64,000 nucleotides of DNA, taken from contig OY970223.1 in NCBI GenBank assembly GCA_963714015.1, forward strand, positions 256,001-320,000, read 5' to 3'. Positions 1 through 64,000 of the stretch are shown here, piece after piece; positions within the stretch are counted from its first letter, which is position 1; each line of letters begins with the position of its first letter. The notes below the pieces were generated by a model. The model saw only the letters and a program-made list of their open reading frames with translations, ran no database searches and was not told where the DNA came from. This DNA is from Vulcanimicrobiota bacterium. Its GTDB lineage: Bacteria; Vulcanimicrobiota; Vulcanimicrobiia; Vulcanimicrobiales; Vulcanimicrobiaceae. A program made the translations under genes and the position numbers.

Positions 1-804
1 TTGATTCGCGCGCACGGCGGAATCGCTGAACAGTGCCCCGAGCAGTGACGGAAATAAGAAATACGACCCCGTCGCAACGAGCGTAACGAAACCAAGAGCC
101 GTGAACGCCGCCCACAAGCCGCGCCGCTCGCGAGCATACATGGAAATAGCAAGCGCAACGTAAATCGGAATCGACGTGAAAACCAAATATTCGACGCCGA
201 TGCAAAAGCCGAACAGGGAACAAACGACTCCGACAAGCGGTAACGCCGCAAGGGACCAGCGACGCAACATCAGCAGCCCCGCCGCCAGCGCCGCCGGCGC
301 ACAGGCAGCGGTCCATCCCATGTCGAGATTACCACGAATCGCAAGCGCAGTTACCGGCAAGACGGCATAACATAGGCCGCACGCCACGGACCAAATGGGC
401 CTGAAACGGAGCACCCGGCAAAGCCATGCGCAAGCGGCGCACGATATGACGAGCTCGAGCGCTTCAAGGATTTTGATGTCAAACCATACGCTCTTGAAAA
501 CAAAGGCCAGCGGAAGCGCCGGTACGTATGAAAGGTACGGATTCAGATTGAAAAGAGGCTGGTCGAACCACGGGCTCCACGCAAGGGTATCCACGAAGTC
601 CCGCAGCGTATGGATGTCGCGAGTCGCATAGCTGAGGGTGATGTAATTTACGCCAAGGTCTTTATAAAACGCGAACGGCTCGCCGACGCTAAACACGAAC
701 ACCCATAGCCACGCAAGTAGCACGGCTGCGAATAACGCGACCACAGCCGCGATAGCGCGGTCCGAAGCGGCGATCGAAACGACTGCGCCGCGAACTCTCA
801 GCAC
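1..804 (-). CDS. Polytopic membrane protein, GT-C/YfhO-like glycosyltransferase (partial, runs off window start)
   Basis: Manual translation from GTG at 804 (overlaps the GT4 stop) is open to position 1: VLRVRGAVVSIAASDRAIAAVVALFAAVLLAWLW...WSPWFDQPLFNLNPY...; many TM segments. Absent from the ORF track. Confidence 0.6.
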   Translation of the reverse strand, partial: MLRVRGAVVSIAASDRAIAAVVALFAAVLLAWLWVFVFSVGEPFAFYKDLGVNYITLSYATRDIHTLRDFVDTLAWSPWFDQPLFNLNPYLSYVPALPLAFVFKSVWFDIKILEALELVISCAACAWLCRVLRFRPIWSVACGLCYAVLPVTALAIRGNLDMGWTAACAPAALAAGLLMLRRWSLAALPLVGVVCSLFGFCIGVEYLVFTSIPIYVALAISMYARERRGLWAAFTALGFVTLVATGSYFLFPSLLGALFSDSAVRANQ

Positions 805-1940
805 CGTGTAAGATAAAGAAGGGCGGACATCTCTACCTGTGCCGCTTTCTCCCACGTAAAGCTCCTTGAAAGCGCGGTCGCTTGATCCGATATTTTCAGG
901 CGAAGGTCCTCATTCGTAAATAATGCGGCGCACGCATTCGCAAATGCGGCCGTATCTCCCAGGGGTACGCCGATCCGTCCCCCGCTGAAAATCTCGCTGA
1001 ATACCGGCAATTCGTACGTTACCGCCGGCAGGCCGGCCGCCATCGCTTCGGCCAGTGCGATGCCCCAGCCCTCTTCGAGACTTGGAAAGACGAACACGCC
1101 GGCCGACCGCAACATCTGCCATTTCGTCTGCTCGTCGACCTCACCGCAGATCTCGATTCTCTCCGATAATCCGCGCTCGAAAATCGCCTTCGAGAGCACG
1201 CGGGAATAATTGTAATCGACTGGACCGGCCAAAAAGAGCCGCGAACCTCCGCACGCCGCCGGCAACCGCGCCCATGCATCGATGAGATGCTCGACACCCT
1301 TGGCCGGATGCAGCCTTCCCAAGAAAACAGCGTCTTTACGCGCGATCGAAACGCGAACCTCGCCGGCTCCTCCCCCTGGTACGTCTACTCCGTTTGTAGT
1401 CACGAATATCGGAGCCCGTCGCCCGTCGAGCCGAAGCCGCCGAGCCAACCACATGGTCCCGACGATGTTCGCGCCGAAAAGGCTGCGAATCAGTAGCAGC
1501 GCGAAGCGTTCGCTGACGTATGCCAGGCTGTTGTTCCAGCCCATCCCGCGGGGGCGCTTCCAGGGAGCATCGATGACGTGCCAAATGATTGCGGCTGCTC
1601 GCCGCGGTTTGCTCATGACGGCGGGCAGCACGTCAGCAATAAAATGAGACGTGCAGAGCAAGACGTCACACGAGCGAAGTTGGCGCCGCCGCAAAATTCC
1701 GAGTATTGCGCGCAGAACGAAGTCGAGCTTCGCGTAAGGCCCCGCACGCAATAACGAGGGCATTGCAACGTACTGCGCTCGAGGCAGTGCGCTCAAGAAC
1801 GATTCTCTTGCGGCTTTCGGGCCGAAGATAACGAGCTCGTGTTCGCGCCAGCGGCGAGCCACCTCGATAAAGTGCACGTGACCGCCGGCTTTCAAAGCAT
1901 AGGTCGGTTCGAACGTGTTTGCCAGCAGGCCGATTTTCAC
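798..1940 (-). CDS. Glycosyltransferase family 4
   Basis: C-terminal part of ORF 798..3377. Real start is probably GTG 1940 (VKIGLLANTFEP). Motifs FLGRLHPAKG and FVFPSLEEGWGIALAEAMAAGLP. Confidence 0.9.
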   Translation of the reverse strand: MKIGLLANTFEPTYALKAGGHVHFIEVARRWREHELVIFGPKAARESFLSALPRAQYVAMPSLLRAGPYAKLDFVLRAILGILRRRQLRSCDVLLCTSHFIADVLPAVMSKPRRAAAIIWHVIDAPWKRPRGMGWNNSLAYVSERFALLLIRSLFGANIVGTMWLARRLRLDGRRAPIFVTTNGVDVPGGGAGEVRVSIARKDAVFLGRLHPAKGVEHLIDAWARLPAACGGSRLFLAGPVDYNYSRVLSKAIFERGLSERIEICGEVDEQTKWQMLRSAGVFVFPSLEEGWGIALAEAMAAGLPAVTYELPVFSEIFSGGRIGVPLGDTAAFANACAALFTNEDLRLKISDQATALSRSFTWEKAAQVEMSALLYLTRC

Positions 1941-4340
1941 GATTCTTGCCTTCGGCGCAACGGCGCCGTCCCGATCACAGCCAGCAAGGCCGCCGCTTGC
2001 AACAAGGTTGCGGCTGCGTTGAGCGACGTGGCAGCGGTCTGCGGCGAGAAAAACAAATAGACGGTCCTGCGGTGCGAGCTCGGGAGAACCGGCCAGCCGT
2101 TGAAGATCACGTGTACGCGATGTGCATGCTCTGAACGCGAGCCGTCCGACAACACCCAGCCGGCATCGAATGTGCGCGCATACACCAGTTCGCGCGGCGA
2201 TTGCAACGGCGGAATTACCAGCCGAACGAGCCACGGCCGAATCGGATCTGCGCTTACGGGAACCATGGGCGACGGAGTTCCAGCCGTTTGCGCCACAGGG
2301 TGCCAACCAGCGCTGTTCGATGCGATAATTCGGGCGACGGCCGCTTCGCCGCCGACGACCAAATGCAACGGTGAATCGCTCGAAATGGCGGTCCACTTCC
2401 ACCACCGGTAGGATCCGTAAAGCTTCGCCGGCAGCGGCGTTCCGGGGACCGCATTGATTTGAGCATGCGTGCCGGCAATCAGCGCGTACACGTTGCGGTA
2501 ATTGCGGGGAACCGCAACCGTTAGCGCTGCGTGTGACTCGGTTATGACTGGTTCGGAGGAGACGTTCGTGAGCTGGGGCGCGTACCAGGACCAGAGTCTG
2601 TCCGGAGACCCACGACGAATGCAGGTTGTTGCCTTCTATCGACGAGGTAAAGGGCAAAGCCATACCCGGCGGCAGTGATCCATCGGCGAAAAACCGCATC
2701 AGTGCATCTGCAGCCCCAATATTCTCGAGGGACGCCGCGGGCCGATACACCTGCGCCGCGCGAGCGACTGAAAACCGGCGTTGCAGCGCGGACTGACGTC
2801 GCTCGAACGCCGCGTAACGCGCCCCGACGCCCGGTTCAAAAGAGCGCGGCAAAGAAGAAACAATTCCGTCTCGCCAATACGCGCAGCCGAATCCGAGCGC
2901 TGCCGGCAAACTCATGTCCCCGGTACGAGCGGCGCGCAGAAGTGCCGCCTGTGTGAACGCAGGCGAGCCCGCCACGACGCCGTCGTTGACAATCAGCCTG
3001 CCCGGGTCGGCCCCGAATGAATCGGGTGACGCCGCCCGCGCAACGGGCTCGTCGTTCGGGAGCAACGCTTGAAGGTTTTGGGAAGCACAGGGGCTCGAGG
3101 TAAAAGCCGGCGCTTCGATCGCGGGGATCATGCGTTGTAAGCCCATTGACACAAACGGCGCACACACGATGAGAATAACGCCTGAAGCAACGTACTGAAC
3201 GCGCCGCGGTAAACAAGCAATCCCGATCGCAGCTGAGGATTGCAATGCCGAACGCATACAGTACCATGAAGTGATAAAGCTCTCGGAAAATCGTGAACCA
3301 TTCAAACCGTGACAGCGCAAATTGGAGCAGCGGCTGAAGCGGTCCATGCCACCCGTTTGCGATGAGAAGTCCGGCAAGCGCGAAAACGCCGAATGCCGCC
3401 ACCCATCTGCGCGAGACGCGCTGGACGAGACTAACCGCTATTCCAAGCACTGCGAGGATCACGAACGCAATCTTTGCCCACAGATACGGCGCTTGGACGC
3501 CGGCAGGAAGCGCATTGACATCGTAGTGCAGATACCCGCCGATGCGGACGAGATCGCCGAACTTTCCGCTCTGGTCTATCTCCCATTGCGTCGTCGCGTG
3601 TCTGGCAATGAGGCCTCCGACTTCCCCCGGCCCAAAATTTGCGAGGAGGCAGATATTGTGAACGATTGCCAAAGCGACAATGACGCCGAAGACCGATGCC
3701 GTACGCCAAGTCACGCCGGAAGCAGCGCATATCAAGAACGCGAGCAGTGCGCCAAAAAACACGAATTGAATCTGCGCGCTGGCGACCGCAAGGAGCAGCC
3801 CGGCAACTATCGCCGCGATCAGTGGATGTTTCCCACAGCAAGCCCGGCGGCAGTAATACGCAAAATACGGCATTAGGGAATAGGCGGCAATGTAATAGAT
3901 GTGCCCCGCGACAGTCTTTTGAAATGCAACGGGTCCCGCGGCATAGGCAGCTGCAACGGCCCAACAGCTGAAAGCGGACGGAGCAATACCGAGCTCGCGC
4001 AGCAGCGCCAGCATCCCGAGCTGGCTTAACGTAAAGCAGGCAGCAAGAAAAATAAGCAGCACGACCTGCGTAGAGGCGTGTAAATGCACGAGCACGGCGA
4101 AAAAAAACAAAACGAAGTTTACGGTCGGCGAGTCCTGAGCAGCGCCGAAGCCGTTCGGCAACCACGTCGAGAGGCCGTCCAAGAACCATCGATCGAATCC
4201 CACGGACTGCGCAGGCCACAGCCAGTCCTGACGCAAGCCCGGCACGCCGCGGCGCAGTGCGAACGGCACGGCAATCCACGCCGACAGGGCGATGCTCGCG
4301 CAGGCTTGCGCTATGAATTCAAAGCGCGCGGCCGTACGCG
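1937..4340 (-). CDS. Large GT-C membrane glycosyltransferase, AftD/DUF3367-like (two +1 frameshifts at ~3236 and 2597; start approximate)
   Basis: Three consecutive frames join into one protein: GLRQDWLWP...STWLPNGFG, many TM helices, FRELYHF, and a C-terminal periplasmic region ending VIFNGW plus a TM helix. Confidence 0.6.
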
Positions 4341-5482
4341 CCGTTGCGCCTGCGCAGAGCGTTGAGTGCTCGGCCTTCGATTTCGGCGGCTTTCGACCAA
4401 GAAAATGAGCGAGAAAGTTCCCGCGCTTCGGCCGCGTATTTTGTCCGGAGTTCCTCATTGGTTAGCAGCGCCGCCGTCGCGCGCGCAAAGGAGGCAACGT
4501 CGCCGATGGGCACAGCGATGCGCCCGCCGGTAAAGATCTCTCGAAAGATTTCCAAGTCATACGTTACGCACGGAAGTCCGAATGCCATAGCCTCTGCTAT
4601 GGCAATTCCCCATCCCTCTTCCTTGCTCGGAAACAGAAAAACAGCGCTGGACTGCAGTAGTCTGCGCTTCTCTTCGTCCGATACCGGTCCTGCAAAGGCA
4701 ACTGAGTCTAAAACTCCCAGCTGCATCGCTTGAAAACGCAGTTTGCGTTCGTAGTCTTCCGAACCGCCGCCGACGATCGTGAGCCGCCGATCGGAGGCCT
4801 GAGGCTTTGCAATCGCCCAAGCTTTCAGAAGATCTTCCAAGCCCTTCGTCGGATGAAGCCGGCCCACGTAAATCGCCCCTGCGCGCTCGGTCATTGAATT
4901 GGGAGCGGCGAGGTGTTCGATGCCGTTGGTCGTTACGCAATAGGATTTGCGTCCGGCTAGGCGCATTTGCCGCGCTAAGAGTTCGCTTCCGACGATTACG
5001 TGCTTGAAGAATACCTCAATAAGTAAAAGCCCGAGTTTCTCCGCGGCGTAAGCGATGTAATTCGCCGCGACGGAGCCCTCTCGTTTCCACGGGGGCTCCA
5101 CAAGATGCCAGAGCACGACGGTTGCGCGCGCAGACGCTGAAAGAACCGCAGGGACGACGTCCGGCAAGAAGTGCGACGAGCACAAGATCGCATCACACGA
5201 TCGCACCTTCGGGGCTACGCCGGCCGCAGCGACGCTTCTATAGAGGAAGATCGCCGCTTTGCTATTCGTCAGTGAATCGCAGGAGGGTACGGGTACGAAT
5301 TCCGCCGTAGGCAAGTCGCGCTCGAAAACCGCCCTGGCCTGCTCGGGGGCGAACACGACGAGATCGAAATCCTGCCAGCGCTTTGCAACCTCGACCAGAT
5401 GGACGTGGCCGCCCGCCCTTTCACCGAAAACGGGATCGAAAGAGTTCGCAATGATGGCGATTCGCGGTCGCCCCGAGCGCAC
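4319..5482 (-). CDS. Glycosyltransferase family 4
   Basis: YVGRLHPTKG and FLFPSKEEGWGIAIAEAMAFGLP; paralog of 798..1940. Confidence 0.9.
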   Translation of the reverse strand: MRSGRPRIAIIANSFDPVFGERAGGHVHLVEVAKRWQDFDLVVFAPEQARAVFERDLPTAEFVPVPSCDSLTNSKAAIFLYRSVAAAGVAPKVRSCDAILCSSHFLPDVVPAVLSASARATVVLWHLVEPPWKREGSVAANYIAYAAEKLGLLLIEVFFKHVIVGSELLARQMRLAGRKSYCVTTNGIEHLAAPNSMTERAGAIYVGRLHPTKGLEDLLKAWAIAKPQASDRRLTIVGGGSEDYERKLRFQAMQLGVLDSVAFAGPVSDEEKRRLLQSSAVFLFPSKEEGWGIAIAEAMAFGLPCVTYDLEIFREIFTGGRIAVPIGDVASFARATAALLTNEELRTKYAAEARELSRSFSWSKAAEIEGRALNALRRRNGAYGRAL

Positions 5483-5499
5483 GAAGCGTTGCGGCCCGG

Positions 5500-7478
5500 T
5501 CAGACTTCTTCAAACTCGCGAAAACGGATTTCCGAAGGTTCCATACGACTCGCTCGCATGCGAGAGCCGTCTATGACCTGCCAATGATCCCGAACTCGAA
5601 CCAGACTGAATGTATCTGCAGCCGCCGCACGTACGATCGCATCCAAAAAACGCTCGGCCGTAGTCTGTCCATGAGAATTGCGCCGCTCGCCGTTCGGCTC
5701 CGAAGCGCAACTGCTGCAACAACGGATTCTTTTGAATTACCCGCAGGATAGGCTCGGAGAGATCGGTGCCCTCGGGGACGATAAGGCCGTTTTGGCCATC
5801 CACGATCGCTTCACGGAGTCCCGGAACGTCATACGCAATTGCGGGAGTTCCACACGCGTTGGCTTCAATCGCGGCGATTCCCCAGCCTTCCATCGACGAC
5901 GGAGTTACGAAGCACCAGGAGCGCTGCAGAAGATCCACTTTACTACGATCGTCGATGTAACCGGCAATCTCAACGCATGACTCCAAGCCCAGATTCAGTA
6001 CGAGCTCGCGCAATGGCCCTTCCTGATCGCCCGAACCCGCAATGACCAGCCGGGCGTCCGGAACCTCGGCACGCACCTTCGCGAACGCCTGAACGAGCAG
6101 ATCGATTCGTTTGTACCGTTTCAAGCGTCCGACGTACGAAACGAGCGGATAAGGGCTCTTCACGCCCGGAACGCAATCGACGTCAACGCCGCTGTGGACG
6201 ATTTCGATCGGCCGCGTTGAAAAGCGGTTGGCGACCATCTCGTCGCGCGTCGTGTTAGAAATCGTCACGAAGCTGGCTCCGCGGTACAACTGAGGCATAA
6301 AGCGCGTTTCCAGCCAGACGAAGAGCCAACCGATTAACCTCGGAAGCTGCGTCTCGAACACCCGTTTGTGCACGTGAAATATCAGGCAAATCTTCGGCTT
6401 GAGGCTAAACAAGGGCGTGAAGAACGGAATGCCGTTCTCCGCGTCGACGATTACGTCAAATCGATTTCTGAAGCGCGTGAGATAGGTCCAGGCGGCGCGC
6501 GCGTAAACCGTAAACCGGTTCCCGACTCGACAAATATGCACGCCTTCCAACACTTCCGAATGAGGCGCCTCTTTGAATCCGGCAGTCAGCCAAACGACGC
6601 GGTTTCCCCATGAGACCCAACGCTTCGCCATTTCGAACAAGTAGGTTTCCGCACCGCCGGCTTGCGGGTTTTTCGGATCGCGCCAGTTGAAGATCAGAAT
6701 GGAGAATCCGTCATGCAGGCGCATGGGCTTGGTCGGAAACAGGCGATCGAAGATCGGAACGGCATAGTGCAGCACGGAATGCCGCAAGCGTAGCCGTACG
6801 AGCGCTGCAAACATTCGAGCCGAAACGGTCAAAGAGCTGGACGCGCGAACCCAGCACGTCGGCCCACTCGGTCGGCTCTTCGTCGACGCGAACCCCTGCC
6901 TGTTTCAGTGCGAACAGCAGCTCGACGTCGAACGCCATGTTCGACGTCTCCAGGTGACCCATAATCCGGCGCAAGGCGGCTTTGCGAAAGACCTTAGCGC
7001 CGCACTGGGTGTCGTGCAGCCGCAGTCCGAAGAATGCGCGCACGAGCGTATTGAAACTACGACTCGCTATGCGGCGTTTCAAAGACTGCGCCTGACGTAT
7101 CCGCGATCCGCGGATCCATCGCGACCCAACGACGGCGTCGCGATCGCCGAGAACGCCGAACAGCCGCCTCATCTCGATTGCGGACGTCGAACCGTCCGCA
7201 TCGGCGAAGCCGATAACATCCGCCCGAGCCACGAGAAATCCGGCCCTCACTGCACCGCCTTTGCCGACCGGATGATCGATCTCGACGTACTCCACGTTGG
7301 AGAATTCGCTCTTGATCTCCCGAACGAGTCTCGAGCTGCCGTCCGTGCATCCATTGAGAATGACGATCACTTCCGAGTCGGCAAACTCACGCGCGTAGGA
7401 CCGCAGCGTCGGGCCGATTCGAGCCTCCTCGTTGTGAGCCGGAATGATTACCGAATAGAGCGGCTTGACGTTACTCAC
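5500..7478 (-). CDS. GT2 (Dol-P-Glc/Man synthase-like)-GT4 fusion glycosyltransferase (frameshifts ~6833 and 5664)
   Basis: N-terminal SVIIPAHNEE, GKGGAVRAG, FADADGS, DTQCGAKVF; C-terminal NWRDPKNPQAGGAE, YVGRLKRYKR, EGWGIAAIEANACG. The frames join by removing one base at each site. Confidence 0.8.
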
Positions 7479-8794
7479 GCGGCCACGGCTTCTTCACTAT
7501 TTGCGCGTATTGTGCTCACGAACCTCAATTTGAAGGAACACCCCATCACCGCAGCCGCGTTGCCGATCAGCAGAATATGAATTACTTCCCACAGCGAACG
7601 GTGGTAGAAAACGATAGCGGCGGCTTCGGCGCAGAGCACGATGCACAACGGGACGAGGAAATCAAATCGATGCAAGCCGATCTTGTAATTGACGACGACC
7701 GAGAGACAGGCAAGTAAACCAATTGCCAAGTCGTATTGAAAAACGTAAGCGGCCCCGGCCGAAAAAGCGTGTCCGGCGAGAAGCGAGAGCGCGCGCGCCG
7801 GTTCTATGCCGAAGATTGCAAGCACGGTGCCGGCCATCACGACGGTCCCCAGCGTTGCCTGCGCAAGCAAACCAGTGGTGGATTCGCTCCTCTTTGCTTG
7901 TGCAACCGCCTTCGGCAAAAGGATCATCGGCAAGAAACTTACGAGGAATAGAATGACTTTTCCGGTGAGGTTGACGGCGGCGTAGAGCCCGGCTTCGTGC
8001 GCATTGAAGTAATGCTTGACCAGCACGACGTCCATGAAGCTCAGCAGCGTCATTGCCGCAGTTGCGACTGCTACGCCCAAACAGGTCTGAACGAGGCGCC
8101 GCAAGTCCAATGACAAGCGTACTAGCTCACCAGGCTGGGCGCGATGAACCCGCACCGCCCAAATCGTGTAGGCCAGCGCCAACGTGGTTCCGCATAGCCA
8201 TCCGGCCATCGCGCCGAAGACACCGTAGCCTGCGTATACTAAACCTACACCCAAGAGCACTTTGAACAGCACTTCGAGCGTCACGGATACCGAATACCGA
8301 CGGAAGTCCTGTTCGCCTTGAAGGATGCCGCGCACGCTCGGCATCAGGAAACCCAGCGCCATGATCGCGACGCAGAGGGTGATTGTCGCGTCGTTCGGGA
8401 TGTGCAAGAACGAAGCGACTGCCGAGCGCAGCATCATTCCTGCTGCAAACAGAATTACGGCGGCCACGGCAGTCCACTTCAGTAAGAGTTGAGAGAGCCT
8501 CCATAAGCGCGCATCATCGGCGACCGCGTGGAACTCCGCAGTGTACTTGACGATGACCAGGTTGGCAACGGCTGCGGGAATGGAAACGATGATCAGGCCG
8601 TTGATCAGCGACGAGAGCGCAGCATAGTTTTCGACGCCGATTCGGCGGCTTATCGCGAAATTGAACGCATAATTGAAGACATTGCACGCCATCGAAGCGC
8701 CGAATACGAGGGCGCTGTGCCGCAAGAAATCGTTCCGAAGCGCCCGCCTAATCGGGGCGGCGAAGCCGGCTTCAGCCAAGACCGCTATCGTCAT
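7475..8794 (-). CDS. Oligosaccharide flippase (Wzx/MOP family)
   Basis: About 12 TM segments, RGILQGEQDF, DVVLVKHYF..EAGLYAAV; polysaccharide-cluster context. Confidence 0.8.
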   Translation of the reverse strand: MTIAVLAEAGFAAPIRRALRNDFLRHSALVFGASMACNVFNYAFNFAISRRIGVENYAALSSLINGLIIVSIPAAVANLVIVKYTAEFHAVADDARLWRLSQLLLKWTAVAAVILFAAGMMLRSAVASFLHIPNDATITLCVAIMALGFLMPSVRGILQGEQDFRRYSVSVTLEVLFKVLLGVGLVYAGYGVFGAMAGWLCGTTLALAYTIWAVRVHRAQPGELVRLSLDLRRLVQTCLGVAVATAAMTLLSFMDVVLVKHYFNAHEAGLYAAVNLTGKVILFLVSFLPMILLPKAVAQAKRSESTTGLLAQATLGTVVMAGTVLAIFGIEPARALSLLAGHAFSAGAAYVFQYDLAIGLLACLSVVVNYKIGLHRFDFLVPLCIVLCAEAAAIVFYHRSLWEVIHILLIGNAAAVMGCSFKLRFVSTIRANSEEAVAA

Positions 8795-10335
8795 GCGATC
8801 GGCGCCTCGCTATTTTCGGGCGGGCTCGGCAGATTGCGCACGAACTTCTGAACGATCAGGCTGAGCGCCATCTTCAGTTCTTCAACGCCCAAGGCGAGCG
8901 AACAGGCGATGAAAGCCAGGCCGCCGATCGCGACTTGACCAAACAAATACCACGCGCGGGAGATCAGCGTCGCTTCAGGCGTTGCGCCTAATGCGGCAAT
9001 CCAGTGCAGCGTGGCAACCATCACGCCGGCGCTGATGCCGATCTTCAACGCCGATACGATTAGGGCTCGCCAGTCGATGTGATGAATGATGCGGCTCACC
9101 AGCACGAGCAGCATGACGGCTTGCATCGACTGGCTCAGGGAATTTGCCAGCAAAAGGCCGCGAGCGCCGAGCGTAGGAAGCCACGTCACCGAGAGCAGCA
9201 CGTTCACGACCACAGTGAAGACCGAAATCGCCACGGTCCAGCTCGTCTCTTTGCATGCGAAGGCGCATCGCGTCAGCACGACGTTTGCTGCGAGCGCCAC
9301 CAAGCCGATTGCCGCAAACGGCAGCAAGCCCGCGCAGAGATCGGTCGCTGACGCTTTGAACGTCCCGCGCTCGAACAGCGTCTGGACCATGGGGTGCGCG
9401 AGAACGATCAGCGCGCAGACGCTCGGAATCGTTATGAAGTTCACCAACCGCAAGCCCATGGTCACGCTGCTGCCGAGCGCGAGGCGATTTGCGCGCGCGA
9501 AATGTGAAGCCAGCAGCGGGAAGATCACGGTCGCGATCGCCGCCGCAAAGATCTGCTGCGGGAAATTCACCAGCTTCGTTGCGTAGTTCATGCCGGCCAT
9601 GTAGCCCGGGCTTAGCGTCGAGGCGAAATAGCGATCGAAGAAAAGTGCGATTTGACCGGCAGCCGAACCGATGATGATCGGTCCGAGCAGATCCCACATC
9701 GAATGCAGCCCAGGATGCTTGAGGTCGAGCATGAACCGGTATTTGCGCGTCCAGAGCAGCGCCGGGACCTGAATCAGCATCTGCGCGAACAGACCCAGTG
9801 CGGTGCCCAGCACGAGCGAATAGATGCCGAGCTTCGCGTTGAGCAGCACGACGCAGGCAATCGTCGTAACGTTGAGGGCGATCCCGATGAGGGAAGCCGA
9901 GCGAAACCGCTGGTGGGCGTTGAGGATGGCGCTGAAGACGCCCGAGAGGCTCACCGCGACGATACTCGGCATGAGCCACCGCGTCATTCGGATCGCAATC
10001 GCCATCTGCGGCGCCGGAAAACCGTGCGCGATCAGCGGCACGTACAGCGGCGCAAAAACGTAGCCCAGCACTGCGCCGACCGCCAGTATAAGGAAGAGGC
10101 CGTTGATAATCGTATTGGCCAGCCGCCACGCCTCGTCGTCCTTGCCTCGAGCGATATATCCGCTGAACGTGGGCACCAGCGCGCTCACCAAAGCGCCGTT
10201 GAATACCCCGAACAAGATCGTGGGCACCACGGCGGCGGCGAGAAAGGTATCCATTTCCCACTGAGTGCCGTAGTAGCGGGCGTTCACGACCTCCCGAAAA
10301 AAGCCGAGCAAAGTGGACGCCAACGTCGCAGCCAT
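8791..10335 (-). CDS. murJ: Lipid II flippase MurJ (MviN); the frame stays open for about 30 more codons upstream
   Basis: STLLGFFREVVNARYYG, GALVSALVPTF, NYATKLVNFPQ, LFERGTF. Confidence 0.85.
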   Translation of the reverse strand: MAATLASTLLGFFREVVNARYYGTQWEMDTFLAAAVVPTILFGVFNGALVSALVPTFSGYIARGKDDEAWRLANTIINGLFLILAVGAVLGYVFAPLYVPLIAHGFPAPQMAIAIRMTRWLMPSIVAVSLSGVFSAILNAHQRFRSASLIGIALNVTTIACVVLLNAKLGIYSLVLGTALGLFAQMLIQVPALLWTRKYRFMLDLKHPGLHSMWDLLGPIIIGSAAGQIALFFDRYFASTLSPGYMAGMNYATKLVNFPQQIFAAAIATVIFPLLASHFARANRLALGSSVTMGLRLVNFITIPSVCALIVLAHPMVQTLFERGTFKASATDLCAGLLPFAAIGLVALAANVVLTRCAFACKETSWTVAISVFTVVVNVLLSVTWLPTLGARGLLLANSLSQSMQAVMLLVLVSRIIHHIDWRALIVSALKIGISAGVMVATLHWIAALGATPEATLISRAWYLFGQVAIGGLAFIACSLALGVEELKMALSLIVQKFVRNLPSPPENSEAPIA

Positions 10336-10408
10336 GACGAAAAGCGCGGACCCGGCAAGGGTCTGGCTCGTCGAAGGTTGCGTGGGCTGAATCAGCCGGA
10401 GCTGTGCT

Positions 10409-11083
10409 CTAATGGGCGCCGTCCTTACGAATCACCGCAGGTATGGTCCTGACCAAGATGACGAGATCGCGCACCGGGGACCAGCTATCGATGTACTCGT
10501 TGTCCAGGCGCATCCATTCGTCGAATGCCACCCCGCAGCGTCCGGCGATTTGCCACAGGCATGTAATTCCCGGTTTTACACTGAGACGCCGCATGGCATA
10601 AGCGTCGTAGTGCTCGACCTCACAAGGGAGCGGCGGACGCGGACCAACCAGCGACATCTCGCCGCGAACCACGTTAAAGAGATTCGGCAATTCGTCGATG
10701 CTCGTCCGGCGCAGGAACGATCCGAGCCGATGCAGCCGCGGGTCGTCTTTGATCTTGAAAACCGGCCCCTCGAGTTCGTTCAAGTGCAGCAGATCCTGTC
10801 GCATGTCGTGCGCCCCTTCGACCATCGTCCGCAGTTTGAACATGCGGAAGCGCCGCCCGTTCAAACCGACGCGTTCTTGACTAAAGAACGGCGAACCGCG
10901 ATCGACGAGCACGATGGCCACACAGGCGATCGCAATGATGGGCAGCGCCAGCACAAGCGCCAAGCCGGCGCCGGCGACATCCGTCAGGCGCTTTATCGTG
11001 CTCCACGACGAAGGGACGGCGCGCGCACGGGGAGTGACCCAGAGTTCGGCAACCGTAACGCGATCGCTTTCGACTAGTTGCAT
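10409..11083 (-). CDS. Priming phosphoglycosyl transferase (bacterial sugar transferase)
   Basis: KRLTDV, FKLRTM, DDPRLHRLGSFLRRTSIDELPNLFNVVRGEMSLVGPRP, KPGITCLWQI. Confidence 0.92.
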   Translation of the reverse strand: MQLVESDRVTVAELWVTPRARAVPSSWSTIKRLTDVAGAGLALVLALPIIAIACVAIVLVDRGSPFFSQERVGLNGRRFRMFKLRTMVEGAHDMRQDLLHLNELEGPVFKIKDDPRLHRLGSFLRRTSIDELPNLFNVVRGEMSLVGPRPPLPCEVEHYDAYAMRRLSVKPGITCLWQIAGRCGVAFDEWMRLDNEYIDSWSPVRDLVILVRTIPAVIRKDGAH

Positions 11084-12204
11084 AGCACGCGCTCAAAAGC
11101 GGCGGCTACGGTTTTGCCGACGCAATCCATGCCTTCGATAATGCCCAATTCGGCGCCCGGCCGCCTACTGAGATGTACGAACGGAACGTATTCGCGCGTG
11201 TGATCGCTGCCGGGAGCAGTTGGGTCGCATCCGTGATCGGCGGTGAAGATCACTTCGTCACCCTCGCGCAAAAGCGACTCGAGCTTCGGAATGAGTACGT
11301 CCAGACGTGCAAGTGCGTCGCCATACCCGCGAACGTCGCGGCGATGGCCATATTTCGAATCGAAGTCATTGAGATTTACAAAAATAAAACCTTGTTCCAC
11401 TCGCTCGAGCAGATCAAAGGTCTTGCCCATACCTTCCTGATTATCGGCAACGCGGACGCTGCTCTGAATTCCATGACCGCAATAGATATCGCAGATTTTG
11501 CCAACGGCGTGAATAGGGACTCCCCTGCCCGCCAACTGATCGAGGAGACTCTCGGGCGGTTCGATAGCATAATCCCTGCGATTGGCAGTTCGCAAAAAAG
11601 CGCCCGGTTCACCGACGAACGGACGCGCAATTACGCGGTTGACGGCATGGGGACCCGTAAGCATGTTGCGCGCGCGCTCGCACCAGTCGTACAGAAGCTC
11701 CAACGGAACGACCGCTTCATGCGTCGCAACTTGGAAGACCGAATCCGCCGACGTATACAGAATCGGCCGGCCGGTCGACAGATGTTCGGGCCCGAGTTCC
11801 TCAATGATCTCGGTTCCGGAGGCCGTTTTGTTTCCGAGCGGCTCCTTGCCGGTAATTCGCGTGAATCCGTCTACGACTTCCGGCGGAAAGCCGTCCGGAT
11901 ACGTCGGAAACGGCACGTCCGTGATAATGCCCGCCATTTCCCAATGACCGGTGATCGTGTCTTTGCCTTTGCTGCGTTCCTTGAGCCGCGCTACTCGCGC
12001 TGCAGGCGATGGTGACGGCGGAACACCGCGAATAGCGGTCAAGCAACCAAGCCCTAATCGTTCGAAATTGGGCAAATGCAATCCGCCAAGCCGCTGGGCA
12101 ACGTTCCCGAGGGTGTTCGCGCCGGGTGCGTCGCCATATCGATCCGCATCCGGTAACGCGCCCACACCCCCCGAATCGAGAACAATTGTCACAAATCGGG
12201 TCAT
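11074..12204 (-). CDS. deoB: Phosphopentomutase
   Basis: IVLDSGGVG, GKDTITGHWEMAG, YTSADSVFQ, FDSKYGHRRD, TADHGCDPT, DHTREYVP. Confidence 0.95.
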   Translation of the reverse strand: MTRFVTIVLDSGGVGALPDADRYGDAPGANTLGNVAQRLGGLHLPNFERLGLGCLTAIRGVPPSPSPAARVARLKERSKGKDTITGHWEMAGIITDVPFPTYPDGFPPEVVDGFTRITGKEPLGNKTASGTEIIEELGPEHLSTGRPILYTSADSVFQVATHEAVVPLELLYDWCERARNMLTGPHAVNRVIARPFVGEPGAFLRTANRRDYAIEPPESLLDQLAGRGVPIHAVGKICDIYCGHGIQSSVRVADNQEGMGKTFDLLERVEQGFIFVNLNDFDSKYGHRRDVRGYGDALARLDVLIPKLESLLREGDEVIFTADHGCDPTAPGSDHTREYVPFVHLSRRPGAELGIIEGMDCVGKTVAAAFERVLCN

Positions 12205-12327
12205 CTAACCTCACGCGATTCGCAGCGGCCAGTGTTCTGGCCTGCCCATATTAGTCTGCCTCGCCGGCCCGGTTGCTTCAATGAAAAAAGCATGAGAGAT
12301 GCGGCGGGTTCGTGAATCGGAGCGCCC

Positions 12328-14105
12328 GTGCTACGGAGAACCTTGGTACTGGCGGCAGCTCTGGCATCGTGCTGTTGGACGCAGTCGCAGGCCATGACGA
12401 TCGTCCGCGTCAGCGCGACAAAGGTCACATTCTACTACAACCGGTTTCTGCTGGAAGCCGATGGAAACGTCAAAGTAACGACCAGCGACGGAATGACGAT
12501 GACCGGCGACGCCTTCTCGATGGACCTGAAGCTGAATCGCTTTCTGCTCGCCGGACACGTGCACTTGCAGAATCCGTCGGGCTCACAAGACGGCGCGGCG
12601 CTTTCGGATTTTTTGGACTTTCAACGGATCTATTTCTTACCGATCACGGGCGAGCCGGATCGCTGGACTTTCCTGAACGGCGACTTTGCGCATCCGGCAA
12701 AAGGACGCACCATGCCGGGCGACGTCTTCGACTTTCCGGATTTGAGCGGTATGCGGCCGTACATTTACGGCAATCGTGCCGTCGTGGGAGAGCGTTCGTT
12801 TCTGCGCTTCGGCGGAAATAGAGCTCGACATCCTCAACGGTCTGGGCGCTTACGTTCCGACGCCTTCCTACTACGTCAACTTCTCGACGGATCAACACCT
12901 GGGAACCAACTCCCTGGCCGGCGCGAACTTCGACGCCACGTGGTCTCTGGCGGGAAATGCGAACTCGATCAGCGCGCTGCATTTTCGCTATGACACGATC
13001 AACAAAGCGTACCTGGCGTTCGAGCAGCACTTGAGCGGATCCAAAGCATACGCCGTTTTTTCACTGAACCCCATTACGCGTCCAAACAAGTTTTGGGATT
13101 TGATACTTTCGGACCAGCCATCGGACCGTTTTCAAGTCAAGACGTTCACCCAGATGAATACGTTCCAGCACGGTTTGGCGCAGCCGAGCGTCTCGTCTCA
13201 ATTTACCACGCTGCAAGCGACCCAGGCGCTCACCCAGTCGTTTTTGCAGTTGAATGCGGAGTTGGTAAATTACTCGATGCTGGCTAACGGGGGCTCTGCG
13301 GCGGCGGTTCCGAATTTTCCGGCCGTTCAGCATCCGACGTCGATAAGTCTGAGCGCAACGACGTTCAACCACCAGATCGCGCATCTGCCGCTGTACGAGC
13401 GGTTGAGCTACGGCTTCGGCCTTCAGCATAATTCCTACGGCCTGCAAACGCTGGGCGGCGTCGTCTATCCAACCATTTGGCAACACAACGTCGATCTGCA
13501 GGCATTTATTCCGCAGCTCAAACTCGGTGGAAACCCGATCATCACGAAGAATTACTACGTCAACTTTTCCGTTGAAAAGAACCGCCAGTGGAATTCTCTG
13601 CCCCACTACATCGACACGACGACGACCAACCTGAGCCTGAGCAAAACCTTCGACGCGCATTTTATGGGGTTTCTGAGCGAATCCATTTTGAATACGGGGG
13701 ACTACTACGGCGCGCTTCAGTCTGCGGTCTACCCATCGTATGTTCCCGTTGCGGGCGGCAATCCGTATCCGGGCTATGCAGCCTTTAACGGATTTGCGAC
13801 CCTCCGCACGCTTTCGCTCGATTTAACGTACACCAACAACGGAAACTTTTCGGCGTCGTTCCTCGCGCGCCAGCACCGCGACTTTCCCGCAGCATATCCG
13901 GGGCTAGCGCCGGTCTTCGAGACCAACGTCTTAGGGCAATCGACCGCGCCCTCGAGCCTATCTGGGCGAACCTCCGTACGACTTTACCGCCGACATCCGC
14001 GCCCGCGTCAACGACTACACGACGATCGATCTTTCGCGCTCCTACTTCTTCAACTTTGAAAACCACGGCTGGAGTCCCGAATTCGTAATTCAGGTGACGC
14101 AATGA
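12328..14105 (+). CDS. Secreted/outer-membrane beta-barrel-like protein, LptD-like N-terminus (frameshifts ~12821 and 13957)
   Basis: Signal peptide, LEADGNVKV (OstA-like), beta-rich aromatic C-terminal half. The corrected frame ends GWSPEFVIQVTQ* overlapping the next ATG. Confidence 0.5.
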
Positions 14106-14896
14106 TGCAGCGGATCCTCGCCGCCCTCTTACTCGCCGCGGGCACCGCCGGCGCGGCGGCTGTCGGGACTTCTACCGTCGTCACCGCGCAGATCCTCGAT
14201 TACGAGAAGGGATACATTTTCTTCACGACCGGCGACGGATTTCGCGTCGCCTCGAACGCGGCGATCGTGAACGGCACGCCGGCGGCGCGCGAGTATGCCC
14301 GGGTAACGTTCGATCCGTCCGGAACAGTGACGCGCATCGAGCTTTCACACGCGAAATTACCGGCCGAGGGCGATCTGGCGGCGGTTGCGCGATTCGCCGT
14401 GACGTTGTCGACGCCTGAGCCCAATCCGGATTTGGTGCAGTCGCCCAAACCGGGATACTGCGGCTCCGTTGAAGCGGGCCGGTATGTCACGGTCGTCGTC
14501 ACGGCACAGGTTCCTCCGACCACCGGCGCGACCGACACCGTGTACATGACGACGGATCAAAGCGGCTGGAACGCTCAAGCGTATCGTCTCGACCGCATCG
14601 ATGCGCTGCACTACCGAACGGTACTCAAACTCCCGTCCGGGACGGTGATGCACGTGCTGTTCGACCGAGGCTCGACGCAATCGATTCAAGTCGGCGAGAA
14701 CGGCATCGAGCAGAAACCGTATTTGCTGTGCGTCGGTGACGAGAACGCTCAGCTCTTTTCGCGTATCGTCTACCGCTGGGGCGACGAGCAAAGCGGAACG
14801 AGTCAAGGCATACCGCAAGCGCTGCCGACGCCATATAATCCCGCGCCCTTCCCGGGATTGCCGTCGCCTCCCGGTCTGCCGACTCCGCACCCGTAA
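14102..14896 (+). CDS. Secreted hypothetical protein with a CBM20-like domain and Pro-rich tail
   Basis: Signal peptide; VTVVVTAQVP..T...DTVYMTTDQSGWN resembles a starch-binding CBM20 start. Confidence 0.5.
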   Translation: MMQRILAALLLAAGTAGAAAVGTSTVVTAQILDYEKGYIFFTTGDGFRVASNAAIVNGTPAAREYARVTFDPSGTVTRIELSHAKLPAEGDLAAVARFAVTLSTPEPNPDLVQSPKPGYCGSVEAGRYVTVVVTAQVPPTTGATDTVYMTTDQSGWNAQAYRLDRIDALHYRTVLKLPSGTVMHVLFDRGSTQSIQVGENGIEQKPYLLCVGDENAQLFSRIVYRWGDEQSGTSQGIPQALPTPYNPAPFPGLPSPPGLPTPHP

Positions 14897-14947
14897 AGCC
14901 GGTCAAAGCCGTCCGGTTTTTTGCGATGACGGGGCACTCACCGCGCC

Positions 14948-16357
14948 GTGAACACTCGAGCGTCGCGTGGATTCACGCTTATCGAACTCGTCGTGGCCTT
15001 GGGCATCTTTGCGGTGTTCTGTCTTTTCGCGCTGAGGATCTGCTCGGGCGCGCTGCATTGGAGTCTGCTGCAGGCCTCTCGCGACAGCGACTCGGCTACG
15101 GCCGATGCATTGACGCAAGATTGGAATACCGACGCGGATAGTGCGTGGGCGATCTTTACGCCGCCGGCCGACGTAAACGGCAAATCGAACAGCGACCATC
15201 ACGAGTTGGATTTCTTTACGCGCGACGGCAAGAACCGTTCGTATTTCTGGTCCTACACGTATGACAAGAGCGCCCAGACGTTGACGCGCTTCCGGTACCC
15301 CGCCCCGGGCGGCGCGCCCTCGCAGGATGAAATCTTTACCGGCGTTACCGCCTTCACAGCGCAAACCTATCCGGTTACGGCGCTCGAAGACCCCACATCG
15401 CCGGTGTATTCACCGGCGTATTCGGACGCAGCGCTTCAAGCCGGAAGCGTTCGCTTTTATGCGAGTACCGCGCCGTGGGTCGCCGGCGGAAATCAGATTA
15501 CGTACGTTAATCTACAAACCGCCAGTCAAATCCGCCGCCTCGAACTCACCACGCAGACCGCGCCCAGCGGATTCACCGTCGTGCTGCAGTACACGCCGGC
15601 CCCTTCGGCAACGCCCGCGACGGGGCCGCTGGTAACGCTCGGCAAGATCGTCTTCGAGCCGGACAGCCTAGCCTACAATGAGCCCGCACAGCGGCTCGCG
15701 CGCGGCCTGAACGCAATACTCGGCGGCGCAGTCGCGGAGGCGGCCACCACTTGCAGTTACGCGCAGACTGTTTTTGCAAAACGGCAGCCCCGACGCAAAC
15801 AGCCAAGACGGGTTCAACGAAACCGACTCGAACGGATGCGTCACCAACGGCAGCGTCCGCCTCTGGGCATCTGAAGACTCATTACCCAGCGGGCGCGCCG
15901 TTTGGCGCAGCTCAATCCCGCAAGCGGCGGTTGCAGAAACTACGTCAATGTCAGCTCACAACTGTGGTACGCGGCTCAGTACAGCGTCCTGACTCCGGTT
16001 CAAAACACTCAAGGCTGTACCCTAATTGTCTATTCGCAAGACAAGACACCGGCAAACGGGGAGGCCGCGAATGTAGCAACCATCGTGAATACGTCGCCCT
16101 GCATCACGGGGATTACGTGCTATGCAGACTTCGTCGACACAACTGAAACTTACGTTATGAAGTGCAATGGCGGCGGAGTCGAGGGTCCGCCTTGTCCGTT
16201 TGGCGGCTCTTGGCTATGGAGGGATTCATATTCGCGCGATCAGTACGCAAGCACGGACGGCGGAGATAGCTGGAACGATCTTGGCCCGCAATATGACTGT
16301 GTAGGACCCCTGAGCTGGACGACTCTCGGTCCAGCACCTGGAGGAACGAGTCTGTAA
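14948..16357 (+). CDS. Type IV pilin-like (prepilin N-methylation) protein with a Cys-rich C-terminal domain (three +1 errors at 15767, 15877, ~15905)
   Basis: RGFTLIELVVALGIF class III signal. ORFs 14948.. and 15902.. share a frame and are bridged by three single-base removals. Confidence 0.7.
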
Positions 16358-16484
16358 TCCCACTAGAGTTCAACAAGATTACGCGTACGAGGGCACACAA
16401 GACGCCTGGAAAAATATGCAAACCGGAAGGAGTAGTTCCAGCAGCAACTGGTCCCCGTCAAAACCACCGACGATTCCTTAGTAA

Positions 16485-17327
16485 CTACGGCCAAGCCGAA
16501 GGCGGAGTTGGCGCCGGCATTGGGCCCCTTGGATCAACCATACCCTCATCCACGGCACCGTCATTAGGAGATATTTCAGATGCCCCAAACCAGACGAGGT
16601 TTCGGATCTCCCATATTCAGTCGAACTCAGAATAGTCGTTTTCAATCATGCTCTGACAACCCAAACCGGCCTGTCCGTTATAATTCGTTAGTGTTCCTCC
16701 TCCGCCAACTCCGCCGCCATTAATCTCTTGTTGCAAACCCATTCGATTGTTTTCGACCAGCCATTCGTCGCTGACGACGGGCGCGTAGTTTAGGGAATTT
16801 CGTTTAGAGTTTTCGAGGGCGAAACACGCCTGCTCGTTCGACGTGAGCGTCGTTAAGCGGAATTTGCCGCTTTGTTCGATGGGATTTGGTGTCGTGGAAG
16901 GGACGGGCGGCATCGTCGGCGCGACGAGTACTTGCGGCGATATGCTTGCACTAAGCGTAATCGCGTCGTGAATCGTCGGGCGATTGTCCGGATCGTTCGG
17001 CGAGTCCGAACCGATGATCAGCAAATACTTGCCGGCCGCCGGCGCCGAGATCGTGAATTTCCCTGAGGGGTCCGTCGTGGGCTGCGGCACCGGCGTTGCA
17101 CCTGCCGTCCACGGCGCGATTCCGACACGTATTCCCTGGAGAGGCGCGCCTGTTTCATGATCTACCAGCTCGCCCGTTGCCGTAAATCTTTCGCCGGAAG
17201 ACGTGGGCGTCGCGGACGGCGTGGCCGTCGGCGGGGGCGCTGCTCCGCTGGTTCCCGATCCTCCGCCGCATGCGGTAAGTAAGGCGCCGGCGCCGAGTGC
17301 GGCGGCGCAGATGTTCAAAATTTTCAC
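16485..17327 (-). CDS. Lipoprotein with carboxypeptidase-regulatory-like domain (internal TGA/indels near 16617)
   Basis: Lipobox LTAC after GTG 17327; GELVDHETGAPLQGIRV...TTDPSGKFTI. The same frame continues past TGA 16617 to TAG 16485 (LVWFGA...DPRGPMPAPTPPSAWP). Confidence 0.55.
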
Positions 17328-17442
17328 TTCGTGCCTTTGCTGACGAGTACCCACACCGGGACAACGTCTCCGATTATCCGCAAACGTACGGCGCTCGTCT
17401 ACTGCGCTTTCGGTTCTTTACACGAAGTTTAGATTTCTTTCG

Positions 17443-17862
17443 CTAACGAATCGAAACGGTAACGGGGCGCTGCGCGGAAACGCCGAGCGCATTCGATGCC
17501 ACGATTTGGGCGGTGTAGGTGCCGTCCAGGAAAAACGGGATATGCGGCAGCTGGTAGCTGATCGCGAAAATTCCGGGACTGCTTTGCGGAATCTGTGCGG
17601 CGCGCCCTTCGAAGTGCAGTTGTACGCTTGAAACGTTCGTCGACGTAACCACTGTTCCGGTAATGGTTTCACCGCTGTGAAAGACGGGGTCGCTGAGTTG
17701 TACGGCCAGGATTTGCGGCGGCGCATCGCTCGGGAGAACGAGCGGCGTGGGCAGCGCACCGGAGACCGCCGCCTGAGATACCGCCGGCGAAGGAGCATGC
17801 GGTGCGCACGCACCCAGCGTCGAGGCGGCAGCGAAAGCTAAGCAAAAAGCAATACGATTCAT
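17443..17862 (-). CDS. Lipoprotein, small Ig-like domain of unknown function
   Basis: Lipobox LGAC; PQILAVQLSDPVFHSGETITGTVVTSTNVSSV. Confidence 0.65.
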   Translation of the reverse strand: MNRIAFCLAFAAASTLGACAPHAPSPAVSQAAVSGALPTPLVLPSDAPPQILAVQLSDPVFHSGETITGTVVTSTNVSSVQLHFEGRAAQIPQSSPGIFAISYQLPHIPFFLDGTYTAQIVASNALGVSAQRPVTVSIR

Positions 17863-17863
17863 C

Positions 17864-18532
17864 TCATCTCACCGTTATCGGGAACGTGGTCGACACCGCT
17901 TCTCCTCGCGTGTTGCGCGCAATGACGACGACCGTGTACGTTTTTCGGAAAAAGAACGGCAACCACGGCACGCGATAGGTCAAAGCGAATTTGCCGGCCG
18001 AAACTTTGTGGAGGCTCGAGGAATAGCCGCCGATTCGCGCTTCGACGCTCGCAACGTTGGTCGACGTTTCCACGCTTCCGGAAACCATTTGTCCGCTGTG
18101 CACCGTAGCCGTGCTTATCGACATACTGACGATCTGCGGCGCCGAATTGGATGACTTCACGATCGGGGGCGGAGGCACGTAAGCGGCTTCGGCCCTCGCC
18201 GAGTACGCCGGAATCGAGGTTGCGCCCGGTGCGAGCGGTTCCGCGCTCGGCGTAGAAACGGCGCCCGTTCCCGATCCGTGCACGACCTGCGGGCCTGCGG
18301 CGCTGCCGGAGTTCTGCGAGACGACGTAAACGACGGGCTTGGACGAGGGCGCGTTCGACGGTGCGAGCGAAGGCGCAGCCGCAGCGCTCGCCGATGGCGA
18401 GGGCGACAATGTCGATACGCCGTGCGGCGCGGGTCGAGGGGTGTGATTTCGGGCAAACCATGCGTACGCGCCCGCGGCGATCAACAGCACGGCCGCGCCC
18501 GCCCGCGCGGCGATTTTTTGGGAACGGGTCAT
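17864..18532 (-). CDS. Membrane-anchored protein with Pro/Ser linker and the same Ig-like domain
   Basis: N-terminal TM; C-terminal PQIVSMSISTATVHSGQMVSGSVETSTNVASV is paralogous to the neighbour. Confidence 0.65.
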   Translation of the reverse strand: MTRSQKIAARAGAAVLLIAAGAYAWFARNHTPRPAPHGVSTLSPSPSASAAAAPSLAPSNAPSSKPVVYVVSQNSGSAAGPQVVHGSGTGAVSTPSAEPLAPGATSIPAYSARAEAAYVPPPPIVKSSNSAPQIVSMSISTATVHSGQMVSGSVETSTNVASVEARIGGYSSSLHKVSAGKFALTYRVPWLPFFFRKTYTVVVIARNTRGEAVSTTFPITVR

Positions 18533-18620
18533 CCTTACCAGCGCATAACGTGCCGGGCAAGGCGCGACGTTCCCTTCTGCGAGAGGCCCGGCGCTCGATG
18601 CGCGGCGAACGAGGGCGCCC

Positions 18621-19565
18621 ATGGCCGTTACGCTCAGCGTCGTCATTCCGCTTTACAACGAAGAAGGCAACGTTGCGCCGCTGCTGGATCGCGTAATCGG
18701 CATACTCGATCGTTTGCCCGGCAAACCCACGCATGAAATCGTCCTAGTGAACGACGGAAGCTCGGACGGAACGCTCGCCGCGATTCGCGAGCAGATGCAG
18801 CACCGGCACAATCTGGTGCTCGTCAATCTCTCGCGCAACTTCGGTCACCAGCTGGCGGCGACGGCCGGACTGGACGTCTCGCAGGGGGACGCCGTCGTGT
18901 TAATGGACGGCGATCTTCAAGATCCTCCGGAATTGATCGCGGCCTTTTTGGAGCGCTGGCGAGAAGGGTCCGACGTCGTGTATGCGATTCGCCGTACGCG
19001 CAAAGGCGAGAGCAAATTCAAACTGTTCACCGCCGGACTCTTCTATCGGACCATCAAGCGCCTAACGAACGTCGCCATTCCGGTCGACACGGGCGATTTT
19101 CGGTTGATGAGCCGGCGCGTTGTGGATACGCTCAAACATTCCCGCGAGCGGCACCGCTTTCTGCGCGGCATGGTCAGCTGGGTCGGCTACAACCAGATCG
19201 GCGTCGAGTACGATCGCGACGAACGCTACTCCGGCACGACCAAGTATCCGCTGAGCAAGATGCTCACGTTTGCCATCGACGGCATAACATCGTTTTCGGA
19301 CGTGCCGCTGCGATTCGCCTCGTACCTCGGCTTCACCGTGAGCACCGCCGCGTTCATCTATGCGATCGTCATCATTCTCTTCAAAGCGTTCCATTGGGGC
19401 ACGCCGGAGTACGCGCGCGGTTGGGCGTCCACGATGGTGGCCATTCTGTTCTTGGGCGGCGTACAACTGATCGGCATCGGTATTTTGGGCGAGTACATCG
19501 GCCGAATCTACGACGAGGTCAAAGCTCGGCCGCTTTACATCATTGCCGACGTGGAACGCTCGTAG
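18621..19565 (+). CDS. GT2 polyprenyl-phosphate glycosyltransferase (GtrB/YkoT-like)
   Basis: SVVIPLYNEE, VNDGSSDGT, SRNFGHQLA, MDGDLQDPPE, GDFRLMSRRVV, two C-terminal TMs, YIGRIYDEVKARP. Confidence 0.92.
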   Translation: MAVTLSVVIPLYNEEGNVAPLLDRVIGILDRLPGKPTHEIVLVNDGSSDGTLAAIREQMQHRHNLVLVNLSRNFGHQLAATAGLDVSQGDAVVLMDGDLQDPPELIAAFLERWREGSDVVYAIRRTRKGESKFKLFTAGLFYRTIKRLTNVAIPVDTGDFRLMSRRVVDTLKHSRERHRFLRGMVSWVGYNQIGVEYDRDERYSGTTKYPLSKMLTFAIDGITSFSDVPLRFASYLGFTVSTAAFIYAIVIILFKAFHWGTPEYARGWASTMVAILFLGGVQLIGIGILGEYIGRIYDEVKARPLYIIADVERS

Positions 19566-20801
19566 ATTAAGGGCCGCGCAGCGGGCGGTTCCGGCGCGAT
19601 TGCGAAGGCGTTTTCCAATCCGCGCGCATCGGCTCGCGCGCGTCCGTAAGCGAACACCAGAGGCCGGCCCTTCTCGACAAAATCCCGAACTCGTACCATG
19701 ACCCGCAAGCCGCCCGTCGGTTCGCCTTGCGAAAGTTTTCGCCCCAGGTTGCCCAGCCGGACGACGTCGATCGTTTCGATGAAACCGCTTACAGGCGCGT
19801 CGATGCGTAAGCCTTCGCCGGTCTGCATGCTCTCCATCGCGTCAACGTCGCCGCCTTGCGCCGCGATCATCTCGGTGAACTTTTTGTAGGCACGTCCGGA
19901 CTCGAGCGCGTCGCGCACCCGCGTCTCGGCACCATCGATCTGCCCGCTCGTAACCATTGCTGCAGCGATCGTCCTTACCAGATCCAGCGGCACGCGGATC
20001 GCTCCCGCCGCGAAGGAAATCGCGCGCCTCCATGACTTCGATTCCGGTGCCGATGCAGCGTCCCAGCGGTTCGTTCATGTCGGTGACAAACGTCTGCGCG
20101 CGCTTACCGAATCGCGATGAAACCTCGACCAGCATCGCCGCTAGTTCGGCGGCCTGCAGCACCTCGCGCATGAACGATGCCGCGCCCGTCTTTACGTCGA
20201 AGACGAATGCCTCGGCACCGCCCGCTACTTTTTTCGACACGATTGAAGAAACAATCAGCCCCACGGCGGGAACCGTCGCAGTACGGTCGCGCAAGCCGTA
20301 AAGGCGTTTGTCCGCCGGAACCAGCCGATCGCTTTGCGCCGCAATCGCGCAGCCAATCCGCTCGACCGTTTGCACGAACCGTTCCGAAGTGAGATTGACG
20401 TCGAACCCCGGAATCGCTTCGAGTTTGTCGATCGTGCCCCCGGTATGGCCGAGCGCGCGGCCGGAGAGTTTGGCAACCTTGGCTCCGCAGGCCGCCGCGA
20501 GCGGAACAGCGGCTAGCGAAACGATGTCGCTAACGCCGCCGCTGCTATGCTTATCGACGATGACTCCGGCAGCGCGATCGAATTGAAGAACTTCTCCGCT
20601 TTCGACCATCGCTGCCGTAAGCTCGTACGTTTCGTCGATCGACATTCCGCGCAGTACGCACGCCATGAAAAGCGCCGCCATCTGCGCGTCGTCTACGTCC
20701 GTCGACATGTACGACGCAACCAGCTGCCGCCAGCCGCCTGCGGGAATCTCGCCGCCGTCACGCTTCAGTTCGATAAAAGCGCGGACCGCCGATTCATCCA
20801 T
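19535..20801 (-). CDS. pdp: Pyrimidine-nucleoside/thymidine phosphorylase (frameshift ~19989)
   Basis: DKHSSGGVSD, KLSGRALGHTGGTIDKLEAIPG, PADKRLYGLRD, SKKVAGG; C-terminus in the second frame (AQGGD). Confidence 0.88.
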
Positions 20802-20842
20802 CTCGGCCGGGGTTCGTCCCGCCTAGCGGCGAAGCCCGCCCG

Positions 20843-22168
20843 GTGATTTTCGGCCATCCGGTCATCAACGCCGTGCCGGTCTATCCTCCCGTCGACCCGC
20901 TGGCACTCGTCGTTTACGTTACGGTATTCGTAAGCGTTTCGCTCGTAACGACGCGCCAGCCGGCATACGGCGTATGCGCGCTCATTCTGCTCGAGCCGTT
21001 CGCGTTCTATCACCAAGCGTTCGATACGACCGTTACGGTTCCCAAAGTCGCATTGCTGGGCGTTTTGCTCGGAGTCTCCGTCTATCCCAACGCGCTCGCG
21101 CCGCTGCTTTCAAAAACGGCGTCGCGCGTGTTCACTGCCGGACTTCTGGTCTTGGCCGCGACGCTGCTTTCGCTCGCTCACGCAGCCTACCATGCACCGG
21201 TCATTCGCGAGTCATTGAAGACCGTTGAATATCTTCTCATCTTTTGTGCGGTCATTGCGGCTTACCGGCTGGATCCCGACCGCAGAAGCATTCGCATCGC
21301 CGTGATCTGGGCCGCCATTGCCGTTGCGATACTCGCATTGGGACAAGAGCTCGTCGGCGCTCCTTCGGGATTGTGGATCAACGGGCACGAAGTTCCGCGC
21401 ATTGCCGGACCGCTGGAAGGCCCCAACCAACTCGCCGGCTATCTCGACGTTGCACTTCCTTTGACGTTGGCGCTGGCTATGGACCAGCCGGACGCCTTGT
21501 CCGCGGCCGGCCTGTTTTTCATCGCCTTTGCGGATTTCCTCACGTTTTCGCGCGGCGGCCTGATCGCCGGCGCGATCGCCTGCGTCGTCGTCGCGTGGAT
21601 CTTGCGCCGTCCGCTGCTGCTGTGGATCAAACCGCTAGCCGGCGGGTTGTTCGCCGGGTTGCTCGTCGTTGCCGCATGGGTGCTGCAGTTGCACTTGGGC
21701 GGCCTTTGGCCGGTCTTTCGAGTCGACGACGTCGAATCGACCTACGGCGGCGGCGTCGGCACGCGCTCGGAACTCTGGCATGCGGCGATCGCGCTTTGGA
21801 AGACGCACAAGATCTTCGGAATCGGCGCCGGCAACTTCGAACTCGAGATTCCGCTGACCGGCCTGAAGGGTGTGCGCACGCACGCGAATAGTCTCTACTT
21901 GCAGTCGCTCGTCGAAGGCGGAATCCCGCTCTTTGCCGCGACGCTGTGGCTGACGTACACATCCATCGCCGCGTTCGTTCGCGAACGCGCGTGCTCGCCG
22001 TTCGTCGCGGCCGCGATTGCCGGCAGCGTAGCATTGATGCTGCATCAGATCATCGATTTTCTGACTTTTTATCCAAAAGTCGGCGCCGAATGGTGGATCC
22101 TGCTCGCGCTCGCGGCGGCGGAGCTCGCGGTCCCCGCAACGTATTTGCAAAAGACCGCGTGCGCTTAG
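20843..22168 (+). CDS. O-antigen ligase (Wzy_C) family membrane protein
   Basis: RIAGPLEGPNQLAGYL, TFSRGG, GIGAGNF, HANSLYLQSLVEGG. Confidence 0.85.
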   Translation: MIFGHPVINAVPVYPPVDPLALVVYVTVFVSVSLVTTRQPAYGVCALILLEPFAFYHQAFDTTVTVPKVALLGVLLGVSVYPNALAPLLSKTASRVFTAGLLVLAATLLSLAHAAYHAPVIRESLKTVEYLLIFCAVIAAYRLDPDRRSIRIAVIWAAIAVAILALGQELVGAPSGLWINGHEVPRIAGPLEGPNQLAGYLDVALPLTLALAMDQPDALSAAGLFFIAFADFLTFSRGGLIAGAIACVVVAWILRRPLLLWIKPLAGGLFAGLLVVAAWVLQLHLGGLWPVFRVDDVESTYGGGVGTRSELWHAAIALWKTHKIFGIGAGNFELEIPLTGLKGVRTHANSLYLQSLVEGGIPLFAATLWLTYTSIAAFVRERACSPFVAAAIAGSVALMLHQIIDFLTFYPKVGAEWWILLALAAAELAVPATYLQKTACA

Positions 22169-23580
22169 CCGCGCTTATCCCCGCAGGCTTTGCGATCGGC
22201 GCGCTGCTATGCCGCGGGCTCCTTACGCATCATCCGCAAAGCATCGATGTCGATTTGGCGCAGCCGATTCCGGTCGTGACGTACTGGAAAATCTTCGGAC
22301 TGCAGATGTTTCTTATACTGCTCTTTGCCGTAGCGGTCGCGTCAGCCGGCTACATCGCAACGCTCCGGCAAATCTCCGCTGCGTTCGCAAGGGCTCCGCG
22401 CCGCGCCCTGACGGCGATCGTCTTCTTCAGCTTGCTCGGCTGCGTCGCGGCGCTCGCATGGCCCGCGATCTTCTCCAGCGACGTCTACGCGTATGCTGCC
22501 TACGGGGACCTAGCGCTGCGCGGATTGAGTCCGTATGCACACGCGCCGCCGCATTTGCACGATTCGCTGATCGACGCAGCGGCATGGCAATGGAGCGGCA
22601 CCTTTCCAATCTGCGTTTACGGCCCGATCTTCGTTTGGATCGCCAAAGGCGCCGTCGCCGCGGCTCTGCCGTTCGGAACCGCTGCACCGCTGTGGCTTCT
22701 GCGTTTGCTGGCGTGCTTAGCGCTGGCTGGGTGTGCGCCGCTTGCATATGCGGCCTTCGGCGGGTATTCGCGAAATTTGCGTTTGGCCGCCGCAGCAGGC
22801 ATCGCGCTCAATCCGATCGCGATCTGGGAGAGTGCCTCCGGTCATAACGACGTAATGGCCGTAGCAGCGGTACTGGCAGGTTTTGCGGCGATTCGCAACG
22901 CCCACCTGCGCACGGGCGCTGCAGTAATCGCTCTGAGTTCTTTGCTCAAAGCGCCCGCGCTCGCCGCGTCTGCCGGGCTCCTTGCCGCCGCATGGCGCGA
23001 TCGCGCGCAGTTTCGCACGCTGCTCGGCGCAACGGCGCCGGCGCTAGCCATAGCGGTCTTCGCCTCATGGCCGCTTGTTTCGGCCGCAGCCGTGCACGCA
23101 ACGAACGGAGCCGGCGGTTACAATCCGCAATTCTCGCTGCAGATGCTATTGAGATCGTTCATGCCGATCTGGGCCGTCATCGCGGTTGCAAGCATCTTTG
23201 CGTGCGCGCTCGGCGGTCTCGGAATCCGCCGTCTGGCGATCGGGCTGCCGGATGGAGGAATCTTTTTGGCTTTTGCTGCGTGGCTTGCCGTGCCGAATCC
23301 CTATCCGTGGTACGCGCTATGGATCTTGCCGTGCGCATTCCTTGCCTGGAACACGCGCGCCGGCTGGTCAGTCATCGCGGCGACGCTGCTCATCGTCTTC
23401 CGCTATTATCCGGATGCGACGTTTCCGGTACTGCCCATTGCGTCCGGCCTCGCCGTGGCGCTTCTCGAATTTGCCGTACCGATTCTGCTTCTCACCGCGT
23501 ACATCCGGGATCGGTCACGTCGGGACCGCCGGGAAATCCGTACGACGGTCCTTGACTCTGCTCCGCACCGTTCTGCGTGA
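22159..23580 (+). CDS. GT-C glycosyltransferase, MptA/MptB-like polyprenol-P-mannose transferase
   Basis: FSSDVYAYAAYG, SPY, VYGPIF, LNP, GHNDVM, PYPWYALW; many TM segments. Confidence 0.75.
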   Translation: MRLAALIPAGFAIGALLCRGLLTHHPQSIDVDLAQPIPVVTYWKIFGLQMFLILLFAVAVASAGYIATLRQISAAFARAPRRALTAIVFFSLLGCVAALAWPAIFSSDVYAYAAYGDLALRGLSPYAHAPPHLHDSLIDAAAWQWSGTFPICVYGPIFVWIAKGAVAAALPFGTAAPLWLLRLLACLALAGCAPLAYAAFGGYSRNLRLAAAAGIALNPIAIWESASGHNDVMAVAAVLAGFAAIRNAHLRTGAAVIALSSLLKAPALAASAGLLAAAWRDRAQFRTLLGATAPALAIAVFASWPLVSAAAVHATNGAGGYNPQFSLQMLLRSFMPIWAVIAVASIFACALGGLGIRRLAIGLPDGGIFLAFAAWLAVPNPYPWYALWILPCAFLAWNTRAGWSVIAATLLIVFRYYPDATFPVLPIASGLAVALLEFAVPILLLTAYIRDRSRRDRREIRTTVLDSAPHRSA

Positions 23581-23900
23581 CGTTGTCGTAGGCGCGCTCC
23601 TCCCGAGCTAGTTCCGCGTTCTGCTCCGACGTCATTTTACGTACGGTCGAGTTCAGTTGCGCGCGCGCTAGTGCCGCGCTGGATCCCGTTGCGACGACGA
23701 GACCGTTCGACGAGCGCGCCACGCGCTGCGCAATGATCTGATGACCGCGAACGTGCTCCAGCAAGCCCTGTTCGATCGAAACTATCATCGCCGATCGGAC
23801 TTCGCGAAGGGTGAATCCGATCGTCGCGCTCGCGTGAAACTGACGTCCGTTGCGCGCGACCTTCACGCGCGTGACGGTGGCTGCAAGCGCGTAAACCGGA
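23492..23900 (-). CDS. DUF922-like hypothetical protein (start uncertain)
   Basis: LLEHVRGHQIIA ... AYDNVTQNGAEQ resembles the DUF922 HExxH...YDxxTxHG pattern. Confidence 0.4.
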
Positions 23901-23930
23901 TGAATGTTACACGGCAGGGGCGGACCCGCG

Positions 23931-23969
23931 AAAAAAAACATGAGGGTGCGTTCTTTCGCACCCTCATGT
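23931..23969 (-). terminator. Rho-independent terminator of hsp20
   Basis: ACATGAGGGTGCG-loop-CGCACCCTCATGT hairpin followed by a T-run on the minus strand. Confidence 0.85.
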
Positions 23970-23988
23970 GGTTATGCTTTGCAGCGAA

Positions 23989-24363
23989 TCAGCCGGCTTT
24001 GATCTGAATCTTCTTGGGTTGCGCCTTCGGCTGAAGCGGCAAGGTCAGCGTCAACATCCCATGCTCGACCTTCGCCTCGATGCGTTCCGCGTCGATTTCT
24101 TCCGGCAGACTGAACGTGCGCGTGAACGAGCGTTTCTCGTTTTTGCCGGTCACCGAAAGCAAGCTGTCCTCGAGGCTGATCTCAACCTCTTCGGACTTGA
24201 AACCGGCGACCGCCAGCTCGATCGTATAGCCCGTATCGGTGCGAACGATCTCGACGCCGGTCGAGAAGTTCCGGAACGGGTCGAATCCCCAGATGTCGGC
24301 GAACGGCCGGGCGAGCATGCTGCCCTGACCATTTCCACGCTCGCGCGTCAGTAAATTACTCAT
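23989..24363 (-). CDS. Small heat shock protein Hsp20/alpha-crystallin
   Basis: YTIELAVAGF, SFTRTFSLPEEIDAERIEAKVEHGMLTLTLP, C-terminal IQI; RBS GGAGG. Confidence 0.92.
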   Translation of the reverse strand: MSNLLTRERGNGQGSMLARPFADIWGFDPFRNFSTGVEIVRTDTGYTIELAVAGFKSEEVEISLEDSLLSVTGKNEKRSFTRTFSLPEEIDAERIEAKVEHGMLTLTLPLQPKAQPKKIQIKAG

Positions 24364-24398
24364 ACGTTAGAAAGACCTCCCATAATTTTTTAGCGCCA

Positions 24399-24425
24399 TT
24401 GGCACTCTATTGTCAAGACTGCTAA
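24399..24425. promoter_or_regulatory. CIRCE element (HrcA operator) overlapping the -35 TTGACA of the hsp20 promoter
   Basis: TTGGCACTC-N9-GACTGCTAA versus consensus TTAGCACTC-N9-GAGTGCTAA (one mismatch per arm), directly upstream of hsp20. Confidence 0.88.
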
Positions 24426-24477
24426 CCCTCAAAACCGCTGGGCCGAAGCCAGGGTTGCGCGCAGGCGGTATCATCTT

Positions 24478-27400
24478 ATGGCTGTGACCTCCACGCTTTC
24501 CGTAAAGGCCCCGGCCGGCGGCCCGCCGCACGGACTGGCCGGCGCCCTTGTGCGCGCTCTGCCCTCGTCGAGCCGGCCTCTGGCCGAAACGATCGAGCGG
24601 CTCCGGCGCGGGATCGGGGCGCACTCCCTTCACGAGACGATCGCGGCCGCGAGGCCGGCCCTTATTGCCTCGCTCTACCGGGCCATCGGCGGTCACCTCT
24701 TCGTCGTAATGCCGACGGCCGATGCAGCGGAGCGGATGTTTGCCGATCTGCTCTACTTCCTCGAGGAGGAAGAGCCGCGATCGATTCGCCTGCTCCGCTC
24801 GCGCGAAGAGACCGTCGGCGCAATCGAAAGTCCGTCCGAACGCAGCGCCCGAATGTCTCTCCTGGCCGATTTGGCGGACGGAAAGGGCGGCATCACCCTT
24901 GCCACCCTCGGCGCCCTGCGTCAGTACGTTGCGCCGAAAGCGCTTTTCAACGCCGAGCGGTTTCTGATCGCAATCAACGACGAGCCCGGCTGGGATGCGA
25001 CGATTCGACGCTTGTATCGAGCGGGCTACCGGCGATGCGACGTGGTGAGCGCGGCGGGCGAATATGCGGTGCGCGGCGGAATCTTGGACGTTTTTCCGGC
25101 ATCGGCCGAGACGCCGATGCGTATCGAGTTTTTCGGCGATACCGTCGAGAGCATCCGTCCGTTCGAACTTGAATCGCAGCGCAGTCAGGGGACCATCGAT
25201 GCAATCGAGATCGTGCCCTGGACCGAAGTTCCGCGCGATGAAGAGCTTCGCGCGGCGTTACTGCAGCGTTACGGCGGTCCGCCGAACGTCGCGGGCGCGC
25301 TTCGCGAGTATTTGGAGAGCGGCGCCGAGATTCCGGAACCGTGGCTGTCGCTCGCATTCGAGCAGCGCGAGACGGTGCTCGACTATCTGAACGATCGCAC
25401 GGTAATCGTCGTAGACGAGCCGGGAATGCTGGCGACGATCGAACGCGCGCTCGACGAAGAACGATCCCGCGAAGAAAGCGTGCTGCTTGCGGCGGTCGAG
25501 TCCGGGGAACTCTCGGTCAGCGACTCCGAAATCGGCGAAGCGCTGCTTGCGGAAGTCTCGGCGCCGTATCCGCATTTGAACGATCTCGGTCCGGCGCTGC
25601 GCCGGCACGCGGTATTGATTTTGCCGGGCGGCATCGAGAGCGCGCAAAGCTCGGAATGGCTGCCGGCCCCGGCCGATACGGCCGTGTTCGAAACGCATCC
25701 GGCCGAACATTTCAACCGCCAAATCGAGCCTCTTCACGCAGTCCTTACGCGAATGGACGTCCTCGGGCGAGACGGTGATTCTCGTAACCTCGGGCGCCGG
25801 GCGAACGAGCGACGTCGTTCGAGCGGCGGGTTTGGAAGCACGTCGCGGTGCGCCGCACATGCTGCATCTTCCACAGCCGTCCGGATCCGTGTTCGTCGAT
25901 CACGGCAACATCGAAACCGGATTCGCAATACCGTCGCTGCGTTTGCGCGTGCTTGGCGATCGCGAAATCTACGGCCAGCCGCCCAAGCGCGTCAAGATTC
26001 GCGCGGTCAAGGAAGGCGTGCCCGTTACGCTGGCGGATCTGAAGGTTGGCGATTACGTCGTGCACGCCGTTCACGGCATCGGTCAATATTTGGGTCTGCG
26101 CACCGAGACGATTCTGGGCGCGACGCAAGATTATCTGGATCTGCATTACGCCGGAACCGATCGCATGCTGGTTCCCGTCACGCAGATGCACCAAGTCACC
26201 AAGTACAGTGCGAGCGAAGGCGGCACGCCGCGGCTCTCGCGCATGGGCGGCGCGGACTGGGCGCGCACCAAGTCGCGGGTTTCGGAATCGCTCGCAAAGA
26301 TTGCGGAAGGCTTGGTGGAGCTGTACGCCGAGCGCGAACTCGCCAAGGGACACGCGTTCGGCGCTGATACCGCTTGGCAGGCCGAGCTCGAAGAAGCGTT
26401 TCCGTACGACGAAACGCCGGATCAGCTCAAAGCCATCGTCGACACGAAAGGCGACATGGAACGGCAGCGCCCGATGGACCGCGTCGTCTGCGGCGACGTG
26501 GGATACGGGAAGACTGAAGTCGCGATCCGCGCCGCTTTCAAAGCGGTCGCCGACAAGAAGCAAGTTGCGGTCCTCGTGCCGACGACGCTGCTGGCCGCCC
26601 AGCACTATCGCAACTTCAGCGCGCGCTTCGCCGGCTTCCCTATGAGCATTGAAGAGCTCTCACGCTTCAAGAGCAAGAAAGAGCAGCGCGAGATCGTCGG
26701 TAATCTGGCCGAAGGCAAAGTCGACATCGTAATCGGCACCCATCGCTTGCTTCAAAAGGACATTGCATTCGCCGACTTGGGCCTCATCATCGTCGACGAG
26801 GAGCAGCGTTTCGGCGTCATGCACAAGGAGCGTCTCAAGCAGCTGCGCGCCAGCGTGGACGTGCTCACGCTTTCCGCCACGCCCATTCCGCGCACGCTGC
26901 ACATGTCGCTGATGGGCGTGCGCGATCTGTCGCTGATTCAGACTGCACCGAAGAACCGTATGTCGATCAAGACGGTCGTCGTGCCGGCTGCGGATGCAGT
27001 GGTTCAGCGCGCCATCACGGCCGAACTCGATCGGGGCGGCCAAGTGTACTACCTGCACAACCGCATCGAGTCGATCTATGCCGTGAAGAACGCGATCGAA
27101 CAGCTGGTGCCGCGCGCCCGCGTGGCGGTCGGGCACGGACAGATGCACGAGCACGAGCTGGAGCCGATCATGGCGGCGTTCATCGAGGGCGAGATCGACG
27201 TGCTGGTAGCGACGACGATCATCGAGAACGGCATCGACATTCCCAACGTCAATACGATCGTCGTCAACGACGCCGACCGCTTTGGGCTCGCCCAGCTCTA
27301 TCAGCTGCGCGGGCGCGTCGGCCGTTCGAACCACCAAGCCTATGCGTACCTGCTTTATCAAGCGCACAAAGCGCTCAGTGAAGATGCTAAGGCAAGGCTG

Positions 27401-28042
27401 GAAGCGATTCGCGAGTTCACGCATTTGGGAAGCGGTCTGCAGATTGCCATGCGCGATTTGGAGATCCGCGGCGCCGGCAATCTGCTCGGTTCCGCTCAAT
27501 CCGGATTCATCGCATCGGTGGGATTCGATACGTACTGTCAACTGCTCGCCGACGCAATCGCGCAGCGCCGCGGCCGTCAGGCTTCGCTCGAGGAACAGCG
27601 CGAAGCCGTCATCGACGTCAAGATCGACGCGTACGTTCCCAACGACTACATTCCACAAGTCTCGCAAAAGATCGCGGTGTATCAGCAGCTGGCGCGCTCG
27701 CGCAGCCAGGAACAAGTCGAGGAGATTGCCGCCGGCGTGCGGGATCGCTTCGGTCCGCTGCCTACACCGCTCGAAAATCTGGTCGAGCTCACCAAACTGC
27801 GCACGATTGCGTTGAGGAAGCACGTCACGCGCGTCGTGGTCGACGAAAAGCGCTTGACGCTCGGCGTAGGAACCGGCTTCGAGCTGCAGGCCAGCGCGAT
27901 TCCCTTGTTCCAATCGTTGACCAAGAACCGTTTCCGCTTCGCCGAGGGGAAGGTGCTGGTCGATCTGCCGCCGTTGCGGCATAGTCAGCGCCCGGAAGAA
28001 GTGTGGATGCCTCTGCTGCGCCGGCTGCTTGACGCTATGTAA
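24478..28042 (+). CDS. mfd: Transcription-repair coupling factor (frameshift at 25729)
   Basis: [67 protein letters not shown]-terminus. Confidence 0.95.
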
Positions 28043-28155
28043 AAATATCGCAGGGAATCTCTAAGAGGGCCGCCCTTTTAGGCCATTTCGCGAAGGACCG
28101 CCAGCCCGGGCCGCGAATTCGTGGCGCCGTTATTCCCCTTTAGTTTGGAGTTATA

Positions 28156-29112
28156 ATGTCGACAGGCCAACGGCTTTTAATGGGTATTGCCTCCGCATTT
28201 CTGGCGGTGTCCTTCACCGCGTGCGGCGGGGGTGGAAACAGTTCCCCCGTCGTTACCGTGAAGGGGCAGTCAATCACGCACGCGCAGCTGGATTCGAAGC
28301 TCGAAGACAGCCCGGCGGCGCGCAGCGTGCTGCAGACGCTCGTCACCAACGTCCTCATCGATCAGTACGCCAAGGACCACAACGTACAAGTGAGCCAAGC
28401 GGACATCGACAAGACGGAGAACCAGTACAAGGCTCAATATCCCAACGGCGGGTGGCAAGATTTGCTGAAATCCCGCGATCTCACCGAGCAGGACGTTCAA
28501 GATTTGATCCGCCGCCAGCTCGTGCTCGAGAAGGCCGTGGGCAGCAACGTCCACGTCGCCGACAAACAGATTGCGGATTACTTTGCGAAGAACCACGCGC
28601 AGTACGACACGCCCGCCGAAGCGCATGCGCGCCATATTCTGGTTCCGGATCTGAAGACGGCGCAGAAGGTCGAAGCAGACTTGAAAGCCGGCAAAGATTT
28701 CGCGGCCGAAGCCAAGCAGTATTCGGTCGATCCGGGCAGCAAGGACAAAGGCGGCGACCTCGGTTGGTTCAGAAAAGGCCAGATGGTTCCGGCCTTCGAG
28801 AATTACGCCTTCAACGGTCCGATCGGCAAGATCAGCGCGCCCGTGAAGTCGCCGTTCGGCTACCACATCATCCAAGTGCTGGAACGCAAGCCTGCCGTCA
28901 AAGCGACGCTGGCAAGCGCGCACGATCAAATCAAGACGCAGCTCGAGCAGCAGCAGGAGAATCCGCTCATTCCGAGCTTCCTGCAGACGCTTCAGGGCAA
29001 CGGCAACATCCAAGTCAACGATCCGAAGTTCGCCTCGGTATTCCCGTCCAGCGCCCCGGCGGCCGCACCCGCAGCGGCTTCGAGCGCCCCTTCCGCAGCA
29101 CCCACGAAGTAG
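28156..29112 (+). CDS. prsA: PrsA-like foldase, parvulin peptidyl-prolyl isomerase lipoprotein
   Basis: Lipobox FTAC; ARHILV, SKDKGGDLGWF, SAPVKSPFGYHII. Confidence 0.9.
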   Translation: MSTGQRLLMGIASAFLAVSFTACGGGGNSSPVVTVKGQSITHAQLDSKLEDSPAARSVLQTLVTNVLIDQYAKDHNVQVSQADIDKTENQYKAQYPNGGWQDLLKSRDLTEQDVQDLIRRQLVLEKAVGSNVHVADKQIADYFAKNHAQYDTPAEAHARHILVPDLKTAQKVEADLKAGKDFAAEAKQYSVDPGSKDKGGDLGWFRKGQMVPAFENYAFNGPIGKISAPVKSPFGYHIIQVLERKPAVKATLASAHDQIKTQLEQQQENPLIPSFLQTLQGNGNIQVNDPKFASVFPSSAPAAAPAAASSAPSAAPTK

Positions 29113-29131
29113 CGCACGCAGCGCGAGAGCG

Positions 29132-29168
29132 AAGGCTCCGGCCGTTTGGCCGGGGCCTTTTCCTTTTG
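29132..29168 (+). terminator. Rho-independent terminator after prsA
   Basis: AAGGCTCCGGCC-GTTT-GGCCGGGGCCTT followed by TTCCTTTT. Confidence 0.75.
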
Positions 29169-29189
29169 TAGCGAAGCCTGGGCGCGATC

Positions 29190-30374
29190 ATGAAGGTGCG
29201 CATCGTCGGACTTGGACCGGGCGATCCGGAACTGCTCACGCTTGGCAGCGTGGAGGCTTTGCGCAAGATCGGCCGCGCGGTCGCGCTGCTTGCTCCTCCG
29301 GATTTGACGAAATATTTGACGGAACGCGGCGTGTCGATCGTGCGCGACTTGGTCGACGATCCGCCCCTGTTCGTGCGTGGAAGCATGGACGTCATTCAAC
29401 ATTTCGTCGATCGTTTGGACGGCAGCGATCTCGCTATAGGCGTGCTCGGTAATCCGCTCTCCGATTTTCCGGGTCTTCCGCCCTTACTGCGCGCGCTCGA
29501 GGCGAAAGACGTTCGGACCGAAATCGTACCCGGAATGCCGCGCGCGACGCTTTCGGCGGCAATTACCATGCCGCTCGTTCCGCTGCCGCCCGCGTCGTCG
29601 CACCACAGCTGGGACGACCTGATCGAAATCATGGCACGCCTGCGCCGTTCGTGCCCCTGGGACCGGGAACAGACGCATCGCACCCTCGTGCCGTATTTGA
29701 TCGAAGAGACGTACGAAGTCGTGGAAGCAATCGAAAACGCGGACGAGAGCGCGCTCTGCGAAGAACTGGGAGACTTGCTGCTTCAGATCGTCTTCCACGC
29801 GCAGCTCGGATCGGAAACCGGTAAATTCACCGTTGCGGACGTCGTCGATGCGCTGTCCAACAAAATGATCCGGCGGCATCCGCACGTGTTCGGCGACGCC
29901 GTAATCGAAGACGTCGACTCGCAGTGGAAGAACTGGGAGAAATTAAAAGCGCAAGAGGCGACCGGGCAGAAACGCAAGAGCCGGCTCGACGGAATTCCGC
30001 GGCACCTGGGCGCGCTGCAGCGCGGGCAACGCATGCAGGAGAAAGCGGCGCGCGTCGGTTTCGACTGGCCGGCGCTACGCGGCATCCTGGACAAACTGCA
30101 CGAGGAGATGACGGAACTCTCGGATGCGCAGCGCGAGAAGCAAGACGACGCGCACGTCCGTGAAGAGCTCGGCGACGTCTTCTTCACGCTCGTCAATTTA
30201 GCGCGCGCCATGGGAATCGATGCCGAAGCCGCCATGCGCGAGGCGAACGAGAAGTTTTACCGGCGTTTCGCCTTCATGGAGCAGCGCGCGGCCAAAGACG
30301 GCAAGTCGCTATCCGATATGACCATCGACGAACTCGAGGAACTGTGGCAACTGGCGAAAACGCAAGCAGCCTAA
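29190..30374 (+). CDS. mazG: Nucleoside triphosphate pyrophosphohydrolase MazG with a short tetrapyrrole-methylase-like N-terminus (YabN type)
   Basis: [57 protein letters not shown]. Confidence 0.92.
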
Positions 30375-30754
30375 TCCGGCTGCGCATGAGTGCGCACGAC
30401 GCTCACTACGGCGGAAACTTGGTCGACGGAGCGCGCATGCTCGCGCTGTTCGGCGATGTGGCTACGGAGCTGCTCATCCGCATGGACGGCGACGAAGGAC
30501 TCTTCGTCGCTTACGATAGCGTTGAATTCTTGGCGCCGGTTTTCGCCGGAGACTACGTGGAGGCCGAGGGCTGGATCGCGAGCGTCGGCAACACCTCGCG
30601 CAAAATGCGCTTCGAGGCGCGCAAGGTCATCAGCGCCCGTCCTGACGTGAACGACAGCGCCGCGGACGTTTTGGAGACGCCCGTCACAGTTTGCCGGGCG
30701 TCGGGGACCTGCGTGACCCCAAAGGACAAGAAACGCAGAAGCTCAAGAACCTAA
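30344..30754 (+). CDS. Hotdog-fold protein, 3-aminobutyryl-CoA ammonia-lyase (Kal)-like
   Basis: [56 protein letters not shown]. Confidence 0.75.
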
Positions 30755-32122
30755 GATCAAACGCTGGTGCGTTTTGTTCTTCCAGAAGAATTCGTAGTAG
30801 ATAAACTGCAGGGCCAGGCCGACTGCGAACGCGATGGGATAGCCCATCCATACGCCGTCGATTCCGAAGTGATGCATCAATACGTAAGCGCACGGCACTT
30901 CGACGGCCCAAATACTGAACACGCCGATTAACGTCGGCCACAGGACGGTTCCGCTGCTGCGCATGACGCCGCTGAGCACGGAATTGTTGCCGAAGATGAG
31001 GTAACTCCAAAGCGTGATCATCAGCAGGCCGTGCGCGATATCGAGCGGGTGCTGCTCGGTGATAAACCAGCCCAAGATGTTCCAGGCAAAAAGGTAACAG
31101 ATCAGCACGAGAATGCCGCCGATGGCGTAATTCAACAAGACGCCCGAACGAATCACGCTGTTGAGCTTGTCCTGGCGGTGCGCACCGATGCTCTGTGCGC
31201 CGAAAATTGAAGCCGTGATGCCGATGCTGATCGCCGGAAACTGGACGTACCCGACGATTTGGTTGACGGCGCCGTACGCCGCGGTGGCGTCCGAACCGAA
31301 GCGGTTCACGAACGAAATGACGGCGATCTCGGCGAGCGCGACCATGATCGTTTGAACGCCGGCCGGAACGCCGATGCGCATGATCTTCAGCAGCAAGACC
31401 GGATCCATCCGGAACATGTCCATCGTCAGCCGCAGGGTGTTTTTTCGCCGCTCCAAGTAGAGCAGCAGCGCCACGAAGGCGACGGCGGTGCCGATGTAAT
31501 TGGAGACCGCGGCTCCGGCAATGCCCAAGCGCGGCAAGCCGGCCCAGCCCAAAATAAAGGCGGGCGTAAGGATAGTCGAGATTACCGTGCTGACGATCAG
31601 CGCATAAAACGGTGTCTGAGAATCACCCGTTCCACGCAGAAACGTCGTGTAGGCGATGTAGGGAAAGAAGGCGAGCAGATACGCGAAGATGATCTTCGAG
31701 TAGATCGCAGCATCGTCGATGATGTCCGGCGGCGTTCCGACAAGACGCAGCAACGGATGCGTAAAGGCGAGTCCTAACGCGCCGACGACGACGCCGAGAA
31801 TGAAACTGGCGCAGACCGTCGTTCCGGCGACGCTGCGCATGGCCGTAACGTTCTTTGCGCCGTGCGCCTGACCGATCAGCACCGTACTGCCGCTGGCGAG
31901 CCCGATCAGGAATGAAACGAGTAAAAAGATCAGCGGAAAGATCGCGGAAACGGCGGCAAGCGCGTGCACGCCGATCAAGCGGCCCAAAAATATGCTGGAG
32001 ACGGTCTGCGATGCCGATTGCAGCGCATTGCTGAGCATCAGCGGAATGAGAAACACGAGAAAGAGCCGCCACATTGGGCGGCTCTCGTCGAAGATGTTTA
32101 CGGCACCCCGTCTCGCTTGCAC
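30743..32122 (-). CDS. MATE family efflux transporter
   Basis: [35 protein letters not shown]; about 12 TM segments. Confidence 0.9.
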
Positions 32123-32125
32123 GCG

Positions 32126-32638
32126 CTACTCGTTTGCAAGCAGCGTGTAGATCTCTTTTCTGAGCGAGGTGATTCGCTCGACTATGTGCGCGATGGTCTC
32201 GGGCTTGGCCGCATTCGCGCCCTGCATGACCGCGGCCATCAATTTGCGCGTCGCGTCGCGCAGTTCGGGGTTGGCCTCTTCGGAATCCGGCTCTGCCTCA
32301 AAGTCGGCCTTATCAAAGTGCGGACCGTGCTCGCGCAGGTACTCGCGTCCGGCATCCGTGAGGCTGTAGATGCGTTTACCGTTTTCCTCACGGCTTGCAA
32401 CCAAGCCGGCCTCCTCCAGTTTGGCGAGCACGGGATAGAGCGCCCCCGGCCCGGCGCCCCATCCATGCTCCCGCAGCGCCGAGAGGAAGCCGTATCCATG
32501 GCGCTCTTCCTGCTCGAGCAGCTTCAAAACCACCCACTTCAACATGCCCCGCTTGAATCTCCGATGGCCGCGATGACCGCCCATGGGTCCCCAGCCCGTG
32601 CCACGACGGCCGCGTTCAAGATGCATTTCAAAATCCAT
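32126..32638 (-). CDS. PadR family transcriptional regulator
   Basis: RGMLKWVVLKLL, HGYG, PGALYPVLAKLEEAGLV, KRIYSLTDAG. Confidence 0.9.
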   Translation of the reverse strand: MDFEMHLERGRRGTGWGPMGGHRGHRRFKRGMLKWVVLKLLEQEERHGYGFLSALREHGWGAGPGALYPVLAKLEEAGLVASREENGKRIYSLTDAGREYLREHGPHFDKADFEAEPDSEEANPELRDATRKLMAAVMQGANAAKPETIAHIVERITSLRKEIYTLLANE

Positions 32639-32644
32639 ATCGCT

Positions 32645-32673
32645 ATATTTATCGATATATCGAAATATGTCAA
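32645..32673 (-). promoter_or_regulatory. padR promoter (TTGACA) with palindromic operator TCGATATATCGA
   Basis: Perfect 12-bp palindrome at 32652-32663 in the spacer downstream of a minus-strand TTGACA (32668-32673), just before the padR ATG. Confidence 0.65.
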
Positions 32674-32749
32674 GTCCCCAGATCGAACGGTATCGCGTTC
32701 GAAAGGGGCTTCGCTCAGGATGACGCCGGCGAGTGACGAAGCTGGCGCC

Positions 32750-33025
32750 ATGCGGCTGGACAAGTTCATGAAGGTATCCCGGCTCTCGAAGCGCCGCTCC
32801 GAGGCGCACGAGGCGCTCGAGCACGGACGAATCACCAAGGAAGGGCGAGCGCTCAAACCGGGCTATCAGGTCAAGCCCGGCGACGTGCTCGAGATCCACT
32901 ACGCCACCAAGTTCTTGACCGTGCGCGTCATGGAAGTCCCGCTGCGAATGACGCCCGGGGTCAAGCCCTCCGAACTCTACGAGATACTCGAGCAGCGCCG
33001 GGACGAGCCGGCGGAATGGCTGTAA
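32750..33025 (+). CDS. S4-domain RNA-binding protein (YabO/RqcP/Hsp15 family)
   Basis: MRLDKFMKVSRLSKRRSEAHEALEHGRI...KPGYQVKPGDVLEI. Confidence 0.88.
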   Translation: MRLDKFMKVSRLSKRRSEAHEALEHGRITKEGRALKPGYQVKPGDVLEIHYATKFLTVRVMEVPLRMTPGVKPSELYEILEQRRDEPAEWL

Positions 33026-33915
33026 GCCTGAGCGCCGACGCCAAGGACGCGCTGGCGCGAATTCTGCCGGATGCCGCCCACTGCCGTAAGGCGCTCCTCG
33101 CCGGCTTGGCGTTGTACGGGGGCAGCCCCGACGGCACTTCATTCGTTACCCAGCGCAACGCCGTGGCGCGCCAGTTCAAGCTGCTGTTGCGGAGCGTCCC
33201 CGGCGAAGCCGCCCAGTCCGAAGCCTCCATCGAAAAGATCCCCGGCAAGCGGCTCAATCGCGTGCCTGTCTATCGCATCGCGTTGCCCCGCGACCTTCGG
33301 CAAACGCCCGGAAAGCCGGTTCGCCGCTGCGACCGTATCGCCGAAGCGCGGGCCGCGTTTCTGGCCTGCGGTTCGGTCTCGGCCGGGACGCAGGGCTATC
33401 ACTTGGAGTTCGTGCTCGTCCGGGAGGAGCACGCCGATCGGCTGGCCTGGATGCTGCGGGCCGTGGGGCCGCAGCCTAAGTCGATGGTGCGCAAACGGAG
33501 GCGGGTCCTCTACTACAAGGACTTCGAAGCTATCGTGGAGCTGCTGACCGTGGTCGGCGCTCACGGCGCCGTGCTGCGCTTAGAAGACGTCCGCGCGCTC
33601 AAAGAGACGAAGAACCGCATCCATCGCCTCGTGAACACCGAAGCAGCCAATCTGGAACGGACCGCCGCGGCGGCCGCGGCTCAGCGCGAAACGATCGAAT
33701 TCATTGCCTCGGCGTACGGACTCCACCGGCTCTCGCCCCGTCTGCGCGAAGTCGCCGACTTGCGGTTGAACTACCCCGATGAAAGTCTGCTGGAACTCGG
33801 GCGGCGGTGTAACCCGCCGGTCTCCAAACCGACGATCAACAGCCGCTTGACGGCGCTCGGGCGCTTGGCCGCGCGGTTACGCGGGGAAACCTCCCGGCAG
33901 GCACGTAAAGGTTAG
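33016..33915 (+). CDS. whiA: DNA-binding protein WhiA
   Basis: [54 protein letters not shown]. Confidence 0.9.
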
Positions 33916-33937
33916 TCTTTTCCGTAGAGGAGTTTGC

Positions 33938-34951
33938 ATGCGTATCGGTATCAACGGGTTTGGCCGCATCGGCCGCAACTTTGCCAAGGCGCTGATGGAG
34001 CGGCATCCGGATATCGAGATCGTCGCGGTTAACGATCTGACGAGCGCTGCCGAGTGCGCGCACTTGTTCAAGTGGGATTCCAACTATGGACCCTACGACG
34101 GGAGCGTTTCGGTCGACGGCGACGCGATAAAGATCGACGATCGGCGTATAAAGGTTTTAGCCGAGCGCGATCCCGCGAAGCTGCCTTGGAAGTCGCTCGG
34201 CGCCGACATCGTGATCGAGTCCACCGGGCTGTTTACGGATGCAAGCAAAGCCCGCGCGCACATCGACGGCGGCGGCGCGAAGAAAGTGGTCATCTCCGCG
34301 CCGGCAAAAGGCGAAGACATCACCGTTGTTCTCGGCGTCAATCATACGCAGTACGATCCGGAAAAGCACAACGTCATCTCCAACGCGTCATGCACGACGA
34401 ACTGCTTGGCGACCGCGGTGAAACCGATCGTCGACAACTTAGGCTGGGTCAAAGGCTTCATGTCGACAATCCACTCGTACACCAACGATCAGAACATTCT
34501 GGACGCTCCGCACAAGGATCTGCGGCGTGCCCGTAACGCTGCGACGAATATCATTCCGACCTCGACCGGCGCCGCCAAAGCGCTGTACCTGACGATTCCC
34601 GAGGTAAAGGGCACCTTCGACGGTTTTGCGCTGCGCGTCCCGACGCCCACCGTTTCGATGATTTATCTGGTCGCGCAGGTCAAGAAAGAGACCACGAAAG
34701 ACGAGCTCAATGCGATTCTGAAACGCGCTGCCGACGGCGACTTGAAAGAGTACGTACAGTACACCGAGGAAGAACTCGTCTCCAGCGACTTCAAACATTC
34801 GCAGTACAGCTCGATCGTCGACGGAAAATTGACGGGCGCCAACGGCGATTTGGTGCAGATCGCCGCCTGGTACGATAACGAGTGGGGTTACTCGTGCCGT
34901 CTGGCGGACCTGACGTCGATGATTCTGGAAAAGATACCGGCGAACGTTTAG
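33938..34951 (+). CDS. gap: Type I glyceraldehyde-3-phosphate dehydrogenase
   Basis: [29 protein letters not shown]. Confidence 0.98.
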
Positions 34952-34963
34952 TCCGGCATTCGC

Positions 34964-36184
34964 ATGCGTTTTCCGTTTCTAACGCTGACCGGCATCCCGG
35001 TCAGGAACAAACGCGTCCTCGTGCGCGAAGATCTGAACGTGCCCATGAAGGACGGTCAAATCCTCGACTACAAGCGCGTGGACGCATCGCTCCGGACGAT
35101 CCGCTACTTGGCCGATCACGGTGCCAAGGTCATCATTATCTCGCACTTGGGCAGGCCCGACGGCAAGCCGAACCCCAAATACACGCTTCGTCCGGTTGCA
35201 GGCGCGCTCTCGCAGCGGCTGGGCATCGACGTGACGTTTGCGACCGACGTCGTGGGACCGGCGGCCCATGAAGCGATCGACGCGATCGCTTACGGGCAAA
35301 TCGTGCTGCTCGAGAACGTTCGCTTTGAACCGGGCGAAGAGCAGAACGATCCCGCGTTCGCGCGCAAACTGGCCGATCTCGCGGACGTCTACGTGAACGA
35401 CGCGTTCGGTACGGCGCATCGCGCGCATGCCTCGACGGAGGGCGTCGCGCGCTATCTTCCCAGCGCGGCAGGCTTCTTGATGGAAGCGGAGATTGCCGCG
35501 CTCACAAAACTGATCGACAACCCCGCTCGCCCGTACGTCTGCGTCATCGGCGGCGCAAAAGTCAAAGACAAAGTCGGCGTCTTCACCAAACTGATGGAGA
35601 GGGTGCAGGCATTCTGCGTCGGCGGCGGCATGGCGAACACGTTTCTCGCCGCGCGCGGCGTTGACGTCGGCAAATCGCTGCGCGATGACGATCTCGAACC
35701 GGCAAAAGCGATCTTGGAGTTCTCACGCGGCCGGGACGTCTCCATTCTGCTTCCGCTCGACGCCGTCGTTTCCACGAGCTTCGACAATGACGCCGGCGCG
35801 CACGTCGTCGATCTTTCGCAAGTCGGCGACTCTACGATCCTCGACATCGGACCGAAGACCGCTAACGAGTACGCGGGCATCATCGAGACGGCTAAGACCG
35901 TCGTCTTCAACGGACCGATGGGCGTGTACGAAAAGGAAGCATATCGCGAAGGCACGCGGATCGTCGGTGAGGCCATGAAACGCGCCACCGAGCACGGTGC
36001 AACGACGGTCGTCGGCGGCGGCGATGCGGCGGCCGCAGCGGATGAGTTGGGATTTGCCGAGCACGTGACGCATGTCAGTACCGGCGGCGGAGCGACGCTC
36101 GAGTTTCTGGAAGGCAAAGAGCTTCCGGGCATTAGGGCGTTAGTTCAAGCCGCCGGGCGCGCGCACGAAGGGGCGCGCGGGTGA
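34964..36184 (+). CDS. pgk: Phosphoglycerate kinase
   Basis: DLNVP, SHLGRP, LLENVRF, NDAFGTAHRAHAS, STGGGATLEFLEG. Confidence 0.98.
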   Translation: MRFPFLTLTGIPVRNKRVLVREDLNVPMKDGQILDYKRVDASLRTIRYLADHGAKVIIISHLGRPDGKPNPKYTLRPVAGALSQRLGIDVTFATDVVGPAAHEAIDAIAYGQIVLLENVRFEPGEEQNDPAFARKLADLADVYVNDAFGTAHRAHASTEGVARYLPSAAGFLMEAEIAALTKLIDNPARPYVCVIGGAKVKDKVGVFTKLMERVQAFCVGGGMANTFLAARGVDVGKSLRDDDLEPAKAILEFSRGRDVSILLPLDAVVSTSFDNDAGAHVVDLSQVGDSTILDIGPKTANEYAGIIETAKTVVFNGPMGVYEKEAYREGTRIVGEAMKRATEHGATTVVGGGDAAAAADELGFAEHVTHVSTGGGATLEFLEGKELPGIRALVQAAGRAHEGARG

Positions 36185-36936
36185 GAAGACGGATCTGCGC
36201 CGGCAACTGGAAGATGCACAAAACGGCCGAAGAGGCCGTCGCGTACGTCGAGCGTTTCGCCGAGCTTGCGCCGGGCATTCCGGAACGCGTCGAATTGGTT
36301 GTCTGCCCGGCGTTCACGGCGCTCGACGCTGCCGGCGTCGCGCTGAGGCAAATCCAAGGCGACGACGGCCGAATCAAACTCGGCGCGCAGAACATGCACT
36401 GGGAATCGTCGGGCGCATTCACGGGCGAGATTTCGGCGCCGATGCTGCAGGATTTGGGTGTCGAGTACGTCATTCTCGGCCATTCGGAGCGGCGTCAATA
36501 CTTCGGCGAAACCGATGAATACGTGCGCAAAAAGACGACTGCGGCCCTTGCGGCGGGGCTTACGCCGATCGTCGCCGTGGGAGAGTCGCTGGACATCCGG
36601 CGCGCGGGCGGAACGATCGATCACGCGACGATGCAGATCAAGAGCGCACTGGATGGATTGAGCCCTCAAGAACTTTCGCGGATCGCGATCGCGTACGAGC
36701 CGATCTGGGCGATCGGCACGGGCGAAAACTGCGATCCCGTTGAAGCGAACTCAGTGATGCGCACACTGCGCGGCTGCGTGCCGGGCCTGGAGAACGTGCC
36801 GATACTCTACGGCGGCAGCGTGAAACCCGAAAACATCGCCGAGTACGTCGCGCAATCCGATATCGACGGCGGTCTGGTCGGAGGAGCATCGCTCACGCCC
36901 GACGGCTTTGCCGCGCTGGCAAAGGAAGCGGCGTGA
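36181..36936 (+). CDS. tpiA: Triosephosphate isomerase
   Basis: AGNWKM, GHSERR, AYEPIWAIGTG, YGGSVK, LVGGAS. Confidence 0.98.
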   Translation: MRRRICAGNWKMHKTAEEAVAYVERFAELAPGIPERVELVVCPAFTALDAAGVALRQIQGDDGRIKLGAQNMHWESSGAFTGEISAPMLQDLGVEYVILGHSERRQYFGETDEYVRKKTTAALAAGLTPIVAVGESLDIRRAGGTIDHATMQIKSALDGLSPQELSRIAIAYEPIWAIGTGENCDPVEANSVMRTLRGCVPGLENVPILYGGSVKPENIAEYVAQSDIDGGLVGGASLTPDGFAALAKEAA

Positions 36937-38558
36937 ACTACCGTCCCATCGTGCTTGCAGTCCTTGATGGTTGGGGCTGCAGCGCGCAAACCTACGGCAA
37001 CGCGATTGCCGCTGCAAGGACGCCGCACTGGAACGCCTTCTTCGACAAATATCCTTGGACGATGCTCGAAGCCAGCGGTGAGGCGGTCGGTCTGCCGAAA
37101 GGCATCATGGGCAACAGCGAAGTCGGTCACATGAATCTCGGGAGCGGCCGCGTCGTTCCGCAAGGCGTCGTCATCATCAACGCCGATATCGCCGCCGGGG
37201 ACTTTGCGCGCAACGCCGTACTCAGTCAATGCATCGATCACACAAAACGCACGGGCGGAACGCTGCATTTCCTGGGACTGCTGTCCGACGGAAAAGTACA
37301 CAGCTCGCTCGACCACCTGCTGGAATTGATGAAGTGTGCGCACGCCGCGTCTGCACCGTTTGCCGTTCATGCGTTTTTGGACGGCCGTGATACGCCGCCG
37401 CGTTCGGCGGCAAAGTATCTGCAGCAAGTGGAAGATGCGCTCGGGCAGATGAATGAGCCGGGGGCGATTCGCACTGTCATCGGACGCTTCTATGCCATGG
37501 ATCGCGACAAACGCTGGGAACGCTCGCAGCTCGCGTACGACGCACTGGTGCTGGGCCAAGCCGAATTTCATGCCGCAACCGCCCTTCAAGCGCTGGAAGC
37601 CGGGTACGATCGCGGCGAAAACGACGAGTTCGTAAAGCCCACGATCGTCGGCCTGCGCCGCCCAATTCAGTCCGGAGACGCGTGCATCTTTTTTAACTTC
37701 CGTCCGGATCGTGCGCGCCAGCTGACCCTTGCCTTCAACGCGTCGATCGACGCTTGTCATCCCGAGCAGACTCCCGGTGCGCAAGCGCCGGACCGCCTCC
37801 TGACGAAGCGTCAGGATGGCGCCGGCGGAGAGGAAGGCTTCCCCGTCGCAGCGCTCTGCGACTTCATCTTCGCGACGATGACGAAGTACGATGAAACATT
37901 CCCGAACCCGGTGCTGTTTGGCCCGCGGCCGCAATTCGAAACGTTCGGGGAAATCGTTTCGGCGCAAGGGCTGCGGCAACTGCGCCTAGCGGAGACCGAA
38001 AAGTACGCGCACGTGACGTACTTCTTCAACGGGGGTCGCGAGGACGTATTCGAAGGCGAAGATCGCAAGCTGATTCCTTCCGACCGTTCCGTTGCGACGT
38101 ACGACTTGGCGCCGGAAATGCGGGCTCGCCAAATCACGGACTATGCCGTCGATCAGATTGCAGCCGGCACCTATGACGTGATCATTATGAACTATGCGAA
38201 CGCCGACATGGTGGGCCATACGGGCATGTGGGAACCGACGATCGAAAGCGTCCAAATCCTCGACGCATGTCTGCAGCGGCTGGTAGACGCGGTCTTAAAG
38301 GCCGGGGGCTTATTAGCGATCACCGCGGATCACGGCAACGCCGAAGAGAAAATCGACAAGGACGGCAACCCGCTTACTGCGCACACGACCAATCCCGTGC
38401 CGCTCATCTTCGTCGGGGACATCGCCGGCAAGCTTCGCGAAGGCGGAAAACTGGGGGATGTTGCGCCGACATTGCTGCGAATCATGGCGCTTCCCGTTCC
38501 GGATCGCATGACGGGCGACAACCTTTTCACGCCGGCGGCTTCAGCCGCTTTGCATTAA
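36933..38558 (+). CDS. gpmI: 2,3-bisphosphoglycerate-independent phosphoglycerate mutase (contains an in-frame insertion)
   Basis: LDGWG, MGNSEVGH, DGRDT, AETEKYAHVT, DMVGHTG, TADHGNAE. Confidence 0.97.
   Translation: MNYRPIVLAVLDGWGCSAQTYGNAIAAARTPHWNAFFDKYPWTMLEASGEAVGLPKGIMGNSEVGHMNLGSGRVVPQGVVIINADIAAGDFARNAVLSQCIDHTKRTGGTLHFLGLLSDGKVHSSLDHLLELMKCAHAASAPFAVHAFLDGRDTPPRSAAKYLQQVEDALGQMNEPGAIRTVIGRFYAMDRDKRWERSQLAYDALVLGQAEFHAATALQALEAGYDRGENDEFVKPTIVGLRRPIQSGDACIFFNFRPDRARQLTLAFNASIDACHPEQTPGAQAPDRLLTKRQDGAGGEEGFPVAALCDFIFATMTKYDETFPNPVLFGPRPQFETFGEIVSAQGLRQLRLAETEKYAHVTYFFNGGREDVFEGEDRKLIPSDRSVATYDLAPEMRARQITDYAVDQIAAGTYDVIIMNYANADMVGHTGMWEPTIESVQILDACLQRLVDAVLKAGGLLAITADHGNAEEKIDKDGNPLTAHTTNPVPLIFVGDIAGKLREGGKLGDVAPTLLRIMALPVPDRMTGDNLFTPAASAALH
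37755..37827. repeat. Palindromic REP-like element in frame within gpmI; partial relative at ~32708-32731
   Basis: TGTCATCCCGAGC...TCAGGATGGC ends, two internal hairpins; TCAGGATGRCGCCGGCG is shared with 32715-32731. Confidence 0.6.
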
Positions 38559-38562
38559 CCGC

Positions 38563-39303
38563 ATGGAGCGGATCGGCGAGATCGACGTTGCGATCGTCCT
38601 CGGTTCGGGTCTTTCGGACGTACTTGGTGAACGCGCGGTTTTCGATCGCATTCCTTACGGCGAGATCGGACTTCCCCTTGCACCGCTTGAGGGCCACGCC
38701 GGTCACGCACTCATAGGCCGCTGGCACGGAAAGCGCGTTCTTGCCTACGCCGGCCGCGTCCACGCATACCAAGGCTTTGACGCGCGCGACATCACGCGCA
38801 GCATCTCCGTCGCAGCAGATTGCGGCGCAAAAACGGCAATCCTCACGAACGCCGCCGGCGCTTTGAATCCCGGCTTTCGCGCGGGAGATTTGATGATGAT
38901 TGCCGATCACGTCAACCTGAGCGGCCTCAATCCGCTGGTCGGCAGCGGTCTTTCCAATCCTTTCATCAACATGACGTGCGCGTACAGCGAGCGTTTGCGT
39001 GAGATCGCGCGTAGCATCGATGACGACCTCGTTGAGGGCGTCTACGCCTGCATGCTCGGCCCGACATATGAAACGGCGGCCGAGGCCGATTTTCTGCGAA
39101 TGATCGGCGTCGACGCCGTGGGGATGTCGACCGTTCTGGAAACGATCGCCGCCCGCGCCCGCAAAATGGAAGTCTTCGGAATCAGTCTGATCACCAATAT
39201 GGTCGCATCCAGCGATACGACGCACGCCGACGTAACCCAGGCCGCCGGCGAGGCAGCACCGCGGTTAGGCGATTTACTGGAAGGGCTCATCGAGCGAATC
39301 TAA
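38563..39303 (+). CDS. Purine-nucleoside phosphorylase (PunA/XapA type)
   Basis: IVLGSGL, GRVHAYQG, TNAAGAL, GPTYET.AE, VGMSTV.E. Confidence 0.93.
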   Translation: MERIGEIDVAIVLGSGLSDVLGERAVFDRIPYGEIGLPLAPLEGHAGHALIGRWHGKRVLAYAGRVHAYQGFDARDITRSISVAADCGAKTAILTNAAGALNPGFRAGDLMMIADHVNLSGLNPLVGSGLSNPFINMTCAYSERLREIARSIDDDLVEGVYACMLGPTYETAAEADFLRMIGVDAVGMSTVLETIAARARKMEVFGISLITNMVASSDTTHADVTQAAGEAAPRLGDLLEGLIERI

Positions 39304-39441
39304 TCCTTCGGTGTGACAAAACTGCCATTCTGGTGCCATTTCGTCGGTTCCAACGAGAATTCGCGCGGGAGCAGTCGAAAGACGCGACCTCTGCTCTAAA
39401 GATAACCGCGTGAAAACATTTCTCGGAAAGGCTTGCGATTT

Positions 39442-40389
39442 ATGAGGCTCAGGTTGTTGCGCGCGCTCGGAATCGTTACGGCGGCGGCAATCGTTTCGGG
39501 CTGTGCGGGATCGGCGACCCATCTCTTCCCGTCACACTCGTCGGCCTTCGGGACCGAGTCCTATGATGCGTACTGTTCGACGCAATTCGCGTACGTTTCC
39601 AATATCGGCGCAAATACCGTCGAAGAGTTCCATCAAAGCGGACGCGCCCAACGGCCGATTGCAACGATTTCGGACGGCATATCGCATCCCGGCGGCTTAG
39701 CGACTGACGCAAAAGGGAATTTGTACGTCGACGATACCTCGCAGTATAACGGACACTGGGTCGTCCAGTTTTATCCGCCCGGCGCGACATCGCCCGGCAA
39801 AACATACACCAAAGACCTCTCCACGCCGTCGGACACCGTTGTTGCCAAAGACGGAACGATCTACACCGCCAACTTCAATAATTCGGCGGAAGGCTGGGTT
39901 GCCGTCTACCCCAAAGGAGACGTCTCCAAGGAATATCGCCTTTCCGATTTCGGCGGCGGTGCCCCCGTATTCGTTACGCTCGACCGGCAGCAGAATCTCT
40001 ACGTGGCCTACGAAGCCGGCGGCGGTTCCGGAGTCAAGAAGTACAAGCCCGGCGTGAAAACCGGACGAGACCTGAAGCTGAACTTCGGCGACGGCGGCGG
40101 CATACAGGTCGACTCGTCCGGAAATATCATCGTCGTCCAGCAATCGGAGCCTCCCGCGATCCTGATTTTTCCGCCTGGAAAAACGCAGCCGTCACGGACG
40201 ATAACGTTGCCGAACGGCGGAGAGCCGTTCAACATCGCACTCAACGCCGATGATTCGGCGCTCTTCGCAAGCGATTCAATCGGCAACGTGGTGGACCGCT
40301 TCGCTTACCCGTCCGGCGTATTCCAATATTTTCTTGCCGGAGGCTTCAGCAATCCCGAAGGAATCGCAACCGTTCCAACGGCGTATTAG
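39442..40389 (+). CDS. Secreted lipoprotein with NHL-like beta-propeller repeats
   Basis: Lipobox VSGC; repeats such as PGGLATDAKGNLYV and GIQVDSSGNIIV. Confidence 0.75.
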   Translation: MRLRLLRALGIVTAAAIVSGCAGSATHLFPSHSSAFGTESYDAYCSTQFAYVSNIGANTVEEFHQSGRAQRPIATISDGISHPGGLATDAKGNLYVDDTSQYNGHWVVQFYPPGATSPGKTYTKDLSTPSDTVVAKDGTIYTANFNNSAEGWVAVYPKGDVSKEYRLSDFGGGAPVFVTLDRQQNLYVAYEAGGGSGVKKYKPGVKTGRDLKLNFGDGGGIQVDSSGNIIVVQQSEPPAILIFPPGKTQPSRTITLPNGGEPFNIALNADDSALFASDSIGNVVDRFAYPSGVFQYFLAGGFSNPEGIATVPTAY

Positions 40390-40428
40390 ACTCGGCGTTT
40401 CCGTTTGACTTTCGACCGGAGGTTTTTC

Positions 40429-41451
40429 ATGTCTGCCGTTCCATTCCGCGCGTCAATTGCAGCCGTCGCTCTCGTTATTGCATCCGGGTGTTCGAACGCA
40501 AGCTTGCCTCCCTCTAACCATGCCTCGTCGTCATCGGTTTTGCGTGCGAGTCCGATGCTGCCCGGCATGCGCGGCGCGAGCGGCTTTATCGTGAAGGCCG
40601 CTCCGGCAACGACGCTGCCGCGTCCGTGGAATCTTCCACATGTTTGGCCCGCGCAAAGCGAAGTGCTGTTCGTCGCCGACGCTCAAAACAATCAGATTCT
40701 AATGTACGATCCCTTGACGCCGAATCCAACGCCGAAAGGTTCCATTACGGACGGCATAGACGACCCGTTCGGATTGGCGGTTGACAAAAACGGTACGCTC
40801 TACGTCGCGAACTTGGAGGGCGGAAAGCCCGACACCGGTTCGATTTCAATATACAAAGCCGGCTCCACTTCTCCCAGCTTGACGATCCGCAAAGGCCTCG
40901 ATAATCCGCTCGGAATCGCAGTAGACGGCCACGGCAGCGTTTTCGTGAGCAATCTGGACAACAATACCATCGCCGGTTATAAGGCAGGCGCGACCACACC
41001 GTTCGAGACAATCTCCTTCAGCCCATACGGTCAAGCGGGCGGAGTGGGTACCGATGCCGGCGGTAATCTCTGGATCGCCGACGCCTTTGCTAACTACGTC
41101 TACGAGATTCCGGCGGGGAAGACTACTCCGCAGAACGCCGGACTATCCGGGATCAACGGGCCGGCAAACATTGCGTTCGGTGAGGAAGACGTCATGTACG
41201 TTTCAAATTTTGCCGGCTCGGCGGTCAGTATCTTCAAGCACGGCAACACCACGCCGTGGGGATTGATTCTAAAAGGGATCGAAACGGATGGACCCACGTG
41301 GAGCGGATTCACGGCGTCGGACTATTATTTCCAATCGAATCAAAACGACGACGTCGTGGGATACAAAAAGGGTGCGACGTCGCCCTTCAGCACGATACGC
41401 GGCATTCCGAATCCGACCGGCATTGCATCGACGCCGCTCGTAACGAAGTAG
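40429..41451 (+). CDS. Secreted lipoprotein with NHL-like beta-propeller repeats
   Basis: RBS GGAGG, lipobox ASGC; PFGLAVDKNGTLYVAN, PLGIAVDGHGSVFVSN. Confidence 0.8.
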   Translation: MSAVPFRASIAAVALVIASGCSNASLPPSNHASSSSVLRASPMLPGMRGASGFIVKAAPATTLPRPWNLPHVWPAQSEVLFVADAQNNQILMYDPLTPNPTPKGSITDGIDDPFGLAVDKNGTLYVANLEGGKPDTGSISIYKAGSTSPSLTIRKGLDNPLGIAVDGHGSVFVSNLDNNTIAGYKAGATTPFETISFSPYGQAGGVGTDAGGNLWIADAFANYVYEIPAGKTTPQNAGLSGINGPANIAFGEEDVMYVSNFAGSAVSIFKHGNTTPWGLILKGIETDGPTWSGFTASDYYFQSNQNDDVVGYKKGATSPFSTIRGIPNPTGIASTPLVTK

Positions 41452-41475
41452 CTCGAGCCCCGGCGCTGCGTTTCG

Positions 41476-43037
41476 TTAGGTCGAATATGCAAACGTTGAG
41501 GAAGAACAGCCGGAGCAAGCAAAGGAGACGTTGTTTTGGCCCGGTTGCAGATCGAACGTCAACACCACGCCGGCGCGCCCGGCCGGCGTAACGCCCGGCC
41601 CTGAAATTTGGAGCGTTGCATTGTTGGCCCAAATCGCAAGTCCGTAATGCTCCGCGATCGGGGCTTGCAGAACGAAGTTGATGCGGCCGCCGCTCACCGC
41701 CGCATTGGTTAGAGTTGCCATTTCGCCGGGAGGCAAAGGACTGAATCCCACATTGAAGATCGAAACCGGGTCGTCCGAGTAACGGAAGAGCCTGGCCGGA
41801 ACGGAGTGACCGGCAATAAACGTCATGCCGGCTACGTCATCGTGGTAGTCGATCGTCGCCGGATAAAGTGTTTGCCCTCCAAGGATGGGCGAAGGCACCG
41901 GGGTTCCGCCCGGAATGTAGGGGAACGCGACGGCGCGTGGAGCGGCGGAGAATTTCCGGGCGTCGACGTCGGCTTGAGCTAGGGTCTCAGCCTTCATACC
42001 GTCGGCCGCGGCTTGGGAATACAGCGCGTGGAGAATCGAGGAGTCTCCCGGATCGAGATCTTCATCGCTCTCCTGCTGCGACATCATGACGAGACCTTGC
42101 GTCTCTCCGGCTGCCGCATACGCGTCGACAAGGCTGCGCGCGTAGCGTTCCGCCCCGTCCGTCGTGAAGCCGGCGCGCAGCTGCAGGTCGTCGGGATCAG
42201 TCGAGAAGTAGTACGAAAACCCGCTCAGATAGGCTCGCGTAAGATCGCGGGCCGTCCATTCGAAGGCGAGCATCGCGCAACTTCCGTCGGGAGCGGGTCG
42301 TTTGTACGAGGTTACATCGGCGCAATACGAACCCCACGGTGCGCCTACATCGTCGGTGTTGTCTACGCTGGATTGATTCCAAGCGATCCCCCAAAAGCCC
42401 GACTCACCGCGCGCCAGCGCCGCGGGAATATTTCGCTCGTGTCCGGCGCCTTCGACGCTTACCATGGGATGAAACCAGGAAAAATCGCTCTCCGCTTCTT
42501 CAAGCAAACTTTCGGGCGGCTCGACTTCTACGTCGTCGCCGTTCGCAGAATGATACGTGTTGTATAGCGTACTGTTTACAAAGTAAAGCGGATTGCCGAC
42601 CATCCACGTAATGGGCGTGTGGGTACCCGAAGCGGCCTGCTCGATTGACTCCATACCCGCGAGCGAATACGCTTCTTGCAGCGACGTGGCGACAAATAAT
42701 GCGCTGGTCGGCCCGGACGGCTTCGCCCACGCCGGAACGACGGCATTCGGATCCGAGCTCAATGTTGACGGACGCGCAGCGACTGCGCTTGACGTCAACC
42801 GGCGAGAACGCGCCGGCGGGAACGGTGTACCAGAGGACTCCATCATACGAAACGTCGCATGACTGATCGGCGCGATCGAAGATTCCCACCGAAACCGGCG
42901 CAGGCGGCACAACCGCCGTCCCGCCGCACGAAGAGATTCGCCAACGCGAAGCAGAGCGACGGCAATCGCCGGGAAGAAACGCCGCAGTTATATTCGCCGG
43001 CGTTTGGTTACGTTGAGCGCGCTCTGCAGTAGCCATA
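41476..43037 (-). CDS. Secreted (lipo)protein of unknown function, possibly carbohydrate-active (frameshifts near 42757 and the N-terminus)
   Basis: Joined frames give ..SSCGGTAVVPPAP.. followed by a long ORF with GFWGIAWNQ..D...DVGAPWGSY, FEWTARDL, STDPDD. Confidence 0.5.
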
Positions 43038-43046
43038 GAACTGCGG

Positions 43047-43652
43047 TTAGCCGATAATCTTCGAGACCAGTTCCGTACGGTTGCGGGAGTGCGTCTTGGC
43101 AAGAAGTTGCTTCACGTGAAAGATCGCGGTGGACTCGGCAATGTGGAGTTGTTCGGCGATTTCGCTATTCTTGGCGCCCCGGCTAATGAGGCGCAGCACC
43201 TGTCGCTCGCGCGCCGACAGCTTGAAGCGCGCGGCCAGCGCATCCATGTGCGCACGAACCTTGACACGCTCCGCGATCACCGCGTACGCCGCGTTCCCGG
43301 TCCCTTGTAAGCGCAGCAAGCGAACGACGATCGATCGATTCGGCGCCGCGCTGAGCACGTCGGCTTGTCCGTTCGTCGAAAGCGTGCGGCGCAGCAACGC
43401 CACGACCGTGCGTTCGATCAGCGGCGGCAGCGTCGTTCCGCCTTGCGGCATGCGGCAATCGCGCCGGCGTTCGTGCGGATCCTCACGATAATGCAGCACG
43501 TTGAGGAATTCATCCACAACGTACAATGCCGGCGTCGCGCGACGCCGGAGAAGGTCAAGTTCATTTTCCGCGATGCGGTCCTGGCGCTGTTCCGAGTCGC
43601 CTCCCACTAATGAGAGGGCGTCGAGGGGCGACGAGTCACTGTTCAGTTGCAT
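43047..43652 (-). CDS. LuxR-type HTH transcriptional regulator with an unassigned N-terminal domain
   Basis: LSARERQVLRLISRGAKNSEIAEQLHIAESTAIFHVKQLLAK...NRTEL. Confidence 0.9.
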   Translation of the reverse strand: MQLNSDSSPLDALSLVGGDSEQRQDRIAENELDLLRRRATPALYVVDEFLNVLHYREDPHERRRDCRMPQGGTTLPPLIERTVVALLRRTLSTNGQADVLSAAPNRSIVVRLLRLQGTGNAAYAVIAERVKVRAHMDALAARFKLSARERQVLRLISRGAKNSEIAEQLHIAESTAIFHVKQLLAKTHSRNRTELVSKIIG

Positions 43653-43742
43653 AACCCGCAGTTCTGAGAGTTAGAAATGCTGGGACACTTAGTTAGCATT
43701 GACATACATCGACACCTCGTTATTTATGACGGAGCGCTTATT

Positions 43743-43992
43743 ATGGTTTCGTATCGCACCCTCATTTTTGGAACTATCGCAGTAATCAGCGCGTCTGCTC
43801 CCGCAGTCGCCAGCGGCCTCAGTGCACTTCCCGGCCCACAGCAAGCCGTAGTTAGCAGTCAGGGCCTGAGCGCTCTGCCCGCAAAAACGAAGCCGCAAAC
43901 CGTCAAGCAGAGCTCCTCGGAGAACGTCGTCACTCTGGTTCTGCAGCGTCTCGGCCAGTTGGAGCGGCAGATTCTTCAGCCTGCACCGCTAA
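43743..43992 (+). CDS. Small secreted protein with a duplicated GLSALP motif (candidate peptide-signal precursor, ~82 aa after removing an extra C at ~43980)
   Basis: GGAG upstream; MVSYRTLIFGTIAVISASAPAVA signal-like N-terminus, then SGLSALPG...QGLSALPA. Correcting AGCCT to AGCT gives a stop at 43992 and removes the overlap with HD-GYP. Confidence 0.6.
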
Positions 43993-44006
43993 AGCGGCGC
44001 TCCGTT

Positions 44007-44967
44007 TCACGGGAGCACGACCTCAATCATCGCAGTAACTACAGCGGGATCGAAATGCGCGCCGCTGTGCCGTTTGAGTTCTTCCACCGCCACGGAAGGC
44101 GATAGAGGCTTGCGGTACGGACGGCGCGCTACCATTGCATTAAACGCGTCGGCTACGGCGACTATCCTGGCCGTCAATGGAATCCTCGAGTCTGTCCAGG
44201 CCGTCGGGATATCCCCGTCCGTCCATTCGTTCGTGATGCCATCGAACGGCCGGTAAAAAATCCTGGAGTTCCGGAAAGGACTCTATGGCGTCCACCCCAT
44301 CGAGTGTGTGACGGCGCATAATCTGCCACTCTGCGTCGCTCAAGGATCTCGGTGCGGTAAGGATTTCCAAAGGCGTGCGCACTTTACCGATATCGTGGAT
44401 CAAGCCGCTGCGCGATGCCAACAGCGTCTCCTCTCGGCTCATCGACATCTTCTTCGCGATACGGGAGCACCACATTCCGACCGCTCGCGAATGCTCTGCG
44501 GTAATCGTGTCGCGCTCCGATAGCTGAAACAGCACTTCATCGATTTTCGCATCGATGGAATCCAGAGCGAAGTGCTCTTCGTGGAAATTCAGCCGCGACG
44601 CGCTGACGGTTACATCGATACGATGTTGAAGCCGCTCGAGCGAATGAATGACCTCGCTATCCGATCCAAAATCCTGGATAAGGTGGTCCAATGCGGCGCT
44701 CACTGTACTCGTGAACACGCCGAAAAGGCCCTGTTCACGGGCATATCCGCGCAAAGATGCGGAGATCCAGGATACGATGTCCTCATCGTCGGAAGTTCTT
44801 ATCGTCTTAATCAGGTAGTCCAGTGCTCGATTACAAAGCGCGTCCGCAAGAACGGTCTGGCGTTCCGGCGACACGGATCGATTCAAAGCGACGCTGACGA
44901 TTCGCCGGCGGTCGAGCTCCAAGGATCGCCCGAGCGAGAGATCCTCCCAATGCGCATCAATGCTCAT
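44007..44967 (-). CDS. HD-GYP c-di-GMP phosphodiesterase (frameshift at 44191)
   Basis: TAEHS, IHDIGK, HHERMDGRGYPDGL; the shifted frame continues RIPLTARIVAVADAFNAMVARRPYRK...HFDP to TGA 44007. Confidence 0.9.
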
Positions 44968-47321
44968 GCCACGCTCACGATCGGTTGGAGAGGCAAAGCG
45001 GCGAAAACGGCGGCTAATCCGCCGAAGTCTTTCTCAGTGAGGACTTCTAGCGCATCCAGGAGTTCATTGTAGCCGCTTTCGTTCTCCCAACGATGCAAAA
45101 GCGCTCGCGCCGCATGAATAAGTGCCTGAGCTCTGGGCGAGCTCCCGGCGGCGGTGCCGACGACATTGCGAAGCCACAGCCGAGCTTCGGAACGCCGGCC
45201 GAGCAAGTAAAGAGCGATAAGCAGCATTACTTTCGAACGCACTGTGCGGCAGATATTAGATTGAATCGCCTTAATGCATTTTTCTGCTTCCAATACTGCC
45301 TTTGAAGCTTCGTCCGGGCGGCCTGCAGCCACCGCGTAGAATGCGATTTCGGCTAAGCGGAGGGCACGACGGTCATCGTTGGTTTGGCGCTCCACCGTAG
45401 GACTCAGAAGACGAAACGCCTCGAGAAAATCGCCCGAGGAGGCCAATCGAACAGCCTGTCCCGGAAGGAGCGCCTCGTCGATGGCTTGATCGGCATAGTC
45501 GACTTCGTACAAATCCATCATGCGTTCGACGCGGAGCAACGTCTGTAAGTCGCCCGTGTCGGCGGCGATATCGAAGGTGCCGAGCAAAGCGTAGAGCCGC
45601 AGCTTCTGCTCGCCACACTTAAGACCACAATCCCAGATCTTGTTCATCAAATCGAGAGACGATTTCATGTCGTCTTCAATTTCGTACGCCACGTTGTACA
45701 GCACGCTATAGGCTCGCGCAGCAACGTCGTAAAGACCGCACTCGGTCGCAAGATAGACGGCCCGTGCGCCATACTGCTTGGCGAGCACGGGATCACCGGT
45801 GAAGAGCGCCACCCATGCGGAATGCTGATAGATCTTCGCTTGCAAACTGGTGGTCGATGCGGCTGGTATCAAGCGCAGCGCTTGCGCGATCGTTTGATTC
45901 GCGTCGTCAAAACGGCCCGCAATTACGTAAGCGGTAGCAAGTGCTGAAAGCATTGAGGCCAGTAATTCGGTCGGGAGATCCGGCGTCTCGATATAGCGTT
46001 CCAAAATCTCGACGCTGCCGGCTCGCCCTTGACGAATTCTATCGAGGGCGTGATGGTAGGCGATCGTCGCTCGAATTTCCGGAGCAACGGCCAAGTCCAG
46101 AGCGTGAAGGTACCAAGAGTCCGACGTGTCGTGCCGGCCGGCTTGTGCTTCATCGATCGCGCGTAAGGCCATGAGCGTCGCGCTCTTGTGCAAACGCTCG
46201 TCGCCGGCCAGGCAGATTGCACGACGAATGAGGTCCAGATGGCCTTTATCGACGAGATCGAACCCGTGCTGAACGCAGATTCGGACTACGTTGGCGGCAT
46301 CTTCGCCGGCGGCAAATAGGCTCAGCGCGTCGGCGGTACGCCCGCATCGTTCCAAAAGCGAGGCGCCGTAGGTCATGGCGCTGCGGCGGCCGCCGCTGCC
46401 GGCGGGGCCGATGCGCTCGAGTAAAAAGCGGCGGAAAAGCTCGTGGAACACATACCGGCCCCCCGCGCGTGCGGAGAAAACCAACCCATTGCGTGCCAAA
46501 TCGCGCACGCGCTCGATGCACGTTGCCCAGGGGCTTTTTTCGAGCAGCTCCTCATCGATGTCCGTGAGTACGGCGGCGCCCATCAATAAACTCTGCACGT
46601 CCTCGCGGCAGCGGACGAAATACGCTTGCGCGAAAAATGCGTAGGTATGGTCCACAGGAACGCGGCCGCCGTCGAACACGTGCGCACCCAAGTGGAAGGC
46701 CGCGGGCCAGCCGCCGGTCAGGTTGTAAAGCGGCTCTAACAGATCGCGCGCGAGACCCGCATCGCCCGCAATGATCTCCGCCTCGGCGCGGGTAAAGCGC
46801 AGCTGCTCCGCATCGATGGTTGATATGTGCACGCCCGCTTTAGCCACTTCTTCCAGCGGCACGCTGTCTGCGTCACGGCTGGTGAATATCCAGCGCGTCT
46901 TCGGGGCGGAGCTCTGAATCAGGCGCGCCAGCAGCTGCCGAACCTGTTCGTCCGAACCAGCGTGATGCGCGTCTTCGATTGCAATCACTTCGGCGGTGGA
47001 TCCGCTCAAGTGATCCAGCAGCCAGACCGCGATCTCTTCGTACGGCTTGGGCGACTGCATTGCGTACTCGATCGCGCCTGGAAACGTCGTCTGCAGGCCG
47101 GGAATGACGCGCGCAGCGGCCTCGACGAATCCGCGAACGAAGGGCACGAACGTCTTGTAGCTCGCGCGCGCTTCATAATGAATCGCCGTCTTAGGCGTAG
47201 CGGCTAAGAATTGCCGAACGGCGACGCTCTTGCCGAATCCGGAACTCGCCGTGATAAGCGTCGCTCCGCTGTTCGTGTCGAACAGCGCGTCCAAGATGCG
47301 CGGCCTAGCGAGCAGCGCCAT
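44964..47321 (-). CDS. MalT-like STAND ATPase with TPR sensor, lacking a C-terminal HTH
   Basis: RPRIL, Walker A ASSGFGKS, Walker B IAIEDAH, LRFT..E, TGGWPAA, YVFHELFRRFL, helical TPR-like C-terminal half. Confidence 0.8.
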   Translation of the reverse strand: MALLARPRILDALFDTNSGATLITASSGFGKSVAVRQFLAATPKTAIHYEARASYKTFVPFVRGFVEAAARVIPGLQTTFPGAIEYAMQSPKPYEEIAVWLLDHLSGSTAEVIAIEDAHHAGSDEQVRQLLARLIQSSAPKTRWIFTSRDADSVPLEEVAKAGVHISTIDAEQLRFTRAEAEIIAGDAGLARDLLEPLYNLTGGWPAAFHLGAHVFDGGRVPVDHTYAFFAQAYFVRCREDVQSLLMGAAVLTDIDEELLEKSPWATCIERVRDLARNGLVFSARAGGRYVFHELFRRFLLERIGPAGSGGRRSAMTYGASLLERCGRTADALSLFAAGEDAANVVRICVQHGFDLVDKGHLDLIRRAICLAGDERLHKSATLMALRAIDEAQAGRHDTSDSWYLHALDLAVAPEIRATIAYHHALDRIRQGRAGSVEILERYIETPDLPTELLASMLSALATAYVIAGRFDDANQTIAQALRLIPAASTTSLQAKIYQHSAWVALFTGDPVLAKQYGARAVYLATECGLYDVAARAYSVLYNVAYEIEDDMKSSLDLMNKIWDCGLKCGEQKLRLYALLGTFDIAADTGDLQTLLRVERMMDLYEVDYADQAIDEALLPGQAVRLASSGDFLEAFRLLSPTVERQTNDDRRALRLAEIAFYAVAAGRPDEASKAVLEAEKCIKAIQSNICRTVRSKVMLLIALYLLGRRSEARLWLRNVVGTAAGSSPRAQALIHAARALLHRWENESGYNELLDALEVLTEKDFGGLAAVFAALPLQPIVSVA

Positions 47322-47323
47322 GG

Positions 47324-49080
47324 TTACGTCCTGTGAAACTGGAGCCAATTATCGAAATCGGACTCCGTGAGCGGGCTGCAGATATGATATCCCTGAAGGG
47401 CGCTGACGCCATGCGAGATCAGCCATTCTTGCTGCCAGGCTTCCTCGACGTTTTCGGCAATTACGCTCCACCCGAGGCGGTTTGCCGTTTCGATTACCGC
47501 AATCGACGAAAAGATGTTTTGGCCTTGAAGGGCATCCGGAATGATCCCGCGGCCGACTTTGACGAAATCCAGCGGAAGACGCGCAAGTACTTGCAGCGAG
47601 AGCCCCCCGCAACCAAAGCGGCTCAGACCGACGCGAAATCCGCGTGCGCGGCACGCTTCGATAAAATGCGTGTACTCTTTTTCATCGTTGGCGACGGCTT
47701 GCTCGGGAATCTCGACCATGATGTCGCCGCGGCCTTCGTGCGAAATCGCCAAGAGTTCTTCGTTGGGCTCGCTCACGTTCACGTGAATGGCGAGAGGCTG
47801 GCGCAGGCGCCGCAGCTTCGAGTGCTTCTCGATTGCCGTTGAAAAGACCCATTCCTCAATGCGGTTGAGCACGCGCTGGTCGCGTGACGCGTCCAGAAAC
47901 GCATGCGGGGAAAGCATGCCCATGCCGGGGTGCAGCCAGCGAATAAGCGCTTCAGCGCCGATTGCGCGTCCGGTCCGAGCGTCGATGATCGGCTGGTAGC
48001 AAAGGAAGAACTCACGCTCCATGTCCGTGTTCGCGAGCTGCGCTGCGAACAAGTGCTGGACGTGGCCGTTCTTCTCACCTCCGGCTCCGTAGAAGACGAA
48101 GCCTTCGCCGGCATGACGTTTGGCTTGATACATCGCCGCATCGGCGTGGCCAAGGAGTTCTTCCGCATTCACGCCGTCGCGCGGGTAAATTGCAATGCCG
48201 ACGCTCGCGCGAACGGCCGCTTTCACGCCTTCGTGCAAAATCGGTTCGCGCAAAGCTGCAAGAACGCGCCGAACGATTTGCACCAGCTGCGACTCGCCGC
48301 TGAACGAGGTCACCAGCAGCGCAAATTCATCGCCGCCGATGCGGCCGGCCATTTCGTGTTTGCGAAGCACGCTGCGCATGCGTTGCGCGGTCTGCGCGAG
48401 CGCCACGTCGCCGAACGCATGCCCGTACGTATCGTTGACTTCTTTGAAGCCGTCCAGGTCGACGTAGAAAAGCGCAATCTCGCCGTTGTTGCGCTCGGCC
48501 GAAGAAACCGCCACGGCGATTTGCTCGAGCGTGGCGGCGCGGTTATGCAATCCGGTGAGCGGGTCGGTGATGATTCGGCTGGAGATCTCCCGCTCTTTTT
48601 GAACTTTTTCCAGCAGGCGCGCAACGACGCGAGTAAGAACTTGACGTAGCGCGATTCTTCGTCCGAAACACCGATCTCACGCCGCGCCTTCCAGGCACAC
48701 AGCAGGATGTGCGTCTTGTCGTACACGGTGAGCGGCGCGACCAGCACCGAACGCAGCGGGATTGCCGTAACCAGCGGATGGACGCTCCAGATGTCGTTTT
48801 GATCCAAATCGTCGAGCACGAGCGGCTTGTCGATATCGGTCGCAAGTGCGCCCAGCGCGTATTCGGGTGCTCCGGCTGCCAAGGCAACGACGTGCTCGGC
48901 ATCCAGCAAGCCGACGCTCACGTACGAACGATCTTCGGTGTTGAAGAGCTCGACGTATTCACACTGCAATGCTGAAGCAGCTTCACCTAAAAGCGCGCGC
49001 AATTGAGCGTCGGATGATGTATCCGCGCCCAATGACAATTCCCACAGAGCTTGTAGCCGGTGGTGGTGGTCCCGCAGACT
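47324..49080 (-). CDS. GAF-GGDEF-EAL protein (degenerate EAL; 1-base deletion ~48635; start approximate)
   Basis: GAF-like HPLVTAIPLRSVLVAPL; TDPLTGLHNR, DLDGFKEVNDTYGH, GGDEF; EAL with SRFGCG in place of DDFGTG. Confidence 0.85.
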
Positions 49081-49212
49081 CCTGCAACAATTACCAGGTC
49101 CTTCTTGCGGCCAAGTCCCCCGGCCGCGCTGCTACATTTAGCTGCAACCTGCCTAGGCTCCCTTTCAGGATAGTCCGCATGGACTATCGAGTCGGAATAT
49201 GGTTCGAAGGTC

Positions 49213-49509
49213 CTACTCTATACGATAGGACCCGCTCAAGTCTACCTCCAAACGGCGCCCGCCTACAGCAATGCTGCGGACATGGTGGTCCCAAAATGTA
49301 AGTATCCGTACCAAAACAGGACGCAGCCCGGCGATGATGATGCGCGCGCGCTGCGAGACGGCGACGGCATCCTTTACCCATTTCGGATGTTCGCGCGGGA
49401 GTGGGGGCGTGTCGAGCTCATCCTCCGGAATGAGAGGCAGAATTGGGAGGGGGCCGGTAACCGCCGGCTGGGGATAAAGGAGATTACTCTCCGGATCGAT
49501 GCGCGCCAT
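49213..49509 (-). CDS. Hypothetical protein overlapping the fliA stop
   Basis: AGGAG RBS, MARIDPESNLLYPQP...; no family recognised. Confidence 0.4.
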   Translation of the reverse strand: MARIDPESNLLYPQPAVTGPLPILPLIPEDELDTPPLPREHPKWVKDAVAVSQRARIIIAGLRPVLVRILTFWDHHVRSIAVGGRRLEVDLSGSYRIE

Positions 49510-50173
49510 GAATCTCCTTACGCAGGTTCCGAAGGGCCGCCAAATGCAACTGCGAGGCTCGCTGCGGCGATATCGCCATCGCCCGGCCAATCTGATGCAG
49601 TGATTGGCCTCGGAAGTAGTGCAGCGCTACGACGTACCGCTGCCGTACGGGAAGCCGCTTGAGCGCCGCGCGTACGCCGGCGCGCTCCTCGCGCCGCCCC
49701 GCGAGGAATGCCGGATCCCCACTCCAATCCCCCGACAGACTCTCGCCGGCCGGAAGGGGACCGTCGAGCGAGAGGGGAGCGTGGCAATACGCATGCAACG
49801 TGGCGCGCCGCAGCGCCGGCCGGCGCGCTTCCAGCTCGCTTTGGCTAAGCAGCTGGCCGGTAGTGCTGGCCACCTGGTAACGCTCGCGTTCCGCCTCGCG
49901 AACCTCGCGGCGGACGCGTTCGGAGACCGGGTCAAGTTTTCGTAAACCGTTGAGCATTGCGCCGGCAACGATATGTGCAGCGTACCGTTCCAGCGTCGGA
50001 CCGCGCGACGGATCGAACGAGTCCACGGCGCGGATCAACCCGACGCTGCCCTCGCCGACCAAGTCATCCAGATCGCTCCTCGGCACAACGCGCTGAACAC
50101 GGCGCGCAATCTTCTTGACGAGCGGAAAAAGCCGGCGAATCGTCGATTCGCGTTCATCCATCGGGCTAGCCAT
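49484..50173 (-). CDS. fliA: RNA polymerase sigma factor, FliA/WhiG family
   Basis: LVKKIARRV, DDLVGEGSVGLIRAVDSFDPSRG, GAMLNGLRKLD, region 4 SLHQIGRAMAISPQRASQLH; flagellar context. Confidence 0.75.
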   Translation of the reverse strand: MASPMDERESTIRRLFPLVKKIARRVQRVVPRSDLDDLVGEGSVGLIRAVDSFDPSRGPTLERYAAHIVAGAMLNGLRKLDPVSERVRREVREAERERYQVASTTGQLLSQSELEARRPALRRATLHAYCHAPLSLDGPLPAGESLSGDWSGDPAFLAGRREERAGVRAALKRLPVRQRYVVALHYFRGQSLHQIGRAMAISPQRASQLHLAALRNLRKEIHGAHRSGE

Positions 50174-50324
50174 CGCGGCGTTCCAAGAGCGATGCCAAAG
50201 CAGCAGTAAAACCCTGCGCGGCAATAGCTCCGAATTCACCGAAAGCGGATTGCATTGGCCCAAGCATCGGCTCGAAAAGCAGGGCTTCGAATTGTGCGCG
50301 CACGCGCGCGAGCGACGAATCCAT
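50166..50324 (-). CDS. 52-aa protein resembling the FlgJ rod-binding domain
   Basis: Manual translation MDSSLARVRAQFEALLFEPMLGPMQSAFGEFGAIAAQGFTAALASLLERRDG*; its stop overlaps the fliA start. Confidence 0.5.
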   Translation of the reverse strand: MDSSLARVRAQFEALLFEPMLGPMQSAFGEFGAIAAQGFTAALASLLERRDG

Positions 50325-50399
50325 GCCCAGACCGTAGCGCGGTCTTGTTGCCGCTATTTGACGGTCATATGAAGCGAAACTGAAGCGCGCTTAACGGGT

Positions 50400-50783
50400 C
50401 TAACGATCGGGTGACGGTGCTACAATCGCCCGGAACGCTGCGCTGTCGAACAGTACAATCGCCGAAGCGATCTCGCCATTTCGTACTTTATGCCACTCAG
50501 CCATCGTTACCGTGCCGCTCTTTTGAGGCCCTTGCAGTGCAAGTTCATGCACCGAGCAGACGTCGCAGCCGTCTGCCCACTGTTTGAGCAGCAGGTGGCC
50601 GCGGCTGGTGGCTTTTAAGCCTTGCGCACTTTGCAAAAACGCATCGCGCCCTTTAACGGAAACAAATGGACCGTTGAATTCAAAGTTTTCGGCGAGCATG
50701 ACGCCGGCTGCCTCGAAGTCGCCGCCGTAAAATACCGTCAAGTAGCGAGAAACGAGTTCGCTTGCATTTACTGCTTGCATCAT
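50400..50783 (-). CDS. SnoaL/NTF2-like protein
   Basis: VSRYLTVFYGGDFEAA..LAENFEFNGP...GRDAF...EWHKVRNGEIASAIVLFD. Confidence 0.8.
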   Translation of the reverse strand: MMQAVNASELVSRYLTVFYGGDFEAAGVMLAENFEFNGPFVSVKGRDAFLQSAQGLKATSRGHLLLKQWADGCDVCSVHELALQGPQKSGTVTMAEWHKVRNGEIASAIVLFDSAAFRAIVAPSPDR

Positions 50784-50819
50784 GCAAGCATAATACCAAG
50801 ACCTGTTGCATCATGCAAG
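50772..50819. promoter_or_regulatory. Two copies of the inverted repeat TTGCATCATGCAA(G), probable HxlR operators
   Basis: Copies at 50775-50788 and 50806-50819, between the divergent snoaL-like and hxlR genes. Confidence 0.7.
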
Positions 50820-50840
50820 TACCTCGGATATACTATCTCT

Positions 50841-51288
50841 ATGCTGGGTAGCACTTATGAGGGCCAAAACTGTTCCGCCGCTCGTACGCTGGAGGTTATC
50901 GGCGAACGCTGGAGCCTGCTCATCATCCGTGACGCGCTATTTCGGGGCATGACGCGCTTTGCGGATTTTCAACGCAGCCTGGGGATCGCGACAAACGTAC
51001 TCGCAAAGCGCCTCGATAAGCTTCGTGTCTGCGGGTCTGATGGAGAAATATACTGGCGAGGACGGTTACTCACAGTATCGTCTTACCAAGAAGGGGCGCG
51101 ACCTTCTGCCGGTGATTGTTGCACTGACGAAGTGGGGCGATTGCTGGAGCGCGCCGGATGGGCCGCCCGTCACGTTCGTGCACGAGTGCGGTGGGGCGAT
51201 CGAGCAAAAATTGATCTGCAAGCAGTGTGGTCCAGTGAGCAAGAACGAGGTTCTCGCCAAACCGCGCCGCTTAAAGCGCGCCGGATAA
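50841..51288 (+). CDS. HxlR family winged-helix regulator (frameshift ~51018)
   Basis: NCSAARTLEVIGERWSLLIIRDA, TRFADFQRSLGIATNVLAKRL; second frame YRLTKKGRDLLPVIVALTKWGD. Confidence 0.88.
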
Positions 51289-51370
51289 CGAATCTACAGC
51301 CGTGCCGCAATGCGATGGCCACTATGGTGCAGTTTCGAGGATTCAGAAAGCTGCTTAGCCCTTAAGCTAT

Positions 51371-51426
51371 CCTCGCTGCAGGTTATCCGCAATACGCATC
51401 ATTTCGTCCGCCGCTTGGACGCCTTT
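51371..51426. repeat. 56-bp direct repeat, copy 1 (displaced flgG 3' end, att-like)
   Basis: Identical to 52622-52677. Confidence 0.95.
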
Positions 51427-51721
51427 AGGAGTGCATACAAAAAGTAGACGAGCGCCGCAGTTCAAGCGCGGTGGCTCCCCTTGTAGACTGCGATCTGTCA
51501 TAACGCCGGCGAGGTCGGCACCCAAAGGGCGTAGGGAAGGATCTCCCAATAGCGCCAACCCGACGCACAGGGCGAAGCGAATCAAGCCAGGTCGCCGCTT
51601 TAATAGGGGGGAGCCTACTCGCCTATGGCCTCGACCGCTCTGGCCTTTCGCTTGACTTTATGTTTTACTTAATGTAAGTTGTGCTTTGTATAAATCACTT
51701 TAGCTATTAGCCGGAGTTTTT

Positions 51722-52231
51722 ATGTCGAAGCCTGCTTCGTCCCTGTCGGCCTCGTCCAAGCCGCCCATGCCCGTATCCGCCCTTCTTACCCGCGTCGCCG
51801 TCATAGTGATGGGTCTCGGCTTACTTTCCGGCCAGGCCGGGGCGCGCCAACTGCTGCACCTCGACGGAGTAGCCGGCCCGCTGACGGCCTCCTACGTCTA
51901 TTGGTTCAGCCTGTTGGCACCGGCGTTCTTCCTCATGGCCTTGTGGATGGCGTCGAATGCATTTGCGTGCATCGGCCGGGGCGACGCCTTCGGTCCGTCG
52001 ATGGTCAAAGGGCTGACGGGAATCGGTTTCAATCTATTGCTCGGAGCATTTGCCGCCACTGTCGTGCAGCCCAGCCTGATCTTTCTCATCGGCAATGGAT
52101 TCACGACAATGCGCTTCGCCATATTTGATCTGGACGTCGAGAATCTCACCCTCGCCCTGATCGGGATTGTCCTCATCCTCCTGGCACGCCAAGGGCAGAC
52201 GTTGAAATCGAAGCTGGACGAGTTCGTCTAA
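51722..52231 (+). CDS. DUF2975-like membrane protein
   Basis: Four TM segments, GDAF, C-terminal QTLKSKLDEFV; paired with an HTH gene. Confidence 0.7.
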   Translation: MSKPASSLSASSKPPMPVSALLTRVAVIVMGLGLLSGQAGARQLLHLDGVAGPLTASYVYWFSLLAPAFFLMALWMASNAFACIGRGDAFGPSMVKGLTGIGFNLLLGAFAATVVQPSLIFLIGNGFTTMRFAIFDLDVENLTLALIGIVLILLARQGQTLKSKLDEFV

Positions 52232-52464
52232 TGCCGGTGCGCGTTACCTTGGACGTCATGCTGGCCCGGCGTAAGATGCGCGCCCGCGACGTAGCGGAGA
52301 AGATCGGCCTGTCGGAGACTCAGGTAAGTTTGTTGCGCACGGGCAAGGTCAGAGGCATGCGCTTTGACACCCTGTCCAAGCTCTGCCTCGTGCTCGATTG
52401 CGTACCGGGAGACATCCTCGACTACGATCAGGACGACGCGGACCTCGATTCAAGAAGCGAATAG
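52231..52464 (+). CDS. Cro/C1-type (YozG-like) HTH regulator
   Basis: VTLDVMLARRKM, SLLRTGKVRGMRFDTLSKLC.VLDC.PGDIL. Confidence 0.88.
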   Translation: MPVRVTLDVMLARRKMRARDVAEKIGLSETQVSLLRTGKVRGMRFDTLSKLCLVLDCVPGDILDYDQDDADLDSRSE

Positions 52465-52617
52465 GTCAAAAAGAAAAACCGCTCGCGCTTTACTGGCGAT
52501 AGTGGATCGCCTGGATCTCGGCCATCGTGGTATTGGTCGCCCGCGCGAGCCTCGGCGCTCTGGGCGCGAAGTAATGCATCACGGATCTTCGAGTTCGGCG
52601 TTGATCTGCCATCGCCG

Positions 52618-53343
52618 TTACCCTCGCTGCAGGTTATCCGCAATACGCATCATTTCGTCCGCCGCTTGGACGCCTTTCGCATTCGCTTCGTACGCGCGCT
52701 GGGCGGCGAGAATCTGCATCATCGCCTCGACGATCGAAACATTCGACTGCTCGAGCATGCCGAAGCGGATGTGTGGTCCGCTCGATGCATCCGCATGAAT
52801 GGGCAAAGCCTTTCCCGATTCATGCGTCGCGAAGAACAGCGTTCCTCCCGAGGGCTGCAGATACTCCGGCGCGGTAAAGCGCTCGAGTTGAATATGACCG
52901 CAGTTGATTTTTCCTTTAGCGTTTGTCGCTAACACGGTTCCTTCCGGCGATACGGTTGCGGAGAGCGCGTCGGCGGGAATGCGAACGTTTTGCAGACACC
53001 AGCCGTCCGCATTTCGCAATCTACCGTCGGCAGATCGCGAGAACTGGCCGTCCCGGGTATACGCCGTTTGCCCGTCTTTCGTAACGGCGAAGAACCCTTC
53101 GCCTTCAATCGCCAGATCGAATGGTCCACCGCCGTGAGTGAGCCGTCCCTGCGCAAATTCGGTGCGTATTCCCGAGCTCGAAGTCCCGAGCATTTCGCCG
53201 TCCGGTGAAGCGACGCCGGCAAATTGCATCGTTGCGCCTTTGAAGCCGGCGACGTCGGCGTTGGCCAGATTGCCGGCGATGGTCTCCAGATTTTGCTGCT
53301 GCGCAGCCATTCCGCTGGCTGCGGCGTAAAGTGCGCGGTTCAT
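52618..53343 (-). CDS. flgG: Flagellar basal-body rod protein FlgG-like
   Basis: ALYAAASGM, NLANADVAGFK, DLAIEGEGFF, YTRDGQF, LEQSNVSIVEAM...AQRAYEAN.K...ADEM. Confidence 0.85.
   Translation of the reverse strand: MNRALYAAASGMAAQQQNLETIAGNLANADVAGFKGATMQFAGVASPDGEMLGTSSSGIRTEFAQGRLTHGGGPFDLAIEGEGFFAVTKDGQTAYTRDGQFSRSADGRLRNADGWCLQNVRIPADALSATVSPEGTVLATNAKGKINCGHIQLERFTAPEYLQPSGGTLFFATHESGKALPIHADASSGPHIRFGMLEQSNVSIVEAMMQILAAQRAYEANAKGVQAADEMMRIADNLQRG
52622..52677. repeat. 56-bp direct repeat, copy 2 (within the flgG 3' end)
   Basis: Identical to 51371-51426. Confidence 0.95.
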
Positions 53344-53942
53344 TTCAGCGCGCCCACTTGTGTGGCAGCGCGCTCGCGCGTTTGGTCGATTGCGGAAAGC
53401 ACTTTCTGCGCGGTTTCGAATGAGCGCTGTGCGGTCAGAACGTCCAGCATCTCGCCGATCGCATCGGCGTTCGAACCTTCTAAGAACCCGCTGCGAACGA
53501 TCGTTCCAGCGTGAAGCCGAAGGCGATCCAGCACAACGCCGTTGCGAACGACCGCGCCGTTCTTGTCGATGCGCGAACCGGCCGGAACCTGCACTGCTCC
53601 TTTCGATCCCAAAACGAGGTTGCCGCCAGCATCGACGAGCCTCCCGAAGCGGTCGAGCTCAAATGCACCATTGCGCGTCTGAGTTACCGAGCCGTCGGCC
53701 TTTCGAACGGAAAATGCGCCTTTCCCCACGATGGCGAGATCCAAATCACGACCCGTTCGCCGCAAAGGCCCCTGCTCATCACTAATAAACCGCTGCAGCC
53801 GTACGCCGTTTGTCGTCAGCGACCCCTTCAGCGCGCACTTTCGAAACCCGTCAGTCGATCCGTTCGCCAAGTTCGCCGCCGCCACGTCCAGGCGGGCTTG
53901 CGCCGCGGACATCGCACCGGCCGCCCATCCAATTCCATCCAT
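53340..53942 (-). CDS. flgF: Flagellar basal-body rod protein FlgF-like
   Basis: NLANGSTDGFRK, TGRDLDLAIVGKG.F, TRNGAF, GFLEGSN, AQRSFE. Confidence 0.75.
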   Translation of the reverse strand: MDGIGWAAGAMSAAQARLDVAAANLANGSTDGFRKCALKGSLTTNGVRLQRFISDEQGPLRRTGRDLDLAIVGKGAFSVRKADGSVTQTRNGAFELDRFGRLVDAGGNLVLGSKGAVQVPAGSRIDKNGAVVRNGVVLDRLRLHAGTIVRSGFLEGSNADAIGEMLDVLTAQRSFETAQKVLSAIDQTRERAATQVGALK

Positions 53943-53986
53943 GCGCGCATGATAGACGCAGCTTGTGTCCGAACCTTGAACGGCGT

Positions 53987-54367
53987 ATGTCGACGGCTCG
54001 CACATCCATCCTGATCGGCTTCACATTGGCTGCTTGCGCTCTCGCGCTGCCTGCCTGCAGCGGCGGCACGAGCAGTTCGGCGAATCCAACCTTGGATCGC
54101 GAACAGCAGCAAGCCGCTACGCTCAAGAAACGCTACCCCGACGTGATCATGGGTACCGACGTACAGAACCGTACCCTGGCGGTCTACGTCAACGTCGACA
54201 ATATGTACTCGATGGACGAAGCCGCCGAAGCGGCAATGAAAGCGGACGCCTTGGCGCAATGGAAGCGCGTCTGGGCTTCGGCGCATGCGCATAAGCACGC
54301 GCTTTTGCGTCTGTCGGTCCGCGATTACTACGGCAAAGAGATCTACTCCGCATCCGCGCGCATCTGA
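53987..54367 (+). CDS. Hypothetical lipoprotein
   Basis: Lipobox LPAC after a hydrophobic leader. Confidence 0.6.
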   Translation: MSTARTSILIGFTLAACALALPACSGGTSSSANPTLDREQQQAATLKKRYPDVIMGTDVQNRTLAVYVNVDNMYSMDEAAEAAMKADALAQWKRVWASAHAHKHALLRLSVRDYYGKEIYSASARI

Positions 54368-54369
54368 CG

Positions 54370-55902
54370 ATGACGCGCAAGGACTACTGGTACGCGACGA
54401 GCATCTCGCTCTTCTCGTTCATCCTTTGCGGCATCCGTTATTGGTATCCGCCTGAAAAATACTTCGATGAAGTTTACTATCCGCAATCGGCGGTAGAGTA
54501 TTTGTTGCGGCAGCCTCAGTACGAATGGACGCATCCCCCGCTGACCAAACTGCTCATCGCGGTATCGATGCTGCTGTTCGGCGGCGCGCACTCTGCGCTC
54601 GGCAACGGCAGTTACGGCTGGCGTTTTTTGAACGTGGTCGTCGGCGCTGCGACCGTGTTTCTGCTTTACGCTTTTGCCAAGCGTTTGACCGGATCGACGG
54701 CATTTTCGATTATTGCCGCCGGACTGCTGGTTTTGGACGGATTCCATTTCGCTCAGTCGCGCATCGCCACACCGGAGATCACCGTCGCGTTCTTCTCGCT
54801 GCTGATCCTCTACGCGTTCACTCGTTATTTGGATTCGCTGCAGGAACGGCCGGCCGAACCCGCGCCGCCGGTTCCGAAAATCGAAGCGTTTGCCTCGTAC
54901 GCGATCGCCGGCGGTTTTGCAATCGGCATTCTGTTGATCGGACGGCTGGCGGGTCAATCCGGTGCTGCGGTCTGGTTGATGAGCGTTTTCCTGACGCTTG
55001 CTTTTTACACGGTGCTGCGGTTCCGTCTGGCGCCGCCCGGAGGTCCGCGTCTGTGGCTCTGGATTACCGCGCTCGGGTGCGGTCTTGGCGCCGCTTCCAA
55101 GTGGAACGATCTGTTCGATCTGATCGTCATATGCGGTTTTGCCTGCGGCGTCGTGCTCTTTCCGCGTCTCGAGTGGCGACTGCCGCTGGACGCGTTCTTG
55201 GCGGCCGTGCTTTCCGTGACGATCGCGGTGTATTTGACGTCTTATATTCCGTTTTTTCTGACGCCGCATCCGGCCTCGTACGAAGCGCGGAACGATCTCA
55301 CCGGTTTGATGGATCTGCAGTATCAGATGTACTACTATCACGACGTCACGCTTAGGCATTATACGCCGCATCCGTACAGTTCGAAATGGTGGGAGTGGCC
55401 GCTCCTCTATCAGCCGATTGCGTACTGGTATAAGGATTATCGCACCGGGCCTGCCGCACGTGTGGCCGCCGGCTGCTGCGTTGCGGAGATCATGGCTCTG
55501 CCGAACCCAATGAGCTGGTGGTTCGGGCTGCTCTCGATACCATTTCTGGGCTACTTGGCGTTAATCAGGCGCAGCCGCGCGTATCTGCTGCTGTTCGTCG
55601 CGTATTTCGCGCAGTGGCTTCCGTGGATCGCCTCACCGCGCATGCTCTTCGAGTATCATTTTTTTCCGAACGACGCCATCATTCTGCTCGCCGACACCAT
55701 CGCGCTGCAGTGGATGTACGATCGAGCGAAGACTTCCGGTTTTCAGCAAGAGCTCTTGGCGCGCTGGGGCATCGGCGTATTTCTGGCCGCTTGCCTCATC
55801 ATGTTCGTGTACTTCTATCCCGTTCTTGCCGGCGATCATATCAGCTACGCGCAGTGGCAATCGCGCATGTGGTTCCGCCACTGGATTATCGGCCCCGGCT
55901 AA
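54370..55902 (+). CDS. Protein O-mannosyltransferase (PMT/GT39) family
   Basis: FDEVYY, HPPLTKLLIA, GWRF, SRIA, ASKWN, HPYSSKWWEWP, FEYHF. Confidence 0.88.
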   Translation: MTRKDYWYATSISLFSFILCGIRYWYPPEKYFDEVYYPQSAVEYLLRQPQYEWTHPPLTKLLIAVSMLLFGGAHSALGNGSYGWRFLNVVVGAATVFLLYAFAKRLTGSTAFSIIAAGLLVLDGFHFAQSRIATPEITVAFFSLLILYAFTRYLDSLQERPAEPAPPVPKIEAFASYAIAGGFAIGILLIGRLAGQSGAAVWLMSVFLTLAFYTVLRFRLAPPGGPRLWLWITALGCGLGAASKWNDLFDLIVICGFACGVVLFPRLEWRLPLDAFLAAVLSVTIAVYLTSYIPFFLTPHPASYEARNDLTGLMDLQYQMYYYHDVTLRHYTPHPYSSKWWEWPLLYQPIAYWYKDYRTGPAARVAAGCCVAEIMALPNPMSWWFGLLSIPFLGYLALIRRSRAYLLLFVAYFAQWLPWIASPRMLFEYHFFPNDAIILLADTIALQWMYDRAKTSGFQQELLARWGIGVFLAACLIMFVYFYPVLAGDHISYAQWQSRMWFRHWIIGPG

Positions 55903-55920
55903 TATCCTAGGCCCCCACGG

Positions 55921-56998
55921 TCATAAATTGGCAATGACCCGTTGCGTAAATTCTTCCGTATTCAGCGCCGGCTCTCCGCTGCGCGCGAGTTCCTTTGTGC
56001 GAGCCCCTAATGCGAACGCGCGCTCTACCGCGCGCTCTATGCGCGCGGCGCCGGCGGCATCGTCCAAACTGTGACGCAGCAGCATGGCGGCGGAAAGAAT
56101 TGCCGCGGTCGGATTGGCGACACCTTGCCCGGCGATGTCCGGAGCGCTGCCGCTGATCGGTTCGTAGAGTCCGAACCGCCGGTTTCCGCTGCCGCGCGTT
56201 CCGAGGCTCGCGCTCGGCAAGTTTCCGATCGAGCCGGTCAAGATCGCTGCTTCGTCCGAGAGAATGTCGCCGAACATGTTCTCCGTGACGATGACGTCGA
56301 AGTCGGCGGGGCGCCGAACGAGCTGCATTGCGGCGTTGTCGACGAGAAGATGCGAGAGGCGCACGTCCGGATAATCGGCCGCAACGCGTTCGACGACACG
56401 CCGCCACAAGCGTGAAGTCTCCAAAATGTTTTGTTTGTCGATCGACGTGAGTCTGCTTGCGCCGTCCGCGCGCCAAATCGAACGCCACGCGCGCGATCCG
56501 TTCGATCTCGGGCGCGCGATAGATCATCGTGTCGACGGCCTCTTCGATTCCGTCTGCTCCGATTCGCTGCTCTTTGGGCTTGCCGAAATAGATGCCGCCC
56601 GTGAGTTCGCGCACGACGACGAGGTCCAACCCGCGCACCAGCTCCGGCAACAGACTCGACGCCGCCTCGAGTCCCGCAAAGACGCGAACCGGTCGAATAT
56701 TCGCATAGAGTTCGAAGCTGCCGCGCAAGATGAACAAGGCATACTCGGGGCGTTCAGCCAGCGGCTTTCCGTCGTATTCGGGAAGTCCCACCGCGCCGAA
56801 CAGAATAGCTGCGCTGCGTTCGCAGAGCTCGCGAGCCTCATCGGGCAACGGCGGTTTACCTTGGCGCAGCGGCCCGGCGCCGACATCGGCGTGCTGGTAC
56901 TCCAGATCGGGGCGAACGGTAGAGAGCACGCGCACGGCGGAGCGCGTGACCTCAGGCCCGATGCCGTCACCGGGCAATACCGCGACGACCTGCGCCAA
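55921..56998 (-). CDS. leuB: 3-isopropylmalate dehydrogenase (frameshift at 56452)
   Basis: [28 protein letters not shown]; second frame [28 protein letters not shown]. Confidence 0.93.
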
Positions 56999-57000
56999 GA

Positions 57001-57543
57001 TCAGTACACGGTTATTCGCGTAGTTTCGGTCTGCGGCGCGGGCTGCGGTTCCGGCGACGCATCGGTTTCGGCGTGGAGCGTCGTGCCGTTCGTGTTCGGA
57101 ACGGCGCGTTCGAGCAACGCCAGATGCGTCATCAGCAGGCTGCGCAGCTCGCTCTTGGCTTTTTCAGCGGATTCCAGCGCACGCTGATGCTCGCGCCGAG
57201 CGTCCGCCGCAGCATCGGTGAACGAAGCAATCTCGCGCTCCGATGCGATGCGCGCCTTTTCTTTGATCAGATCCGCTTCTTTATGCGCCGATGCCTTCAC
57301 CTCGTCGGCTGTGCGCTGGGCAAGTACCAGCGTGTTTTGCAGCGACTCTTCCATCGCTTTGAAGTGGCTGATGCGTTCCTTGAGATCGGCGACCTCCGCT
57401 TGAAGGGCAGCGACGTGCTGAGCGTCGTCTTCCAGCGTTTCGATGATCTCGTCGAGGAACTGATCCACTTCGGCGCGGTCATAGCCTTGCAGCGCCTTCT
57501 TGAAGCTTCTGTGCTGGATGTCTATCGGCGTAATCTTTTGCAC
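57001..57543 (-). CDS. divIVA: DivIVA domain protein
   Basis: ITPIDIQHRSFKKALQGYDRAEVDQFLD plus coiled coil. Confidence 0.92.
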   Translation of the reverse strand: MQKITPIDIQHRSFKKALQGYDRAEVDQFLDEIIETLEDDAQHVAALQAEVADLKERISHFKAMEESLQNTLVLAQRTADEVKASAHKEADLIKEKARIASEREIASFTDAAADARREHQRALESAEKAKSELRSLLMTHLALLERAVPNTNGTTLHAETDASPEPQPAPQTETTRITVY

Positions 57544-57547
57544 GGCG

Positions 57548-57964
57548 TCATCCCCGGTTGGAGAGGAAATCCAACGAGCCGTCGGCCATCATGGAGTCGC
57601 GCAATCCCTGCGCGTTTACCACAACGCCCGCCGGCACGACCAAGTAGATGGCTTCCGCCAGTTTCTGAATCTTCCCGTCGATCGTGTACGCAACGCCCGA
57701 CGTGAAGTCGACGACCCGCTGCAGCAGCGTGCGATCGGCGTTCTGCAGATTGACGATCACGACTTGGCGGCTGCGCAGCGCATCCGCAATCTCCGTGACG
57801 TCGCCGAACGAGCGCGGAGAGTAGACGCTGACCTCGGTACCGCCGCGGCGCCCCGCGTTGCTGAGCGGAACGACGGTCCGGGACCCCGCAGGTTCGTCTT
57901 CGTAGAGTTCGTCGTCCTCATCGTTCATTGAGAAAAAGGAGCCGATTTTGCTGAACATGCTCAT
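57548..57964 (-). CDS. sepF: Cell division protein SepF
   Basis: PRSFGDVTEIADAL, VIVNL, RVVDFTSGVAYTIDGKIQK. Confidence 0.92.
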   Translation of the reverse strand: MSMFSKIGSFFSMNDEDDELYEDEPAGSRTVVPLSNAGRRGGTEVSVYSPRSFGDVTEIADALRSRQVVIVNLQNADRTLLQRVVDFTSGVAYTIDGKIQKLAEAIYLVVPAGVVVNAQGLRDSMMADGSLDFLSNRG

Positions 57965-57997
57965 GGCACTACCTCGTTTACCGCGGCAATTGCGCCG

Positions 57998-58666
57998 CTA
58001 CATTACTGCGTTCTTCGACGTTCGCGGCGCGGGTCTTGGTCCGAAAATCGTGCTGCCGGCGCGTATCATCGTTGAGCCTGCACGTACTGCAAGCGGCCAG
58101 TCGCCGCTCATTCCGATCGACAGCGTGTCGCCGCCGATGCGAGAAAAGACCCGCGCGGCCAGGTCGAAGGAACGCGCGATTTCGTCCGAGTCGCCGGTGA
58201 TAGGGCCGATCGCCATGATCCCACGCAAATCCAGATGCTCCAGCGCTTGGAGCTGGGCGGCAAGTTTCTCCGCGTTTTCGGGCGCACAGCCGAAACGCTC
58301 GGCCGGCGATACGTTGAGCTGCAAGAGGACGGGCAAGCGCTTGCCGAGCCCTTCGGCGGCTTTGGCAAGCGCCGCTCCGGCGTCGAGCCGGTCGACGCTC
58401 TGCACCCAATCGAACGTGGCCGCTATTGCTTTGGCTTTGTTCGTTTGAATGTGTCCGATGAAGTGCTTGACGACTCGCTCGCCCAAATCCGGATCGCCGT
58501 ACTTCGCGCGCGCTTCCTGGACGTAGTTTTCGCCGACCTCTTCTGCGCCCGCGTCGAGTGCTTCGCGCACGGCGAAAGCCGGGTGAAATTTCGTGACCGC
58601 TACGATGCGGACGTGCGCCGGAACTTCAGCGCGAAGGCGCTGATACCGCTGCGCTATTGTTTCCAA
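57998..58666 (-). CDS. yggS: YggS family PLP-binding protein
   Basis: VAVTK, GENYVQE, HFIGHIQTNKAK, LSIGMSGD, GSTMIRAGSTIFG. Confidence 0.93.
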   Translation of the reverse strand: METIAQRYQRLRAEVPAHVRIVAVTKFHPAFAVREALDAGAEEVGENYVQEARAKYGDPDLGERVVKHFIGHIQTNKAKAIAATFDWVQSVDRLDAGAALAKAAEGLGKRLPVLLQLNVSPAERFGCAPENAEKLAAQLQALEHLDLRGIMAIGPITGDSDEIARSFDLAARVFSRIGGDTLSIGMSGDWPLAVRAGSTMIRAGSTIFGPRPAPRTSKNAVM

Positions 58667-59489
58667 CGGGGCGCTCGTCCGTGTGCTTGTGCTTTCTCAT
58701 GCACACGTATATTCCGATAATGCCGATTGGAATCATCGGAATTGCGTAAAGCTGGCCGCCCGTGATCCCGTGCCACACGAAATCGGCATGACGCCACGTC
58801 TCGGCGACCGTACGCGTGATTCCGTACATCGTGAACCAGCTCCAGGCGACGACGCCGTCCGGCGGCCGCTGCTTGTAGATGATCAGCAGAATGGGAAGCG
58901 TAATCGCGTCGAGTATCGCTTCGTAAATCTGCGAGGGATGGCGGTAGTAAGAGCCCCAATCTGCCGTATTGCCGGGGATCATGCACCACGGATGATCCGG
59001 AACGCACCGGTCGCCCCAGAGCTCGTCGTTGATGAAGTTGACGCAGCGCGTGAGCGTGATCCCGACCGGCAGCAGCATCACGACTTCGTCGCCGAGCACG
59101 GAAAACGTCAGCCCGGGATGCTTGCGTAAGAACAGCAGCAGGGCCACGATTACGCCGACCAACCCGCCGTGGAAGGCCATGCCGCCGTTCCAAACGGCGA
59201 CGAAGTTGATGGGATTGCTGAAATACATCCCCGCGTCGTGCTTGCTGATCATGTCGTTGATGACGAAGAACGTGCGGCCGCCGATCAGGACGCCTACCAG
59301 CGCATAGACGAGAAAATCCTGAATTTGCTCGCGCGTCAAACCGAGCCGGCGCCTTCCCGAAGGCCGGCTCATCCAGAAATAGACCGCGATGAATCCAATC
59401 AGGTACGAGATGCCGTACCAATGGACGGCAAGCGGTCCTAACCGGAACGCTATCGGGCTAAGATTGGGATAGACAAACCAGTGATTCAT
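58626..59489 (-). CDS. lgt: Prolipoprotein diacylglyceryl transferase
   Basis: VHWYG, GGMAFHGG, NFINDELWG, RHPSQIYE. Confidence 0.93.
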   Translation of the reverse strand: MNHWFVYPNLSPIAFRLGPLAVHWYGISYLIGFIAVYFWMSRPSGRRRLGLTREQIQDFLVYALVGVLIGGRTFFVINDMISKHDAGMYFSNPINFVAVWNGGMAFHGGLVGVIVALLLFLRKHPGLTFSVLGDEVVMLLPVGITLTRCVNFINDELWGDRCVPDHPWCMIPGNTADWGSYYRHPSQIYEAILDAITLPILLIIYKQRPPDGVVAWSWFTMYGITRTVAETWRHADFVWHGITGGQLYAIPMIPIGIIGIYVCMRKHKHTDERPVGNNSAAVSAPSR

Positions 59490-59523
59490 TGATACAGCAT
59501 GACTAAAGAGGGCCTCGTCTAAA

Positions 59524-60294
59524 ATGAGCGGTGTGGGCACAGCACACTTGACGGTCGGAATCGCCTTTCTGGCGGGGCTCGTTTCCTTTGTCTCTCCGTG
59601 CGTCCTTCCGCTGGTGCCGGCGTATCTCTCGTTTCTCACCGGATCGTCCGTCGAAGAGCTGCGCGAGAATACACGGCTCGATTCGCGTGCCGCGACGCTG
59701 GCGCACGCGATCGCCTTCATCGCCGGATTCACTATCGTCTTCGTGCTTTTCGGCGCGTCGGCGAGTGCTTTGGGCGCGGCCTTCCGCGCCAATCAAGTGC
59801 TGCTGGCGCGCATCGGCGGGGCCGTCGTCATTCTGCTCGGCCTGCAGATGATTCTTCAGGCATTCGGCCTGGGTGCCCGGTTTCTGGCCAGGGACACTCG
59901 GGTGCAGGTGCAGACCAAGCGCCGTTCCCTCATCGCCTCGGGAATCGTCGGTCTGGCGTTCGCCGCCGGCTGGTCGCCGTGCATTGGGCCGATTCTGGCC
60001 GGAATACTGGCCCTGGCCTCACAGGAGCAGGGGGTTCGGCAGGGAGCGTGGCTGCTGTTCGTCTATTCCATGGGCTTGGCCGTGCCGTTTTTCATCACCG
60101 CCCTGGCGGTTGGCGCGATATTGCCCGCACTGAACCGCATCAAGCGGGTCATGCCGGTCATCGAAGTCACGGCCGGAGTGTTCATGATTTTCACGGGGGC
60201 CATACTTGTCACAAACTCGTTCCTACGAATCGCCGGGTGGTTCTATCAGTACATCCCGCAGCCAAAGTCTCTGATATCGCGCAGCTGGTCGTAG
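59524..60294 (+). CDS. ccdA: Cytochrome c biogenesis protein CcdA (true stop probably ~60274)
   Basis: AGLVSFVSPCVLPLVPAYL, GWSPCIGPIL, YSMGLAVPF. Confidence 0.9.
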   Translation: MSGVGTAHLTVGIAFLAGLVSFVSPCVLPLVPAYLSFLTGSSVEELRENTRLDSRAATLAHAIAFIAGFTIVFVLFGASASALGAAFRANQVLLARIGGAVVILLGLQMILQAFGLGARFLARDTRVQVQTKRRSLIASGIVGLAFAAGWSPCIGPILAGILALASQEQGVRQGAWLLFVYSMGLAVPFFITALAVGAILPALNRIKRVMPVIEVTAGVFMIFTGAILVTNSFLRIAGWFYQYIPQPKSLISRSWS

Positions 60295-60725
60295 TCGCGG
60301 CGATCGTGGTCGCGCTCGATCAATACACCAAGCACATCGTCACTTCGACGTTTCTTCCGGGCGAGAGCCGCTTCGCGATTCCGCGTTTTCTGCGCTGGAC
60401 GTACGAACAGAACGTACACGGCGCCTTCGGCATGTTCGGCTCTTCGCCGTTTCTGCTGATTGTGATGGCGCTCATCGTTCTTGCGATCTTCTGGTACTCG
60501 TTCCGCGATCAGGCGCGGCAATCGCTGCTCGTGCGGATCGCATTCGGCATGATCACGGGCGGCGCCATCGGCAATATCATCGACCGGGTACACTATCGTT
60601 ACGTCGTTGACTTCATCGACTTTTACCGGATTTGGCCGAACATCTTCAACGTGGCCGACGCCTGCATCACCGTCGGCGTCATTTTACTGATCCTCTCGAG
60701 TCTTGCAGCACGTCGTCACGCCTGA
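60276..60725 (+). CDS. lspA: Lipoprotein signal peptidase II (start approximate)
   Basis: LDQYTK, NVHGAFG, GGAIGNIIDR, VVDFI, FNVADACI. Confidence 0.92.
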   Translation: MAQLVVVAAIVVALDQYTKHIVTSTFLPGESRFAIPRFLRWTYEQNVHGAFGMFGSSPFLLIVMALIVLAIFWYSFRDQARQSLLVRIAFGMITGGAIGNIIDRVHYRYVVDFIDFYRIWPNIFNVADACITVGVILLILSSLAARRHA

Positions 60726-61593
60726 CGAAGCCGGCAAACGTGCCGACGTCATCGTCGCGCATCATACCGGTTTTTCGCGGTCTCTTGTCGCAGACGCCGT
60801 GCGCCGCGGCGAGGTGCGGGTCAACGGTAACGCCGTAAAGGGCAGTTATCTCGCCGCTTCGGGCGACGTCATCGACTATGTCCTTCTCGAAAGACCGGCA
60901 ATTGCGGTCGAACCGGAAGCGATCGATCTAAGCATCATCTTCGAGGACGACGACGTCATCGTCATCGACAAGGCCGCGGGTATGGTGACGCATCCGGCGC
61001 ACGGGGCAACGAGTGGCACGCTGGTGAACGCGCTGCTGGCGCACGTTCGATCGCTGCCCGGCGACGCGCTGCGGCCCGGCCTCGTCCACCGGCTCGACCG
61101 CGACACCTCGGGGCTCATCGTCGTGGCGAAATCCGAATCAGCGCTCAGCGCATTGGGCAAAGCGATGAAAGCGCGTCATATCAGCCGGGAATATTTAGGG
61201 CTGGTCACGGGAGTGCCGCAGCATCCGCGGGGAACCGTCGACGGAGCGATTGGGCGCGACCCGCATAACCGGCTCCGATATGCGATCACGGCCGAAGGCA
61301 AACCGGCGATCACGCACTACGAGATTCGCCAAGGACTCCACAACGCGGCGGAGCTCCTATTTCGTTTGGAGACCGGCCGCACGCATCAAATTCGCGTGCA
61401 CATGGCCGCTATGAGACATCCTCTCGTGAACGACCCAGTCTATGGAAAGACCGATCCGCGGTTCGATTTGCCCGGACAAGCATTGCATGCGTGGCGCCTG
61501 TCGTTTCGCCATCCGCGCAGCGGCCGCGAAATGGTCTTTCAAGCGGATCCTCCGGCGGAGTACACCAGCGCGAAAGCACTCCTGGGACGATGA
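60703..61593 (+). CDS. RluA/RluD family pseudouridine synthase
   Basis: S4-like N-terminus, GLVHRLDRDTSG, LETGRTHQIRVH, QALHA. Confidence 0.93.
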   Translation: MQHVVTPDEAGKRADVIVAHHTGFSRSLVADAVRRGEVRVNGNAVKGSYLAASGDVIDYVLLERPAIAVEPEAIDLSIIFEDDDVIVIDKAAGMVTHPAHGATSGTLVNALLAHVRSLPGDALRPGLVHRLDRDTSGLIVVAKSESALSALGKAMKARHISREYLGLVTGVPQHPRGTVDGAIGRDPHNRLRYAITAEGKPAITHYEIRQGLHNAAELLFRLETGRTHQIRVHMAAMRHPLVNDPVYGKTDPRFDLPGQALHAWRLSFRHPRSGREMVFQADPPAEYTSAKALLGR

Positions 61594-62693
61594 GCAGCTT
61601 CGTGCTGCGTCGCTGCGATGCAAGCGCCCGGCGCGGAACGTTGACGCTCGCGCACGGAACCGTCGAAACGCCGGCGTTCATGCCCGTTGGAACTGCGGCG
61701 ACGGTTAAAGGACTGACGACGGACGATCTGCGCTCGGCCCACTCGCAGATCGTTCTTGCCAATACTTATCATCTCTCACTGCGGCCCGGACTCGACATTC
61801 TGCTCGCCGCGGGCGGACTGCACGCGTTCATGGGATGGAACGGCCCTCTTCTGACCGATAGCGGCGGTTTTCAAGTTTTCAGTTTGGAGTCGCGGCGCAC
61901 GCTCGACGAGGACGGCGTAACGTTTGCTTCGCATCTGGACGGCAGCCGCCACCGCTTTACGCCCGAAAACGTGCTGTCGTTTCAAGAAGAGATCGGCGTC
62001 GACATCGCGATGCAGCTCGACGTCTGCGTCAAGCTTCCCGCGGATCGTCAAGCGATTGACGAATCGGTTCGGCTGTCCGCCGAATGGGCGCGCCGCACTT
62101 CGAATGCGCGCAGGCGGCAAGCGACGCTGCTCTTTGCGATTGCACAAGGCGGTCTGGAGAAGGCGGCGCGACAGCAAAGCGTTGAAGCGATTACGGCACT
62201 CGACCTTCCCGGTTATGCAATTGGCGGGCTCTCCGTAGGCGAGACACGAGAGCAGATGTACGAAATCGCGCGTTTTACCGCCGGTTTGCTGCCTGCCGAA
62301 AAGCCGCGATACCTCATGGGGGTCGGAACCGTACGTGACCTGCTCGTGGCGGTCGACTGCGGAATCGACATGTTCGACTGCGTCTATCCTACGCGTTGCG
62401 GGCGCAACGGACGAGCGATGACGCGCCGGGGCGAATTTGCGATTCGAAACGCGGCGTACGCTAGGGATTTCTCGCCGTTGGACGCGACCTGCGGCTGCTT
62501 TGTGTGCCGTGAGCACACGCGCGCCTATCTTTCGCATCTGTTCCGCTGCAACGAGATGCTGGGGCCCCGGCTGCTCTCCTATCACAACGTGTATCTGCTG
62601 AACGATCTGCTGCGCGAGGCGCGCTCTGCAATCGAAGCAGGGACTTGGCAAACGTTCCGCGATAGCGTCCTGCGTGAATCCGCTAAGAAATGA
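61590..62693 (+). CDS. tgt: tRNA-guanine transglycosylase
   Basis: TPAFMPVGT, LTDSGGFQVFSL, IGGLSVGE, RYLMGVG, DMFDCV, CxCxxC zinc site. Confidence 0.96.
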   Translation: MSSFVLRRCDASARRGTLTLAHGTVETPAFMPVGTAATVKGLTTDDLRSAHSQIVLANTYHLSLRPGLDILLAAGGLHAFMGWNGPLLTDSGGFQVFSLESRRTLDEDGVTFASHLDGSRHRFTPENVLSFQEEIGVDIAMQLDVCVKLPADRQAIDESVRLSAEWARRTSNARRRQATLLFAIAQGGLEKAARQQSVEAITALDLPGYAIGGLSVGETREQMYEIARFTAGLLPAEKPRYLMGVGTVRDLLVAVDCGIDMFDCVYPTRCGRNGRAMTRRGEFAIRNAAYARDFSPLDATCGCFVCREHTRAYLSHLFRCNEMLGPRLLSYHNVYLLNDLLREARSAIEAGTWQTFRDSVLRESAKK

Positions 62694-62965
62694 GTTGTAG
62701 ACTTTTCGTCGCCGGCTATCCGCGCGAGGCATCGAAGGCCGACCTAGCGCTGCTTTTCCGCCAATTCGGCGCCGGCGAAGACGACGTCACCTTCCCGCGC
62801 GACCGGCGCAGCCGCCGAAAGAAAGGTTACGCGTACGTCACCGTGGGCGACGACCAAAAGGCCGAGGCTGCCGTCAAGACGCTCAACCTTTTTGAGATCG
62901 ACGGAAAACAGCTCACCGTGATCCGCGCCGAAGACCGTCCGCCCAAGCGTCCGCGGCGCCGTTGA
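62690..62965 (+). CDS. RRM (RNP-1) RNA-binding protein
   Basis: RLFVAGYP (RNP2), KGYAYVTV (RNP1). Confidence 0.85.
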   Translation: MSCRLFVAGYPREASKADLALLFRQFGAGEDDVTFPRDRRSRRKKGYAYVTVGDDQKAEAAVKTLNLFEIDGKQLTVIRAEDRPPKRPRRR

Positions 62966-63009
62966 AGAGTTCGCCGCGGGATTCTGGCGGCTGAAAAGAT
63001 AGCCTCACG

Positions 63010-64000
63010 TTAACCGACAATTTGCGCACAGGGCGCGCAGAGTAGCGGATGCTTCGGGTTGCTGCCCAGCGGCAGGTATTTCCAGCAGCGCGCGCACTTC
63101 CCGCCGTCCGACGGCCGCAAATCCATCGCCGCATCGGTGCCCTTTACAATCTCGATTGCCGAAACGACCAGCGCTTCACGCACGTCTTCGGCATGCGGCT
63201 TGAAACGATCGTACAGCGGTTCGGGCAACGTCAGTGTTGCCTGCAATTCGTAGTCGCGTTTTCCTTCGCTTGCCGCGACGACCGAACGCCAGCGCTTCAA
63301 CTCGTTCCATGAGGTTTGGACGTCGCCGTCGACAGGCTTAGCTGCGCCGACTGTCAGATCGAAGACGCTTTCGCGGTCGCCGCGCAGCAGTTGCGGAAGA
63401 GATTGCCAGGCTTCTTCAGCGGTGAACGAGAGCACCGGCGCGAGCACCGTCAAGAATCTTTCGAGCACGTGCAGAACGGCGCTCTGCGCGCTGCGCCTGC
63501 CATCCGAATCAGCGGCGCTCGAATACAGCCGATCCTTGAGCGCATCGAGATAGAACCTCGAGAGATCGTCTCCATCGAAGCGGACGATCTCCAGATACGC
63601 GTCGTGCAGCCTGTAGTTGAACAGATGCTCGTAGACGCGCGCCGCCCACTGATCCGTGACGGAGCAGGCGAGCCGGTCGTACCAATTCATGCGCTCGAAC
63701 GGAATCGTTCGATGCGGCGTGAGATCGTCGACGTTGGCGAGCATGAATCGAACGCGATTACGGATGTTGCGGTAGACGCGGCTGACCTGTTCGACCACGT
63801 TGGGGCCGAAGCGCACGTCGTCGATGAACTCGACGGAAGCGGCCCACAGGCGCAAGACGTCGGCGCCCCATTTGGACATCGCGTCGTTCGCGTCGATGCC
63901 GGTACCGAGCGATTTGCTCATCGGCCGGCCATGCTCGTCGTTGACCCAGCCGTTTTTCAAAACGTGCTTGTACGGCGCCGTGCCTTTAACCGCCGTCGAC
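63010..64000 (-). CDS. ileS: Isoleucyl-tRNA ligase, C-terminal part (partial)
   Basis: PMSKSLG, GADVLRLWAAS, YLDALKDRLY, CARCW...LCAPC zinc finger. Confidence 0.95.
   Translation of the reverse strand, partial: STAVKGTAPYKHVLKNGWVNDEHGRPMSKSLGTGIDANDAMSKWGADVLRLWAASVEFIDDVRFGPNVVEQVSRVYRNIRNRVRFMLANVDDLTPHRTIPFERMNWYDRLACSVTDQWAARVYEHLFNYRLHDAYLEIVRFDGDDLSRFYLDALKDRLYSSAADSDGRRSAQSAVLHVLERFLTVLAPVLSFTAEEAWQSLPQLLRGDRESVFDLTVGAAKPVDGDVQTSWNELKRWRSVVAASEGKRDYELQATLTLPEPLYDRFKPHAEDVREALVVSAIEIVKGTDAAMDLRPSDGGKCARCWKYLPLGSNPKHPLLCAPCAQIVG

Follow-up and report, generated by a model that had tools for sequence, protein, structure and literature searches.

A candidate secreted-peptide, STAND and HD-GYP signalling cassette in Candidatus Baltobacteraceae (Eremiobacterota)

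A five-gene cassette conserved in Candidatus Baltobacteraceae (Eremiobacterota) appears to encode a form of peptide-based signalling between cells that has not been described before. Judging from the gene sequences, we regard it as an evenly balanced proposition that the cassette is a lineage-specific system in which a secreted multi-copy oligopeptide is read by a STAND protein, which acts through an HD-GYP protein on c-di-GMP. The broader proposal is somewhat more tentative, namely that it represents a new class of cell-cell signalling outside Bacillota, composed of a Sec-exported heptapeptide (up to eight copies), an NLR-like STAND reader and an HD-GYP effector. A literature search, with subscription journals largely outside its scope, yielded analogues and no description of such an architecture.

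The window, which is the whole stretch of 64,000 nucleotides that was analysed, comes from a soil MAG of this family that consists of a single closed contig with an estimated completeness of 89.6%. The following features are relevant here.

52618..54005, FlgF/G-type rod genes
49484..50263, minus strand, FliA/WhiG-like sigma factor, context gene upstream of the cassette (Pfam, NCBIfam)
47324..~49080, minus strand, GAF-GGDEF-EAL gene (Pfam GGDEF 6.6e-45, EAL 5.6e-45, weak GAF_2)
44964..47321, minus strand, HTH-less STAND NTPase of MalT/LAL type with C-terminal TPR-like sensor (Pfam AAA_22/AAA_16, TPR_12)
44007..44967, minus strand, predicted HD-GYP c-di-GMP phosphodiesterase (Pfam HD_5, match split over two frames)
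43743..44105, plus strand, small ORF, predicted secreted repeat pre-peptide (frame conserved among relatives)
43653..43742, no strand assigned, divergent control region of 90 nt between the LuxR and pre-peptide genes (inspection of 18 intergenic sequences)
43047..43652, minus strand, small LuxR-family regulator, PAS-like domain and GerE HTH (Pfam GerE 1.8e-14; AF2; Foldseek)

All four large genes, including that of the LuxR-family regulator, are located on the minus strand, and the small ORF on the plus strand lies between the HD-GYP and LuxR genes, convergent with the operon and divergent from LuxR. The common direction of the four large genes amends the preliminary description of the locus, which had listed a GGDEF-EAL protein, a MalT-like STAND-TPR protein without DNA-binding domain, an HD-GYP protein, a LuxR and a small repeat-peptide gene; all of them were recovered by Pfam and in the ORF frames, and Pfam detected no HTH in the STAND protein. 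The coordinates also bear out the tight junctions described there. The GGDEF-EAL stop codon (47324-26) is followed after a 2-nt gap by the STAND ATG (47321), and the STAND TGA and HD-GYP ATG overlap as ATGA at 44964-67. The claimed fliA neighbour stands in part, since the best match of the sigma factor is indeed FliA/WhiG and rod genes are nearby, but its NCBIfam score of 112.7 bits stays below the curated cut-off of 189.6. By tblastn, this sigma factor gene is found upstream of the cassette only in the closest relatives (L019, L020 and L021).

The core of the cassette recurs in related genomes, and the co-occurrence anticipated in the preliminary description was indeed found. HD-GYP and STAND genes are located directly upstream of LuxR in 18 of 20 Eremiobacterota loci, the remaining two being one contig edge and one distant LuxR. 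The GAF-GGDEF-EAL gene is upstream in 13 loci, relocated in two, replaced by a different EAL protein in one and cut off by the contig end in two. A repeat-peptide ORF occupies every one of the 18 intervals that separate HD-GYP from LuxR, and its first nine residues can also be read where the contig of L024 ends. A metagenome scan returned 16 loci, three of them with full cassettes, and the ORF appeared in all 12 loci with readable DNA upstream of LuxR. Recurrence in every related locus examined places the arrangement far beyond chance; at the same time, the related loci are kin, so that their counts overstate the independent support. Paralogous STAND/HD-GYP modules display a different picture, as none of 12 contained a LuxR gene or, under our own filter, a peptide ORF; the single match of the filter was a membrane protein. 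The expectation that STAND homologues adjoin peptide ORFs is therefore borne out for the orthologous cassette (18/18 and 12/12) and fails for the paralogous modules (12/12 negative). This indicates that the peptide linkage is specific to this orthogroup rather than a property of the STAND family, whose members evidently work with other inputs.

The pre-peptide gene begins at a conserved ATG at 43743; its presence had been noted correctly in the preliminary description, its start (43677) had not. GGAG is located 8-12 nt upstream of the ATG in the window, and a GGAG-type RBS accompanies the gene in 18 of 19 loci. Within the first 17 codons, variable columns number 10, 5 and 16 at codon positions 1, 2 and 3, and the window differs from either congener, G001 or G002, by nine synonymous codons and one non-synonymous codon. 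Residues 1-23 form a Sec-type signal peptide ending in A-V-A, called by inspection (K/R in the n-region, hydrophobic core, A-x-A) and conserved among relatives. The signal peptide is followed in relatives by two to eight tandem copies of a species-specific 7-mer ending in A-x-P, and the minimal repeat unit comprises 8 aa. The cores are repeated within a species and hypervariable between species, for example DSASAVP, DSVPAIP, AGPKAQP and DVLQPQP. In the window, the core (S/Q)GLSALP occurs in only two copies and is followed by an amphipathic C-terminal tail, which is conserved and differs between subclades; the low copy number and the conserved tail both weigh against the signalling model. The gene is single-copy in G000, and public data contain 56 protein clusters of its family, none of which bears a name. 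Neither Pfam nor NCBIfam contains a matching family, and the ESM Atlas offered no meaningful neighbour (scores ≤0.80). Two other assignments were tried and rejected. Inspection spoke against an exosortase/PEP-CTERM-type sorting signal, because the tail shows no clean transmembrane segment with a basic cluster behind it and moreover varies between subclades; a RiPP precursor was dismissed for want of a conserved modifying enzyme within the cassette or adjacent to it.

The STAND protein comprises 785 aa from its ATG. Residues 11-408 match the NCBIfam MalT model with 66.3 bits and do not reach its equivalog cut-off of 537. Walker A/B residues are preserved across 26 orthologues, with G37, G39 and K40 invariant and D126 nearly so. 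The GerE domain is absent from the window protein and from 23 orthologue clusters and present in five paralogue clusters, and the C-terminus stops exactly where the paralogues start their linker to the LuxR HTH. The TPR_12 match of the sensor remains below the Pfam gathering score (22 versus 30.1 bits), which, like the peptide-free state of the paralogous modules, speaks against the model.

The view that this STAND lacks an effector was not borne out. HD-GYP appears to be its effector, since the two genes are translationally coupled here through the ATGA overlap and are fused elsewhere, as one 1211-aa ORF in L035 (a locus of a short-read MAG) and in other clusters. Full-length fused representatives, each with a C-terminal HD_5 domain, were found in at least six of these (P0085, P0093, P0095, P0091, P0097 and P0098). 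In the paralogous loci, STAND adjoins or is fused with HD-GYP in 12 of 12 cases. Pairing or fusion of the two was detected in 68 of the 160 Baltobacteraceae genomes searched and in none of 90 from other families of the phylum.

The HD-GYP protein starts with a helical domain of ~135 aa and carries no receiver. Its HD...HHExxDGxGYP motifs are invariant in 13 sequences, and the AF2 model of the G001 orthologue (pLDDT 89) matches DvhD (9rbz), PA4781 (4r8z) and PmGH (4mcw) in Foldseek with E ~1e-8. Motifs and predicted fold thus point to membership among the HD-GYP c-di-GMP phosphodiesterases. Only the catalytic part was matched, and Foldseek returned no known structure for the helical N-domain. 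In the partner enzyme, the GGDEF motif is intact, as RIGGDEF in the window and as RIGGDEF or RVGGDEF in 8 of 8 orthologues. Active EAL phosphodiesterases bind metal through the Asp pair of DDFGTG, KxD and EGVE; the window protein displays S-R for D-D, K-V-G and E-N-V-E at these sites, and its orthologues are degenerate likewise.

Reading frames in the window are interrupted at three places, of which the two in the large genes went unmentioned in the preliminary description. Near 48633, the GAF/GGDEF-EAL gene passes from one frame into another. In the HD-GYP gene, a shift by 1 nt near 44190 parts the GYP motif of the protein from its last ~60 residues, leaving HD_5 profile positions 8-121 and 108-170 in two different frames. 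Beyond 43979, the tail of the small ORF departs from the register seen in all relatives; loss of one base behind this position would let it stop at TAA 43990-92, 14 nt from the HD-GYP stop. Three breaks within 6 kb could hint at a decaying cassette, in which the frameshifts would be real and the locus a pseudogenised remnant, and reads of run X1 reached only the site at 48633, not those at ~44190 and ~43980, while runs X2 and X3 yielded just short, dissimilar pieces. We nevertheless consider such decay very unlikely. Similar breaks split 5 of the 16 genes compared with the congener G001, housekeeping neighbours included (about one break per 4 kb), and split STAND matches also occur in long-read MAGs of the same naming series (L027, L030, L031 and L034). 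The contig derived from X1 reads carries an extra base behind 48633, which restores the frame there, and one base fewer at 49078. Protein sequences on both sides of each break are highly identical to intact orthologues, which exist for GGDEF-EAL (588 aa in G001 and G002) and for HD-GYP. Given the split neighbours and the base recovered at 48633, the three apparent frameshifts are most likely assembly indels, and the cassette genes are therefore probably intact in the organism.

The LuxR-family regulator is a separate gene, as proposed, and turned out to be more than a bare HTH. A PAS-like sensor (residues ~40-130) with a conserved E-R-R-x-D/E loop precedes the GerE HTH (145-197) in the AF2 model (pLDDT 75). 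Top Foldseek matches were EL222, CviR, VqmA, RhlR and SdiA, with TM-scores that are low (0.26-0.34), and Pfam found no autoinducer-binding domain N-terminal to GerE at E ≤ 0.01. Inspection of the intergenic sequences revealed boxes in the control region that are conserved across genera, TATGCTA and AGCTCTCAGAA. It is with LuxR, through this divergent promoter, that the peptide gene is physically paired, and not with STAND, a point against the signalling model.

Comparison of the window with its close relatives G001 and G002 allows for a ranking of the cassette parts by divergence. The LuxR PAS-like domain (88 and 83% identity, respectively) and GGDEF-EAL (88 and 88%) are well preserved, as is the STAND NTPase (81 and 80%). 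The STAND sensor retains 56 and 59% identity, its last 94 aa 46 and 41%, and the HD-GYP N-domain 48% in this comparison, and the peptide cores differ. Peptide, STAND sensor and HD-GYP N-domain are thus the fastest-diverging parts.

These features can be combined into the following scheme. The pre-peptide would be exported by Sec with cleavage of its signal peptide at A-x-A, and its 2-8 tandem units would be trimmed to peptides of 7-8 residues ending in A-x-P, as the sequence suggests. The peptide may then build up outside and be re-imported, with Opp/Dpp-type binding proteins as candidates. About ten such genes, generic in character, are present in the genome; the cassette includes no conserved dedicated protease, exporter or importer, and only in subclades does it adjoin a gene for SBP_bac_5 or for an M16 peptidase. 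Once inside, the peptide would bind the C-terminal TPR-like sensor of the HTH-less STAND, a step that we infer from analogy and from the divergence pattern. The ligand-bound STAND would switch and oligomerise in the manner of MalT and NLRs and thereby control HD-GYP. Translational coupling and natural fusions support a functional link between these two proteins, and the direction of control is the one we propose. HD-GYP and the GAF-GGDEF-(degenerate EAL) cyclase would together set the c-di-GMP level, and the PAS-LuxR, divergent from the pre-peptide gene, may constitute a transcriptional output, probably with feedback on peptide production. Motility may be affected in turn, as suggested in the preliminary description.

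Two other arrangements of the same parts have to be weighed against this scheme. The peptide might be an output rather than an input, with STAND sensing another, for example intracellular, ligand and tuning c-di-GMP via HD-GYP, while the PAS-LuxR switches on the small gene, whose secreted proline-rich repeat product would serve outside the cell as a matrix, surface-active, adhesive or antagonistic peptide. For MalT, the ligand is a sugar, maltotriose. The paralogous modules without peptide fit this explanation, as does a control region that the peptide gene has in common with LuxR and not with STAND; the conserved amphipathic tail would be superfluous in a pure pheromone precursor, and the Atlas model of the pre-peptide is disordered (pLDDT 0.32). 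Still, cores that are identical within a precursor and divergent between species are typical of signal/receptor specificity and not of structural repeats. STAND sensor and HD-GYP N-domain diverge in step with the peptide while LuxR and GGDEF-EAL are conserved, and no peptide gene was encountered outside the cassette, its copy in G000 being the only one. We therefore judge a role of the peptide as output unlikely, though by no means far-fetched. It is more doubtful still that the PAS-LuxR serves as receptor for the peptide or for some other small ligand, as in VqmA or divergent pairs of the Rgg/SHP type, leaving GGDEF-EAL, STAND and HD-GYP as a neighbouring c-di-GMP module that is regulated by LuxR or feeds into it, e.g., through c-di-GMP binding. 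The divergent gene pair with its conserved boxes, the E-R-R-x-D/E loop and a fold resembling ligand-binding PAS/LOV-HTH proteins and LuxR-type quorum-sensing receptors (EL222, VqmA, CviR, RhlR) would suit such a role. However, PAS domains rarely bind oligopeptides, the structural matches are of low TM-score, and the PAS-like domain stays 83-88% identical among congeners with unrelated peptide cores, so that it is unlikely to set peptide specificity.

An antiviral function similar to Avs, in which the TPR sensor recognises a phage protein, appears barely credible. Defence STANDs do combine an NTPase, a TPR sensor and a separate effector, and the cassette resembles them in this respect. On the other hand, among the curated defence models of PADLOC, no family matches STAND and no model matches GGDEF-EAL, while the matches of HD-GYP and LuxR are generic HD and HTH ones. 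Many genera of a single family keep the gene order stably and by vertical descent, and STAND is accompanied by c-di-GMP enzymes and a transcription factor.

Should peptide reading by STAND hold true, the implications would be considerable. Quorum sensing through peptides and cytoplasmic receptors is considered characteristic of Bacillota, and bacterial STAND/NLR switches are known as transcription factors (MalT/LAL) or immune sensors. The cassette would unite a STAND switch, the reading of a secreted peptide and an action on c-di-GMP, and, as a peptide pheromone system, would be the first to rely on a STAND receptor and the first with a direct second-messenger output. It would also provide the first candidate quorum-sensing system of Eremiobacterota, a phylum abundant in soils and almost uncultured, and its quickly co-diversifying peptides and sensors would mark out pherotypes within soil populations. 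Two findings hold irrespective of the peptide link. The recurrent pairing or fusion of STAND with HD-GYP points to a mode of regulatory input that is new for HD-GYP proteins, and the multi-copy heptapeptide precursors make up a protein family of at least 56 clusters that had no name so far. As the components are small and soluble, the hypothesis is directly testable.

Several known systems display parts of this architecture. With MalT/LAL regulators, canonical paralogues of which occur in the same genomes, the STAND protein shares an N-terminal NTPase with Walker A/B, followed by an arm region and, at the C-terminus, a helical-repeat sensor. It differs from them by the missing C-terminal LuxR HTH, by an HD-GYP effector that is separate or fused, and by a score far below the MalT cut-off. 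In the DSF signalling of Xanthomonas, RpfC/RpfG link HD-GYP-mediated c-di-GMP degradation to transcription, motility or biofilm, and a path from a cell-cell signal to such degradation is what we propose here. Xanthomonas uses a fatty acid as signal, a histidine kinase as sensor and an HD-GYP protein equipped with a receiver; here, a candidate peptide, a STAND NTPase and an HD-GYP protein with a helical N-domain in place of a receiver would take these roles. The LuxR protein resembles VqmA and EL222 in its order of PAS-like sensor and GerE HTH, although it is not a member of their families at the sequence level and the TM-scores are low.

In Vibrio vulnificus, operon-encoded TPR proteins of the RcbAB system modulate a c-di-GMP enzyme and motility (PMC12282931). 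Unlike the cassette, RcbAB is described without NTPase or peptide gene, and the target of its TPR domains is a GGDEF cyclase located at the flagellar pole. The closest counterparts on the peptide side are the RRNPP(A) systems of Bacillota, among them Rap-Phr systems with tandemly duplicated pheromone propeptides (PMC11343458; PMC9765709). In contrast to these, the proposed receptor of the cassette belongs to the P-loop STAND NTPases of MalT/LAL type, whereas RRNPP(A) receptors lack an NTPase domain and consist of TPRs only with an N-terminal HTH or Rap-type helical bundle, and the proposed output is a c-di-GMP phosphodiesterase or cyclase instead of an HTH or phosphatase. The cassette moreover belongs to Eremiobacterota, encodes up to eight copies, and has a peptide gene that converges on the operon and diverges from LuxR, which is a gene of its own. 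What the two share is a small propeptide gene with Sec export (predicted here) beside the gene of a cytoplasmic receptor with repeat domain (proposed here), propeptides with several copies of the pheromone, and rapid diversification of both peptide and receptor.

Between 43047 and about 49080, every large gene in the window lies on the minus strand, in the order GAF-GGDEF-EAL protein, STAND NTPase, HD-GYP protein, a gap of about 355 nt and a LuxR-family protein (window ORF reading).

Cassette genes in the window: position, strand, product and Pfam matches
up to ~49080, stop 47324-26, minus: GAF-GGDEF-EAL protein; GGDEF (6.6e-45), EAL (5.6e-45), weak GAF_2 upstream
ATG 47321, minus: STAND P-loop NTPase, 785-794 aa, with a helical-repeat C-terminus; AAA_22/AAA_16 and sub-threshold TPR_12
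ATG overlap 44964-67, stop 44007-09, minus: HD-GYP protein; HD_5/HD
inside the ~355-nt HD-GYP/LuxR gap, plus: small ORF (pre-peptide); no Pfam match
from 43047, minus: LuxR-family protein, 201 aa; GerE at residues 145-197

The GGDEF-EAL stop lies 2 nt from the STAND ATG, and in the ATGA at 44964-67 the STAND TGA overlaps the HD-GYP ATG, so that the junctions given in the preliminary description are correct. The gene block it reported is likewise confirmed, and extended by conservation of the cassette in relatives. The fliA and rod-gene setting holds only in part: two FlgF/G-type rod genes and a FliA/WhiG-like sigma factor do lie upstream, but the best NCBIfam match of the latter, FliA/WhiG, reaches 112.7 bits against a cut-off of 189.6.

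Frame breaks affect three genes of the window. The HD_5 match is distributed over two frames (profile positions 8-121 and 108-170), with a break near 44190, just past the GYP motif; GAF and GGDEF-EAL occupy different frames, with a switch between 48590 and 48676; and the small-ORF tail beyond 43979 is unlike that of every relative. With one base removed, the small ORF would end at TAA 43990-92; 14 nt separate this TAA from the HD-GYP stop. These breaks are very probably assembly indels in genes that are intact in the organism, because 5 of 16 genes (longest ORFs of two regions of the congener G001 against syntenic DNA, nested and antisense ORFs removed by judgement) fall into more than one frame, roughly one break per 4 kb, because Logan contigs of one soil-metagenome run (depth ~3, possibly sharing its sample with the assembly and hence not fully independent) have one additional base behind 48633, exactly within the GAF/GGDEF switch zone, and because split STAND matches also occur in other long-read-style MAGs of the lineage. 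At 49078, the other site covered by that run, its contigs have one base fewer. The window's genome is one 3.56-Mb contig, and its completeness is estimated at only 89.6%. Single-base indels are frequent across the whole window and genome (e.g. 43980, 44190, 48633 and 49078 in the window), and ORF-based readings of this genome should allow for them.

Scanning 185,579 species representatives with two LuxR-HTH patterns yielded 26 loci, 20 of which are labeled Candidatus Baltobacteraceae, Eremiobacteraeota, Vulcanimicrobiota or (three) uncultured bacterium. The co-occurrence proposed earlier is borne out by these homologues: tblastn places HD-GYP and STAND immediately upstream of LuxR in 18/20, and all 18 HD-GYP/LuxR gaps hold the peptide ORF. 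The remaining two are a LuxR at a contig edge and a distant LuxR (36% identity) without cassette. Among the 18 cassettes, the GAF-GGDEF-EAL gene is upstream in 13 and has moved downstream in two; another EAL protein takes its place in one, and the contig ends first in two. The flanks are conserved among close relatives only, with a FliA-like sigma upstream solely in three loci (L019-L021) and a PNP-family gene after LuxR in five (L019-L023); therefore the five genes make up a module of their own, and the flagellar neighborhood is local. The cassette is thus a conserved, lineage-specific module. In the window, a segment at 39433-42912, with two NHL-repeat genes and one 478-aa ORF without family match, separates LuxR from the PNP-family gene, which directly follows LuxR in L019-L023; this segment looks like a local insertion. 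A compact glycolytic row (GAPDH, phosphoglycerate kinase, triosephosphate isomerase, cofactor-independent phosphoglycerate mutase) occupies 33938-38558 on the plus strand.

The ORF in the 18 gaps is antisense and starts M-x-S-Y-(R/K)-T-hydrophobic-hydrophobic-F; at a nineteenth locus, its first nine residues are present at a contig edge. The same start motif identifies it at 11 of 13 LuxR-orthologue loci on JGI metagenome contigs (12 assessable, some contigs duplicating genome loci), with a variant start at one, L094. We read the ORF as translated because 18/19 loci have a GGAG-type ribosome-binding site no more than 20 nt from the ATG, variable columns in the first 17 codons number 10, 5 and 16 at codon positions 1, 2 and 3, and the window differs from each congener by 9 synonymous and 1 non-synonymous codons. 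A profile search of 5.8 billion proteins returned 56 clusters, "hypothetical protein" wherever named and Baltobacteraceae wherever a taxon is given. On these patterns, the small ORF is a genuine gene and belongs to a new family.

The anatomy of the predicted precursor is constant: a Sec-type signal peptide to A-x-A is followed at once by the first 7-residue core, present in 2-8 copies with spacers of 1-10 residues (shortest repeat unit 8 residues), and in most precursors by a conserved amphipathic tail. Cores are near-identical inside one precursor and different between species (DSASAVP, DSVPAIP, DSVTAKP, DIPHAMP, AGPKAQP, DVLQPQP, TSNSAAP; (S/Q)GLSALP in the window), most having in common A at position 5, P at position 7 and nothing else. 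The motif occurs once in the whole window genome, and the Atlas model of the pre-peptide is disordered. Judged by sequence, this is the pattern of a multi-copy pheromone precursor. Two loci, L025:5371-5490 (-) and L094:6763-6921 (-), encode a short variant with two Cys cores (DCGHALP, DCPHALP) and no C-terminal tail.

The N-terminal 400 residues of STAND match NCBIfam MalT far below cut-off; across 26 orthologues, both Walker A (G37, G39, K40) and the aspartate of Walker B are conserved. GerE is absent from 23 orthologue clusters (631-797 aa; two partial) and present in five paralogue clusters (823-886 aa); G001 and G002 paralogues extend beyond the focal end motif into a linker and LuxR HTH. 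By these alignments, STAND is a truncated LAL. PADLOC defence models gave no match to it.

The preliminary description regarded this protein as "effector-less". In L035, a short-read MAG locus, a single 1211-aa ORF encodes the orthologous STAND together with HD-GYP, and the entire HD-GYP protein, including its N-domain, aligns with separate orthologues. Searched against 1.84 billion cluster representatives, the fused protein has full-length relatives at 71% identity (P0085, 1100 aa) and at 33-37% (P0093, 1080 aa; P0095, 1102; P0091, 1002; P0097, 982; P0098, 960), along with partial ones, all with a C-terminal HD_5. STAND is also adjacent to or fused with HD-GYP in all 12 paralogous loci fetched. 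The supposedly effector-less STAND therefore has an effector, HD-GYP, and this coupling is, on gene order and fusion, the best-supported mechanistic link of the cassette. STAND-HD-GYP matches (E <= 1e-60) occur in 68/160 genomes of the window's family, its own genome left out, and in 0/90 of twenty other families (phylum sample of 251 genomes, including the unpublished G023, G223, G241 and G254). The window's genome holds two more modules beyond the window: at C1:2290753-2295699 (L054), STAND runs into HD-GYP in one open frame, an apparent fusion in an indel-prone assembly, and at C1:2172733-2176561 a LAL with HTH precedes a separate HD-GYP gene.

All 13 aligned HD-GYP sequences keep the HD and HHExxDGxGYP motifs. 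For the G001 orthologue, structural matches of an AF2 model with pLDDT 89 are c-di-GMP-bound DvhD, PA4781 and PmGH; its N-domain, all-helical in the model (~135 residues), found no specific counterpart among known structures. GGDEF is kept in 8/8 cyclase orthologues; compared with the reference metal-ligand motifs of EAL domains, the Asp pair and further metal ligands are missing from the cyclase's EAL domain, which probably serves for binding or docking. In the LuxR model (pLDDT 75), the HTH is preceded by a PAS-like domain of beta-beta-alpha-beta-beta-beta topology, and EL222, CviR, VqmA, RhlR and SdiA are the best Foldseek matches (E 6e-6 to 3e-4; TM 0.26-0.34). LuxR residues 61-65 (43458-43472, minus) form a loop, E-R-R-x-D/E in all 16 orthologues, that contains an RxxD-like motif; that it might bind c-di-GMP is pure speculation. 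LuxR and pre-peptide genes diverge over 39-257 nt (90 nt in the window, 43653-43742), and by inspection of the window and 17 loci two boxes, TATGCTA and AGCTCTCAGAA-like, are kept across genera as candidate promoter or operator elements.

The window and its congeners G001 and G002 have unrelated peptide cores, and the proteins differ in how far they have diverged.

Identity to the window in G001 / G002
GGDEF-EAL: 88 / 88%
LuxR PAS-like: 88 / 83%
LuxR HTH: 94 / 91%
STAND NTPase: 81 / 80%
STAND sensor (401-794): 56 / 59%
STAND last 94 residues: 46 / 41%
HD-GYP N-domain: 48% (G001 only)
HD-GYP catalytic part: 73% (G001 only)

Evolution is thus fastest in the peptide, in the STAND sensor and in the N-domain of HD-GYP. 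This correlation among three kin argues for STAND rather than LuxR as the peptide's specificity-bearing partner.

In the most likely reading, to which we would give about an even chance, the secreted peptide would be the signal read by the STAND sensor, which would act on HD-GYP; together with the GGDEF cyclase, HD-GYP would set c-di-GMP, and the PAS-LuxR would close a transcriptional loop. The main rival, which we consider rather doubtful, retains the STAND/HD-GYP switch and makes the secreted peptide an output. Of the 12 paralogous STAND/HD-GYP modules, none contains a peptide ORF by our own filter and none a LuxR, and hence the family clearly accepts other inputs. The cassette itself includes no processing or transport gene; about ten genes for binding proteins of the Opp/Dpp type are present in the window's genome. 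Six related loci (L026, L027, L029-L032) carry SBP_bac_5 (Opp/Dpp-type) and phosphoribosyltransferase genes immediately upstream of the cassette, and two (L033:708-3392 and L034) an M16 (insulinase-type) peptidase in the same position. Such neighbors may take part in transport or processing, or their position may simply reflect inherited synteny.

A literature search, with most subscription journals outside its scope, found analogues and no description of this cassette architecture. Analogues are the RRNPPA systems and the RcbAB TPR/DGC pair (PMC12282931). For the multi-copy pre-peptide, the closest published parallel comes from Rap-Phr systems, whose Phr propeptides can be tandemly duplicated (PMC11343458). 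The cassette merits experimental follow-up; set beside these systems, it combines known modules in a new way and includes a new peptide family.
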